Of a stretch of DNA of 39,505 nucleotides, positions 1 to 39,505 are shown in pieces. Where the stretch lies: contig JAFGSP010000167.1 in NCBI GenBank assembly GCA_016934775.1, forward strand, positions 1 through 39,505, read 5' to 3'. The notes beneath the pieces were generated by a model. That model saw nothing but the letters and a program-made list of their open reading frames with translations, did no database searches and was not told where the DNA came from. Position 1 is the first letter of the stretch; each line of letters begins with the position of its first letter. The position numbers and the translations under genes are program-made. The DNA is from Candidatus Woesearchaeota archaeon. GTDB lineage: Archaea; Nanobdellota; Nanobdellia; Woesearchaeales; GW2011-AR15.

Positions 1-848
1 ACTGCATTGACAATGTCATTGTCAGAACCAAGAGACCTGCTCAAGATAGTAGGATTAGCTGCGATCAGTATAGCAGCCATGAATCCTGCCAGATTTCCTG
101 ATACTTTTTTCCCTATAAAAAAAGCTGCAATGATTGCAAAAAATGATAAAAACATGGGCGTAAGGAATGCTGCCCGCATGAGCGTCATTTTAGGATTGAA
201 AAAACCAAGAAACTTATAAAGAAAAAATTCTGCATAAGGGTAAAAATTAGGATCAGCAGGAAAACCATGCGGAGCAAACATATGAGTGTCATACTGAAGC
301 CCATCTTTAACCACGTCTCCATACATTCCTTTCTCGACAAGGTTTCCGGCATATCTCAACCAGAAATACGAGTCAATATCACCAAGATAAGTGTATCCTG
401 AACTATCTTCCACAAATCTGTCTTTGAGGTTTGCCGCGCTAGTGACAACTGCATTTTCTATCTGTAGTTGCTCCTGCTCAAGAAACTGGCTGAACTGCTC
501 ATTAATCATGTTCTGCCTTGTTTGTTCAGGTAGGTTCGGATATTGCTGGCTTATCTGGGCTGAGATAGAATTCCTGATATTATTATAAATCCCCTGTCTT
601 GCCCATTCTTCGGATATCCTGAGTTCTGAAGGCTGCAGCCTTATGCTAATTGACAGGATAATCGGAACCAGGATCAAAAACAAGATAAGAAATCTGGAAA
701 AAAACGGCCTCAATTTTCTAAGATCAATTATTATATCTTCAGATTCTCTTTTTTTAGATTTTGTATTGTCTTTTCCTGAAAAAACACCCTTCAGCCATGA
801 AAAATCAAAAGTCACTTGTTCTTCTTTATTCGCTTTGCTCTTCTTCAT
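1..848 (-). CDS. aglB: Oligosaccharyltransferase AglB/STT3, N-terminal part (3' end runs off the left window edge)
   Basis: Absent from the ORF track (no stop in window). Hand translation of the minus strand from ATG at 848 stays open to position 1. It reads MKKSKANKEEQ...RPFFSRFLILFLILVPIILSISIRL (TM1), then GYTYLGDIDSYFWLRYAGNLVEKG (acidic/aromatic first-loop motif typical of STT3/AglB), then further TM segments (TPMFLSFFAIIAAFFIG, LAGFMAAILIAANP). GGGGGA (853-858) lies 4 nt upstream of the ATG. Confidence 0.6.
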   Translation of the reverse strand, partial: MKKSKANKEEQVTFDFSWLKGVFSGKDNTKSKKRESEDIIIDLRKLRPFFSRFLILFLILVPIILSISIRLQPSELRISEEWARQGIYNNIRNSISAQISQQYPNLPEQTRQNMINEQFSQFLEQEQLQIENAVVTSAANLKDRFVEDSSGYTYLGDIDSYFWLRYAGNLVEKGMYGDVVKDGLQYDTHMFAPHGFPADPNFYPYAEFFLYKFLGFFNPKMTLMRAAFLTPMFLSFFAIIAAFFIGKKVSGNLAGFMAAILIAANPTILSRSLGSDNDIVNA

Positions 849-1011
849 AAAATCCCCCTAAGATTCATATAATGAAATATACAGTCTTTTTAAATATTAT
901 GATATATTAAAAGACGAGTATGGACTGTTTTCAGAACACATCTCCTAAGAATTTTTTTCTTTCATAATTATTAATGCATAAATTAAGTAATTATTCAAAA
1001 AGTTAGTTGTA

Positions 1012-2445
1012 TCATTTACCCATGAATTTTCTCATCAAGGGATTCATATCATACATATGCTCCCTTGCTATGTCTTCATAGAGCTTGTAAATAATCATGA
1101 CTGTAAGAAGAATTCCCGTTCCTCTGGATAGCGCGCCCATAAGATCTGCAATAGCTGCAAGGAAACCTACTGTAATAGCGCCCATGACTGTAAGAGGAAG
1201 GATATATCTATCCAGCAGCCTTTCCAGAATCCTCCTGTCTTTCCTGAATCCAGGTATCTGAAGCCCAGACGCCATTATCTGGTCAGCAAGACTTTTTGAA
1301 TCCTGGCCTGAAGTTTGGACCCAGAATAATGAAAAAAGCACAGAGCCTCCGATCATAAGTACGATATAAATCAAGGAATTAAGTATCACTGGACCAAGTA
1401 CTGACCATTGCCCGCCGCTCTGGAAGATTGTCTGGACCAGATTAGGCCCATTGAGGACAGAGATAAGCCCAACTGGAACTCCTCCTTGGGTATATCCTCC
1501 AAGCAACGGCAAAGGATTTCCTCCTGTCCAGTTCTGGAGCAGCCTTACCCATAATTGAAGTGTCGCAAACAAAGATGCAACTAAAATAACTGGGATGTTG
1601 CTTGTATATATGAACTGCAAAGGCCATCTGATGCCATGACCTCTGACTCTTCCAAATGACAAAGGTATCTCAACTTTCATCGCCTGTGAATAAACAGCAA
1701 TAGCAAAAACAATAAGCGTAGCAACTATTGTTATTATTGAGATTGACGCTCCTGAAAAATCTGCTTCCAGCAAAGAAATGATTATGCTCCATAACTGACC
1801 GACTATCGGGCCTTGAAAAGAAGATTCCCATATAAGGTTTCCTGCTGTATCTGAAAAAGAGACCAGCCTTATGAACATCTGCTTGCTTATGCCCGCAGCA
1901 ATAAAGAGAGAAATTCCTGATCCGAATCCCCATTTGCTTACAATTTCATCCATAAACAGCACTATTATTCCGCCAAGGAAAAGCTGGAAAACCAAAAGCA
2001 ACTGGTATTGCAGCCTTAATGCGCCAACTGCAGCATTAGGTGGAGCGATCCCCCCCATGAACACATAGATGAATCCCTCAAAGATTATGAAAAAGATTCC
2101 TACAAGCTTCTGTACTCCCTGATATCTCTGCTTCCCTTCATGTGTCGTGAGGTCAAATTTTATAATCCCTGCTCCATTGAGCAACTGAAGTATGATAGAC
2201 CCTGTTACTATGGGGCCGATTCCCAAAGACAGCAAAGAGCCGAACTCAGCTCCAAGAATGATTGAAAGATATTCAAACTGTGCCAGAGTGTTTTCTCCCA
2301 GTGGCCATAACGGAATCATTCCCAGGACAAAAAACAGGACAAGAACAACAAGAGTCCATTTCAGCCTCTCACTGAAAGGAAGCCGTTTCTGTTTTGGTGA
2401 CTCAACTTCCGGCAAGTTAAGTATCAGATCATCAAAAAAACTCAT
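1012..2445 (-). CDS. secY: Preprotein translocase subunit SecY
   Basis: 477-aa polytopic membrane ORF with SecY-like segments GIGPIVTGSIILQLL and GGIIVLFMDEIVSKWGFGSGISLFIAAGI. Lies directly after uL15, as in archaeal spc clusters. Confidence 0.95.
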   Translation of the reverse strand: MSFFDDLILNLPEVESPKQKRLPFSERLKWTLVVLVLFFVLGMIPLWPLGENTLAQFEYLSIILGAEFGSLLSLGIGPIVTGSIILQLLNGAGIIKFDLTTHEGKQRYQGVQKLVGIFFIIFEGFIYVFMGGIAPPNAAVGALRLQYQLLLVFQLFLGGIIVLFMDEIVSKWGFGSGISLFIAAGISKQMFIRLVSFSDTAGNLIWESSFQGPIVGQLWSIIISLLEADFSGASISIITIVATLIVFAIAVYSQAMKVEIPLSFGRVRGHGIRWPLQFIYTSNIPVILVASLFATLQLWVRLLQNWTGGNPLPLLGGYTQGGVPVGLISVLNGPNLVQTIFQSGGQWSVLGPVILNSLIYIVLMIGGSVLFSLFWVQTSGQDSKSLADQIMASGLQIPGFRKDRRILERLLDRYILPLTVMGAITVGFLAAIADLMGALSRGTGILLTVMIIYKLYEDIAREHMYDMNPLMRKFMGK

Positions 2446-2491
2446 TTTCAGATAAAAGAAAACTTACTCTTATTTATTTTCTTCGATATTT

Positions 2492-3001
2492 TCATTCTAT
2501 CGAAGCATCTTCTGACTCTTCATCAACTAAGTTTTCAGACTCTGCTGCTGTATCTTCCAGCAGGACAATCTTTCCGCCTGCTGCCTCGACCTTATCAATC
2601 GCATTCTGTGTTGCTCTCGCAACTTTGATACTCAGCTTCACTCTGACTGCGCCTTTAGAAAGAAGCTTCTGGTAACCAATCATACCAAGATCAACTTCGT
2701 ATGTATCTTTGCTCCTTGAAACAAGACCTTTTTCCAAATATGATGCCAGCCTGTCCTGCAGTATGTTCAGGTTTATTGCCTTTTCATCAGAAGCCGGCAT
2801 CTTAAATCCGTGCTTGCCAAGATATTCTTTCTTAGGCATTCCCTTAGTGATCTTCATGATCTTAAAGTCTCCCCTCTTGCCTGCACCTGATTTTCCACGG
2901 CCTCCTCTGTGGCCAGCGCCCCTGTTCTTTTTCTTAGAACCATGACCTGCTGTGACTTTGGCTGCTCTGATCCTGGACCTTTTCTTTCGTTTTGTTTGCA
3001 T
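2492..3001 (-). CDS. rpl15: 50S ribosomal protein uL15
   Basis: G/R/K-rich N-terminus GHGSKKKNRGAGHRGGRGKSGAGKRG. Sits between uL30 and SecY. Acidic C-terminal tail. Confidence 0.9.
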   Translation of the reverse strand: MQTKRKKRSRIRAAKVTAGHGSKKKNRGAGHRGGRGKSGAGKRGDFKIMKITKGMPKKEYLGKHGFKMPASDEKAINLNILQDRLASYLEKGLVSRSKDTYEVDLGMIGYQKLLSKGAVRVKLSIKVARATQNAIDKVEAAGGKIVLLEDTAAESENLVDEESEDASIE

Positions 3002-3002
3002 C

Positions 3003-3467
3003 TCAGATCATCCTTTCTAATAGTTCGTTAATCTTATCAGCTCTGTATCCCAGTGCTCCGCCATTTGCAAAACTGGTCTTCACTCCGTTTCTTCCATAAC
3101 CTTTGTTGGGAGATGTGAGCCTGAAAAATTTATTATATTTCTTTCCTTTATGATCAATAAACTTGTTGTATTGAATCTTTGCTTTTGAATCTTCTAATCT
3201 GTCTTTGTATAATTCTCCTCTTTTGCTAATTACCTCATCCATCAGCTCATCTGTGACTTCACCCCATGTCACATAATCTTTCACCTTCTGGATCATTCCT
3301 CTGATTGAAGGTGTGTCTTCCACAAAGACGCACCAGTTCTTATTATGAAGATTAAGAAGATCAAAAGTTCTTTTTAGGCCATAAGTAAGATTGACCTGCC
3401 CCCTGACTCTGACAACTGCCAGGATATGTTTCTTTTTTTCAGTCTTTGGTTTGTTCTCTGTAGTCAT
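3003..3467 (-). CDS. rpl30: 50S ribosomal protein uL30 (L7e type)
   Basis: LAVVRVRGQVNLTYGLKRTFDLLNLHNKN core. Sits between uS5 and uL15. Confidence 0.9.
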   Translation of the reverse strand: MTTENKPKTEKKKHILAVVRVRGQVNLTYGLKRTFDLLNLHNKNWCVFVEDTPSIRGMIQKVKDYVTWGEVTDELMDEVISKRGELYKDRLEDSKAKIQYNKFIDHKGKKYNKFFRLTSPNKGYGRNGVKTSFANGGALGYRADKINELLERMI

Positions 3468-3473
3468 TTTTAA

Positions 3474-4322
3474 TCATGCTTTCTTTTTCTTTGGTTTTTT
3501 TTCAGCAGCTATCTCTTCCAGGAATTCATCCTGCTCTTTCTTCTCTTTTGAGACAGGGCCTTCTGAAACACTTAGTCTTTTATAATGGATTTCCTGAAGC
3601 TTTGTTTTCATAAGCTTTTTCAGAGCATTCTCCGCTGCCTTAATCAGGTTAATCTTTGTCTGCGACTGGCCATATGTCCTTGACCAGACATCTTTCACGC
3701 CCGCAAACTCAAGTATCTTAGCGACTTCTTTATCTACTTTCAAACCAGTACCTTTCGGAGCTGGTATCAGCTTTATTATAGCAGATCCGCTTTTCCCTTC
3801 AACCGCAAAGGGCAATGAATGCGGCTCACCGCATCCGCACTCCCAGCTTCCGCATCCTCTTCTTATCTTAAAAAGATTGAATTTTGCATTCCTGATTGCC
3901 TTCTCTCTTGCAGGCACAGTCTCTTTTGATTTTCCATATCCAAGACCAACTATCCCCTGCCTGTTTCCGACGACTGCAAGAGTAGCAAACCTTGGCTTGT
4001 TTCCTTCTCTTGTTTTTTTCTGTGTCTGCCTGAATATCCTCTTTTTTCCGCCGCCGAATTTTCCTTTTGCCTGGCCAATAAGCAACAGGTCAGTCTCGAG
4101 ATCAGGAACAAGTGTCTCAACTATCATTTTCTCCATGATAACATAACCATTATCAAGTATAAAATTGATATCTGTTATTTCTCCGGAAGCAACTCTTTTC
4201 CCAAGCTCTGTTTTTGGGACCCATTGGTCTTCTTTTTCTGAGATGACAGGTGTCTCATCTTCATCAGAAGAGACTTCCATGACCTCTTCTTCGACTTGTT
4301 CTTCTTTATTCTTTTCTGACAT
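3474..4322 (-). CDS. rps5: 30S ribosomal protein uS5
   Basis: Archaeal S5 core RRGCGSWECGCGEPHSLPFAVEGKSGSAIIKLIPAPKGTGL. Has K/E-rich N- and C-terminal extensions. Confidence 0.92.
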   Translation of the reverse strand: MSEKNKEEQVEEEVMEVSSDEDETPVISEKEDQWVPKTELGKRVASGEITDINFILDNGYVIMEKMIVETLVPDLETDLLLIGQAKGKFGGGKKRIFRQTQKKTREGNKPRFATLAVVGNRQGIVGLGYGKSKETVPAREKAIRNAKFNLFKIRRGCGSWECGCGEPHSLPFAVEGKSGSAIIKLIPAPKGTGLKVDKEVAKILEFAGVKDVWSRTYGQSQTKINLIKAAENALKKLMKTKLQEIHYKRLSVSEGPVSKEKKEQDEFLEEIAAEKKPKKKKA

Positions 4323-4337
4323 TTTTGACCTTCCTTA

Positions 4338-4916
4338 TTAAGATAATATTTTTGCTTTTGTTTTATCGAAATAATCCTTGATTTTTTCAGGATCTTTCTT
4401 ATTATTAAGGTATCCTGAAAACAATTTTTCAAATTCATCCTTTTTTGAATCTTTCAGCTTTTTCGCATAATCTGATATATGTGACCCGGATAATCTGCCT
4501 TCTTCAGGGATTACCTGATCATCATAAGGTATTTTCAAGCCAGCGTCTACAGCGCCTTTCAAGACAGCATAGAGCAAAGATCCTGATTGGGTCCCTTGTA
4601 ACCCAAGGTCAAGTATTGCTTCTTGCCCTTTGGCCTTCTTTCCGATCATCAGACCGACAAGATATGCTGCCGGAAGATTCCCGCAACTCATGTTCCAGCC
4701 AAGCTTGGCAAGCTCTTTGGAATGAGCTGATTTCAGCACTATGTCCCCTTTATCGCCATATTTAATCAGCTGTGCCAGGATGTGCTTATTGGATTTTCTG
4801 ACAACTAATCTTAGTTTCCTTGATTTCAGCAAAGTCAGTCTTTTCCCATAATCTGTCCTGCTCTTAAGCTTCCTCATAAACGGGACTGTGTATACTTTCT
4901 TGTCTGCCATGTTCAT
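4338..4916 (-). CDS. rpl18: 50S ribosomal protein uL18 (L5e type)
   Basis: RTDYGKRLTLLKSRKLRLVVRKSNKHILAQLI and NLPAAYLVGLMIGKKA motifs, plus synteny. Confidence 0.92.
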   Translation of the reverse strand: MNMADKKVYTVPFMRKLKSRTDYGKRLTLLKSRKLRLVVRKSNKHILAQLIKYGDKGDIVLKSAHSKELAKLGWNMSCGNLPAAYLVGLMIGKKAKGQEAILDLGLQGTQSGSLLYAVLKGAVDAGLKIPYDDQVIPEEGRLSGSHISDYAKKLKDSKKDEFEKLFSGYLNNKKDPEKIKDYFDKTKAKILS

Positions 4917-5362
4917 TTACCTATAAGATTGTGTTCTGTGATATATAGCTTGATATGTCTCTTGCTCCTGAAAAAACCGCCTTTTGATTTCCTATAAAGA
5001 TCCTTATAGTTCTCATTTGAAAGTTTTCCTGATGTTTTCAATTCCTTCAAAAAAGACCTCTGAAGCCTTATCTTTGCCATCCATTTCTCCTTATCTGGAA
5101 GCCTCGCATTAGCTTTTCCTTTCCTTGATCCATGACCTTTTTTCCTTCCTCTGACTTTCTGAGATTTGTTTTTCCTGGCCCTGCCCCTTGAGACGCCTTT
5201 TTCCTGCTTGATTGCGATTACACCATCCTTTATCAGTGATTTTAGATCTACTCTGGTGATGGCTTCTTTTACTTCTTCCCTCTTTGTGTTATCTATTTTG
5301 ACTTTTTTAGGGGATCTTTTTGCAATCTTTGCAGCAAGCTTCTTTTGGATGTTAAGTTTCAT
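4913..5362 (-). CDS. rpl19e: 50S ribosomal protein eL19
   Basis: QKKLAAKIAKRSPKKVKID ... GRKKGHGSRKGKANARLPDKEKWMAKIRLQR. 4-nt overlap with the uL18 start. Confidence 0.92.
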   Translation of the reverse strand: MKLNIQKKLAAKIAKRSPKKVKIDNTKREEVKEAITRVDLKSLIKDGVIAIKQEKGVSRGRARKNKSQKVRGRKKGHGSRKGKANARLPDKEKWMAKIRLQRSFLKELKTSGKLSNENYKDLYRKSKGGFFRSKRHIKLYITEHNLIGK

Positions 5363-5368
5363 TTTCTA

Positions 5369-5911
5369 TTATGTCCTCTTTGTCAGGAGCTTATCAATAT
5401 CTTTCTTTTCTATTTTTTTCTTCTCTTCCTCAGACAGCTTGTCTTCTATTGACTTTTTTTCTTCTGTCTTTTTGGTCTCTTTTTCTTCTTTCTGCTCTTC
5501 TTTCCTGCTCTTCTTCTTTTTCAGAGATTCTTTTTTTATCTTCAAATATTCTTCTGGATTCGTGATATTAAGTATCTTGATGCCTTCTTTCAGCAGCTTT
5601 TCAACCAAGAGTATCTTTGTTTTCAGGCCAACCTTTCCAGACACTATCGCGCCCTGTTTTTTCTGATCAAATGAATCTATATCTGATGCTTTTTCAACAA
5701 AAACAATCTCAAGACCTGATTTGTGAATGCCTTTTTGGTTGCCTGGGCTACCGTATCCGGGATTTACAATCGGCCTGTTCTGCATCCTAAGTCTCTGTTT
5801 TGAATCACATCCCCTTGGTTTTCTCCATGTCTTGGAAAGCCTTTTCTTCTTATGTGTATCCTGCCTCAAAAATTTCATTGTGCTTTTTGTGATTCTCTTA
5901 TTTGCTGCCAT
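5369..5911 (-). CDS. rpl32e: 50S ribosomal protein eL32 with long K/E-rich C-terminal extension
   Basis: FLRQDTHKKKRLSKTWRKPRGCDSKQRLR ... NPGYGSP core. About 60 aa of K/E/S low-complexity tail. Confidence 0.9.
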   Translation of the reverse strand: MAANKRITKSTMKFLRQDTHKKKRLSKTWRKPRGCDSKQRLRMQNRPIVNPGYGSPGNQKGIHKSGLEIVFVEKASDIDSFDQKKQGAIVSGKVGLKTKILLVEKLLKEGIKILNITNPEEYLKIKKESLKKKKSRKEEQKEEKETKKTEEKKSIEDKLSEEEKKKIEKKDIDKLLTKRT

Positions 5912-6463
5912 TTATATCATCTTCCCTGCTTTATCCGTAATATATATGCCGTCCTGGAATATCCTCTTATCAAAACCAGGCCTTCTTGTTGCCTGCTCGA
6001 TATCTGCAGCAACCTGACCGACAAGCTCTTTATCCGGGCCTTCAACAACAATATGGCTGCCATCAACCTTAACTTTTGCGCCTTCCTTAATCCTGACTTT
6101 TCTGGGCACCTTCTCTCCCAGGAAATTTTTAATGACCAATGTGTCTCCCGACATGCTTATGTTCATCGGAAAATGGCCTGAGCATACCTTCAGCTTATAG
6201 ACAAAATGTTCTTCACATCCTGCAAATGCGTTTCTTATGTGCGCACGATAGGCATGCACAACAGCTTTCTCTTTTTTTGATGATGATTTCGCAGTAAATA
6301 TTATTGCCCTGTCTTTGACTTCAAAGGAGACATTCGGATTGTCAAATTTTCTTGTCACTGAGCCTTTTGGTCCGTTGACTATAAGGGAATTGTCTTCTCT
6401 TGATACAGAGATCCCTTCAGGAACCTCAATTGACTCAACAATCTCTTTTTTTGCCATTTTCAA
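5912..6463 (-). CDS. rpl6: 50S ribosomal protein uL6
   Basis: Two-domain L6 pattern (IEVPEGISV ... GPKGSVTRKF ... KLKVCSGHFPMNI ... VKVDGSHIVVEGPDKELVGQVAADIE). Abuts eL32. Confidence 0.92.
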   Translation of the reverse strand: MKMAKKEIVESIEVPEGISVSREDNSLIVNGPKGSVTRKFDNPNVSFEVKDRAIIFTAKSSSKKEKAVVHAYRAHIRNAFAGCEEHFVYKLKVCSGHFPMNISMSGDTLVIKNFLGEKVPRKVRIKEGAKVKVDGSHIVVEGPDKELVGQVAADIEQATRRPGFDKRIFQDGIYITDKAGKMI

Positions 6464-6852
6464 TACACATATGCTATGAGCTTACCGCCAAGTTTCTTCT
6501 CGATTGCTTCCTCATGGGTCATTATGCCTTTGTTTGTGGTGACTATCAGGAACCCAAACCCAAATGCCGGCAGATATCTCTTTTCAAATTTTTTATAATC
6601 CTGAAGCTTTACGCTATGTCTTGGCTGTATAACTCCTGTCTTGTTGATCGCACCAAGCAGGCTGACTTCAATCTTGCCCCCTTTGCCGTCATCTATTGGC
6701 TTTATCTCCCCAAGATAGTTCCGTTCATTCAATAAGGCCAATACCTTCTTTATTATATTGGAACTTGGTTTGACAATTACTTTTGTCTTACCTTTAAGGT
6801 CTTCTGTCATTATGTGCGAAAGCACATTTGCCAATGGATTATTAAGACTCAT
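6460..6852 (-). CDS. rps8: 30S ribosomal protein uS8
   Basis: NNPLANVLSHIMTEDLKGK ... GFLIVTTNKGIMTHEEA. 4-nt overlap with uL6. Confidence 0.92.
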   Translation of the reverse strand: MSLNNPLANVLSHIMTEDLKGKTKVIVKPSSNIIKKVLALLNERNYLGEIKPIDDGKGGKIEVSLLGAINKTGVIQPRHSVKLQDYKKFEKRYLPAFGFGFLIVTTNKGIMTHEEAIEKKLGGKLIAYVY

Positions 6853-6858
6853 TTTTCA

Positions 6859-7095
6859 TCAACTGTATTTCTTGAACCCCAGACGGGTAGCAATCTCTCT
6901 GAAGCAGCATCTGCAATACCTAAGGTTGTATTGGCTCACAAATCCGCCAATCCCTGTCCTTCCGCATCTCGAGCATTTAGCAGTCTGCCTGCCGCATGAT
7001 CTCTCTTTAGGAAGGTTATATTTCTTGAATCTCTTCAGTTTATGTTGTTTCTTGCCCAGTTGCTTGAGCATTTTTTTAGGATTGGAAGTAGTCAT
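6859..7095 (-). CDS. rps14: 30S ribosomal protein uS14 (zinc-binding type)
   Basis: Cys cluster [13 protein letters not shown] ... YCRCCFRE and C-terminal GFKKYS. Sits between uL5 and uS8. Confidence 0.85.
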
Positions 7096-7104
7096 TTTTT
7101 CACC

Positions 7105-7614
7105 TTATTCATTGAGGCTTATGCCAAATTTCTGCTTAAAGAAAGCTATGCTCTCTTCTTTTGTGATAATATGCCCTTTGCCCAGTTTTCTGTTGAGCTT
7201 TTTTCTGTACTTGACCCTGTAGCCTGGCCTTGATAATGTAACACATACCTGAAAACCCATAATACCTATAGAGGGGTCATAATTCAGGTCAGGGACGTCA
7301 ATATATTCATGGATACCAAAAGCAACATTTCCCTGTGAATCAAAACAGCTCTCATTAAGCTTGTTGTCTTTTGCTGCTATAAGCCTTATTAGTATTTTTT
7401 CTGCTTCTTCGCCCCTTAGTATTGTCTTGCAGCCCACTGGCAGACCTGGTCTCACACCCCATGAAGGTATCCTTTTCTGGCTTATTGTCTTCACAAGGTC
7501 TTTGCCAGTCAGGTTCTTTAGGAGTTTCATTCCTTTTTTAAGCGTGTCCTGGTTTGTGCCTGCACCTATATTAAGGGTGAGTTTCTCTATCCTGATCTGT
7601 CTCATTGGGTTCAT
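7105..7614 (-). CDS. rpl5: 50S ribosomal protein uL5
   Basis: MRQIRIEKLTLNIGAG ... PSWGVRPGLPVGCKTILRG ... GNVAFGIHEYIDVP. Confidence 0.92.
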   Translation of the reverse strand: MNPMRQIRIEKLTLNIGAGTNQDTLKKGMKLLKNLTGKDLVKTISQKRIPSWGVRPGLPVGCKTILRGEEAEKILIRLIAAKDNKLNESCFDSQGNVAFGIHEYIDVPDLNYDPSIGIMGFQVCVTLSRPGYRVKYRKKLNRKLGKGHIITKEESIAFFKQKFGISLNE

Positions 7615-7615
7615 T

Positions 7616-8311
7616 TTAATCCAAAGTTATGCTTGGTTTGTCTTTTCCGATTACGAACACTGAATCTCTCGGAGTATCAAATGTCCCTTCGGATGTCTTT
7701 ATGGTGATTAGTGAATCAGCCCCTTCAGACAATTTTTCTATGGAGCCATGTTCTCCTGCATGGCTTCCCTTGATGAGGAAAGCATATCTTCCCTTTTCAA
7801 GACTGAAGGACTCTTTGATGTCCTGTGAAGGAAGCTTGATCATTACTGAATCTCCAACTGAATGCTTTCCTGACTTTATCCTGATGTTCCTGCTGTCTGA
7901 AAGATTAAGCTGGATTATGCCTTTTTTCAATATTGTTTTTCCAATTATCTTTGAAATCTTGAAGCCCGCTTCTTCTTTTGAGATCTTGACAAGGTCTAGC
8001 CTCTTGCTCTTTGTCAAAACAAGCCTGTAGTATTCTTCAGTTAAAGGTATTGACAAAACATCCATAAGACCGACAAGCGCCCTTGGGTTCTTGCATCTCT
8101 TGCCATCAATAAACACTTCTTTGTCTCTCAAGATGCCTTTTAATTCTTTAGTTGTCTTGCAATATTTCAGCATGTTCTTGAAAATAAGTACTACTGGGAT
8201 GCTCAACTCAAAAGATTTTCCTGGTTTTGGCCTTACTGTGAATTTAGATTCTTTTCTTTTCACTGGCCATGAATTGGGCACTGTGAGTGTCTTGAGATGC
8301 TTCTTAACCAT
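7616..8311 (-). CDS. rps4e: 30S ribosomal protein eS4
   Basis: KKHLKTLTVPNSWPVKRKESKFTVRPKPGKS ... DGKRCKNPRALVGLMDVLSIP. An archaea/eukarya-specific protein. Confidence 0.92.
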   Translation of the reverse strand: MVKKHLKTLTVPNSWPVKRKESKFTVRPKPGKSFELSIPVVLIFKNMLKYCKTTKELKGILRDKEVFIDGKRCKNPRALVGLMDVLSIPLTEEYYRLVLTKSKRLDLVKISKEEAGFKISKIIGKTILKKGIIQLNLSDSRNIRIKSGKHSVGDSVMIKLPSQDIKESFSLEKGRYAFLIKGSHAGEHGSIEKLSEGADSLITIKTSEGTFDTPRDSVFVIGKDKPSITLD

Positions 8312-8693
8312 TTTTCTCTTTCCTCTTTAATATTTCCTGTCTTTTCTTATCAGACATGTTGAATTCTGTGATCATTACATTTGAAGGGGCTATCGGATAT
8401 TTCACCTTTGTCCCTTCTTTTTTCTGGATCTCTATCCCTGAGATATAAAGCTTAATTTTTGATGAATTAATCTCCTCAACTTTTCCTGATTTGCCTTTGA
8501 ACTGGCCTTTCATTATTTTTACTTTATCTCCAGTCCTTACTCTTGCAGACCTTTTCCCGTATTTTTTGGCAAGGTCATGAGCCAGGTGCGCATGGAAAAA
8601 CCTTCCTTTTATATGTAGAGGAGCATTAGCTATGTATTTCCTCTGTTTTCCGGGCTTTTTGCTCGATTTCCAGTTAGTTGAAAAAGATACCAT
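8304..8693 (-). CDS. rpl24: 50S ribosomal protein uL24
   Basis: KPGKQRKYIANAPLHIKGRFFHAHL ... RVRTGDKVKIMKGQFKGKSGKVEEI (KOW). Start trimmed to ATG 8693 (MVSFSTNWK...); the ORF-track start at 8738 would overlap the uL14 3' end by 40 nt. Confidence 0.88.
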   Translation of the reverse strand: MVSFSTNWKSSKKPGKQRKYIANAPLHIKGRFFHAHLAHDLAKKYGKRSARVRTGDKVKIMKGQFKGKSGKVEEINSSKIKLYISGIEIQKKEGTKVKYPIAPSNVMITEFNMSDKKRQEILKRKEKNG

Positions 8694-8698
8694 TTTGA

Positions 8699-9100
8699 TC
8701 AGATTATTGTGCTTGCCACTTTTGCGACAGCCGGCCACCTTTCAGTTGCCTCTTTCGCGACAGGGCCTTTGAATATTGTCCCTTTGGGGTTTCCTTTGTC
8801 ATCTTTCAGCACGACGACTGCATTGTCTTCAAATTTTATCCTGGTGCCGTCAGACCGCCTATATTCTTTTTTCTGCCTGACAACTATGGCATATACCATC
8901 TGCTTCATCATATCTGGCCTTCCTTTCTTGACAGCTGCCCTAATCATGTCTCCGACTCCTGCTGAGGGTTTTCTCCTCTTGACACCTTTATAGGATTTTA
9001 CTGAGATGACCTCTACCAGTTTTGCCCCTGAATTATCGCATGTAGGAACATTTGCACCTACTGGAAGTCCTCTTGACACCCTTGCTTTTACTGCTTTCAT
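8699..9100 (-). CDS. rpl14: 50S ribosomal protein uL14
   Basis: LPVGANVPTCDNSGAKLVEVISV ... GDMIRAAVKKGRPDM ... DNAVVVL. Confidence 0.93.
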   Translation of the reverse strand: MKAVKARVSRGLPVGANVPTCDNSGAKLVEVISVKSYKGVKRRKPSAGVGDMIRAAVKKGRPDMMKQMVYAIVVRQKKEYRRSDGTRIKFEDNAVVVLKDDKGNPKGTIFKGPVAKEATERWPAVAKVASTII

Positions 9101-9384
9101 TTTTTATCTAGTACCTCTACAACAACAAATTTCTTTGTCTTGCTGACAGGCCTGCATTCTTTTATGACTACTATATCTCCTTCTTTAGCGTCCAGCTCAG
9201 AAGGGTTATGGGCCTTTACCTTGCTTCTCTTCAAAAGATATCTCTCATATTTAGGAACATAGATACGCCTATCCCATTCTACTGTGACTGTCTTCTGGGC
9301 CTTGTCGCTCACGACTTTGCCCCTGAATGTACGTCCCCTGGCAGTTATCTTCTTGGTCTTTGGTTGTTCTTGTTTTTTTGCCAT
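9097..9384 (-). CDS. rps17: 30S ribosomal protein uS17
   Basis: RGRTFRGKVVSDKAQKTVTVEWDRRIYVPKYERYLLKRSKVKAHNP ... GDIVVIKECRPVSKTKKF. Confidence 0.93.
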   Translation of the reverse strand: MAKKQEQPKTKKITARGRTFRGKVVSDKAQKTVTVEWDRRIYVPKYERYLLKRSKVKAHNPSELDAKEGDIVVIKECRPVSKTKKFVVVEVLDKK

Positions 9385-9391
9385 TTTCAGT

Positions 9392-9619
9392 TCAACATGC
9401 TTTTATTCTGTCTTCAGGCCTTTTGGTGATGTCCAGGCCGTTTATTGTTTTGCCATTGATCGTTATTTTTGCGTTCTTTTTTATAATTTTAATTGTCTTG
9501 GTTTTTGTCTTCAAATGAATCATGTTTTTTGTTTCGTCGATTATTGTCCCTTTGATTGTCTTTCCACAGTAGCTGATTTCAGCCAGTTTCCCAACAAACT
9601 CTTCTTTTGTGTTTCTCAT
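9392..9619 (-). CDS. rnp1: RNase P protein component 1 (Rpp29/Pop4)
   Basis: 75-aa Sm-like ORF ([20 protein letters not shown] ... [10 protein letters not shown]) in the conserved archaeal slot between SUI1 and uS17. Confidence 0.85.
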
Positions 9620-9924
9620 TGCATCTGGATCGTCTCTGAAGGAAACCCGAGCTTCATAAGCTCTTCTTTGACTTTCTGCTTATGGTCTCCCTGCAATTCA
9701 ATCTTGCCGTCTTTTGTCGTTCCTCCGCATGCCAATGTGTTCTTGAGTTTTTTTCCGAGTTCTTTGAGATCTATCTGCTTTGTGTCTATGCCCTCGACAA
9801 CCGTGTTCTTTTTTCCGAATTTCTTCTTGACTGTGTAAACCTTTATCTCTTGGCTTTCTTTTGCGATGCTTTCACAAACGCAAAGCTCTTTGGGCAATCC
9901 ACAAGTTATGCATATCTCGCTCAT
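9616..9924 (-). CDS. sui1: Translation initiation factor aSUI1 (eIF1)
   Basis: [23 protein letters not shown] ... [45 protein letters not shown], the classic archaeal SUI1 sequence pattern. Confidence 0.92.
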
Positions 9925-10106
9925 TTTTTGTTAAGTTCAGTCAATAACCTCGCAATATTTTTTTTTATCTGCCTGACCTGGCCAGGACTTTTTAAGGTAG
10001 TCCCAGTAGCCACCTGGGTATTAAGCTTTATCAGCTCTTTCCTCAGCTCATAGAGTTGGGATTCCAGGTCCTGCCTTGATTTTGATTTAATATCTTTTGA
10101 TTTCAT
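9921..10106 (-). CDS. rpl29: 50S ribosomal protein uL29
   Basis: 61-aa helical ORF ([22 protein letters not shown] ... [14 protein letters not shown]) located after uS3. Confidence 0.9.
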
Positions 10107-10108
10107 TT

Positions 10109-10834
10109 TTATTCTTCAGCCTTCTTGGCTTTTGTGGTCTTTTTGCTTGATGTCTCTTCTGTGGTTGTGTTTTCCGCAATCTCTGCTTCTATCTCTTTGC
10201 TCTCTTCTTCATTGACCATCTCTTCGGTGGCTTCTTCAAAATCCGCCAGCTGTATATCGTCCGGCAGCCTGACATCCGGAGGCATTATACTTACTTTTAT
10301 ACCGACAATCCCTGATTTCAGGTTAGCGATCTCGTATGCTATATCAACAATTGTTGTCGCTGCGTTTCCGCACTTCTTGATATAGCCCTGGTAGAACCTC
10401 CAGGTTCTTGCTCTTGCGCTTGGTATCTTTCCTGATATCAATATTTCTATTCCTTTTGCTCCTGAATTCAATACATCTGCCATTGCTTTATGGCCTATAG
10501 CCTTAAATCTCATTGTGCCGTATTTTTCCATAGCTACGGCAATCCTTTCTGCGACAGCTGATGCAACAAGATTGACGTTCTCAAGTTCACTTATCTCTAT
10601 CTGAGGGTTTTCAAGCCCGAATTTCTTCTTAAGCTCTTTTGTAAGTTTCTTTATATTAGTGCCGCCGCCTCCGATTATCAGGCCGGGCCTTGATGCATGT
10701 ATAACTATCTTCTCACCTAAAGGAGTCCTCTGGATCTTGGAGTGGCTCAGGCCGACGCCTCTCAAATTCGCTCTTATGAATTCCTGAATCTGGAACTCTT
10801 TCTTTTTTCTTGAAACAAAATCACGTTCAATCAT
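10109..10834 (-). CDS. rps3: 30S ribosomal protein uS3
   Basis: KH domain with GLIIGGGGTNIKKLTKELKKKF. Has an acidic/Thr-rich C-terminal tail. Confidence 0.93.
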   Translation of the reverse strand: MIERDFVSRKKKEFQIQEFIRANLRGVGLSHSKIQRTPLGEKIVIHASRPGLIIGGGGTNIKKLTKELKKKFGLENPQIEISELENVNLVASAVAERIAVAMEKYGTMRFKAIGHKAMADVLNSGAKGIEILISGKIPSARARTWRFYQGYIKKCGNAATTIVDIAYEIANLKSGIVGIKVSIMPPDVRLPDDIQLADFEEATEEMVNEEESKEIEAEIAENTTTEETSSKKTTKAKKAEE

Positions 10835-11328
10835 TTTTTACTCTCCTTCTGGGATTCTTCTTTTTTGGCGGCATTTGTGTCTTTTGGTTCTTTTTGCTTC
10901 CTTTCCTGCAGCACTAACTGCACATGTGTCCTCTTCATCTTCCTTCTCCTCTGCCTTCCAAAATGCCATGGAGAGGATGCTTTATGTGCAGAGATATGCA
11001 TAACCACAAGGTCTTTTGTGCTAAGGCCTTTGTTCTGTGCATTTGATTCTGCGCTCTTCAAAAGATTCAATATCTCGGTAGCCACATTAACAGGGTATTT
11101 ACCCGGGCCGATTCCTCTTTTGTGGGCTGTGTCCCTGTTGAACCTGCCAATCCTGATAGGTTCTTTTTTTTCAATAACGTTCTCAAGCAGCCTTTTCGCT
11201 CTTCCTATAGGTTTCCCCCTGAGAGCATTGCATACCTCAACTGAATATTTTGTGGATATGCTCAAGTCTCTGCCATAGACCTTTGCCATGGTATCGTCCA
11301 TCTGCTTGATTATGTAACTGTCTGCCAT
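10831..11328 (-). CDS. rpl22: 50S ribosomal protein uL22
   Basis: GRDLSISTKYSVEVCNALRGKPIGRAKRLLENV ... THVQLVL. K/E tail. Confidence 0.92.
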   Translation of the reverse strand: MADSYIIKQMDDTMAKVYGRDLSISTKYSVEVCNALRGKPIGRAKRLLENVIEKKEPIRIGRFNRDTAHKRGIGPGKYPVNVATEILNLLKSAESNAQNKGLSTKDLVVMHISAHKASSPWHFGRQRRRKMKRTHVQLVLQERKQKEPKDTNAAKKEESQKESKK

Positions 11329-11335
11329 TTTTCCT

Positions 11336-11719
11336 TTATCTCACTGATATTGCTGAACTGCTCCTTGTAGCTCCTACACCAGGGGCGTTGTGGCCAACTC
11401 TTCTTCGTGTCAATGAAAACTCTCCCAGGAAATGTCCAAGCATCTCTTCTGTGACAGTCAGCGGCACATATTCCTTTCCGTTGTATATCTTTATTGTGTG
11501 GCCTACCATCATAGGCAGGATTACCATATCCCTTGCATGGGTCTTTATATCCCTGTCATTCAACTCGATTTTTTCAATGAGCTTTTTCTGCTCATCTGTC
11601 ATTCCTCTCATCAATGACCTTCTAGCCCTGCTTGAAATGAATCTTGAAAACTCTTTGACAGACATCTTCTTCAGTTCTTCAATGCTTTTTCCCTTGTAAT
11701 TGAATTCTTTTTTTGCCAT
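11336..11719 (-). CDS. rps19: 30S ribosomal protein uS19
   Basis: ARRSLMRG ... [36 protein letters not shown]. Confidence 0.93.
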
Positions 11720-11730
11720 TTTTATCCTGT

Positions 11731-12435
11731 CTATCTCTTTTTACCCGTACGCCTCGGCCTCAATTTACCAACTTTTCTTCCTGGAGGCGCATTCCTTGGA
11801 GCGATTGTCGGATGACCTTTCTTGCTTGAACGTGAAGTTCCGTGCGGATGGTCGACTGCGTTCATAGATATTCCGCACACTCTCGGATAAAGCTTGTTCC
11901 TTGATTTCATATAGTGATATTTATTGCCTGCTTTCAGGAAGGGTTTCTCTTTCCTGCCAGATCCTGCTATGATGCCTATAGTAGCTCTGCACTGCGGATT
12001 AAATGTCTTTTGCTTTTTTGACGGAAGCATAACTGTAATCTCATTGTCTTTCTTAGCTATTACTTTTGCAAAACAGCCGCCGCTCCTGACAAACTTCCCG
12101 CCGTCTCCTGGCTTTGATTCGATATTGAATATAGAAGTCCCTACAGGAACATCTTTCAGGCAAAGGATGTTGCCATGAACTACTTGCGCGCCCTCTCCGC
12201 CCTGGATGACATCGCCAACTCGTTTACCTTCTGGTGCGATTATATAAGACTCTTCTCCGTTGTCATAAGACATTTTTGCAAGAGGACTTGAATGGCCCCT
12301 GCATTTCACAAAGTCAATTATCTTCCCTTCTTTCACTGTGCCAGGATATGAGACTTTCGCCTTATACTTAAAACTAGGCGCCCTGTACGTAGGGCCTCCT
12401 TTTCCTCTTGCCTGCTGTATAAGATTCTTTCCCAT
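11731..12435 (-). CDS. rpl2: 50S ribosomal protein uL2
   Basis: [10 protein letters not shown] ... [36 protein letters not shown] (conserved His-containing C-terminal motif). Confidence 0.95.
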
Positions 12436-12445
12436 TTTCCTTTCC

Positions 12446-12700
12446 TTACATCAATCCTAGCTGTGTCGCCAGGTCAATTGCCGGCGTCTCATCTGAAAAC
12501 TTGACATATGCCTTTTTCCTGTTCTTTATATCAATAGATGTATTGACTTTCTTGACTTTCATATTGTATAATTTCTCGATAGCCTCTTTTATCTGGGCTT
12601 TTGTAGCTTTTTTATCTACTACAAACACCAACAAGTTATCTGATTCCATCTGCCTGATGGCCTTTTCTGTTGACAACGGATATTTTATTATCGATATCAT
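12446..12700 (-). CDS. rpl23: 50S ribosomal protein uL23
   Basis: IKYPLSTEKAIRQMESDNLLVFVVDKKATKAQIKEAIEKLYNMKVKKVNT. Confidence 0.93.
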   Translation of the reverse strand: MISIIKYPLSTEKAIRQMESDNLLVFVVDKKATKAQIKEAIEKLYNMKVKKVNTSIDIKNRKKAYVKFSDETPAIDLATQLGLM

Positions 12701-13575
12701 TTTTTAATCTCTTTTTTCTTCTCTTCTGGCTTTTTCTTTGCTGTTTTTTCTTTTTTTTCTTGAGCATAATCTTCTGTAAATAATTTCTGCTTATCAAGCA
12801 TCTCAATTGCTCCTTTTGTATATAGTGTAAGTCTGCCGTAATCGCTGCCAGGTGCAAGAAGCTCTGCATTAAGTGCTGTTACTTCTACAACATCAACACC
12901 AGGTATATTAACGCCTGCTTTCAGGAGATTGCATTTCTTTGCTACAACAAACAAAGGACCTATCCTTTTTTTGAATTTCCTCCCCCTTGAAGCAGCGTTG
13001 CCTGTCTTCTCTGTCTTTTTTGATGCTCTCTCAAGCTCTTTATCAAGCCCTAGCTTATTCAGGAAGCCATAGACATCTTTGGTCTTAAACATATCTTCAA
13101 CATTATCTTCCAATACTATAGGGTATTCCTTGATAACATGGCCCCTTTTTTCGACAAGTGCTTTGACAACTGAAGCTGCCATGGCAGACCTTATCGCTTT
13201 CCTGTTCTCTTTCTTATTTATCTTCTTCTCAAAAACTTTTTCTGCCTTTGGTGGATGGGCCTGCCTTCCGCCGACTGTGTTTGGGGCAGTGGCTGCCTGC
13301 CAGTTGAACCTTGTTCCCCTGTAGCTCATGATTTTCCTAGGGACACGTGAAATCCCTATACCATAAGCGCCTTTGTAATCTCTTCTTCTTCTTGATAGTT
13401 TTGATGAATATTTTTTCCCTGCTTCAGGATCTGTACCATAAGGCTGCTTTCTTCTGCTCTGAATAGCCTGGACTGCTCTTTTTATCAAATCAGGCCTCAC
13501 CGGCTCGCTGAACTGCGCCGGAAGAGCTACTTCTCCCTTTGTTTCGCCTGCCATTGATTTCAATATCGCTTTCAT
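12697..13575 (-). CDS. rpl4: 50S ribosomal protein uL4
   Basis: PDLIKRAVQAIQSRRKQPYG ... RGTRFNWQAATAPNTVGGRQAHPPKAEK. K/E-rich C-terminal extension. Confidence 0.93.
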   Translation of the reverse strand: MKAILKSMAGETKGEVALPAQFSEPVRPDLIKRAVQAIQSRRKQPYGTDPEAGKKYSSKLSRRRRDYKGAYGIGISRVPRKIMSYRGTRFNWQAATAPNTVGGRQAHPPKAEKVFEKKINKKENRKAIRSAMAASVVKALVEKRGHVIKEYPIVLEDNVEDMFKTKDVYGFLNKLGLDKELERASKKTEKTGNAASRGRKFKKRIGPLFVVAKKCNLLKAGVNIPGVDVVEVTALNAELLAPGSDYGRLTLYTKGAIEMLDKQKLFTEDYAQEKKEKTAKKKPEEKKKEIKK

Positions 13576-13576
13576 C

Positions 13577-14560
13577 TTAGTTTCCTTGCTTTGATTCCTT
13601 GCTTATCTTCAGCAGTGTCGGTAGCTCGCTGGTTTTTTTCAGCCTTAGTGGCTTCTGCATAATCACCATTCTTTTTCTTGCCCCTGGCAAAGACCCCCTA
13701 ATCAGCAATGCTGGATTTTTGACTGAGCCATATTTCAAAAAACCTCCTTCAGGAGTAATCTCTTTCGGGTCTTCAACTATCTTTATTATTTGTTTATTAT
13801 ATTCAGTCCTCTGGTGGAACCCCATCTTTCCAGCATGGGCTACTCTCCACATTATGTGGCCTTGGCCGCACCATGGCCCTAAAGATCCCGGGTTTCTGAT
13901 TGCTTTCTCAGATTTAGCCTGTCTGATTGAAATACCAAACCTCTTCACAGGTCCCTGAAATCCTTTTCCTTTTGTTACTGCTTTTATATCTAGAAAATCT
14001 CCTTCGTTGAACACTGAGCTGAGGAAAATTTCCTTGCCCCTGTTATCTTTTACATAATTAATCTTGTCTGAAACTGTGCCTGCAAGACCGATCTCAAACA
14101 GCTCTGGCTTCTTTTTTCCAACCTGAGTCAGCTTTGGCTGAGTATAAACAAGGACTCTGATATCTTCATATTCTTCAGGGTTCAGATTGTCAAGTTCTTT
14201 TCCAGCTTCTTTTTTAGGGAGGCTTGTTTTTTTTGATAGCTCCTTATCATTGCTCAGGACAATCTCTTTGCTCACAACAATGCCTGTGCCTGATTTCTTA
14301 TACAGTCTTGCTGAATACATCTTCATAGGCGGGCATTCTACAATCGATACAGGTATAGAAACCTCTTCTCCTTTCCTATGCGAGCCTTTCCTTGTCTCAA
14401 TAGCCTGGATATGGGTCATACCGACTTTGTACCCTGCAAATCCAGTCATGCCTGTACCGTCTGATTCCGGAAAAGTCCTTGTCCTAGCATAAGCTCTCTT
14501 TGCCCTTTTCCTGGGCCAGAACTGCATGCTTCCTGATCTTGGTTGTCTTGTATTCGGCAT
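13577..14560 (-). CDS. rpl3: 50S ribosomal protein uL3
   Basis: PRSGSMQFWPRKRAKR ... GYKVGMTHI ... VTKGKGFQGPVKRFG ... WRVAHAGKMGFHQRTE. First gene of the cluster. Confidence 0.95.
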   Translation of the reverse strand: MPNTRQPRSGSMQFWPRKRAKRAYARTRTFPESDGTGMTGFAGYKVGMTHIQAIETRKGSHRKGEEVSIPVSIVECPPMKMYSARLYKKSGTGIVVSKEIVLSNDKELSKKTSLPKKEAGKELDNLNPEEYEDIRVLVYTQPKLTQVGKKKPELFEIGLAGTVSDKINYVKDNRGKEIFLSSVFNEGDFLDIKAVTKGKGFQGPVKRFGISIRQAKSEKAIRNPGSLGPWCGQGHIMWRVAHAGKMGFHQRTEYNKQIIKIVEDPKEITPEGGFLKYGSVKNPALLIRGSLPGARKRMVIMQKPLRLKKTSELPTLLKISKESKQGN

Positions 14561-14788
14561 TTTAGATAATACCTAATCCGTTGATAGCGACCTATTCTTG
14601 GCATCTCCCCAGAATCATTGGAAAGATACCTTTTCAGGTCGGATAAACATAATTGGTATGTTTAGTACTGAGTTGGAAATATAGGTGATTTATAAATGTT
14701 GCGGGGAGATATATTTGATCTAGTCTTCCAATCTATGAAAAAAAACATTTCAAAAATTTTATATACTTGTGCCCCAGAGATTCAGGTT

Positions 14789-15640
14789 ATGGTCCTAGAA
14801 TCACTTATTAATCCTCTTAGGGCAGAAGCCCATCCGAGGATATTGTTTGTGCATGGCTTCCTGTATGCAAGCTTAGGGCTTTTTCTTGGCTACTGGATAT
14901 TCAGCGTGCATGCTTCGCTGATAATGGTCTTTCTTACGACAATGGCCGCCATCCCTCTCGTATATAATATAATCAAAACTGAAGAGAAAAAAGAGTTAAG
15001 TGATCTCGACGAAACTAATCTGCTTAGAGAACATGCAAAAGCATTGTCTGTATTCATGTATTATTTCATAGGCGCCACCCTTGGTTTTGCGTTCTGGTAT
15101 GTGGTACTGCCCTCTAGCATGATTGGCGGCCTGTTCGAGGTCCAGACACAGACTATCACTGATATAAGGTCAAACATAACCGGAAACTCATACCAATCTT
15201 TCAAGGTTTTCACAGAAATATTGTCAAACAACCTCAAAGTATTGATATTCTGCGTGCTGTTCTCATTCATCTACGGACTAGGAGCGATATTCATCCTGAC
15301 GTGGAACGCTTCTGTGATAGGTGTAGCCATAGGGAATTTCATAAGGACTGAATTGCAGATGATCTCTGGCGGACTGAATCTCCAGTCTGCTGCTGGCTAT
15401 TTTCAGGTCATCTCGATAGGGTTGTTCAGATATGTCATCCACGGAATCCCTGAAATACTTTCTTATTTTTTTGCAGGGCTTGCCGGAGGGATAATATCTA
15501 TAGCTGTGATAAGGCATGATTTCGGCACAAAAAAATATGAGAAAATAATACTTGACTCTTCGATATTGCTGCTGCTCAGCCTCTTTTTTGTACTTGTGGC
15601 TGCTGTGCTTGAGGTTTATGTGACACCTATATTCTTCTGA
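14789..15640 (+). CDS. SpoIIM-like (DUF95) integral membrane protein
   Basis: About 6 TM segments with the family-like core FILTWNASVIGVAIG and HGIPEILSYFFAGLAGG. The ORF-track start is 14696. I prefer ATG 14789 (MVLESLINPL...) because a TATA-like AAAATTTTATATAC (14753-14766) sits about 28 nt upstream. Starts at 14696 and 14735 are not excluded. Confidence 0.75.
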   Translation: MVLESLINPLRAEAHPRILFVHGFLYASLGLFLGYWIFSVHASLIMVFLTTMAAIPLVYNIIKTEEKKELSDLDETNLLREHAKALSVFMYYFIGATLGFAFWYVVLPSSMIGGLFEVQTQTITDIRSNITGNSYQSFKVFTEILSNNLKVLIFCVLFSFIYGLGAIFILTWNASVIGVAIGNFIRTELQMISGGLNLQSAAGYFQVISIGLFRYVIHGIPEILSYFFAGLAGGIISIAVIRHDFGTKKYEKIILDSSILLLLSLFFVLVAAVLEVYVTPIFF

Positions 15641-15682
15641 TCTGTAGAGCTCCCACGAGAATATGTTGCTTGACACCGGTTC

Positions 15683-15741
15683 AGATTTTTCTCCATCCAA
15701 ATTCCCCTAATTGAAGAGGTAATTTGTGGAGAAAAATCTGT
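15683..15741. terminator. Perfect 13-bp inverted repeat between convergent genes (candidate bidirectional terminator)
   Basis: CAGATTTTTCTCC (15683-15695) pairs with GGAGAAAAATCTG (15729-15741) around a 33-nt loop. Each strand's transcript carries a U5 run inside the stem arm. It lies between the SpoIIM-like stop (15640) and the RPA-like stop (15785). Confidence 0.45.
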
Positions 15742-15784
15742 TTCATAAACTAGAAAACGACTCTGATTCGTGAAATTTTTCTCT

Positions 15785-16435
15785 TTATTCCAAAAGCTTT
15801 ACTCTTCCAGGAGAAAGCTCAAATATCTCGCCTTCTTCTATGAGGTCCCTGACTATCTTGTCCCCGTTAGCTATCTTAATATGATTTATTATGTCCTGAA
15901 TATCCACTCCATCACCTTTATCAAGTACAGCAATCGCATTGAGAATCTTCTGATATGGTCCTGTCTGGACCTCTTGCTCGTCTTCGGTCTCAACAGGCAG
16001 TTTCACAGAATCCTTTTTCTGGAGCTTTATCTCAAGCTGATGAACTTTATGCCATTTGGCATCCTGGAGTTTCCTGACAATCTCCGGCACTATATATTTA
16101 GATTCGTTCCATTCTCTAGGCCTGCCGATGACGCAGACCATGTCTCCAAGAGAAAGGCTGCTGAATCTCTCATCATCTTCAAAATATCTAACTGAAATGT
16201 TCCCTGTACCATCGTCTACTAAAAAGTTCTTCTCTTCATCAGACCTCGATACCACTGTACCTATTAGATAGACTCTCGCGATCTCTCCGTATTTTGTGAT
16301 GATGCCGCTGGGCTCCCAGCCCGGCCTCTTGATATAAGTGGCACTAAGCACATCACTGACAAACAGCCTTTTTGCAGTCTTCCTTTTATTGTCAAATCTT
16401 TGAGATGAATCCCTTTCTTGGTTCATATATGTCAC
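15785..16435 (-). CDS. OB-fold plus C-terminal winged-helix protein (RPA32/Stn1-like ssDNA-binding subunit)
   Basis: OB-like core ARVYLIGTVVSRSDEEKNFLVDDGTGNISVRYFEDD ... GDMVCVIGRPREWNESKYIVPE. wH-like C-terminus GVDIQDIINHI ... KIVRDLIEEGEIFELSPGRVKLL. Overlaps the MCM 3' end by 44 nt (35 nt if ATG 16426 is used). Confidence 0.6.
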   Translation of the reverse strand: MTYMNQERDSSQRFDNKRKTAKRLFVSDVLSATYIKRPGWEPSGIITKYGEIARVYLIGTVVSRSDEEKNFLVDDGTGNISVRYFEDDERFSSLSLGDMVCVIGRPREWNESKYIVPEIVRKLQDAKWHKVHQLEIKLQKKDSVKLPVETEDEQEVQTGPYQKILNAIAVLDKGDGVDIQDIINHIKIANGDKIVRDLIEEGEIFELSPGRVKLLE

Positions 16436-18413
16436 CTGATCTCTTCAGTTTTTCTATGATTTCAAGGACTTTGTCCTCTGAAATCCCTTTTGACGATGCT
16501 TCTATAAGGACATCTTCAATTGATATTGTCTTGCCGACTTTAGTCTCAATCTCGTTGAGGATCTCTCTTATGACCACGATATTGCTCCTCTCTGATGCTG
16601 TAACACCTGATGTCAGCCTGTCAATATCAAACTTGCCTGTCTCTGGGTCAAGCCCTATTTGAGTAAGACAGTAATGGACAAGGTCTATCGCTCTTCTAGC
16701 ATCTTTTCTTGAAACCTTGTCTGCAAGCCTTACTTTTGCAGATGCCTCTGCCAATCTCACTAAAGCCTCAAGCTGCCTGGCTGAAATAGGGATAGCCTTA
16801 ACTACACCATCTTCACTCGATCCTGAAGTCCTCATTTTTACATAATAGTCCTTGATCTCCTCAATAGCAGCATCTGTCAGCGCAGGAGAGATGTTCTGTC
16901 TGGCATATGCAATATATTTCTTCAGCATATCTGTCTCAATATCCGTGACAATCTCTGTCTTTTCTTTATGCAGCCCGAGTATGAACTTTGCCATCTTTTC
17001 ATCATTGGTCTCATCTGGCATATCTTTTATAGGGAATATAAGGTCAAACCTGTTTATCAATGTGCTCGGCAGCTCAATCTGCCTGGCGATTAATTCATAA
17101 GGGTCAAACCGTCCAAACTTAGGGTTAGCAGCAGCAAGAACTGTTGTCTCAGCCCTTAGTGTTGCCTGGATGTTCGCTTTAGAGATCGTAACTGTCTGCT
17201 GCTCAAGCGCCTCGTGCATCGCGCTCCTGTCCTCTTTGCTCATCTTGTCCAGCTCATCTATCGCGCATAATCCCCTGTTCGCCAGGACAAGAGCGCCTGC
17301 TTCAAGCGCATAGCCCCTTATAAATTCATCTTTAACTACGCTTGCTGTAAGGCCTGCCCCTGATGCTCCTTTTCCGCTGACATAGCGTGCTTTAGGCACT
17401 ACCCGGGATATCCTTTTCAACAATTGTGATTTTCCTGCTCCGGGATCTCCTATCAGCAGTATATGTATATCTCCTCTTGTCGGGCTGCCCTTTTTCCTTT
17501 TCTTACGGACGCCTCCCATTGCCTGAAGAATCAGTGCTTCTTTTATCTTATCATGACCAAAAATTGTTGGCGCGACAGAAGATATGATTTTCTCATAAAC
17601 TTTGGGATCCTGGGCCAGTTCCCTGATCTCCTGCTCTTCCTCAGGAGATATCTTTATCTCAAGATAATCCTCTTCCACAGGCTCTACATAATTGGCATCA
17701 ATCATCAGGTCATATCTTGTAAGCTTGCCGCCTTCTTTAGCAGGGATTGGAACTTCTTTAAGTATGCCGTGGATTATTACTTTGCTGCCGGGATTCGTCT
17801 TTTTTTCCGAGATCGGAGAAACAAGATCTGATTTAAGGAATATGTCCAGCCTCTTCGGCTGCTCTCCGCCTTCAAGATCTTCAGGAGCTTCTTCCAAGAC
17901 TATTTTCTGGGCATCTACAAGCTCTTTGCTAAGCAGCCTGAATTTCCCTTTTCTGCCGCACCCGCACCTGCTGGGCTCTTTGAATTTCGTGTCCAGTTGA
18001 AGTATTGTGATGACATTGCCGCAGCTGGGGCACTCGAATCTCGCAGTCGTAACCTGGGGCCTGACATCTGATTTCTGCCTGACAAGACCTTTGAGAAAGA
18101 GAAATTTGTTGATATGCTTGCTCCTGATATCCTTGATCATGACTTCCATTGACTCTGGAAGATTTGCTATCCTGAGTTTGAAATTTTTAAGATCAGCTTC
18201 TGTCTCGAACTGCTCGAGCGCAATCTCTCCAGCCTTTAACACTTCCTCAGGGTTCTCAAGAAGCTCATCCGCAAGACCCGGGCTGAAGGCTGAGAGTGTC
18301 TTGAAATCAGTCACTATATGCTTTTCTCCTTCCCTCGCTCTTTCAGCTATCTCTGCCTGGTAATTCTTCTCCAGATATTCCTGAAACTTCTTTATTATCT
18401 CCGTAGGCTCCAT
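16392..18413 (-). CDS. mcm: Replicative helicase MCM
   Basis: N-terminal Zn motif CPSCGN...CGCGRKGKF. Walker A DIHILLIGDPGAGKSQLL, Walker B GLCAIDELDKM, SRFDLIF-type arginine-finger region (INRFDLIF). C-terminal wH. No intein. Confidence 0.95.
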   Translation of the reverse strand: MEPTEIIKKFQEYLEKNYQAEIAERAREGEKHIVTDFKTLSAFSPGLADELLENPEEVLKAGEIALEQFETEADLKNFKLRIANLPESMEVMIKDIRSKHINKFLFLKGLVRQKSDVRPQVTTARFECPSCGNVITILQLDTKFKEPSRCGCGRKGKFRLLSKELVDAQKIVLEEAPEDLEGGEQPKRLDIFLKSDLVSPISEKKTNPGSKVIIHGILKEVPIPAKEGGKLTRYDLMIDANYVEPVEEDYLEIKISPEEEQEIRELAQDPKVYEKIISSVAPTIFGHDKIKEALILQAMGGVRKKRKKGSPTRGDIHILLIGDPGAGKSQLLKRISRVVPKARYVSGKGASGAGLTASVVKDEFIRGYALEAGALVLANRGLCAIDELDKMSKEDRSAMHEALEQQTVTISKANIQATLRAETTVLAAANPKFGRFDPYELIARQIELPSTLINRFDLIFPIKDMPDETNDEKMAKFILGLHKEKTEIVTDIETDMLKKYIAYARQNISPALTDAAIEEIKDYYVKMRTSGSSEDGVVKAIPISARQLEALVRLAEASAKVRLADKVSRKDARRAIDLVHYCLTQIGLDPETGKFDIDRLTSGVTASERSNIVVIREILNEIETKVGKTISIEDVLIEASSKGISEDKVLEIIEKLKRSGDIYEPRKGFISKI

Positions 18414-18442
18414 TTTAAGAAAATTGAAAATAAATTATTGAT

Positions 18443-18997
18443 TTACTGATTTACTTTCTTAAGATTAACTATCAACATATCTAATGCATCATGCACTTCC
18501 TTCTCGCTCTTTGTGCCTGTGCACACAATCTTGCCGTTGCTGAAAAGCAGGAATGTCGCTTTTGCCTCATCAAGCTTGTATACGAGCCCCGGAAACTGCT
18601 CTGGCTCATATTCTGTGTTCTCAAGCTTCATGGCAAGCACATTGAGATTTAGGTCCATGCCTACGCTACCACTAGCCACTATGTTCTGTATGCTTATCTT
18701 GGGCTTGATCGTTATCTCGATGCCGATCTTCTTCAGGCTTTTGATGATCTTTTCTATGGATTCTTCGACTTTCTCCATGCTTCTCGCTCCTGTGCATACG
18801 ACTTTGCCTGAACTGAATATCAACGCTGATGTCTTCGGATCCCTTATCCGTATCACAAGTCCTGGAAACTGCTCTGGGTTATACTCTGTATTGCTTAAAG
18901 TGGCTGCCATCTTCTCTAGCGGAATGTCGTGCTCTAAGCTTGTAGAAACAACTATGTTCACTACCTGGATATTCTTATCTTTTGTATTTTCTGTCAT
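18443..18997 (-). CDS. tbp: TATA-box binding protein
   Basis: 184 aa with two direct repeats (IVNIVVSTSL...EQFPGLVIRI...LIFSSGKVVCTGA and IQNIVASGSV...EQFPGLVYKL...LLFSNGKIVCTGT). GGGGGTG lies about 8-14 nt upstream of the ATG. Confidence 0.95.
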   Translation of the reverse strand: MTENTKDKNIQVVNIVVSTSLEHDIPLEKMAATLSNTEYNPEQFPGLVIRIRDPKTSALIFSSGKVVCTGARSMEKVEESIEKIIKSLKKIGIEITIKPKISIQNIVASGSVGMDLNLNVLAMKLENTEYEPEQFPGLVYKLDEAKATFLLFSNGKIVCTGTKSEKEVHDALDMLIVNLKKVNQ

Positions 18998-19024
18998 TAC
19001 TTTACACCCCCGTTTTTAAATGAC

Positions 19025-19057
19025 TATTTATAAAGAAACAGGGTTTTATTTATAAAG
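19025..19057. promoter_or_regulatory. Reiterated consensus TATA elements in the TBP/orphan-ORF divergent region
   Basis: The 11-mer TATTTATAAAG occurs at 19025-19035 and 19047-19057 (22-bp spacing). GTTTTTAAAT occurs at 19012-19021 and 19058-19067. TTTATAAA is palindromic. The proximal copy is about 30 nt from the TBP ATG (18997). Confidence 0.45.
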
Positions 19058-19161
19058 GTTTTTAAATACTTGTTTCTACAAAAAGTGATTTTTTTGTCTC
19101 TACGTGGTTATAAGCACTACTTAAATATTAGTTATTATTAGTAACCTAAGGTGATTTGACA

Positions 19162-19527
19162 ATGGAGGATTTGGATGGATTAGTAGAATATGTATTAGGT
19201 TTAGAGGATACACACTATATTGGTAAAACAGATGGTGTGCCTATTCCTAGTCACTTAAGTGATGTAAAAGGTGTTTTATTTTCGGGAGGAGAAAATAATA
19301 ATAGGTACTTAATAGGTGAATCCCAACCGCTTCCTGAATTGAGTAATAGAAGACCATCAACTAAAGAGATTTTTGTTCTTAAACAAGGAGAATGGGGTGA
19401 TATCCAAACTGCTTCGATAATATATCACATACAATCAGATAATGGCGCTATGCCTGCAAACTATGTTTTACTGGAAGAAGCAGTGGAAGCGCACAAACAA
19501 TACATGCAAGAACAAGGTAGTGGATAA
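19162..19527 (+). CDS. Hypothetical protein (orphan, no family recognised)
   Basis: Open frame MEDLDGLVEYVLGLEDTHYIGKTDG.... Strong SD-like AAGGTGA (19148-19154) 7 nt upstream of ATG 19162 (the ORF-track start at 19156 is TTG). No TM segment and no motifs I recognise. Confidence 0.5.
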   Translation: MEDLDGLVEYVLGLEDTHYIGKTDGVPIPSHLSDVKGVLFSGGENNNRYLIGESQPLPELSNRRPSTKEIFVLKQGEWGDIQTASIIYHIQSDNGAMPANYVLLEEAVEAHKQYMQEQGSG

Positions 19528-19529
19528 AT

Positions 19530-20321
19530 TTACTTCGTGAATCTCCACAATTCTTCGATCATATCAAACGCTGTATATCCATATCCTTTCTGCTTGAACA
19601 TGTGCTCGCCAAGCCTTCCGTTTATGAAGGCTGCCTGCTTTGCAGATTCAAAAAGATCTCCGGATTGCGCAACATAGCCAGCGCATATGCCTGCAAGTAT
19701 ATCTCCTGTGCCTCCGACTGTCATAGAATTGTGGCCTGTCTTGTTAATATGCCGCCTGTGCTTTGTGAAAACTGTGTCTGAGACCCCTTTAAGCAGAATC
19801 ACATTGTTGCCTATGTTCTTCTGGATGCTCTTGATGTTCACATCAATATCAAGCTCATCGTAATCCGGCTTCTTGACTGTGTTCTTGTATAGGATCTCAA
19901 ATTCCTTTGTGTGCGGAGTCAGGACGCTGTTCGAGACAATATCAAGGTTCAGCACTTTTATGGCGTCCGCATCCAGGACAAAAGGCTTCTTTATCTCTCT
20001 TATGAGCTTGAAGACAAAATCCTTTTTTAGGCCAAGACCATTACCGAGGGCTACGACATCATAATGCTCGCTCATCGATATGATTTCTTTGCAATGCGTC
20101 AGATTCAGCTCATCTCCCAGGAATTTCTTTGTGATGAGGTCTGGAGAATAGCTGTTTATCACCCACGCCGCGTTTTCCGGAGCGCATATGGTGACAATAT
20201 CTACGCCTGTCCTTAGGGCAGCCATAGCCACAAAAGCAGGCGCACCGACATAATCCTTGCTCCCTCCCACAACAAGCAATTTCCCGTTCTGGCCCTTGTA
20301 ATCCTTCCGCCTAAGCTTCAT
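19530..20321 (-). CDS. ADP-dependent NAD(P)H-hydrate dehydratase (YjeF C-terminal / carbohydrate kinase family)
   Basis: GKLLVVGGSKDYVGAPAFVAMAALRTGVDIVTICAP ... LTPHTKEF ... TVGGTGDILAGICAG. Confidence 0.85.
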   Translation of the reverse strand: MKLRRKDYKGQNGKLLVVGGSKDYVGAPAFVAMAALRTGVDIVTICAPENAAWVINSYSPDLITKKFLGDELNLTHCKEIISMSEHYDVVALGNGLGLKKDFVFKLIREIKKPFVLDADAIKVLNLDIVSNSVLTPHTKEFEILYKNTVKKPDYDELDIDVNIKSIQKNIGNNVILLKGVSDTVFTKHRRHINKTGHNSMTVGGTGDILAGICAGYVAQSGDLFESAKQAAFINGRLGEHMFKQKGYGYTAFDMIEELWRFTK

Positions 20322-21933
20322 CTTTATTGGTCATCCTCTTCTCTTTTTTAATCTTTTCCCTGTACTGCCTCCTCATCTCCTTCTGCTCATCTGTCAACCT
20401 TGCACGTCCTTTTGAAGATTTATTATTGAGTACAAAGGCTCGCCTTTTTGAGTACTGGACAGGGTTCTTGATGCGCTCACAAAGATTATCCGGATGGCAT
20501 ACCCCGAAATCCTGGTAATATGACCTGCAGTTCGGAGGCAAAATTTTCTTTTTTTTCTGCCTATGGTATCTTATCTGGTTCCTTATCATAGCCTCTCTCA
20601 GTGGCTCCTTGTTCTTTCTGTTCCACTCCAGAAGAAGCTCTTCTGCCCTATCATGCGGCCATCCTGCAGATGTCAGAAAATTTGTGAGCACAAACATAGC
20701 TCTCTTTCTTCCATCTTCAAGGCCTTTCAGAATCTCCTGGATACAGGGAGGGAATAATTCCTCAGGAATCTGAGCCGTGATTTCCTCATAAGTTCTCTGT
20801 AGCCCATCTTTTTTTTCAGGTTCTTCTTTTAACTTGTGAGTATAGTCAAAAGCTGCTATCATGAGCCTCATGGCCTCGTCTTTCTCTGCCACAGAAGAGT
20901 CAAGAAACATTGGCATATTGCTCTCAAAAACTTTCTCCGGTTCTGCCTGGTTTTTCTCAAACCCCATTATTATGTCTGGTGAGACAGGAATAGAAACAAG
21001 GCCTGATTTTTCATGCATGCTATACGGAGCCCTGTACATGTGCCTGGAAGAGATAAGGATAGTGTCTACATCAACAATCGACAATGGGTCAAAAATCTCT
21101 TTAAAATCGTTTGAGCCGCATGAGCATAGGCTGGACTCATGCTCTATTTTCTCCATAAGTATCCCGCATCTCGGACAGACCATAGAGGCTGTGCTGTCTT
21201 CTTTTACAGCTGCCCTGCCGCATCTGGAGCAGATAAATTCCTTTTTTGACAAGAGTGTTTTCTTCTTTATCTCTTTCCTGCAGTTTGTGCATAACGTCTT
21301 GCTTAGCTCTTCATGGCTCTTATTAGTTATACTGCATATCTCTTCTATTGTTGTCGTATAGATGTTGTCAAAGATAATCTCTCCTGTTTTTTTCACTGTT
21401 ATCAGATTGTTTGCTATATAGTCAAGAAGATAAAGCGCTATCCTCTTCGGACCGTCAGGAAACCAGTTCTTCACAGGCATCTCGTTTATGTTATCCGGAA
21501 AAGATTCAAACGGCACGCCTATATGGAACCCCTTGTTCCCTGAGAACTTGCAGCTTATCGATTTTATGCCATGCATCTTCAATGCCTTAATGAAAAGATG
21601 TGTTGTGAGTTTTGAGAAATGCCAGTAAGGGCAATCAATATCAAGGACAAGGTCCCATCCTGACCTAAGCTCATCAAGGTCCTGCTTCCTCATCTCTGTC
21701 GTTAACTTAAGAGGATCTTCCCATCTCTCTTCAGAAACGTGAAAGCTTGTCGCGCCTTTTTTCACTGGCCCCATAACATCGTTCTCATATATAAGGACAT
21801 CCGGCCTTTTTCCAAAGCCCCTTGTGCCATATCTTATGCCCACTTCCCTGTCTGAGCTGGCATCCGCTATCGCTTTTTGGACATGTCTCTGTTTATAATA
21901 AAGGAGCCGTCTGCTTATATCCAGCATCATCAT
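20311..21933 (-). CDS. DNA primase, single-chain fusion of PriS catalytic domain and a PriL C-terminal (4Fe-4S) domain
   Basis: PriS motifs: GWDLVLDIDCP (metal-binding DxD), SGNKGFHIGVPF, and SRHMYRAPYSMHEKSGLVSIPV. Inserted CxxC zinc modules (CTNC, CSRC, CPRC). C-terminal PriL-CTD-like LFPPCIQEILKGLEDGRKRAMFVLTNFLTSAGW plus PPNCRSYYQDFGVCHPDNLC, giving 4 Cys. Start trimmed to the ATG triplet at 21933-21925 (MMMLDISRR...); the ORF-track start at 22101 overlaps the Toprim gene. Confidence 0.85.
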   Translation of the reverse strand: MMMLDISRRLLYYKQRHVQKAIADASSDREVGIRYGTRGFGKRPDVLIYENDVMGPVKKGATSFHVSEERWEDPLKLTTEMRKQDLDELRSGWDLVLDIDCPYWHFSKLTTHLFIKALKMHGIKSISCKFSGNKGFHIGVPFESFPDNINEMPVKNWFPDGPKRIALYLLDYIANNLITVKKTGEIIFDNIYTTTIEEICSITNKSHEELSKTLCTNCRKEIKKKTLLSKKEFICSRCGRAAVKEDSTASMVCPRCGILMEKIEHESSLCSCGSNDFKEIFDPLSIVDVDTILISSRHMYRAPYSMHEKSGLVSIPVSPDIIMGFEKNQAEPEKVFESNMPMFLDSSVAEKDEAMRLMIAAFDYTHKLKEEPEKKDGLQRTYEEITAQIPEELFPPCIQEILKGLEDGRKRAMFVLTNFLTSAGWPHDRAEELLLEWNRKNKEPLREAMIRNQIRYHRQKKKKILPPNCRSYYQDFGVCHPDNLCERIKNPVQYSKRRAFVLNNKSSKGRARLTDEQKEMRRQYREKIKKEKRMTNKDEA

Positions 21934-21952
21934 AAATTGGAAAGGGAACAGA

Positions 21953-21960
21953 TTTATATG
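21953..21960. promoter_or_regulatory. Single central TATA-like element shared by the divergent primase and Toprim genes
   Basis: TTTATATG (21953-21960) lies in a 49-bp spacer. It is about 23 nt from the primase ATG (21933, minus) and about 26 nt from the Toprim ATG (21983, plus). There is no SD-like sequence on either side. Confidence 0.45.
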
Positions 21961-21982
21961 TTTTAATGCGATCAACTGCAGT

Positions 21983-22363
21983 ATGGAGGATGAACTGGAT
22001 GCTTTGGCTGAGAAGATAGATGAACTAAAAAAGACCGGGCTTCCGATAATCGTAGAAGGAAAAAAAGATAAGACTGCGATGAATAAGCTTGGGATAACCA
22101 ATATCCATATATTAAAAGAGCCTGTATATCAGATATGCGAAAAAATAGCTGAAAAACACAAAAAAGCAGTAATCCTGACAGATCTTGATCCTGAAGGGAA
22201 AAAACTGTATTCTAAAATCAGAGAGGGACTGGAAAAGAATGGCTGTGCTGTGGATGACACCTTCAGAGAGTTCTTATTCAGAAAAACAAAACTGAGGCAG
22301 ATTGAAGGATTAAGAAACTATATGATTAGGCTTGAGAACAAGGCTCAAGACATAAATTTATAA
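21983..22363 (+). CDS. Small Toprim-domain protein (RNase M5 / small primase-like family)
   Basis: LPIIVEGKKDKTAMNKLGI (Toprim Glu) and AVILTDLDPEGKKLY (DxD). Confidence 0.8.
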   Translation: MEDELDALAEKIDELKKTGLPIIVEGKKDKTAMNKLGITNIHILKEPVYQICEKIAEKHKKAVILTDLDPEGKKLYSKIREGLEKNGCAVDDTFREFLFRKTKLRQIEGLRNYMIRLENKAQDINL

Positions 22364-22407
22364 GTAAAGAGCTCCTATTAAGGATGAAAAACCAAGGGGG
22401 TGGTATT

Positions 22408-22851
22408 ATGACTTTTGCCAAAAAAGCCTATGACTTAGCAAGAAAACAAGTATTTTTCTGCGATGCAGGACAGCCTCTGTCTGAGATAGCCAGGCAGATG
22501 TATTCAAAAAACATAGGGTCTATAATTGTAAAAGAAGGGAACCGCCATATCGGCATAATCACTGTGAATGATATGCTGAGGGCGATGAACAAGAACAAGA
22601 ATCCTGATAAAACACCGGCAAAAGATATCATGTCCTCCCCGCTTGTGATAGCAAATAAAAACCTTGAGATAGATGAACTTGTAGACAAATTCAATAACAG
22701 CAAAGTCTCAAGGATGATACTCGTAAATGAAAAAGACGAAGTTGTCGGAGTAGTCAGGGATATCGCTGTATACCAGTACATGACATTCTATAAGTATGAC
22801 CAGGAAGTCAGAAAAAGGTTTTCCAAGAATTACGCAAGACCGCTGTACTGA
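22408..22851 (+). CDS. CBS-domain pair protein
   Basis: Two CBS repeats (NIGSIIVKEGNRHIGIITVNDMLRA and SRMILVNEKDEVVGVVRDIAV). Start placed at ATG 22408, which follows GGGGGTGG; the ORF-track start is 22384. Confidence 0.8.
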   Translation: MTFAKKAYDLARKQVFFCDAGQPLSEIARQMYSKNIGSIIVKEGNRHIGIITVNDMLRAMNKNKNPDKTPAKDIMSSPLVIANKNLEIDELVDKFNNSKVSRMILVNEKDEVVGVVRDIAVYQYMTFYKYDQEVRKRFSKNYARPLY

Positions 22852-24939
22852 TCATCTCAGCTTGAAGAAGGCAACTCCTGCCAGAAACAATACTGCTATG
22901 ATAAAATATAGTGAATAATCCTTAAGCTTGGCTGAAGATGACATATATATTGTTTTGGCTGTTGCAGGAGATACATAATCTGTGGATTTCTCTATAATAG
23001 AATCTTCTTCTTTCTCGTCTTTTTTGAGTTCAGAAGAGACATGGGATTCAGAGGCTGCTGTTTCAGGAATATTCACCTTAATCTCCTGAATAATCTCATT
23101 AGGTGTTTTCCTGTCATCTCTCTGAACCAGCACCTTAAACTTATAATCTCCTGCAGAGATGTCTGTAAAGGTATTTTTTAGTAGAACATAGTCTGTCCCG
23201 TAGCCATCAACTGAAAGACCTATTTTGTTTTTCTCTCTTTCACCTGAGTATGATTTTGAGCCCCTATAAACATAGCTCCAGACAGAGTAGTTATGGCTTT
23301 TGTTTTCAGGATTTGTAAGTCTGACAGCGGCCATAACCTCATCAGATGCATTGGCTGTGAAATATACTAGCTCATATTGTACTACTTTTTCTTTTGTTTC
23401 GGTTGAAATCTGTGTCTTCTGGCCGCATTCATCAGATTGTCCTATATACAGCTTCTTCTCTGCTTTTGCATCCAGACCTTCTACCACCAAAGTATATTCG
23501 CCGGGATCATCACTGCATTTCAGCTGTATCGGCAAGCTGAATTCATATTCTTGGTATTGTGACTTGAGATTGATGCTTGTTGTCTCGCTGACTTTTGTGC
23601 TGCCTTTCGCCACATATGCCTTGACTGAGTATTTTCTTGTGTCTCCCTTATAGACCTTGACATCCGCTTTCAACAATCCCCCAAATATTGCCTGCTGGCT
23701 TATGCTTGTTATCCTGATTGTGCTCTTATCCTCTTCTTCAGATACTGATCCTGAATCATCAGCTGAGCCTCTGACAACAACAAGATACTCACCTTCTGTT
23801 TGGTTATTTGAATTGTTGCATGCTATCCAAGCAAGTTTAGACTTTATAATAAAGGCCATGTCTGTCTCATCAAATTTCGGCGTATATGATTTCTTGTTAG
23901 TGTTCTTTGTCAGCACAGGCTTTTTGACCTGCTTGCCAAAAAGGTCCTCTACCCAGTATTCTATCTGATAAGGAAATGACTCATTGCTCAATTCATGAAA
24001 AAAATAGATTTTCTCACCCTCTTCAAACAGCTGCTTCTCAACACCAAGAGAAAGTGAGATATTGCATTGATGAAGGCCGGGGTCTTCAGGAGACACCTCG
24101 ACGCATAATGAAAAATTTGAGCCTTCTATGGCTCCGCATATCTGATATTGGCCCAGAATGCCGAACAAAAAAGGCGAGCAGGTCTGTGAGGTGTATGACT
24201 TCAGAGACACATTCAGAGATTCCTCATGCAGAAGAACATATTCATGACTCTGGTTGACTGTGCTGTTCATGATCGAGATATTGTAATAGAAGCCAGCATA
24301 TATCTTGTCCTGCCCTTTTTCATAATAGTTATTTGTAATCCTGAAAAAAGAATCATACTCACCCCCAAGATATATAGCGCCTGGCATATTTGAGGAGAGG
24401 GAAAACTGTGGCTGTGCAGCTTTTTCCTCTTCCTGCTTATCAGCATAAAAAGATCTTTCTATATTGGCCTGAAAGGGCGTGGGCTCTGATTCAAGCCAAG
24501 TATCATTAAAAAGGGAAATCGAATAGCCTTCTTCCGCAATATCTGAATAATTTACAGCGCAGCTTTCATTTGTTGTATCATCAAAAAATATAAGTTCCTC
24601 GCCTGCTGAATTTGATAAAGAAAATGAAGAAGACATCAGCATGCCGCTGATATTATACTCATATCCGAATGCCTCGGGATCCCTGGCGGCCACCATATAT
24701 TCCAATGGAAGCAAGGTAATATTCCCTGAACACAATGAAATGCCATGGTCAACTTCTGCTTCCCTGAATCTCCATCCTGAAAGATTGATAGAATCATTGC
24801 CTGCATTATAAAGCTCTATCCATTCCCTTCCTGTATCGCTTCCTTCTGGATCATACATTATCTCGCTTATTCTCAACTCAGCATTCACTGAATAAGATAA
24901 TGTGAAAAAAAGGCATATGAGAACAATTTTTCTGGTCAT
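22852..24939 (-). CDS. Secreted, C-terminally anchored surface protein with N-terminal lamin-tail domain (LTD); predicted N-glycoprotein
   Basis: Signal peptide MTRKIVLICLFFTLSYSVNA. LTD signature ELRISEIMYDPEGSDTGREWIELYNAGNDSINLSGWRF. C-terminal TM segment YSLYFIIAVLFLAGVAFFKLR. 19 N-x-S/T sequons by hand count. Start placed at ATG 24939 because the TATA-like AAAATATTTATAG (24961-24973, minus) is only about 9 nt from the ORF-track ATG at 24957. Confidence 0.8.
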   Translation of the reverse strand: MTRKIVLICLFFTLSYSVNAELRISEIMYDPEGSDTGREWIELYNAGNDSINLSGWRFREAEVDHGISLCSGNITLLPLEYMVAARDPEAFGYEYNISGMLMSSSFSLSNSAGEELIFFDDTTNESCAVNYSDIAEEGYSISLFNDTWLESEPTPFQANIERSFYADKQEEEKAAQPQFSLSSNMPGAIYLGGEYDSFFRITNNYYEKGQDKIYAGFYYNISIMNSTVNQSHEYVLLHEESLNVSLKSYTSQTCSPFLFGILGQYQICGAIEGSNFSLCVEVSPEDPGLHQCNISLSLGVEKQLFEEGEKIYFFHELSNESFPYQIEYWVEDLFGKQVKKPVLTKNTNKKSYTPKFDETDMAFIIKSKLAWIACNNSNNQTEGEYLVVVRGSADDSGSVSEEEDKSTIRITSISQQAIFGGLLKADVKVYKGDTRKYSVKAYVAKGSTKVSETTSINLKSQYQEYEFSLPIQLKCSDDPGEYTLVVEGLDAKAEKKLYIGQSDECGQKTQISTETKEKVVQYELVYFTANASDEVMAAVRLTNPENKSHNYSVWSYVYRGSKSYSGEREKNKIGLSVDGYGTDYVLLKNTFTDISAGDYKFKVLVQRDDRKTPNEIIQEIKVNIPETAASESHVSSELKKDEKEEDSIIEKSTDYVSPATAKTIYMSSSAKLKDYSLYFIIAVLFLAGVAFFKLR

Positions 24940-25032
24940 GACAGAAAGCTTCTCCATCTACTATAAATATTTTACTAAAAAAATAAACATAATAAATTTT
25001 TTTGTCTGAATAAAAAAGACCAAAAACTAAGA

Positions 25033-25067
25033 AGCGCAGGCGCTGTCAAAAAAGTCAGCTTGCTGAC
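25033..25067. promoter_or_regulatory. Two adjacent GC-rich palindromes in an otherwise AT-rich divergent promoter region (candidate operator sites)
   Basis: AGCGC-AG-GCGCT (25033-25044) and GTCAGC-TT-GCTGAC (25054-25067). They lie between the LTD gene TATA (about 24966) and the TATA-like GTTTTAAAAA (25093-25102) of the Pro-rich gene. Confidence 0.3.
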
Positions 25068-25115
25068 TCAGAACTATTTATCAAAACAAAAAGTTTTAAA
25101 AACCCCAGTGAACTT

Positions 25116-26012
25116 ATGAATAGAGGGAATATGGGTTTTTTAGACAGTTTCAAGAAAAAAGAGGATTCACCTATCTTAAATTCTCCTCAGGGGAACAAAG
25201 ACCTTCCCCCTCTTTCAAAATTAGTCCCCCCGCCTCCCGGCGCGCCTGCCCAGGGCGCAGGACAGGATAATCTCCCTTTGCCTCCTTCGCCTGGTGGCTC
25301 TTCCAACAACCAAGAAAATCCTGGCTCTGCTATTGAAAACGCATTTACTAATTCTCTTGATAAATCAGTAGATTCTCCAGCGCAAAAGAGGCCGCTGCCT
25401 CCTCTGACACCCCCTCCGAAGAGACATCTGGATTCAGAACCCTTATTCCAGTCTGCGCCCCTGCCTCCTGAAAAAAACGGTGTTGATTTTTCATATACGC
25501 AGGATTCACAGGAGATGCAACAGCCAACTGCGCAGCATCCGTCTGAAGTTCCTCTTGATCTTCCTCAGCTTCCTCCTCTTTCACAACAGGAGGGAAGTGT
25601 CAAAGCAGGACCGAATTTCCAGACAAAGACCTATATGACCCATGAGGTCAAGAACGATAATGAGATCATTGAAGATATCCCTTATTTTTCAGATGTCGGA
25701 GACCAGGCACTGGTCCAAGAAGCAAATCCGATGCTTGATGACCTGCCGATGCTCGACGCAGAAGGACCGGAGATATACAGGAACCTCAGGCCTGAGATTA
25801 CAAAGCCACTTTTCATAAGGACAGATTTCTACAGCCAGGTGCTCACAAACCTTGATAATATAAAATCGTATGTGAATGAATCTTCAGAGATAATATATAA
25901 CCTTGAGAACCTGAAGAGGAATTCTGATTCTGAGCACAGGTATTTCAAGAAAGTCCTTGAGGACATACAAAGGAAACTCATCTATATCGACAGAGTATTA
26001 TTCAACGGGTGA
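25116..26012 (+). CDS. Proline-rich disordered protein with C-terminal coiled-coil domain (paralog 1 of 3; unknown family)
   Basis: About 200 aa of low-complexity Pro-rich sequence (PPPPGAPAQGAG, LPLPPSPGG, RPLPPLTPPPKR, APLPPEKNG, LPQLPPLSQQ), then a helical domain FIRTDFYSQVLTNL...LEDIQRKLIYIDRVLF. The start could be ATG 25131 (MGFLDSFKKK). Confidence 0.6.
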   Translation: MNRGNMGFLDSFKKKEDSPILNSPQGNKDLPPLSKLVPPPPGAPAQGAGQDNLPLPPSPGGSSNNQENPGSAIENAFTNSLDKSVDSPAQKRPLPPLTPPPKRHLDSEPLFQSAPLPPEKNGVDFSYTQDSQEMQQPTAQHPSEVPLDLPQLPPLSQQEGSVKAGPNFQTKTYMTHEVKNDNEIIEDIPYFSDVGDQALVQEANPMLDDLPMLDAEGPEIYRNLRPEITKPLFIRTDFYSQVLTNLDNIKSYVNESSEIIYNLENLKRNSDSEHRYFKKVLEDIQRKLIYIDRVLFNG

Positions 26013-26026
26013 AAAGAGGGAGAATC

Positions 26027-26254
26027 ATGAGAAAAGACCAGAATGTTTTTGTCAGGATCGATGAATATAAAGATGTGCTGGACATCATCACATTAGTCAA
26101 TGAAAAAGTCAAAGAGGCCAGGATAGTCCTTGGCAAGATAAATGACCTTAAGAACCAGGAAGATAATGAGCTCGATGCATGGAGAAACTCACTCGATGAT
26201 GTTGAGAGGAAGATGAAATATATCGACCAGACCTTGTTCGAGCCGAGATACTAA
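26027..26254 (+). CDS. Small coiled-coil protein (paralog 2 of 3)
   Basis: FVRIDEYKDVLDII...LDDVERKMKYIDQTLF aligns without gaps to the C-terminus of the upstream protein. GAGGGAG (26016-26022) precedes ATG 26027 (the ORF-track start at 26009 is GTG). Confidence 0.6.
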   Translation: MRKDQNVFVRIDEYKDVLDIITLVNEKVKEARIVLGKINDLKNQEDNELDAWRNSLDDVERKMKYIDQTLFEPRY

Positions 26255-26255
26255 T

Positions 26256-26591
26256 ATGAAAGACGGATTTTTTGTCGGGATCTATGATCCTATCGATGTC
26301 AGGAGGAATCTTCTTGAGAATTCCAAGGAAATAGTGAAATCTTTGCAGTACTATGATAAGCTTAAGGAGATAAGGTCAAACAAGCTTATGCTTTTCCAGG
26401 AGATGAAGACTGTGATGGAAGAGCTTGACCTCCTTGTCACGAAACTAAAAGAGAAATTGCCAAAATCCCACCTCAGGAAAGTCCAAGAGGAAAAAGAGAA
26501 GCATTCACCTGAAAAGTTCAGCTCTGAGCTAGACCAACTGGAGAAGCAGCTCAGGATTATCGAAAATGAGCTGTCCGGGATGGACGGCTGA
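26256..26591 (+). CDS. Small coiled-coil protein (distant paralog 3 of 3)
   Basis: The ATG lies 1 nt after the upstream stop. N-terminus FVGIYDPIDVRRNLLEN... resembles the F-V-R-I-D start of paralogs 1 and 2. The rest is predicted helical and K/E/L-rich. Confidence 0.55.
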   Translation: MKDGFFVGIYDPIDVRRNLLENSKEIVKSLQYYDKLKEIRSNKLMLFQEMKTVMEELDLLVTKLKEKLPKSHLRKVQEEKEKHSPEKFSSELDQLEKQLRIIENELSGMDG

Positions 26592-26641
26592 TCAGCTTAT
26601 TCTTCATAAGATTAATATAAAAAGAACAATTCCTGATAGCC

Positions 26642-27316
26642 ATGAAAGTTTTTATCGTCATCCCGGCATATAATGAGGCAGGAAAGATAAGAAGAGTCCT
26701 TTTGAAGCTGAAGAAAAACAGCTATAAGAACATCATTGTAGTGGATGACGGTTCAAAGGACTGCACAGCAAAGATTGCTGAGGAATCCGGCGCATATGTG
26801 CTTAAGCATGTCATCAACAGGGGGCAGGGGGCAGCATTGAAAACAGGGATTGATTACGCCCTGGAAAAAAAAGCAGACATCATTGTGACCTTTGATGCGG
26901 ATGACCAGTTCATGGTTAAAGAGATAAAGGACATAATATGTCCTGTCGCTAAAGGAGAGGTGGACATCGCTCTGGGATCAAGGTTCTTAGGCAAGGCAGT
27001 GAACATACCCTTTCTGAAAAAGATGGTACTGAAGCTGGGCATCTTTGTTGTCTTTCTTCTATACGGCATTAATATAACAGATTCCCAGGGAGGATTCAGG
27101 GCCATGTCACGGAAGGCCAGCCAGAGGATAAACCTGACAGCAGACAGGATGGAGCATGCTGCTGAATTCTTCTCAGAGATAATGAGAAACAAACTTAAAT
27201 ACAGAGAAGTTCCCATAACAGTAAGATATGATACATATGCCCTGAAGAAAGGCCAGAACTGGAGTGACAGTTTCGGCCTGGGCATGAAGATGCTCTTCAA
27301 CAAGTATATGAGGTAA
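26642..27316 (+). CDS. Family 2 glycosyltransferase (dolichyl/polyprenyl-phosphate sugar synthase-like)
   Basis: VIPAYNEAGKI ... IIVVDDGSKDCT ... TFDADDQF ... GFRAMSRKA. TATA-like ATTAATATAAAAAG lies about 25 nt upstream of the ATG. Confidence 0.88.
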   Translation: MKVFIVIPAYNEAGKIRRVLLKLKKNSYKNIIVVDDGSKDCTAKIAEESGAYVLKHVINRGQGAALKTGIDYALEKKADIIVTFDADDQFMVKEIKDIICPVAKGEVDIALGSRFLGKAVNIPFLKKMVLKLGIFVVFLLYGINITDSQGGFRAMSRKASQRINLTADRMEHAAEFFSEIMRNKLKYREVPITVRYDTYALKKGQNWSDSFGLGMKMLFNKYMR

Positions 27317-27318
27317 AA

Positions 27319-27654
27319 ATGATTACATTCATGCAGTTGCTGGCATTGGCTTTTATGAGTTTTGTCAGCAGCAGGGCTGTGCTCAGGGCAAAAGACAAGA
27401 AAATAAGCATCGGAGAGCTGTTCTTCTGGCTTGGTGTCTGGAGCGCCCTGATATTTGTGGTGTTCTTCCCTGATTTCACAACAAGAATGGCAAACCTTGT
27501 CGGCATAGGAAGAGGCATTGATATCATATTCTATACAAGCATCGCCATATTGTTCTACATGATATTCAGGCTGTATGTCAAGCTTGAGGATACAGAAAGG
27601 GAACTCACCAAAGTCGTTAGAAAACTATCAATGATGACAAAGAAGAGAAAATGA
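27319..27654 (+). CDS. DUF2304-family small membrane protein
   Basis: 111 aa with 3 TM segments. Typical pattern ...ELFFWLGVWSALIFVVFFPDFTTRMANLVGIGRGIDIIFYTSIAILFYMIF.... This family usually follows GT2 genes. Confidence 0.7.
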   Translation: MITFMQLLALAFMSFVSSRAVLRAKDKKISIGELFFWLGVWSALIFVVFFPDFTTRMANLVGIGRGIDIIFYTSIAILFYMIFRLYVKLEDTERELTKVVRKLSMMTKKRK

Positions 27655-28790
27655 GGGTCCTTCTATTAACTGAATATTTTCCTGATTCCCCTAATGCTGA
27701 AATAACAGGGGGAGTGGAGAGCAGGGCATTCAATATTGCGTCCAGAATGGCAAAGAAGCATGATGTCACTGTATTGACATCCTGGAGAGAAGGCCTTTCC
27801 AGGAAAAGTAAATTTGGAAAGCTCAAAGTCCTGAGAGAAGGCCCTCATCATGGCTACAGCAATTATGCAGGATTCATCTCAAGGATAGAATTTGCCATTG
27901 CCGCAATAAAAAAAGGCTCAAAACTAAGGGCTGACATCGTAGACGGATATAACTGGACAACATATCTTCCTGCGTATTTCATAGGCAGGGCTATAAAGAA
28001 GCCGATTGTGGCAACATACCATGAAACATGGACAGGAGAATGGATAAAGAACAAGGGCATAGTCACTGGCCTGCCTTATGAGATCTATGAGCGGATCCTT
28101 CTCAGATTGAATTATGATCTTGTGATGCCTGTCAGCGAGTTCACCAGAAAAAGACTTGCTGAAAGAGGCATAGATGAGAGCAAGATGACAGTGGTGAACA
28201 ACGGGGTGGATATAAAGAAGTTGGATAGTGTGAAGGGAAAAGGTGCAGGTGTATGCTATGTAGGCAGGCTGGTAAAGACAAAGAACGTGGATGTGCTGAT
28301 AAAGGCCATGAGCCTTGTTAATAAGAAATATCCTGATGTGAGATGCAGGATCATAGGACAGGGCCCTGAAATGAACAGGCTGAAGATGATGGCCAGGGAT
28401 TTTGGCGCTAATGTTGATTTTATGGGATTTATGGAGAAGTATGAAGATGTGATGAAAACAGTCAAATCAAGCAGCATACTATGCCATCCCGGTACTGTAG
28501 AGGGATTTGGGATGATACTCCTGGAGGCCATGGCGCTTGATATACCCTATGTCTGCAGTGACATAGAAGTATTCAGAGAGATAACAGATAATGGTAACGG
28601 AGGTTTTCTCTTTAAGCAGATAGACCACAAAGATCTGGCAAAAAAAATAATCATGCTGATAAAGGATAAGAAACTGTATTCTAAGAAAAAGGCTGAACTC
28701 AAAAAAACAGTCAGGAGATATGACTGGGATCCTATAGTGGAGAAGGTTGAGAAAGCTTATCTGTCTTTGATAAATGAAAAAAAGAAATAA
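27651..28790 (+). CDS. Family 4 (GT-B) glycosyltransferase
   Basis: MRVLLLTEYFP ... GGVESRAFNIA ... VGRLVKTKNVDVLIKA ... HPGTVEGFGMILLEAMALDIPYVCSD (E-x7-E region). ATGA overlap with the upstream gene. Confidence 0.88.
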   Translation: MRVLLLTEYFPDSPNAEITGGVESRAFNIASRMAKKHDVTVLTSWREGLSRKSKFGKLKVLREGPHHGYSNYAGFISRIEFAIAAIKKGSKLRADIVDGYNWTTYLPAYFIGRAIKKPIVATYHETWTGEWIKNKGIVTGLPYEIYERILLRLNYDLVMPVSEFTRKRLAERGIDESKMTVVNNGVDIKKLDSVKGKGAGVCYVGRLVKTKNVDVLIKAMSLVNKKYPDVRCRIIGQGPEMNRLKMMARDFGANVDFMGFMEKYEDVMKTVKSSSILCHPGTVEGFGMILLEAMALDIPYVCSDIEVFREITDNGNGGFLFKQIDHKDLAKKIIMLIKDKKLYSKKKAELKKTVRRYDWDPIVEKVEKAYLSLINEKKK

Positions 28791-29721
28791 GGAAAAACAT
28801 AGAAGGATTTGGAAACCCGTCTTTTTCATCGTTCTGGCACTCCTGGCAATAGAGATACTACTGAGGATAGCCGGCGGCTTATATCTAAGGTCACATTTCA
28901 GCCAGGAACAGGTAAATGGGGGACATACTATACTTGCGCTTGGAGAATCCAGCACAGCAGGATTATGGGTAGCTAAGGGGGAATCATATCCTGAGCAGCT
29001 CCAGGAAAAACTTAATGAAAAAGTGCCTGGAAAAAATATCAGTGTGATAGTGCCGCTTCATCTGGGCCAGAACACTGGCCAGATGTCCAACAGGCTTGCC
29101 CAGTATATCCGGATGTATGATCCGGAGCTCATCATAATCATGGCAGGCTACAACAATGAATGGAGCCTCGCAGAAAGCCATATTGACAGATATTTAAGCT
29201 GCCCTGAGAACATAAGGGCAAGAATCCTTGTATTCCTGGACAGCCTCAGGATTTTCAGGACGGCAAGATATTTTTTCCTGAAGGCTGTGCTTATGGACAG
29301 GTCATCCTATATATCAGGGCTTGAAGACAGCGGCTATCTTCTAGGCGGGCCTGAGCTAGTTAGATACCCTCCTGAAAAAGAAGTATATTCTTTTGCTGCT
29401 TCCCATAAAAAAGAGTTCATAGAGCTATGGCGGGATGATATGAAAAGCATGATAGATAAAGCCAGGGCAGACGGCATACCTGTTGTGCTCATGACATACC
29501 ACATCAACCCAAGCTACCTGGATGCGGATGAATTTGTGAAATTATCAGATGAAGAAAACATAACCCTTGTGAGGAACGACATCCTGTTCAGGCAGCTGGC
29601 AGAATCCGGGGAGATATCAAGATATGTTTTCCCTGCAGACAGGTGGCACCCTAATGCAGATGGATACAGGCTAATAGCGGAAAATGCAGCTGAGGCGATA
29701 ATCCGACAGGAGCTTATTTAA
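28774..29721 (+). CDS. SGNH/GDSL-family hydrolase with N-terminal membrane anchor
   Basis: TM segment WKPVFFIVLALLAIEILL. Block I ILALGESSTAG, block III IIMAGYNNE, block V ADRWHPNADGY. 17-nt overlap with the GT4 gene. Confidence 0.75.
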   Translation: MKKRNKEKHRRIWKPVFFIVLALLAIEILLRIAGGLYLRSHFSQEQVNGGHTILALGESSTAGLWVAKGESYPEQLQEKLNEKVPGKNISVIVPLHLGQNTGQMSNRLAQYIRMYDPELIIIMAGYNNEWSLAESHIDRYLSCPENIRARILVFLDSLRIFRTARYFFLKAVLMDRSSYISGLEDSGYLLGGPELVRYPPEKEVYSFAASHKKEFIELWRDDMKSMIDKARADGIPVVLMTYHINPSYLDADEFVKLSDEENITLVRNDILFRQLAESGEISRYVFPADRWHPNADGYRLIAENAAEAIIRQELI

Positions 29722-29772
29722 TACCTTGATGGACAGATCGATTTAAATATAAATTAATTCTTCCAAAAAGTC

Positions 29773-30396
29773 ATGGGAGACAGCCAAAATTCGTTGTACT
29801 TCGGATATGAAGCAAGAAAAAAGATTCGAGAAATCCATTTATGTTGCGATACTAATTTAGACCATGCCTATAACCTAGCATGTGATTTTAATTCTCCAGA
29901 CCCTCTCAACCCACTTGAAAATATGATTTTGGCAGATATATTTGCAAAATCAGGGGATTATGAGTCTGCATTCAGGAGTTATAACGCAGCATTGGATACA
30001 AACACAATACGTTCACTTGCTCTAGAGAGGGTAATCTATGCTGAGATGGGCCTGAAACATATATTGTTCGGTAATCATTTGCATAAATCAGGAGATTATG
30101 CAGGGGCCATGAAACATATCAATGACGCAAAGGAGTGTTTCATCAGAGCAATTGATTATGAGAAAGGAGAACCTATTGAAGCCCAATATTACATCATGTC
30201 CATTGTAAAACTTGTCGATGTGAGCCTTACACTTGATGATCTTGATACTGCAAAGAAGGCATTAGAGAACTATAGGCAGATTGATCCTGCAATGTTTGAG
30301 CTATTGAAATCCGGGGCATTCACAAAAGCTGATACAGACGCTGAGATCAGAATGTTATATAATATATATAAAGAGAAAATCCACAGACTCAACTAG
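29773..30396 (+). CDS. Hypothetical helical-repeat (TPR-like) protein
   Basis: Repeated A-x-x-F/Y-x-x-A-type helix pairs (ADIFAKSGDYESAFRSYNAAL, HKSGDYAGAMKHINDAKECFIRAI, LDDLDTAKKALENY). TATA-like ATTTAAATATAAATT lies about 26 nt upstream of the ATG. Confidence 0.5.
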   Translation: MGDSQNSLYFGYEARKKIREIHLCCDTNLDHAYNLACDFNSPDPLNPLENMILADIFAKSGDYESAFRSYNAALDTNTIRSLALERVIYAEMGLKHILFGNHLHKSGDYAGAMKHINDAKECFIRAIDYEKGEPIEAQYYIMSIVKLVDVSLTLDDLDTAKKALENYRQIDPAMFELLKSGAFTKADTDAEIRMLYNIYKEKIHRLN

Positions 30397-30437
30397 AATC
30401 CTAAATCTTTTTAAATCTGTTCCTTATGTTATTCAGT

Positions 30438-31304
30438 ATGGTGAGGAAGACGGCGGTCGCAGGCCAGTTCTATGAAGAGGATTTTGACGCATTGAACAAG
30501 CAGATAGAGGAATGCTTCTATTCAGAAAGAGGACCGGGAGACCTGCCTGTGAAAAGGGATGAGAAGAGCAGGATAAAGGCAGTGATAGTGCCGCATGCCG
30601 GCTACGGGTTTTCAGGTGCGTGCGCTGCCTGGGCTTACAAAGAGATAGCAGAGGCGAAGTTTCCCAAGGCATTCTTATTGCTAGGGCCTAATCATTTTGG
30701 TACGGGCTCAGGCATGAGCATAGAAGACTGGAAGATGCCGTTCGGCCTTGTAAAGTCAGAAAAAGACTTGATAAGGGGCATTAAGGAGAATACTTCCTTA
30801 GGCATAGCAGAGCATAACCATATAACAGAGCATTCATTAGAGGTGCAGCTGCCTTTGCTGCAGTTCTCAAACAGGGACAGGATGGCGGACATAAGGATAA
30901 TTCCTGCAGTCATTAGCAGGGACATAGATTTTTTGGAGCTGGGAAAAGAGCTCTACGATTATCTAAAAGGAAAAGATATCACAATAATAATAAGCTCTGA
31001 CTTCACGCATTACGGCCCTAACTACAGCTTTATGCCTTTCACAACAGACATCCCTGAAAGATTGACAAAGCTGGACAAGCAGGCCATAGACCTCATCAGC
31101 AATTATGATGTATCTGGATTCAAAGATTTTGTGAACAAGACCCAGATAACCATATGCGGGTATATGCCAATCCTCGTATTCTTAGCCATGATGCAGCACT
31201 ATGAAGAAAAGCCAAAGCCCCATCTATTGATGCATTACACATCAGGCGATGTCATCGGTGATTACAGGAACTCTGTCAGCTATGTCAGCATGGTGTTCAA
31301 GTAG
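30438..31304 (+). CDS. Memo-family protein (AmmeMemoRadiSam system protein B)
   Basis: VAGQFYEED ... AVIVPHAGYGFSGACAAWAY ... GPNHFG ... EHSLEVQLPLLQF ... SSDFTHYGPNY. Start placed at ATG 30438 (TATA-like CTTTTTAAATC at 30408-30418); the ORF-track start is 30426. Confidence 0.88.
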   Translation: MVRKTAVAGQFYEEDFDALNKQIEECFYSERGPGDLPVKRDEKSRIKAVIVPHAGYGFSGACAAWAYKEIAEAKFPKAFLLLGPNHFGTGSGMSIEDWKMPFGLVKSEKDLIRGIKENTSLGIAEHNHITEHSLEVQLPLLQFSNRDRMADIRIIPAVISRDIDFLELGKELYDYLKGKDITIIISSDFTHYGPNYSFMPFTTDIPERLTKLDKQAIDLISNYDVSGFKDFVNKTQITICGYMPILVFLAMMQHYEEKPKPHLLMHYTSGDVIGDYRNSVSYVSMVFK

Positions 31305-31372
31305 CTAAAAAACAAAACCATTAAATATTCGGATTGCTTAACTATATTCAGCATACGTGAGTATGCCGGTGG

Positions 31373-31498
31373 GGTGGTTGTCGCTGATACTTTTTTTCCA
31401 GAGCTCATGCTGATTTAATAGCATGGAACTGTGAGGCCCTTGCAAAAACTTCAGCTCAACGCCTGGACAATCTGACTCACAAGAAGCAGGCAACCACC
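31373..31498. ncRNA. Candidate structured RNA of unknown class (or a complex bidirectional terminator) in a 200-bp convergent gap
   Basis: 10-bp closing helix GGTGGTTGTC (31373-31382) with GGCAACCACC (31489-31498, one G-U pair), followed by T6 (31499-31504). Internal helices are CATGCT/AGCATG (31406-11 with 31420-25) and TGTGAG/CTCACA (31430-35 with 31476-81). An upstream hairpin GCATAC-GTGA-GTATGC (31351-31366) has a GNRA loop. The region is locally GC-enriched relative to other spacers. Strand is unresolved: the plus-strand reading contains an internal T7 (31391-31397). Confidence 0.3.
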
Positions 31499-31504
31499 TT
31501 TTTT

Positions 31505-32155
31505 CTAATTTATGACAAGAACCAATTCTCCTTTTGTCTTCAGGCCTGCGTTTGAGATGTCTAATATATTTCCGCGTATAATCTCTTCGAATTTTTTTGT
31601 CAGTTCACGGGCTATGGCAATTTCTTTTTCCGGGATTATGCCTGCCATTGTTTTCAATGTCTTAGATATCCTGTGCGGGCTCTCATATAATACAGCGGTC
31701 TCTTTTCTCTCTTTTATCTGGTTGATCAATGCCTTTTTTTTCGATTCCTGTTTAGGGATGAAGCCGTAGAAAGTGAACCTGTCAGTGGGCATGCCGGAGC
31801 AGATCAGGGCTGAGATGAGAGCGTTAGGGCCTGGAACAGGAGATACTTTGATATCCTTCTTGACGCATTCCCTCACAATATAAAAGCCCGGGTCGCTTAT
31901 TCCCGGAGTGCCTGAATCTGTGACCAGCGCTATGTCTTTTCCCTGCTTCAGCTCTTCGATTATCTTCGGGGTTACTCTCTCTTTGTTTGTGTCGTTGTAT
32001 GACAGCATCCTGTTCTCTATATTGTATTTTTTCAGCAGGATGCCTGTCCTCCTGGTGTCCTCTGCCAGGATGAGTCCTGATTCTTTAAGAATCCTGATGG
32101 CCCTGAAAGTGATGTCTTCCAAGTTGCCTATGGGAGTAGACACTAGATATAGCAT
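31505..32155 (-). CDS. rsmI: Bacterial-type 16S rRNA (cytidine-2'-O)-methyltransferase RsmI family protein
   Basis: Collinear with the E. coli RsmI core as I recall it: LYLVSTPIGNLEDITFRAIRILKESGLILAEDTRRTGILL ... IALVTDSGTPGISDPGF ... PGPNALISAL ... PTDRFTFYGFIP ... VLYESPHR ... ARELTKKFEE. Confidence 0.85.
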   Translation of the reverse strand: MLYLVSTPIGNLEDITFRAIRILKESGLILAEDTRRTGILLKKYNIENRMLSYNDTNKERVTPKIIEELKQGKDIALVTDSGTPGISDPGFYIVRECVKKDIKVSPVPGPNALISALICSGMPTDRFTFYGFIPKQESKKKALINQIKERKETAVLYESPHRISKTLKTMAGIIPEKEIAIARELTKKFEEIIRGNILDISNAGLKTKGELVLVIN

Positions 32156-32199
32156 ATGAAAAGGAGAATATTAAGCGGTTTATTTAGGTTTTGAAATTG

Positions 32200-32763
32200 T
32201 TATTGGCGAGAGAGCAGGAAATGTTGATTTGCATATATTCTATACATCATGACCCTATCAACATCTTCTCCTAGTCCCAAATCAATTGCTCCTGTCATGA
32301 TAATCGAGTATACTTCGCCAGGAAATATTGGGTTCTTCTGGATCTCAATTATTCCCTGGGTTGCTGATTCAACGTGTTTTATGAAGGCGCCATAATCTTT
32401 AGGAATGAATTCATCTACATGACAAAACCCCAGGCTGTTATTGATTTTAGACACTCCCTCTCCTTCTGGTCCTAAACTAAAAATAGGATAGCATGAATAG
32501 ATCTGGTAAAGCTGGGTGCTTCCCAGTTCAGCAACCAAGTCCTGGGAAGGTTCCCTGATAGGCCCCCATCTTATCAAAACTTTCCTGCCAAATATTTCGC
32601 CTTGTATCATCTCTTCTACAATAAAATTCAGGGTTTTCATATACAGCGCCTGCACGTCTTTTCCAAAACAAGAGATGTGTCTGCCTATATCATAATATTC
32701 TGCTATATTGGCCTTTATCTCTGCATCAAAGCCTTCTGCATATTTCTCTAAATCAGATATCAT
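32200..32763 (-). CDS. Hypothetical protein (no family recognised)
   Basis: 187-aa ORF. TATA-like GATTTAAATATAAG (minus strand, about 32778-32790) lies about 22-28 nt upstream of ATG 32763. Confidence 0.5.
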   Translation of the reverse strand: MISDLEKYAEGFDAEIKANIAEYYDIGRHISCFGKDVQALYMKTLNFIVEEMIQGEIFGRKVLIRWGPIREPSQDLVAELGSTQLYQIYSCYPIFSLGPEGEGVSKINNSLGFCHVDEFIPKDYGAFIKHVESATQGIIEIQKNPIFPGEVYSIIMTGAIDLGLGEDVDRVMMYRIYANQHFLLSRQ

Positions 32764-32799
32764 TCAGCCGGGAAGAAGAAGCTTATATTTAAATCTAGT

Positions 32800-32997
32800 T
32801 CACTTGAACATATAATAGTACTTGTTGCCGTCCAATTTGAAATCCAAGGTGTCTTTCTCAGTTTTCCTGAGCTTCTTGAGGTTGTTTGTCACAGAGCCTA
32901 TAGAGACTCTCAGCTTCTCTGCAATATCTTTAGAAGTATACCACTTGCCCTTGTTGGTTTTGAGGAAACTGAACACCTCTTGCTGGCCCATGCCCAT
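32800..32997 (-). CDS. Small winged-helix DNA-binding protein
   Basis: 65 aa: QQEVFSFLKTNKGKWYTSKDIAEKLRVSIGSVTNNLKKLRK + beta-wing (DFKLDGNKYYYMF). TATA-like AAAATATTTATTAAC lies about 26 nt upstream. Confidence 0.65.
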   Translation of the reverse strand: MGMGQQEVFSFLKTNKGKWYTSKDIAEKLRVSIGSVTNNLKKLRKTEKDTLDFKLDGNKYYYMFK

Positions 32998-33070
32998 AAT
33001 TAGGGGAGCCAGAGTTAATAAATATTTTGTAGTAATTGAATGTGAGTAAAAAAAACGAAAATCAGATTTG

Positions 33071-33086
33071 AGACTATATATTGTTT
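33071..33086. promoter_or_regulatory. NrdR-box-like 16-mer (alternatively just AT-rich promoter sequence)
   Basis: AGACTATATATTGTTT matches the bacterial NrdR-box consensus acaCwAtATaTwGtgt (as I recall it) at 14 of 16 positions. It lies in the divergent spacer between the wHTH gene and nrdR. I found no convincing second box at the usual ~31-bp spacing. Confidence 0.25.
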
Positions 33087-33192
33087 GATTTTCAAATATT
33101 ACGCAAGAGGATTATTTGTTGAAAATGCCTGAGAATTGCTCCCTGCATGCTTAATACAAAATTATTTTAATTGTATTAAGTTCTCATTTGTC

Positions 33193-33639
33193 ATGAGATG
33201 CCCGTACTGCGACTGTGTAAAGAGTAAAGTGGTTGATAAGAGGGGTTCAGAAAACTTCAGAGTGACTAGGAGGAGGAGGGAATGCCTCGAGTGCGGGAAG
33301 AGATACACCACCTATGAGCGTATAGAATCCATAGACATAATAGTGGTGAAAAAGGACGGGAAGAGGGAGCAGTTCGAGAGGCAGAAATTAGAACGGGGAA
33401 TAATGAAGGCATGCGAAAAGAGGCCGGTCTCCATAGATGAGATAAAAAAGCTTGTCTCAGATATCGAGCTTCATCTCAGGAACAAGGCCTCTACAGAGAT
33501 ACCCTCTAACCTCATAGGCAGGCTCGTCATGACCCGGCTGAAAAAGCTTGATAAGGTGTCATATATAAGGTTTGCATCTGTTTACAAAGATTTCAAGGAT
33601 CCTGAAGAATTCCAGGAGGAGATTTCGAAGATAAAATGA
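33193..33639 (+). CDS. nrdR: Transcriptional repressor NrdR (Zn-ribbon + ATP-cone)
   Basis: MRCPYCDCVKSKVVDKR ... RRRRECLECGKRYTTYE ... KKDGKREQFERQKLERGIMKACEKRPVS ... KLDKVSYIRFASVYKDFKDPEEF. Start placed at ATG 33193 (the ORF-track start at 33136 is TTG). TATA-like ATTATTTTAATTG lies about 25 nt upstream. Confidence 0.9.
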   Translation: MRCPYCDCVKSKVVDKRGSENFRVTRRRRECLECGKRYTTYERIESIDIIVVKKDGKREQFERQKLERGIMKACEKRPVSIDEIKKLVSDIELHLRNKASTEIPSNLIGRLVMTRLKKLDKVSYIRFASVYKDFKDPEEFQEEISKIK

Positions 33640-34244
33640 AGCAGTTAAAAGAACTTTTGGAAGTGTTTCTGACAATACAGGTATCAAAGGAGCTGCCAAG
33701 GCAGGGATTTTTGTATTCGGGCTTTAAGAGGAATGAAGCAGATAGTGTGGCAGCGCATGCCTACAGCGTGACTATATTTTCTTATCTTTTGGCGAGGCAG
33801 CTTAAGGAAGAGGGTTGGGACATAGATCCTGAAAAGGCGCTTAAGATAGCTTTGGTGCATGATCTCGGCGAAACAATAACAGGCGATATAGGGACTTATG
33901 CAAAAGACTTAGCTAGGGACAGGTTCGAGAAAGTAGAGAACCAGGCATTCAGGCTTCTTATCAGGAATATGCTCGGCAAGGATGAATTGATAGAGCTTTT
34001 TGAGGCATACCAGAACCTTGACACAGTTGAGGCCCAGATAGTCAAGTTTGCAGATGCCCTGGACGCGTTTGTGCAGGGATTCAATACGCCTTCCGCAGAC
34101 CTTGCAGATCTGATAAAGACCACCAAGTACATAGCCAGGAAGAAGATACAGAACAAAGAACTGTCAAAGATGTTCGACGAAGCCATGAAGATGATCACAG
34201 ACAAGAAGGTCACTGTGTACAAGGGGCATATCGGCGGGGAATGA
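33636..34244 (+). CDS. HD-domain phosphohydrolase (YfbR-like 5'-deoxynucleotidase family)
   Basis: ADSVAAHAYSV ... ALVHDLGETITGDI ... KFADALDAF (H...HD...D pattern). ATGA overlap with the nrdR stop. Confidence 0.8.
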   Translation: MKQLKELLEVFLTIQVSKELPRQGFLYSGFKRNEADSVAAHAYSVTIFSYLLARQLKEEGWDIDPEKALKIALVHDLGETITGDIGTYAKDLARDRFEKVENQAFRLLIRNMLGKDELIELFEAYQNLDTVEAQIVKFADALDAFVQGFNTPSADLADLIKTTKYIARKKIQNKELSKMFDEAMKMITDKKVTVYKGHIGGE

Positions 34245-35027
34245 TTATTTTTCAAGCAGCTTATAGAAATTTTCTTTACATATCTCTCTGAACCTGTCTT
34301 CAGGACAATGCTCTATCCTGAAAGGAAAGATATCTTTTGGGTAAGACGGGACCAGGCACATGAAGAACATCTGGGTGCCCAGGCCGTTCTCTCCATATAC
34401 CTTACTCACTTCTTTTTCCAGGGCAGTTATATCTGCCCTGATCCCCATATATCTGCCGGGAAGCTTCTCCAAGAGGGCGTCATGGGCTCCTGCTATGTCA
34501 GTCATCTCTATGTAGATCTGTTCCAGGCAGGCTGTGTATTCTTCTAATCCAGCCCTTATCTTTTTTCTCAGAAACCCCTGTCTGGGAAGGGAGTAGCTAT
34601 GCCCGAAGTATGGCCATTTGTGCCTCTGGGTTCGCTCTAATGCCTTTTTCAATACATCTCCTACTACAGAATCTCTGTAAGAAAACTGATATCTTTCTGC
34701 ATGGAATGTATTATAGTATTCTGAATCAAGGAGCTCATCAGCTATCCCTGTCAGGCTGCCTGCCCCTGTGTCTGAAAGGAATCTTGTTGTCTGATCAAGA
34801 TCCCTGAAGAAATAGGACATGGTCCTGATGCCCGGCGCCAGCGAGTCTGGGGAGCGCCTGAGGGCGTCCACGTCCTCTTTAAAAGAGGATATCAGGAGCA
34901 GGGCCGCTAATTTTCTCTTAGAGACTTTCTCATGGACCCCTCCTAAAAGCATGCCGCCGTATAGGAATGCCCCATCGACAAAATCATCAAGAAGCGATGT
35001 CGTGACTATCCACCTGTTGTTGAGCAC
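34245..35027 (-). CDS. Hypothetical protein (no family recognised)
   Basis: 260-aa ORF downstream of leuA on the same strand. The ORF-track start at 35027 is GTG and the nearby ATGs (35034, 35043) are out of frame, so the start is uncertain. Confidence 0.45.
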   Translation of the reverse strand: MLNNRWIVTTSLLDDFVDGAFLYGGMLLGGVHEKVSKRKLAALLLISSFKEDVDALRRSPDSLAPGIRTMSYFFRDLDQTTRFLSDTGAGSLTGIADELLDSEYYNTFHAERYQFSYRDSVVGDVLKKALERTQRHKWPYFGHSYSLPRQGFLRKKIRAGLEEYTACLEQIYIEMTDIAGAHDALLEKLPGRYMGIRADITALEKEVSKVYGENGLGTQMFFMCLVPSYPKDIFPFRIEHCPEDRFREICKENFYKLLEK

Positions 35028-35103
35028 CGATCATTGCGATCATCTTAAGAGACCGGCCTGATTATATATAGATAATCTGTAGATAATATCTATAATATAT
35101 ATG

Positions 35104-36648
35104 TCAGGAAGGAGAAGTATGCTCCAGCACATACCTCATCCTGTTGCTCGCGTCAAGGTAAGCCTTTGCCGCTCCTCTTACTGTGTCGCAGTCTACTCCC
35201 ACACCTCTGACAGTATAGCCGTTGTTCTTTGCTATGACTGTCTCTATGCCTTCTGCGTTTGCTCCTGTGGTTGTGGATACTGATTTGTAACCCATGATGT
35301 CAAGGCTGAGTCCTGTCGATTTGTTTATTGCGTCTTTTGCAGCATCGATCATACCATTACCATATCCACATATCTGCTCTTCAGTACCATCCCTGCCCAT
35401 AGTCATTCTTGCATATGCCTGATTGTTCCTGATGCCGGGCTCGAACGCATCTGAGTCCATCCTATAATATTCAGGGATTGCGTTGTCTCCTCTCACAGCC
35501 ATCACTAAGACATCATCATATACCTCATCGACACCATCTGCATAATCCTTGAATCTTGCCATTATGTTTCCTATATCCTCAGGATCATAAGGTATCTTTT
35601 TTTCATCCAGAGTCCTCTTTACTTGATTCTGGCCTGACCTTGCTGTCAGAGGCATCTCGCCACAACCCCCATATCTCTCAGGAGATATCCATTCATAAGT
35701 ATTCTTGTCCTTGTTTACTCCGTCCTGATGTATGCCTGAGCTGTGCCTGAAGGCATTCCTTCCTGTTATAGGGTTATTCAGCTGTGGGTGTTTTCCAGTT
35801 ATGCCTGAAAGCAGCCTGCTGACAGGGATTATCTTTTCAGTGATAATGTCTGTATAGATTCCAGGAAAGAAATCAGGTCGCTCTGTGATTCCTGCGATTA
35901 CGCATTCAAGCGCTGAGTTCCCTGCCCTCTCTCCTATGCCGTTCATGGTCACTTCTACCTGCCTGACACCTGCTCCGACAGCATATAGAGTATCTACGGA
36001 TGCGTTACCCAAATCATCGTGAGCATGGATGGAATAGATTATCTTTTTTCCAACACCTCTTGTTTTTTCAATTACATATTTCACCATCTTCTCTATCTCA
36101 GTAGGGAACCTGTAACCAACAGTGTCCGGAAGGTTTATGGTGGTGGCTCCTGCTGCGATGGCAGCATTGACAACCTCTACAGTGTATTCCAGCTCTGTCC
36201 TGCCGAAATCTTCGCAGGAGAATTCTATGTTGTCTGTATATGATTTGGCAAGCTCAATCCCTGAGACTGCCATGTCGATTATCTCCTGCTTGCTTTTCCT
36301 CAGCTTATTCTCCCTATGCACCTGGCTTGTGGCTATGAACACATGGATTCTGCCTTTTCCTCTGGCTGTAGCAGGCTCTATAGCAGTGCCTGCTGCTACT
36401 ATGTCCTTTTCAATGCATCTAGCAAGCCCGCATATCTCAGGCCCTTTCACTTCTTCGGCTATCTTGTAGACAGCATTCCAGTCTCCTTTGGAGGAGCCAG
36501 GAAAACCTGCTTCTATCACGTCAACGCCCAGATCAGCCAGGGCATATGCGATCTTAAGCTTGCTATCCGTATTCATCCAGAAGCCGGGAGCCTGCTCCCC
36601 GTCTCTTAACGTAGTGTCAAACACAATCAATTTCTCTTTTTCATCCAT
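35104..36648 (-). CDS. leuA: 2-isopropylmalate synthase / citramalate synthase family (LeuA type with C-terminal LeuA-dimer domain)
   Basis: FDTTLRDGEQAPG ... DVIEAGFPGSSKGD ... HAHDDLGNA ... GIGERAGN. Start placed at ATG 36648 (MDEKEKLIVFDTTLRDGEQ), preceded by GAGGTG 6 nt upstream; the ORF-track start is 36705. Confidence 0.88.
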   Translation of the reverse strand: MDEKEKLIVFDTTLRDGEQAPGFWMNTDSKLKIAYALADLGVDVIEAGFPGSSKGDWNAVYKIAEEVKGPEICGLARCIEKDIVAAGTAIEPATARGKGRIHVFIATSQVHRENKLRKSKQEIIDMAVSGIELAKSYTDNIEFSCEDFGRTELEYTVEVVNAAIAAGATTINLPDTVGYRFPTEIEKMVKYVIEKTRGVGKKIIYSIHAHDDLGNASVDTLYAVGAGVRQVEVTMNGIGERAGNSALECVIAGITERPDFFPGIYTDIITEKIIPVSRLLSGITGKHPQLNNPITGRNAFRHSSGIHQDGVNKDKNTYEWISPERYGGCGEMPLTARSGQNQVKRTLDEKKIPYDPEDIGNIMARFKDYADGVDEVYDDVLVMAVRGDNAIPEYYRMDSDAFEPGIRNNQAYARMTMGRDGTEEQICGYGNGMIDAAKDAINKSTGLSLDIMGYKSVSTTTGANAEGIETVIAKNNGYTVRGVGVDCDTVRGAAKAYLDASNRMRYVLEHTSPS

Positions 36649-36675
36649 CTTCAGCACCTCGCTTGTGTCTCTGCT

Positions 36676-36741
36676 ATGCAAGGGCCGGACCCAGAAGACA
36701 ATCAAGGAGTATTAACAGTTCTAGAAATCAAGCCCTTGCAT
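36676..36741 (-). promoter_or_regulatory. 10-bp perfect inverted repeat in the long leuA upstream region
   Basis: ATGCAAGGGC (36676-36685) pairs with GCCCTTGCAT (36732-36741) around a 46-nt loop. The proximal arm is 28 nt upstream of the leuA ATG. The only good TATA-like element (AAAATTTTATATATTT on the minus strand, about 36845-36860) implies a leader of about 170-180 nt. Confidence 0.3.
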
Positions 36742-36880
36742 TAATTATAGCAAGAGCAGCAGGAGTCCCAGCAGTAGCAGAAGTGAAATCCCGTATCCTC
36801 TGCATGCCTGACAATCTGCCATCCGGATTGATAAACATGGGAAATATATAAAATTTTTGGCATCAAAATATTGAGAATGC

Positions 36881-37258
36881 TTATTTCTTCTTCATGCCGA
36901 TGACTTTTATGCCTTTATACTCTATATATACAACCTCATCCCCCTCTTCCAGGGAATCCATGATGTCCCTGTCTGCCTCTGCGTCAAGGGTCTCATAAGA
37001 TACTGCGTCCATTATCTGGAGATTATTTTCGGATTTGGAGATGACGCTCGCCTTTTTCTTCTGCAGGTCAAGAGCCTCTACCCTGTCGTTATGGCCCATT
37101 GTTATGACCTTCTCCCTCTTCCCGTAGATGTCCCTGCACGTGAATACAAGCTTTGTATGGGAATGCGTGCCCACATTCACGATGCCCCTTTTGATGACCT
37201 GGAGGACCTCTCCCTTGTAGAGGAAGAACTTACCGCGCTCAAGATCAGATGCTGCCAT
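36881..37258 (-). CDS. eif5a: Translation initiation factor 5A (aIF5A) homolog with a non-canonical hypusine loop
   Basis: Collinear with archaeal aIF5A: KGEVLQVIKRGIVNVGTHSHTKLVFTCRDIYGKRE ... LQIMDAVSYETLDAEA ... GDEVVYIEYKG. Start placed at ATG 37258 (MAASDLERGKFF...), with TATA-like AAACATATAAAC about 25-30 nt upstream; the ORF-track start is 37330. Confidence 0.8.
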   Translation of the reverse strand: MAASDLERGKFFLYKGEVLQVIKRGIVNVGTHSHTKLVFTCRDIYGKREKVITMGHNDRVEALDLQKKKASVISKSENNLQIMDAVSYETLDAEADRDIMDSLEEGDEVVYIEYKGIKVIGMKKK

Positions 37259-37376
37259 GCACCAGAGGAGTCTGGCTGTGTTTATATGTTTATCCGAAGA
37301 GATTCTATCTGGGTCGCTTTCTAAATCCATCGAATCTGAGGAGATTTAGTCTAAGTTTTTTTGGAAAAAATATTTC

Positions 37377-38240
37377 TCATTCCAACCCCAATCGATTTAT
37401 CAGATTAACTGCTTCCTTGTCGAACTTTGAGAATGCGAACCATTTCTTGCCCAGGTCTTTCAGCGATGCCCCTAGATGATATACCTCCCTGTTGTCTATT
37501 ATCAGGAACCTGTCATGCGATTCTTTGAACTCTTTTACCTCAACAGGAGGGTATTGAGAATTGTGTTTTTTCATATCAAGCGATAATTGTTTTGTTATCG
37601 CTTTTGTGAGGATAATCACTTTTACGTGAGCTCTTCGCTTTGTGAATAATGTCAAGACAGCATCATCTATGTAATTATCAATCAGAATGATTGAAGAGTC
37701 TGCTGTCCGAATTATATCTGCGACAAACTTATAGGCATCAAAAATCTGCCCATCAAAAAATATCCCTTTTTCGGGCTTGATATCTTTGCTTTGTATCACA
37801 TCGAATATATGGTCGAATTTTTTATCACTCTCAATCTGCTTTTTCTCAATAATATCTAATCTCTGGAAAATCTGTGCATTTGAAGATATGAATCTTCTCA
37901 TTGCGACAAACGCTCTCATTATCTGGATATTTACCTCTATTGCCTTGTCAGAAGTAAGCACACCTGACAGGCTTGCAACGCCCTGCTCTGTAAAAGCATA
38001 CGGCAGATGCCCTCCGAGATGCATTGTTGAGGGTATCGCATTTTGCGATACCATAAGCTTCGCTTCTGCTTCATTCAATCTAAACATGAAATCCGGAGGG
38101 AACCTCTTGCTGTTTCTCTTGACTTGTTCTCTTAGGCGAATCGCCTTTATTTCGTAAAGATCTGCCAAATCTTTGTCAAGCATGACCTGGAGTCCCCTGA
38201 TAGAATATATCCTGTTTCGAACATCTATCCTGTTTCTCAT
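37377..38240 (-). CDS. ORF6N (KilA-N-like) DNA-binding domain protein with a C-terminal PLD-like (H-x-R-x4-D) domain
   Basis: N-terminus IYSIRGLQVMLDKDLADLYEIKAIRLREQVKRNSKRFPPDFMFRL ... LPYAFTEQGVASLSGVL (ORF6N pattern). C-terminus SIILIDNYIDDAVLTLF ... SHDRFLIIDNREVYHLGASLKDLGKKWFAFSKF. Confidence 0.75.
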   Translation of the reverse strand: MRNRIDVRNRIYSIRGLQVMLDKDLADLYEIKAIRLREQVKRNSKRFPPDFMFRLNEAEAKLMVSQNAIPSTMHLGGHLPYAFTEQGVASLSGVLTSDKAIEVNIQIMRAFVAMRRFISSNAQIFQRLDIIEKKQIESDKKFDHIFDVIQSKDIKPEKGIFFDGQIFDAYKFVADIIRTADSSIILIDNYIDDAVLTLFTKRRAHVKVIILTKAITKQLSLDMKKHNSQYPPVEVKEFKESHDRFLIIDNREVYHLGASLKDLGKKWFAFSKFDKEAVNLINRLGLE

Positions 38241-38317
38241 TTTACTTGTATGTTGATAGAATAGGGTTTAAATACCTCGCATGAAGAAGTCCAGTGATGT
38301 TTTTGTCCTGTGGATCT

Positions 38318-39505
38318 CTATTTAACATCCTCAGCTATCTCCCTCAGTTGCTCCAGCGCATCCTGCAAGTCTTCAACCAATTCATTTGCAATAACATCAG
38401 GGTCAGGCAGCTTGTCTAGATCTTCAAGGCTTTCATCTTTTATCCAGAAAATATCAAGATTAGTCTTGTCTCTTTTCAGTATGTCATCATAGTCAAAGCT
38501 TTTGAATCTTTCAGTTTCTGTTCTTTCATGCCTGTTATCTGGATTATAGCAATCTATGAACTCTTTTAGATCATCATATGTTAATGGACTTTCCTTTAAT
38601 GTGAAATGCTTATTTGTCCTTAAGTCATATATCCATATTTTTGAAGTCCATGGCTTGTCAGATGCTTCTTTTTTATCAAAAAACAAAACATTTGCTTTCA
38701 CTCCCTGCGCATAAAATAATCCTGTCGGAAGCCTGAGAATAGTGTGTAAGTCGCATGTCTGCATAAGGTTTTTTCTTACAGTTTCGCCTGCCCCACCCTC
38801 AAACAAAACGTTATCCGGGAGGACAATTGCAGCTTTGCCATTTATCTTTAATATGCTTCTGACATGCTGCAGGAAGTTTAACTGCTTGTTGCTTGTAGTT
38901 GCCCAGAAATCGTCTCTTAATATGGTTAAATCTTTTTTTGCAGTTTTTCCGTCTTCTGTAACTATTGTTTCTGATGATTTTTTCCCGAATGGCGGATTAG
39001 TCAGAACCATGTGATAAATTCCGCCAGGATTGTTTTTCAGGGAATCATCTGGGCTGATTGGATTCTGTTCCCCGTTAATCCCGTGAAGGTATAAATTCAT
39101 AACACAAAGCCTTGCTGCCAAAGGGACAATCTCATTTCCTGTGAAAGTGTGGTGTTTTAGCTCATATTTCTGGTCCCTGTTAAGGCTGTATTTTCCTGCT
39201 ACATAGTTATATGTGGATAATAAAAAGCCTCCTGTGCCGCACGCAGGGTCATGGATATTCATTCCGGGCTCAGGTTTCATTACTTCAACCATAGCATTAA
39301 TTAAGGGCCTTGGTGTGAAATATTGCCCCGCCCCGCCTTTGATGTCTGCTGCGTTTTTTTCCAGCAGGCCTTCATAAGCATCTCCCTTCACATCAGCTTC
39401 CAGGCTGAGCCAGTTTTCCTTATCAATTAATTCTACAATGAGCTTCTTTAGCTTTGCAGGGTCAGTTATCTTGTTTTGGGCTTTCCTGAATATCACGCCT
39501 ATAAT
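38318..39505 (-). CDS. hsdM: Type I restriction-modification system methyltransferase subunit HsdM (EcoKI-like); 5' end beyond the right window edge
   Basis: GDAYEGLLEKNAADIKGGAGQYFTPRPLI ... HDPACGTGGFLL (AdoMet motif I) ... VLTNPPFGKK (motif IV) ... VLFEGGAGETVRKNLMQTCDLHTILRLPTGLFYAQGVKANVLFF ... IWIYDLRTN. The frame stays open upstream of the GTG listed by the track, and the usual ~130-aa N-terminal domain is missing from the window. Confidence 0.88.
   Translation of the reverse strand: MIGVIFRKAQNKITDPAKLKKLIVELIDKENWLSLEADVKGDAYEGLLEKNAADIKGGAGQYFTPRPLINAMVEVMKPEPGMNIHDPACGTGGFLLSTYNYVAGKYSLNRDQKYELKHHTFTGNEIVPLAARLCVMNLYLHGINGEQNPISPDDSLKNNPGGIYHMVLTNPPFGKKSSETIVTEDGKTAKKDLTILRDDFWATTSNKQLNFLQHVRSILKINGKAAIVLPDNVLFEGGAGETVRKNLMQTCDLHTILRLPTGLFYAQGVKANVLFFDKKEASDKPWTSKIWIYDLRTNKHFTLKESPLTYDDLKEFIDCYNPDNRHERTETERFKSFDYDDILKRDKTNLDIFWIKDESLEDLDKLPDPDVIANELVEDLQDALEQLREIAEDVK

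Follow-up and report, generated by a model that had tools for sequence, protein, structure and literature searches.

A conserved three-gene operon of Woesearchaeota and its candidate membrane-associated coiled-coil complex

What do three short, adjacent archaeal genes encode whose products resemble no described family? The question is raised by a stretch of 39,505 nucleotides (the window) from Candidatus Woesearchaeota archaeon (GenBank assembly GCA_016934775.1, contig JAFGSP010000167.1), in which three genes, here called g1, g2 and g3, follow one another on the + strand. The original prediction described them as tandem paralogs encoding coiled-coil proteins, located between a surface-protein gene and a glycosylation operon. 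In the most likely reading, which is tentative and to which we assign a probability of roughly 40%, the Woesearchaeota, which are DPANN archaea, possess in g1-g2-g3 a conserved operon with translational coupling, and its products would form one hetero-oligomeric coiled-coil complex on the cytoplasmic side of the membrane.

Layout and conservation of the three genes

The three + strand open reading frames that were originally delineated (25116..26012, 26027..26254 and 26256..26591) are present, adjacent and conserved. One boundary has to be revised. Rather than at position 25116, which would yield a protein of 298 aa, g1 probably starts at the ATG at 25131 and encodes 293 aa, because this start yields the N-terminus MGFLD..KKK that is conserved in 74/80 orthologs, because it is preceded by AGAGGGA (25122-25128), the same sequence as found before g2, and because the database gene call is 293 aa as well. 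The locus is organized as follows:

22852..24957, - strand: gene for a surface protein with an LTD domain (Pfam LTD, E=2.6e-15), a signal peptide and a C-terminal TM anchor, divergent from g1
24958..25130, no strand: intergenic region between the surface-protein gene and the divergent g1 (sequence inspection)
25131..26012, + strand: g1, membrane-anchor-like subunit, probably 293 aa (open reading frame with conserved N-terminus, AGAGGGA and database gene call)
26015..26022, + strand: Shine-Dalgarno-like AGAGGGAG before g2 (sequence inspection)
26027..26254, + strand: g2, stand-alone, very conserved acidic protein of 75 aa with a predicted long helix
26256..26591, + strand: g3, 111 aa, a distinct, candidate coiled-coil partner

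The gene spacing is as minimal as first described, with GAGGGAG preceding the ATG at 26027 and a single nucleotide between the g2 stop and the g3 start. Across loci, the median gaps are 6.5 nt between g1 and g2 and 2 nt between g2 and g3, with overlaps in some loci, and 80/83 sequences have a Shine-Dalgarno-like motif at -18..-4 relative to the start of g2. Small palindromes, AGCGCAGGCGCT and GTCAGCTTGCTGAC, are visible upon inspection of the region 24958..25130. Scans of a bacterial type, applied here to archaeal DNA, revealed no terminator-like sites in 24900-26700 and no promoter-like matches in 24958..25130, all such matches being located elsewhere.

The search yielded 103 species-level matches, and the analysis covered 80 loci of Woesearchaeota and Nanoarchaeota; some counts are over 83 sequences. 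The giant match P0226 is a trimeric autotransporter adhesin and represents a repeat artefact, and P0203 is an assembly chimera. The trio is found in effectively all 80 species-level loci. An HMM detected a g1 ortholog directly 5' of g2 in 79 of them, and the 80th contains a divergent open reading frame at the same place; a g3-type gene is present 3' of g2 in 79/83 sequences. More divergent lineages still carry the trio. The absence of synteny in relatives had been named beforehand as an argument against the original prediction, and what was found is that gene order and spacing are conserved. The 113 homologs of g2 are 69-89 aa long, and the mean pairwise identity is 0.53 for g2 vs 0.32 for the C-terminal domain of g1 (g1-C) and 0.36 for g3. 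That functional annotation is found nowhere would fit an annotation artefact or filler ORFs that evolve fast, but g2 has many invariant residues and is 50-89% identical in over 100 species, the domain shared by g2 and g1-C comprises 2,941 representatives at the 50% identity level, and order and spacing of the genes are maintained. The trio is tightly coupled and conserved and is, therefore, not filler; the conservation data refute this explanation, and its probability is close to nil.

Families and architecture of the three proteins

The proposal that the trio represents an undescribed module was upheld in every family and structure library searched. No known family for the three proteins was found in Pfam or NCBIfam, scans with PHROGs and PADLOC gave no match for any of them, and literature searches retrieved no account of such a trio. 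When the members of both alignments were scanned one by one with Pfam, only coiled-coil noise appeared (NPV_P10, Laminin_II, MtrG); EAD9, which matched 9/30 g3 members with a best E of 3.8e-5, was counted as such noise as well. Sequence and profile searches of the PDB reached a best E of 0.014, and a Foldseek search of the PDB with the g3 model gave 0 matches. Even with a cut-off of E=10, the window proteins had no Pfam match to SepF (PF04472) or Snf7 (PF03357), and the 25 most-recurrent families that were listed for the per-member scans (cut-off E=1) do not include Snf7. Further candidates were rejected. The PRC-barrel-like domain of CdvA gave no Pfam match, and the region of g1 that precedes the helix is a proline-rich linker. 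Prefoldin gave no Pfam match for the window proteins and was absent from the per-member families listed; the AF2 models of g2 and g3 contain no beta-hairpin, and the Foldseek result offered no prefoldin match either. The Dip divisome-positioning system consists of the GTPase DipA, the DUF2073 protein DipB and the Zn-ribbon protein DipC (PMC13228585); none of these domains is present in the trio, which is unrelated to it.

Within the proteins, the following parts can be discerned:

25131..25160, + strand: g1 N-terminal motif MGFLDSFKKK, short, hydrophobic and basic, a putative amphipathic membrane-targeting helix
25161..25799, + strand: g1 acidic, proline-rich disordered linker of variable length with repeated [DE]-phi-P-x-phi-[PS] motifs
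25200-25217, + strand: linker motif DLPPLS in the window g1
25557-25574, + strand: linker motif DLPQLP in the window g1
25674-25691, + strand: linker motif DIPYFS in the window g1
25800..26009, + strand: g1 C-terminal helical domain of ~70 aa, paralog of g2 (BLASTP, g2 HMM, HHalign)
g3 N-terminus, + strand: motif [FY]FVGIxDPxDxRR (alignment)
26289-26456, + strand: g3 helix 1, residues 12-67, basic, ending in LPK (alignment, AF2 model)
26457-26510, + strand: g3 variable linker, residues 68-85 (alignment)
26511-26582, + strand: g3 helix 2, residues 86-109 (alignment, AF2 model)

The N-terminus of g1 follows the pattern M-[GA]-[FIL]-[FL]-x-F-[LF]-K-K-x-K, which is recognisable in 74/80 orthologs and has a median net charge of +2. 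The window protein has a hydrophobic moment of 0.39 in this segment, and the orthologs have a median of 0.37; for 11-mers of the linker, the median is 0.24 and the 95th percentile 0.49. These properties suggest a putative membrane-binding function for this segment. As originally stated, none of the three proteins contains a TM segment (maximum KD19 <0.9), and a composition count gave 0 Cys in g1, g2 and g3. The arm of g1 is indeed rich in proline (38 Pro in 293 aa). The total length of g1 varies from 127 to 371 aa among orthologs, and the median linker is 139 aa long, contains 18% Pro and has a net charge of -8.5; that of the window protein carries -16. The motif [DE]-phi-P-x-phi-[PS] was observed 172 times in the linkers vs 10.1 times expected from shuffles, a 17-fold enrichment, and is present in 68/74 g1 proteins with its first copy at about residue 22, whilst the core phi-P-x-phi-P was observed 270 times vs 38.6 expected. 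The conserved, basic and putatively amphipathic motif at the N-terminus and the repeated motifs of the linker were both absent from the earlier description.

The claimed paralogy of the g1 C-terminus and g2 was substantiated. BLASTP aligned residues 232-296 of g1 with residues 7-71 of g2 without gaps (21/65 identities, E=3e-11), HHalign of the two families gave a probability of 99.7% (E=1e-25), and in 79/80 loci the g2 HMM matched the gene upstream of g2 at its very C-terminal end. On these alignments, the ~65 C-terminal residues of g1 and the 75-aa g2 are true paralogs. The domain of ~70 aa that they share, P-phi-F-V-K-x-D-x-Y-K-x-phi-L ... K..D.E...W/F ... phi-D-x-x-L-F-E, is matched by both window proteins and is found as an independent protein or at the very C-terminal end. 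The inclusion of g3 as a third paralog, however, did not hold. BLASTP gave no match, HHalign gave 20.7% with g2, with the C-terminal helix alone being aligned, and 3% with g1-C, and in a search with an HMM built from the 'FVxIxD/E' segment at the N-terminus, g3 ranked no higher than background ORFs.

Characteristic features of g2 are a DLKNQED motif, W52 and the C-terminal sequence TLFEP, and its invariant residues are Y14, L18, K27, A31, L41, K42, N43, E45, D46, W52, L70 and P73. The AF2 monomer model consists of a single helix (residues 11-70, pLDDT 83). For g3, two helices are modeled (12-67 and 86-109, pLDDT 80) without a predicted DNA-binding fold. Such helices, modeled as monomers, carry no information on binding partners. 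The g3 linker is Lys-rich in most lineages, with a net charge of up to +15, and has a C2H2 zinc finger inserted at two loci (L068 and L084); in the window protein, it is short and has zero net charge. The median charge is -7 for the g2 helix core vs +6 for helix 1 of g3, and over the species the two values vary in opposite directions (rho=-0.45, p=5e-5, not phylogeny-corrected). With predicted long helices in g2 and g3 and core charges that are opposite and anticorrelated, the hetero-oligomer that had been suggested is plausible, and we infer that the proteins form a complex. Contact with the membrane would be made through the short hydrophobic and basic N-terminal helix of g1, from which the long, flexible, acidic proline-rich arm would extend. 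The repeated [DE]-phi-P-x-phi-P motifs in this arm could be docking sites for a partner, and the terminal helix of ~65 residues would assemble with its acidic paralog g2 and with the basic g3. The Lys-rich linker of g3 in most lineages, or the zinc finger in two, could provide a contact with nucleic acid or with acidic lipid.

Genomic neighborhood and possible roles

The genes that flank the trio in the window were described correctly: the LTD surface protein, which contains 19 N-x-S/T sequons vs ~6 expected, is encoded upstream, and GT2, DUF2304, GT4 and GDSL genes lie downstream. From this arrangement, an envelope-linked scaffold serving the surface protein or the glycosylation genes had been proposed. 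A divergent homologous surface-protein gene, with a common promoter region, is indeed frequent upstream of the trio (about 50-55/83 loci), but it is not universal, as about one third of the loci have another upstream gene, e.g., one for a radical-SAM enzyme. Moreover, the surface protein has a cytoplasmic tail of only ~3 residues ('..FFKLR'), and the linkage to a glycosylation operon dissolves outside close relatives, GT2 and DUF2304 genes being located 3' of the trio in only 7-8 of ~83 loci. The envelope link is weak, and a role as envelope scaffold is improbable. Other recurrent neighbors are ScpB and an MJ0538-like wHTH protein, often with GyrA, encoded upstream on the opposite strand in 46/83 loci and also in L089 and L090. 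RNase J is found near the trio in 39 loci and PCNA in 27, and GyrA or MCM/primase in others. Together with the positive charge or zinc finger of the g3 linker, the ScpB arrangement and the nearby PCNA, MCM or primase genes would suit a chromosome-membrane tether or nucleoid organiser acting with condensin-like ScpAB, in which g1 would hold on to the membrane while g3 would bind DNA through its basic or zinc-finger segment. However, the surface-protein gene lies between the trio and scpB, in the window, as in closely related AR15-type loci, scpAB does not adjoin the trio, and neither the uncharged linker of the window g3 nor its predicted fold points to DNA binding. Such a tether is possible but unlikely. 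A mirror-tree test of co-evolution did not set the trio apart from the ScpB and RNase J controls. The neighbors belong to the general housekeeping core and, therefore, guilt by association is weak.

The architecture of g1 allows two further explanations. [quoted passage not shown] We consider this quite unlikely, with no SepF Pfam match even at E=10 and with Woesearchaeota already encoding SepF (10.1101/2020.10.06.327809); g1 is devoid of Cys and, therefore, of the zinc fingers required by CdpC, and a motif scan of ~80 loci showed no adjacent FtsZ, MinD or AAA gene. In one divergent locus, the gene immediately 5' of the trio, in the same orientation, does encode a PAN-like AAA ATPase. The latter observation and the fit of the enriched linker motifs to the published MIM2 core phi-P-x-phi-P (PMC8970359) could indicate an adaptor by which an AAA protein is recruited, with an MIT domain (Vps4/CdvC-like) or of another kind, but DPANN are reported to lack Cdv machinery (PMC8970359, PMC7617429), and short proline motifs are promiscuous. 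No MIT-domain Vps4/CdvC partner is encoded within +/-6 kb of the trio, and an adaptor function of this kind is very improbable.

For the membrane-held complex that we favor, our best guess is a role as cell-cycle scaffold, in division or in chromosome-membrane organisation, because its architecture would resemble that of SepF, CdpC and ZipA and because replication and segregation genes recur nearby. A bolder version, which we regard as unlikely, is a lineage-specific essential cell-cycle machine, in which a membrane-anchored heterotrimeric coiled-coil would couple the chromosome or division apparatus to the membrane while its proline motifs recruit a remodelling partner. If true, it would be a previously unknown archaeal division or segregation component, unrelated to SepF, CdpB/C, Dip and Cdv. 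DPANN archaea have tiny genomes; since this three-gene operon, with its near-invariant g2 of 75 aa, is kept in over 100 species, the task is likely a central one. The trio defines two or three new protein families (the g2/g1-C domain by itself accounts for 2,941 clusters) and offers a testable candidate for membrane-associated scaffolding in division or chromosome handling in the poorly known, uncultivated DPANN. Even if it were a structural coiled-coil accessory, an annotation gap of thousands of metagenomic proteins would be filled.

Comparison with known systems

ZipA, the FtsZ anchor of gammaproteobacteria, combines a membrane anchor, a long Pro/Gln-rich flexible tether and a C-terminal binding domain. 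It differs from g1 in having a TM helix and a globular alpha/beta domain for binding FtsZ, and it is bacterial and unrelated in sequence. ZapA/ZapB, DivIVA/GpsB and EzrA are short proteins in which long helices predominate and which, as oligomers, bridge membrane, filaments or DNA; these, too, are bacterial, and the similarity of the trio to them in sequence and profile does not exceed coiled-coil noise. In ESCRT-III/CdvB and thaumarchaeal CdvA, the MIM2 core phi-P-x-phi-P is bound by the MIT domain of Vps4/CdvC (PMC8970359). The g1 linker contains the same core preceded by acidic residues, but as repeats along its length instead of as a single C-terminal element, and the trio has no Snf7 domain.

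SepF is a membrane anchor of FtsZ in archaea and bacteria and binds the C-terminal peptide of FtsZ. This small cytoplasmic protein consists of an N-terminal amphipathic helix, a flexible linker and a self-associating C-terminal core (PMC8178401), an order of parts that g1, with its putative helix, reproduces. Whereas the SepF core is an alpha/beta dimer with a five-stranded sheet and two helices, g1-C and g2 are each predicted to form one long helix, and g1, unlike SepF, has two dedicated partner genes. CdpC (HVO_0399), the membrane anchor of FtsZ1 in Haloferax volcanii, likewise has an amphipathic helix, a long, fast-evolving disordered linker and a conserved C-terminal domain, which binds FtsZ1 (bioRxiv 10.64898/2026.07.16.738847). 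The resemblance to g1 again lies in the N-terminal (putative) helix, the long disordered linker and the conserved C-terminal domain, but CdpC is haloarchaeal, shows no sequence relation to g1, and has indispensable zinc fingers in both terminal domains. In the best reading, the trio appears to be built like SepF, CdpC or ZipA but to be unrelated to all three.

Gene layout, kinship and family searches

The module studied here consists of three adjoining genes, designated g1, g2 and g3:
25116..26012, + strand, g1 ORF as first read (ORF call)
25131, + strand, ATG to which the g1 start is reassigned
26027..26254, + strand, g2 ORF (ORF call)
26256..26591, + strand, g3 ORF (ORF call)

The start of g1 was shifted by 15 nt from 25116 to the second ATG, at 25131, because the N-terminal motif of the orthologs begins there, the codon is preceded by AGAGGGA, just as at g2, and the database gene call is 293 aa long. 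The tight spacing that had been described is seen in the sequence, with a single nucleotide separating the g2 stop from the g3 ATG, as is GAGGGAG 5' of the g2 ATG at 26027. The proline-rich arm of g1 is also present (38 Pro in 293 residues). None of the three proteins contains Cys or, as anticipated, a transmembrane segment (maximal KD19 < 0.9 in all three).

The original prediction considered the three genes paralogous. For g1 and g2 this holds. BLASTP aligned residues 232-296 of g1 with 7-71 of g2 without gaps, exactly as predicted (21/65 identities, E=3e-11), and family-level HHalign of g2 with g1-C, the C-terminal domain of g1 (~70 aa), gave 99.7% (E=1e-25). In contrast, BLASTP found no match between g2 and g3, and their HHalign score of 20.7% covered only a short C-terminal helix, 'ELxxLExxLxxIE'; for g1-C and g3, it was 3%. 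With an HMM of just the 'FVxIxD/E..DV' stretch at the N-termini of g2 and g1-C, g3 N-termini came out no higher than background ORFs (0 in the top 20, 4 in the top 100). Thus, the trio comprises two paralogs, g1-C and g2, and one distinct partner family, g3; a very old kinship of g3 to the other two is conceivable, but nothing supports it.

The proteins were held to be of unrecognised family, and all libraries searched agree. Nothing was found above cut-off in Pfam or NCBIfam, or at all in PHROGs or PADLOC; sequence and profile searches of the PDB reached only E=0.014, and Foldseek against the PDB gave 0 matches. Per-member Pfam scans of the families returned coiled-coil noise only. A weak match to EAD9 (Effector-associated domain 9) in 9 of the 30 members of the g3 alignment (best E=3.8e-5) is probably helical or coiled-coil noise as well. 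No description of the trio was found in a search of the published literature.

Conservation and anatomy of the proteins

A word-index search yielded 113 g2 homologs with lengths of 69-89 aa and identities of 50-89%; every one is from an assembly of Woesearchaeota, which are placed in the kingdom Nanobdellati (formerly DPANN), or Nanoarchaeota. Invariant residues include Y14, L18, K27, A31, L41, K42, N43, E45, D46, W52, L70 and P73. Scanning one genome per species revealed 103 encoding loci, 80 of which were fetched. With a local g2 HMM, a second copy of the domain was found at the extreme C-terminus of the directly upstream gene product in 79/80 loci; the remaining locus has a divergent 408-aa ORF in the g1 position. 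A g3-type gene comes after g2 in 79/83 sequences. Hence, trio and synteny are clearly not missing from related genomes. The gap between g1 and g2 has a median of 6.5 nt and that between g2 and g3 one of 2 nt; in several genomes there is overlap. A Shine-Dalgarno-like motif precedes g2 in 80/83 sequences. An exhaustive profile search with a limit of E<=1e-3 gave 2,941 representatives (50% identity), 865 of them with E<=1e-10. The best 150 matches are either small proteins of ~75 aa or have the domain as their C-terminal part, and the trio is also kept in more divergent members. With a mean pairwise identity of 0.53, versus 0.32 for g1-C and 0.36 for g3, g2 is the most constrained component. One match, PCI29197.1, labelled SAR324 cluster bacterium, abruptly joins a bacterial SBP_bac_5 signal-peptide N-terminus to g2-like sequence and most likely stems from misassembly or misbinning of a public MAG.

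The total length of the g1-type proteins lies between 127 and 371 aa. Their N-terminus, M-[GA]-[FIL]-[FL]-x-F-[LF]-K-K-x-K, is common to 74/80 orthologs. Judged by its sequence, this putative helix could be a short membrane-targeting element: its net charge is +2 and its hydrophobic moment 0.37-0.39, as compared with a median of 0.24 and a 95th percentile of 0.49 for linker 11-mers. For the linker that follows, the medians are 139 aa in length and -8.5 in net charge (-16 in the window), and 18% of its residues are Pro. It is enriched 17-fold in [DE]-phi-P-x-phi-[PS] motifs (172 observed versus 10.1 expected from shuffles), the first at about residue 22; the copies in the window are DLPPLS, DLPQLP and DIPYFS.

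AF2 with family alignments predicts a single helix, 11-70, for the 75-aa g2 (pLDDT 83) and helices 12-67 and 86-109, separated by a disordered linker, for the 111-aa g3 (pLDDT 80). The median charge is -7 for the acidic g2 helix and +6 for the basic first helix of g3, and over species the two charges are anticorrelated (rho=-0.45, p=5e-5, kinship ignored). Most lineages have a Lys-rich g3 linker (median net charge +4, maximum +15); in the window it is short and neutral. In the g3 orthologs of loci L068 and L084, a C2H2 zinc finger of textbook type (FACKQCPATFTKKSDMKKHMKQH and FKCDRCDKEFKSRQSLTKHHKLH) is inserted in the basic linker between the helices; these are two independent cases.

Genomic neighbourhood

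The window is archaeal chromosomal core; its SecY (1012-2445), for example, has archaeal SecY as best structure matches. Upstream of the trio are genes for MCM, TBP, a fused primase, a CBS protein and an LTD surface protein, and downstream GT2, DUF2304, GT4, GDSL, TPR, Memo, NrdR and HD genes:
20311-22101, - strand, fused PriS-PriL primase, a single 596-aa ORF with small- and large-subunit domains and a zinc ribbon
22852-24957, - strand, LTD surface protein gene, divergent from the trio
25034-25045, short perfect palindrome between the LTD gene and g1, AGCGCAGGCGCT
25056-25069, short perfect palindrome in the same region, GTCAGCTTGCTGAC
30426-31304, + strand, Memo-like protein

From their sequence, the two palindromes could be regulator sites. 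The divergent surface-protein gene has homologs in ~50-55 of 83 loci. The window protein contains 19 N-x-S/T sequons versus ~6 expected. It shares with homologs in ~50 loci (e.g., L003 3779-4855, L005 and L006) a conserved C-terminus of 'SSSAKA[RG]', ~20 hydrophobic residues and 'K[RK]L', which, by analogy with PGF-CTERM/archaeosortase substrates, has the look of a dedicated signal for sorting or anchoring. In ~17 loci, an AmmeMemoRadiSam radical-SAM enzyme takes the place of the surface protein as divergent upstream neighbour (e.g., L027 4401-5468, - strand), and parts of the AmmeMemoRadiSam system recur near the trio in differing arrangements.

In 46 loci, and likewise in L089 and L090, genes for ScpB and a wHTH protein resembling MJ0538 lie beyond the surface-protein gene, frequently together with GyrA. 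The MJ0538-like protein, of ~200-220 aa and annotated as PF27325 (MJ0538), always adjoins a long ScpB (46 loci in all; L003 1523-2191, L005 3100-3747), shows weak C-terminal winged-helix matches (TrmB/MarR-like) and could be a divergent kleisin (ScpA) partner. After the trio, RNase J is found in 39 loci and PCNA in 27. The proposed link to a glycosylation operon did not extend beyond close relatives, since GT2 and DUF2304 come after the trio in no more than 7-8 loci. None of ~80 loci showed an FtsZ, MinD or AAA signature up to 6 kb from the trio. In L088, the gene immediately upstream of a divergent trio copy, on the same strand, encodes a PAN-like AAA ATPase (249-1388, + strand; Prot_ATP_ID_OB_C, AAA and AAA_lid_3 domains); this is a single case. 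One Woesearchaeal contig, L090, encodes a giant protein of >3,095 aa with many WD40/beta-propeller repeats downstream of the trio (9667-16630, - strand).

Interpretation and comparison with known systems

The trio is a genuine module of three genes, strongly conserved and undescribed. The original prediction is confirmed in part: there are two paralogs instead of three, and g1 begins 15 nt further downstream. The evidence best fits a coiled-coil scaffold that would be hetero-oligomeric and tethered to the membrane; in it, g1 would contribute one helix, a flexible, multivalent arm and the anchor, and g2 and g3 the remaining helices. The hetero-oligomeric scaffold of the original prediction is plausible, and its link to envelope and glycosylation is weak. 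Chromosome-membrane tethering, division and an envelope function are candidate roles; the neighbourhood and the features of g3 point weakly to the cell cycle or the chromosome. Mirror-tree analysis with controls did not discriminate.

ZipA, membrane-tethered and equipped with a linker and an interaction domain, is of the same kind of design. An amphipathic helix, a disordered linker and an interaction domain are likewise combined in SepF (PMC8178401) and CdpC (10.64898/2026.07.16.738847). The layout of g1 resembles that of all three, but membership of these families fails on the defining domains: the SepF core is missing from the trio, and g1, with 0 Cys, has none of the zinc fingers of CdpC. 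Nor is g1 simply a SepF replacement, as Woesearchaeota also have SepF (10.1101/2020.10.06.327809). The g1 linker motif matches the MIM2 core phi-P-x-phi-P (PMC8970359), a resemblance in sequence that may serve as a lead only; DPANN are reported to divide by FtsZ, without Cdv proteins (PMC7617429, PMC8970359). The trio proteins are new families in sequence, whilst their design principle would be that of a known class of membrane-tethered, linker-bearing scaffold proteins.
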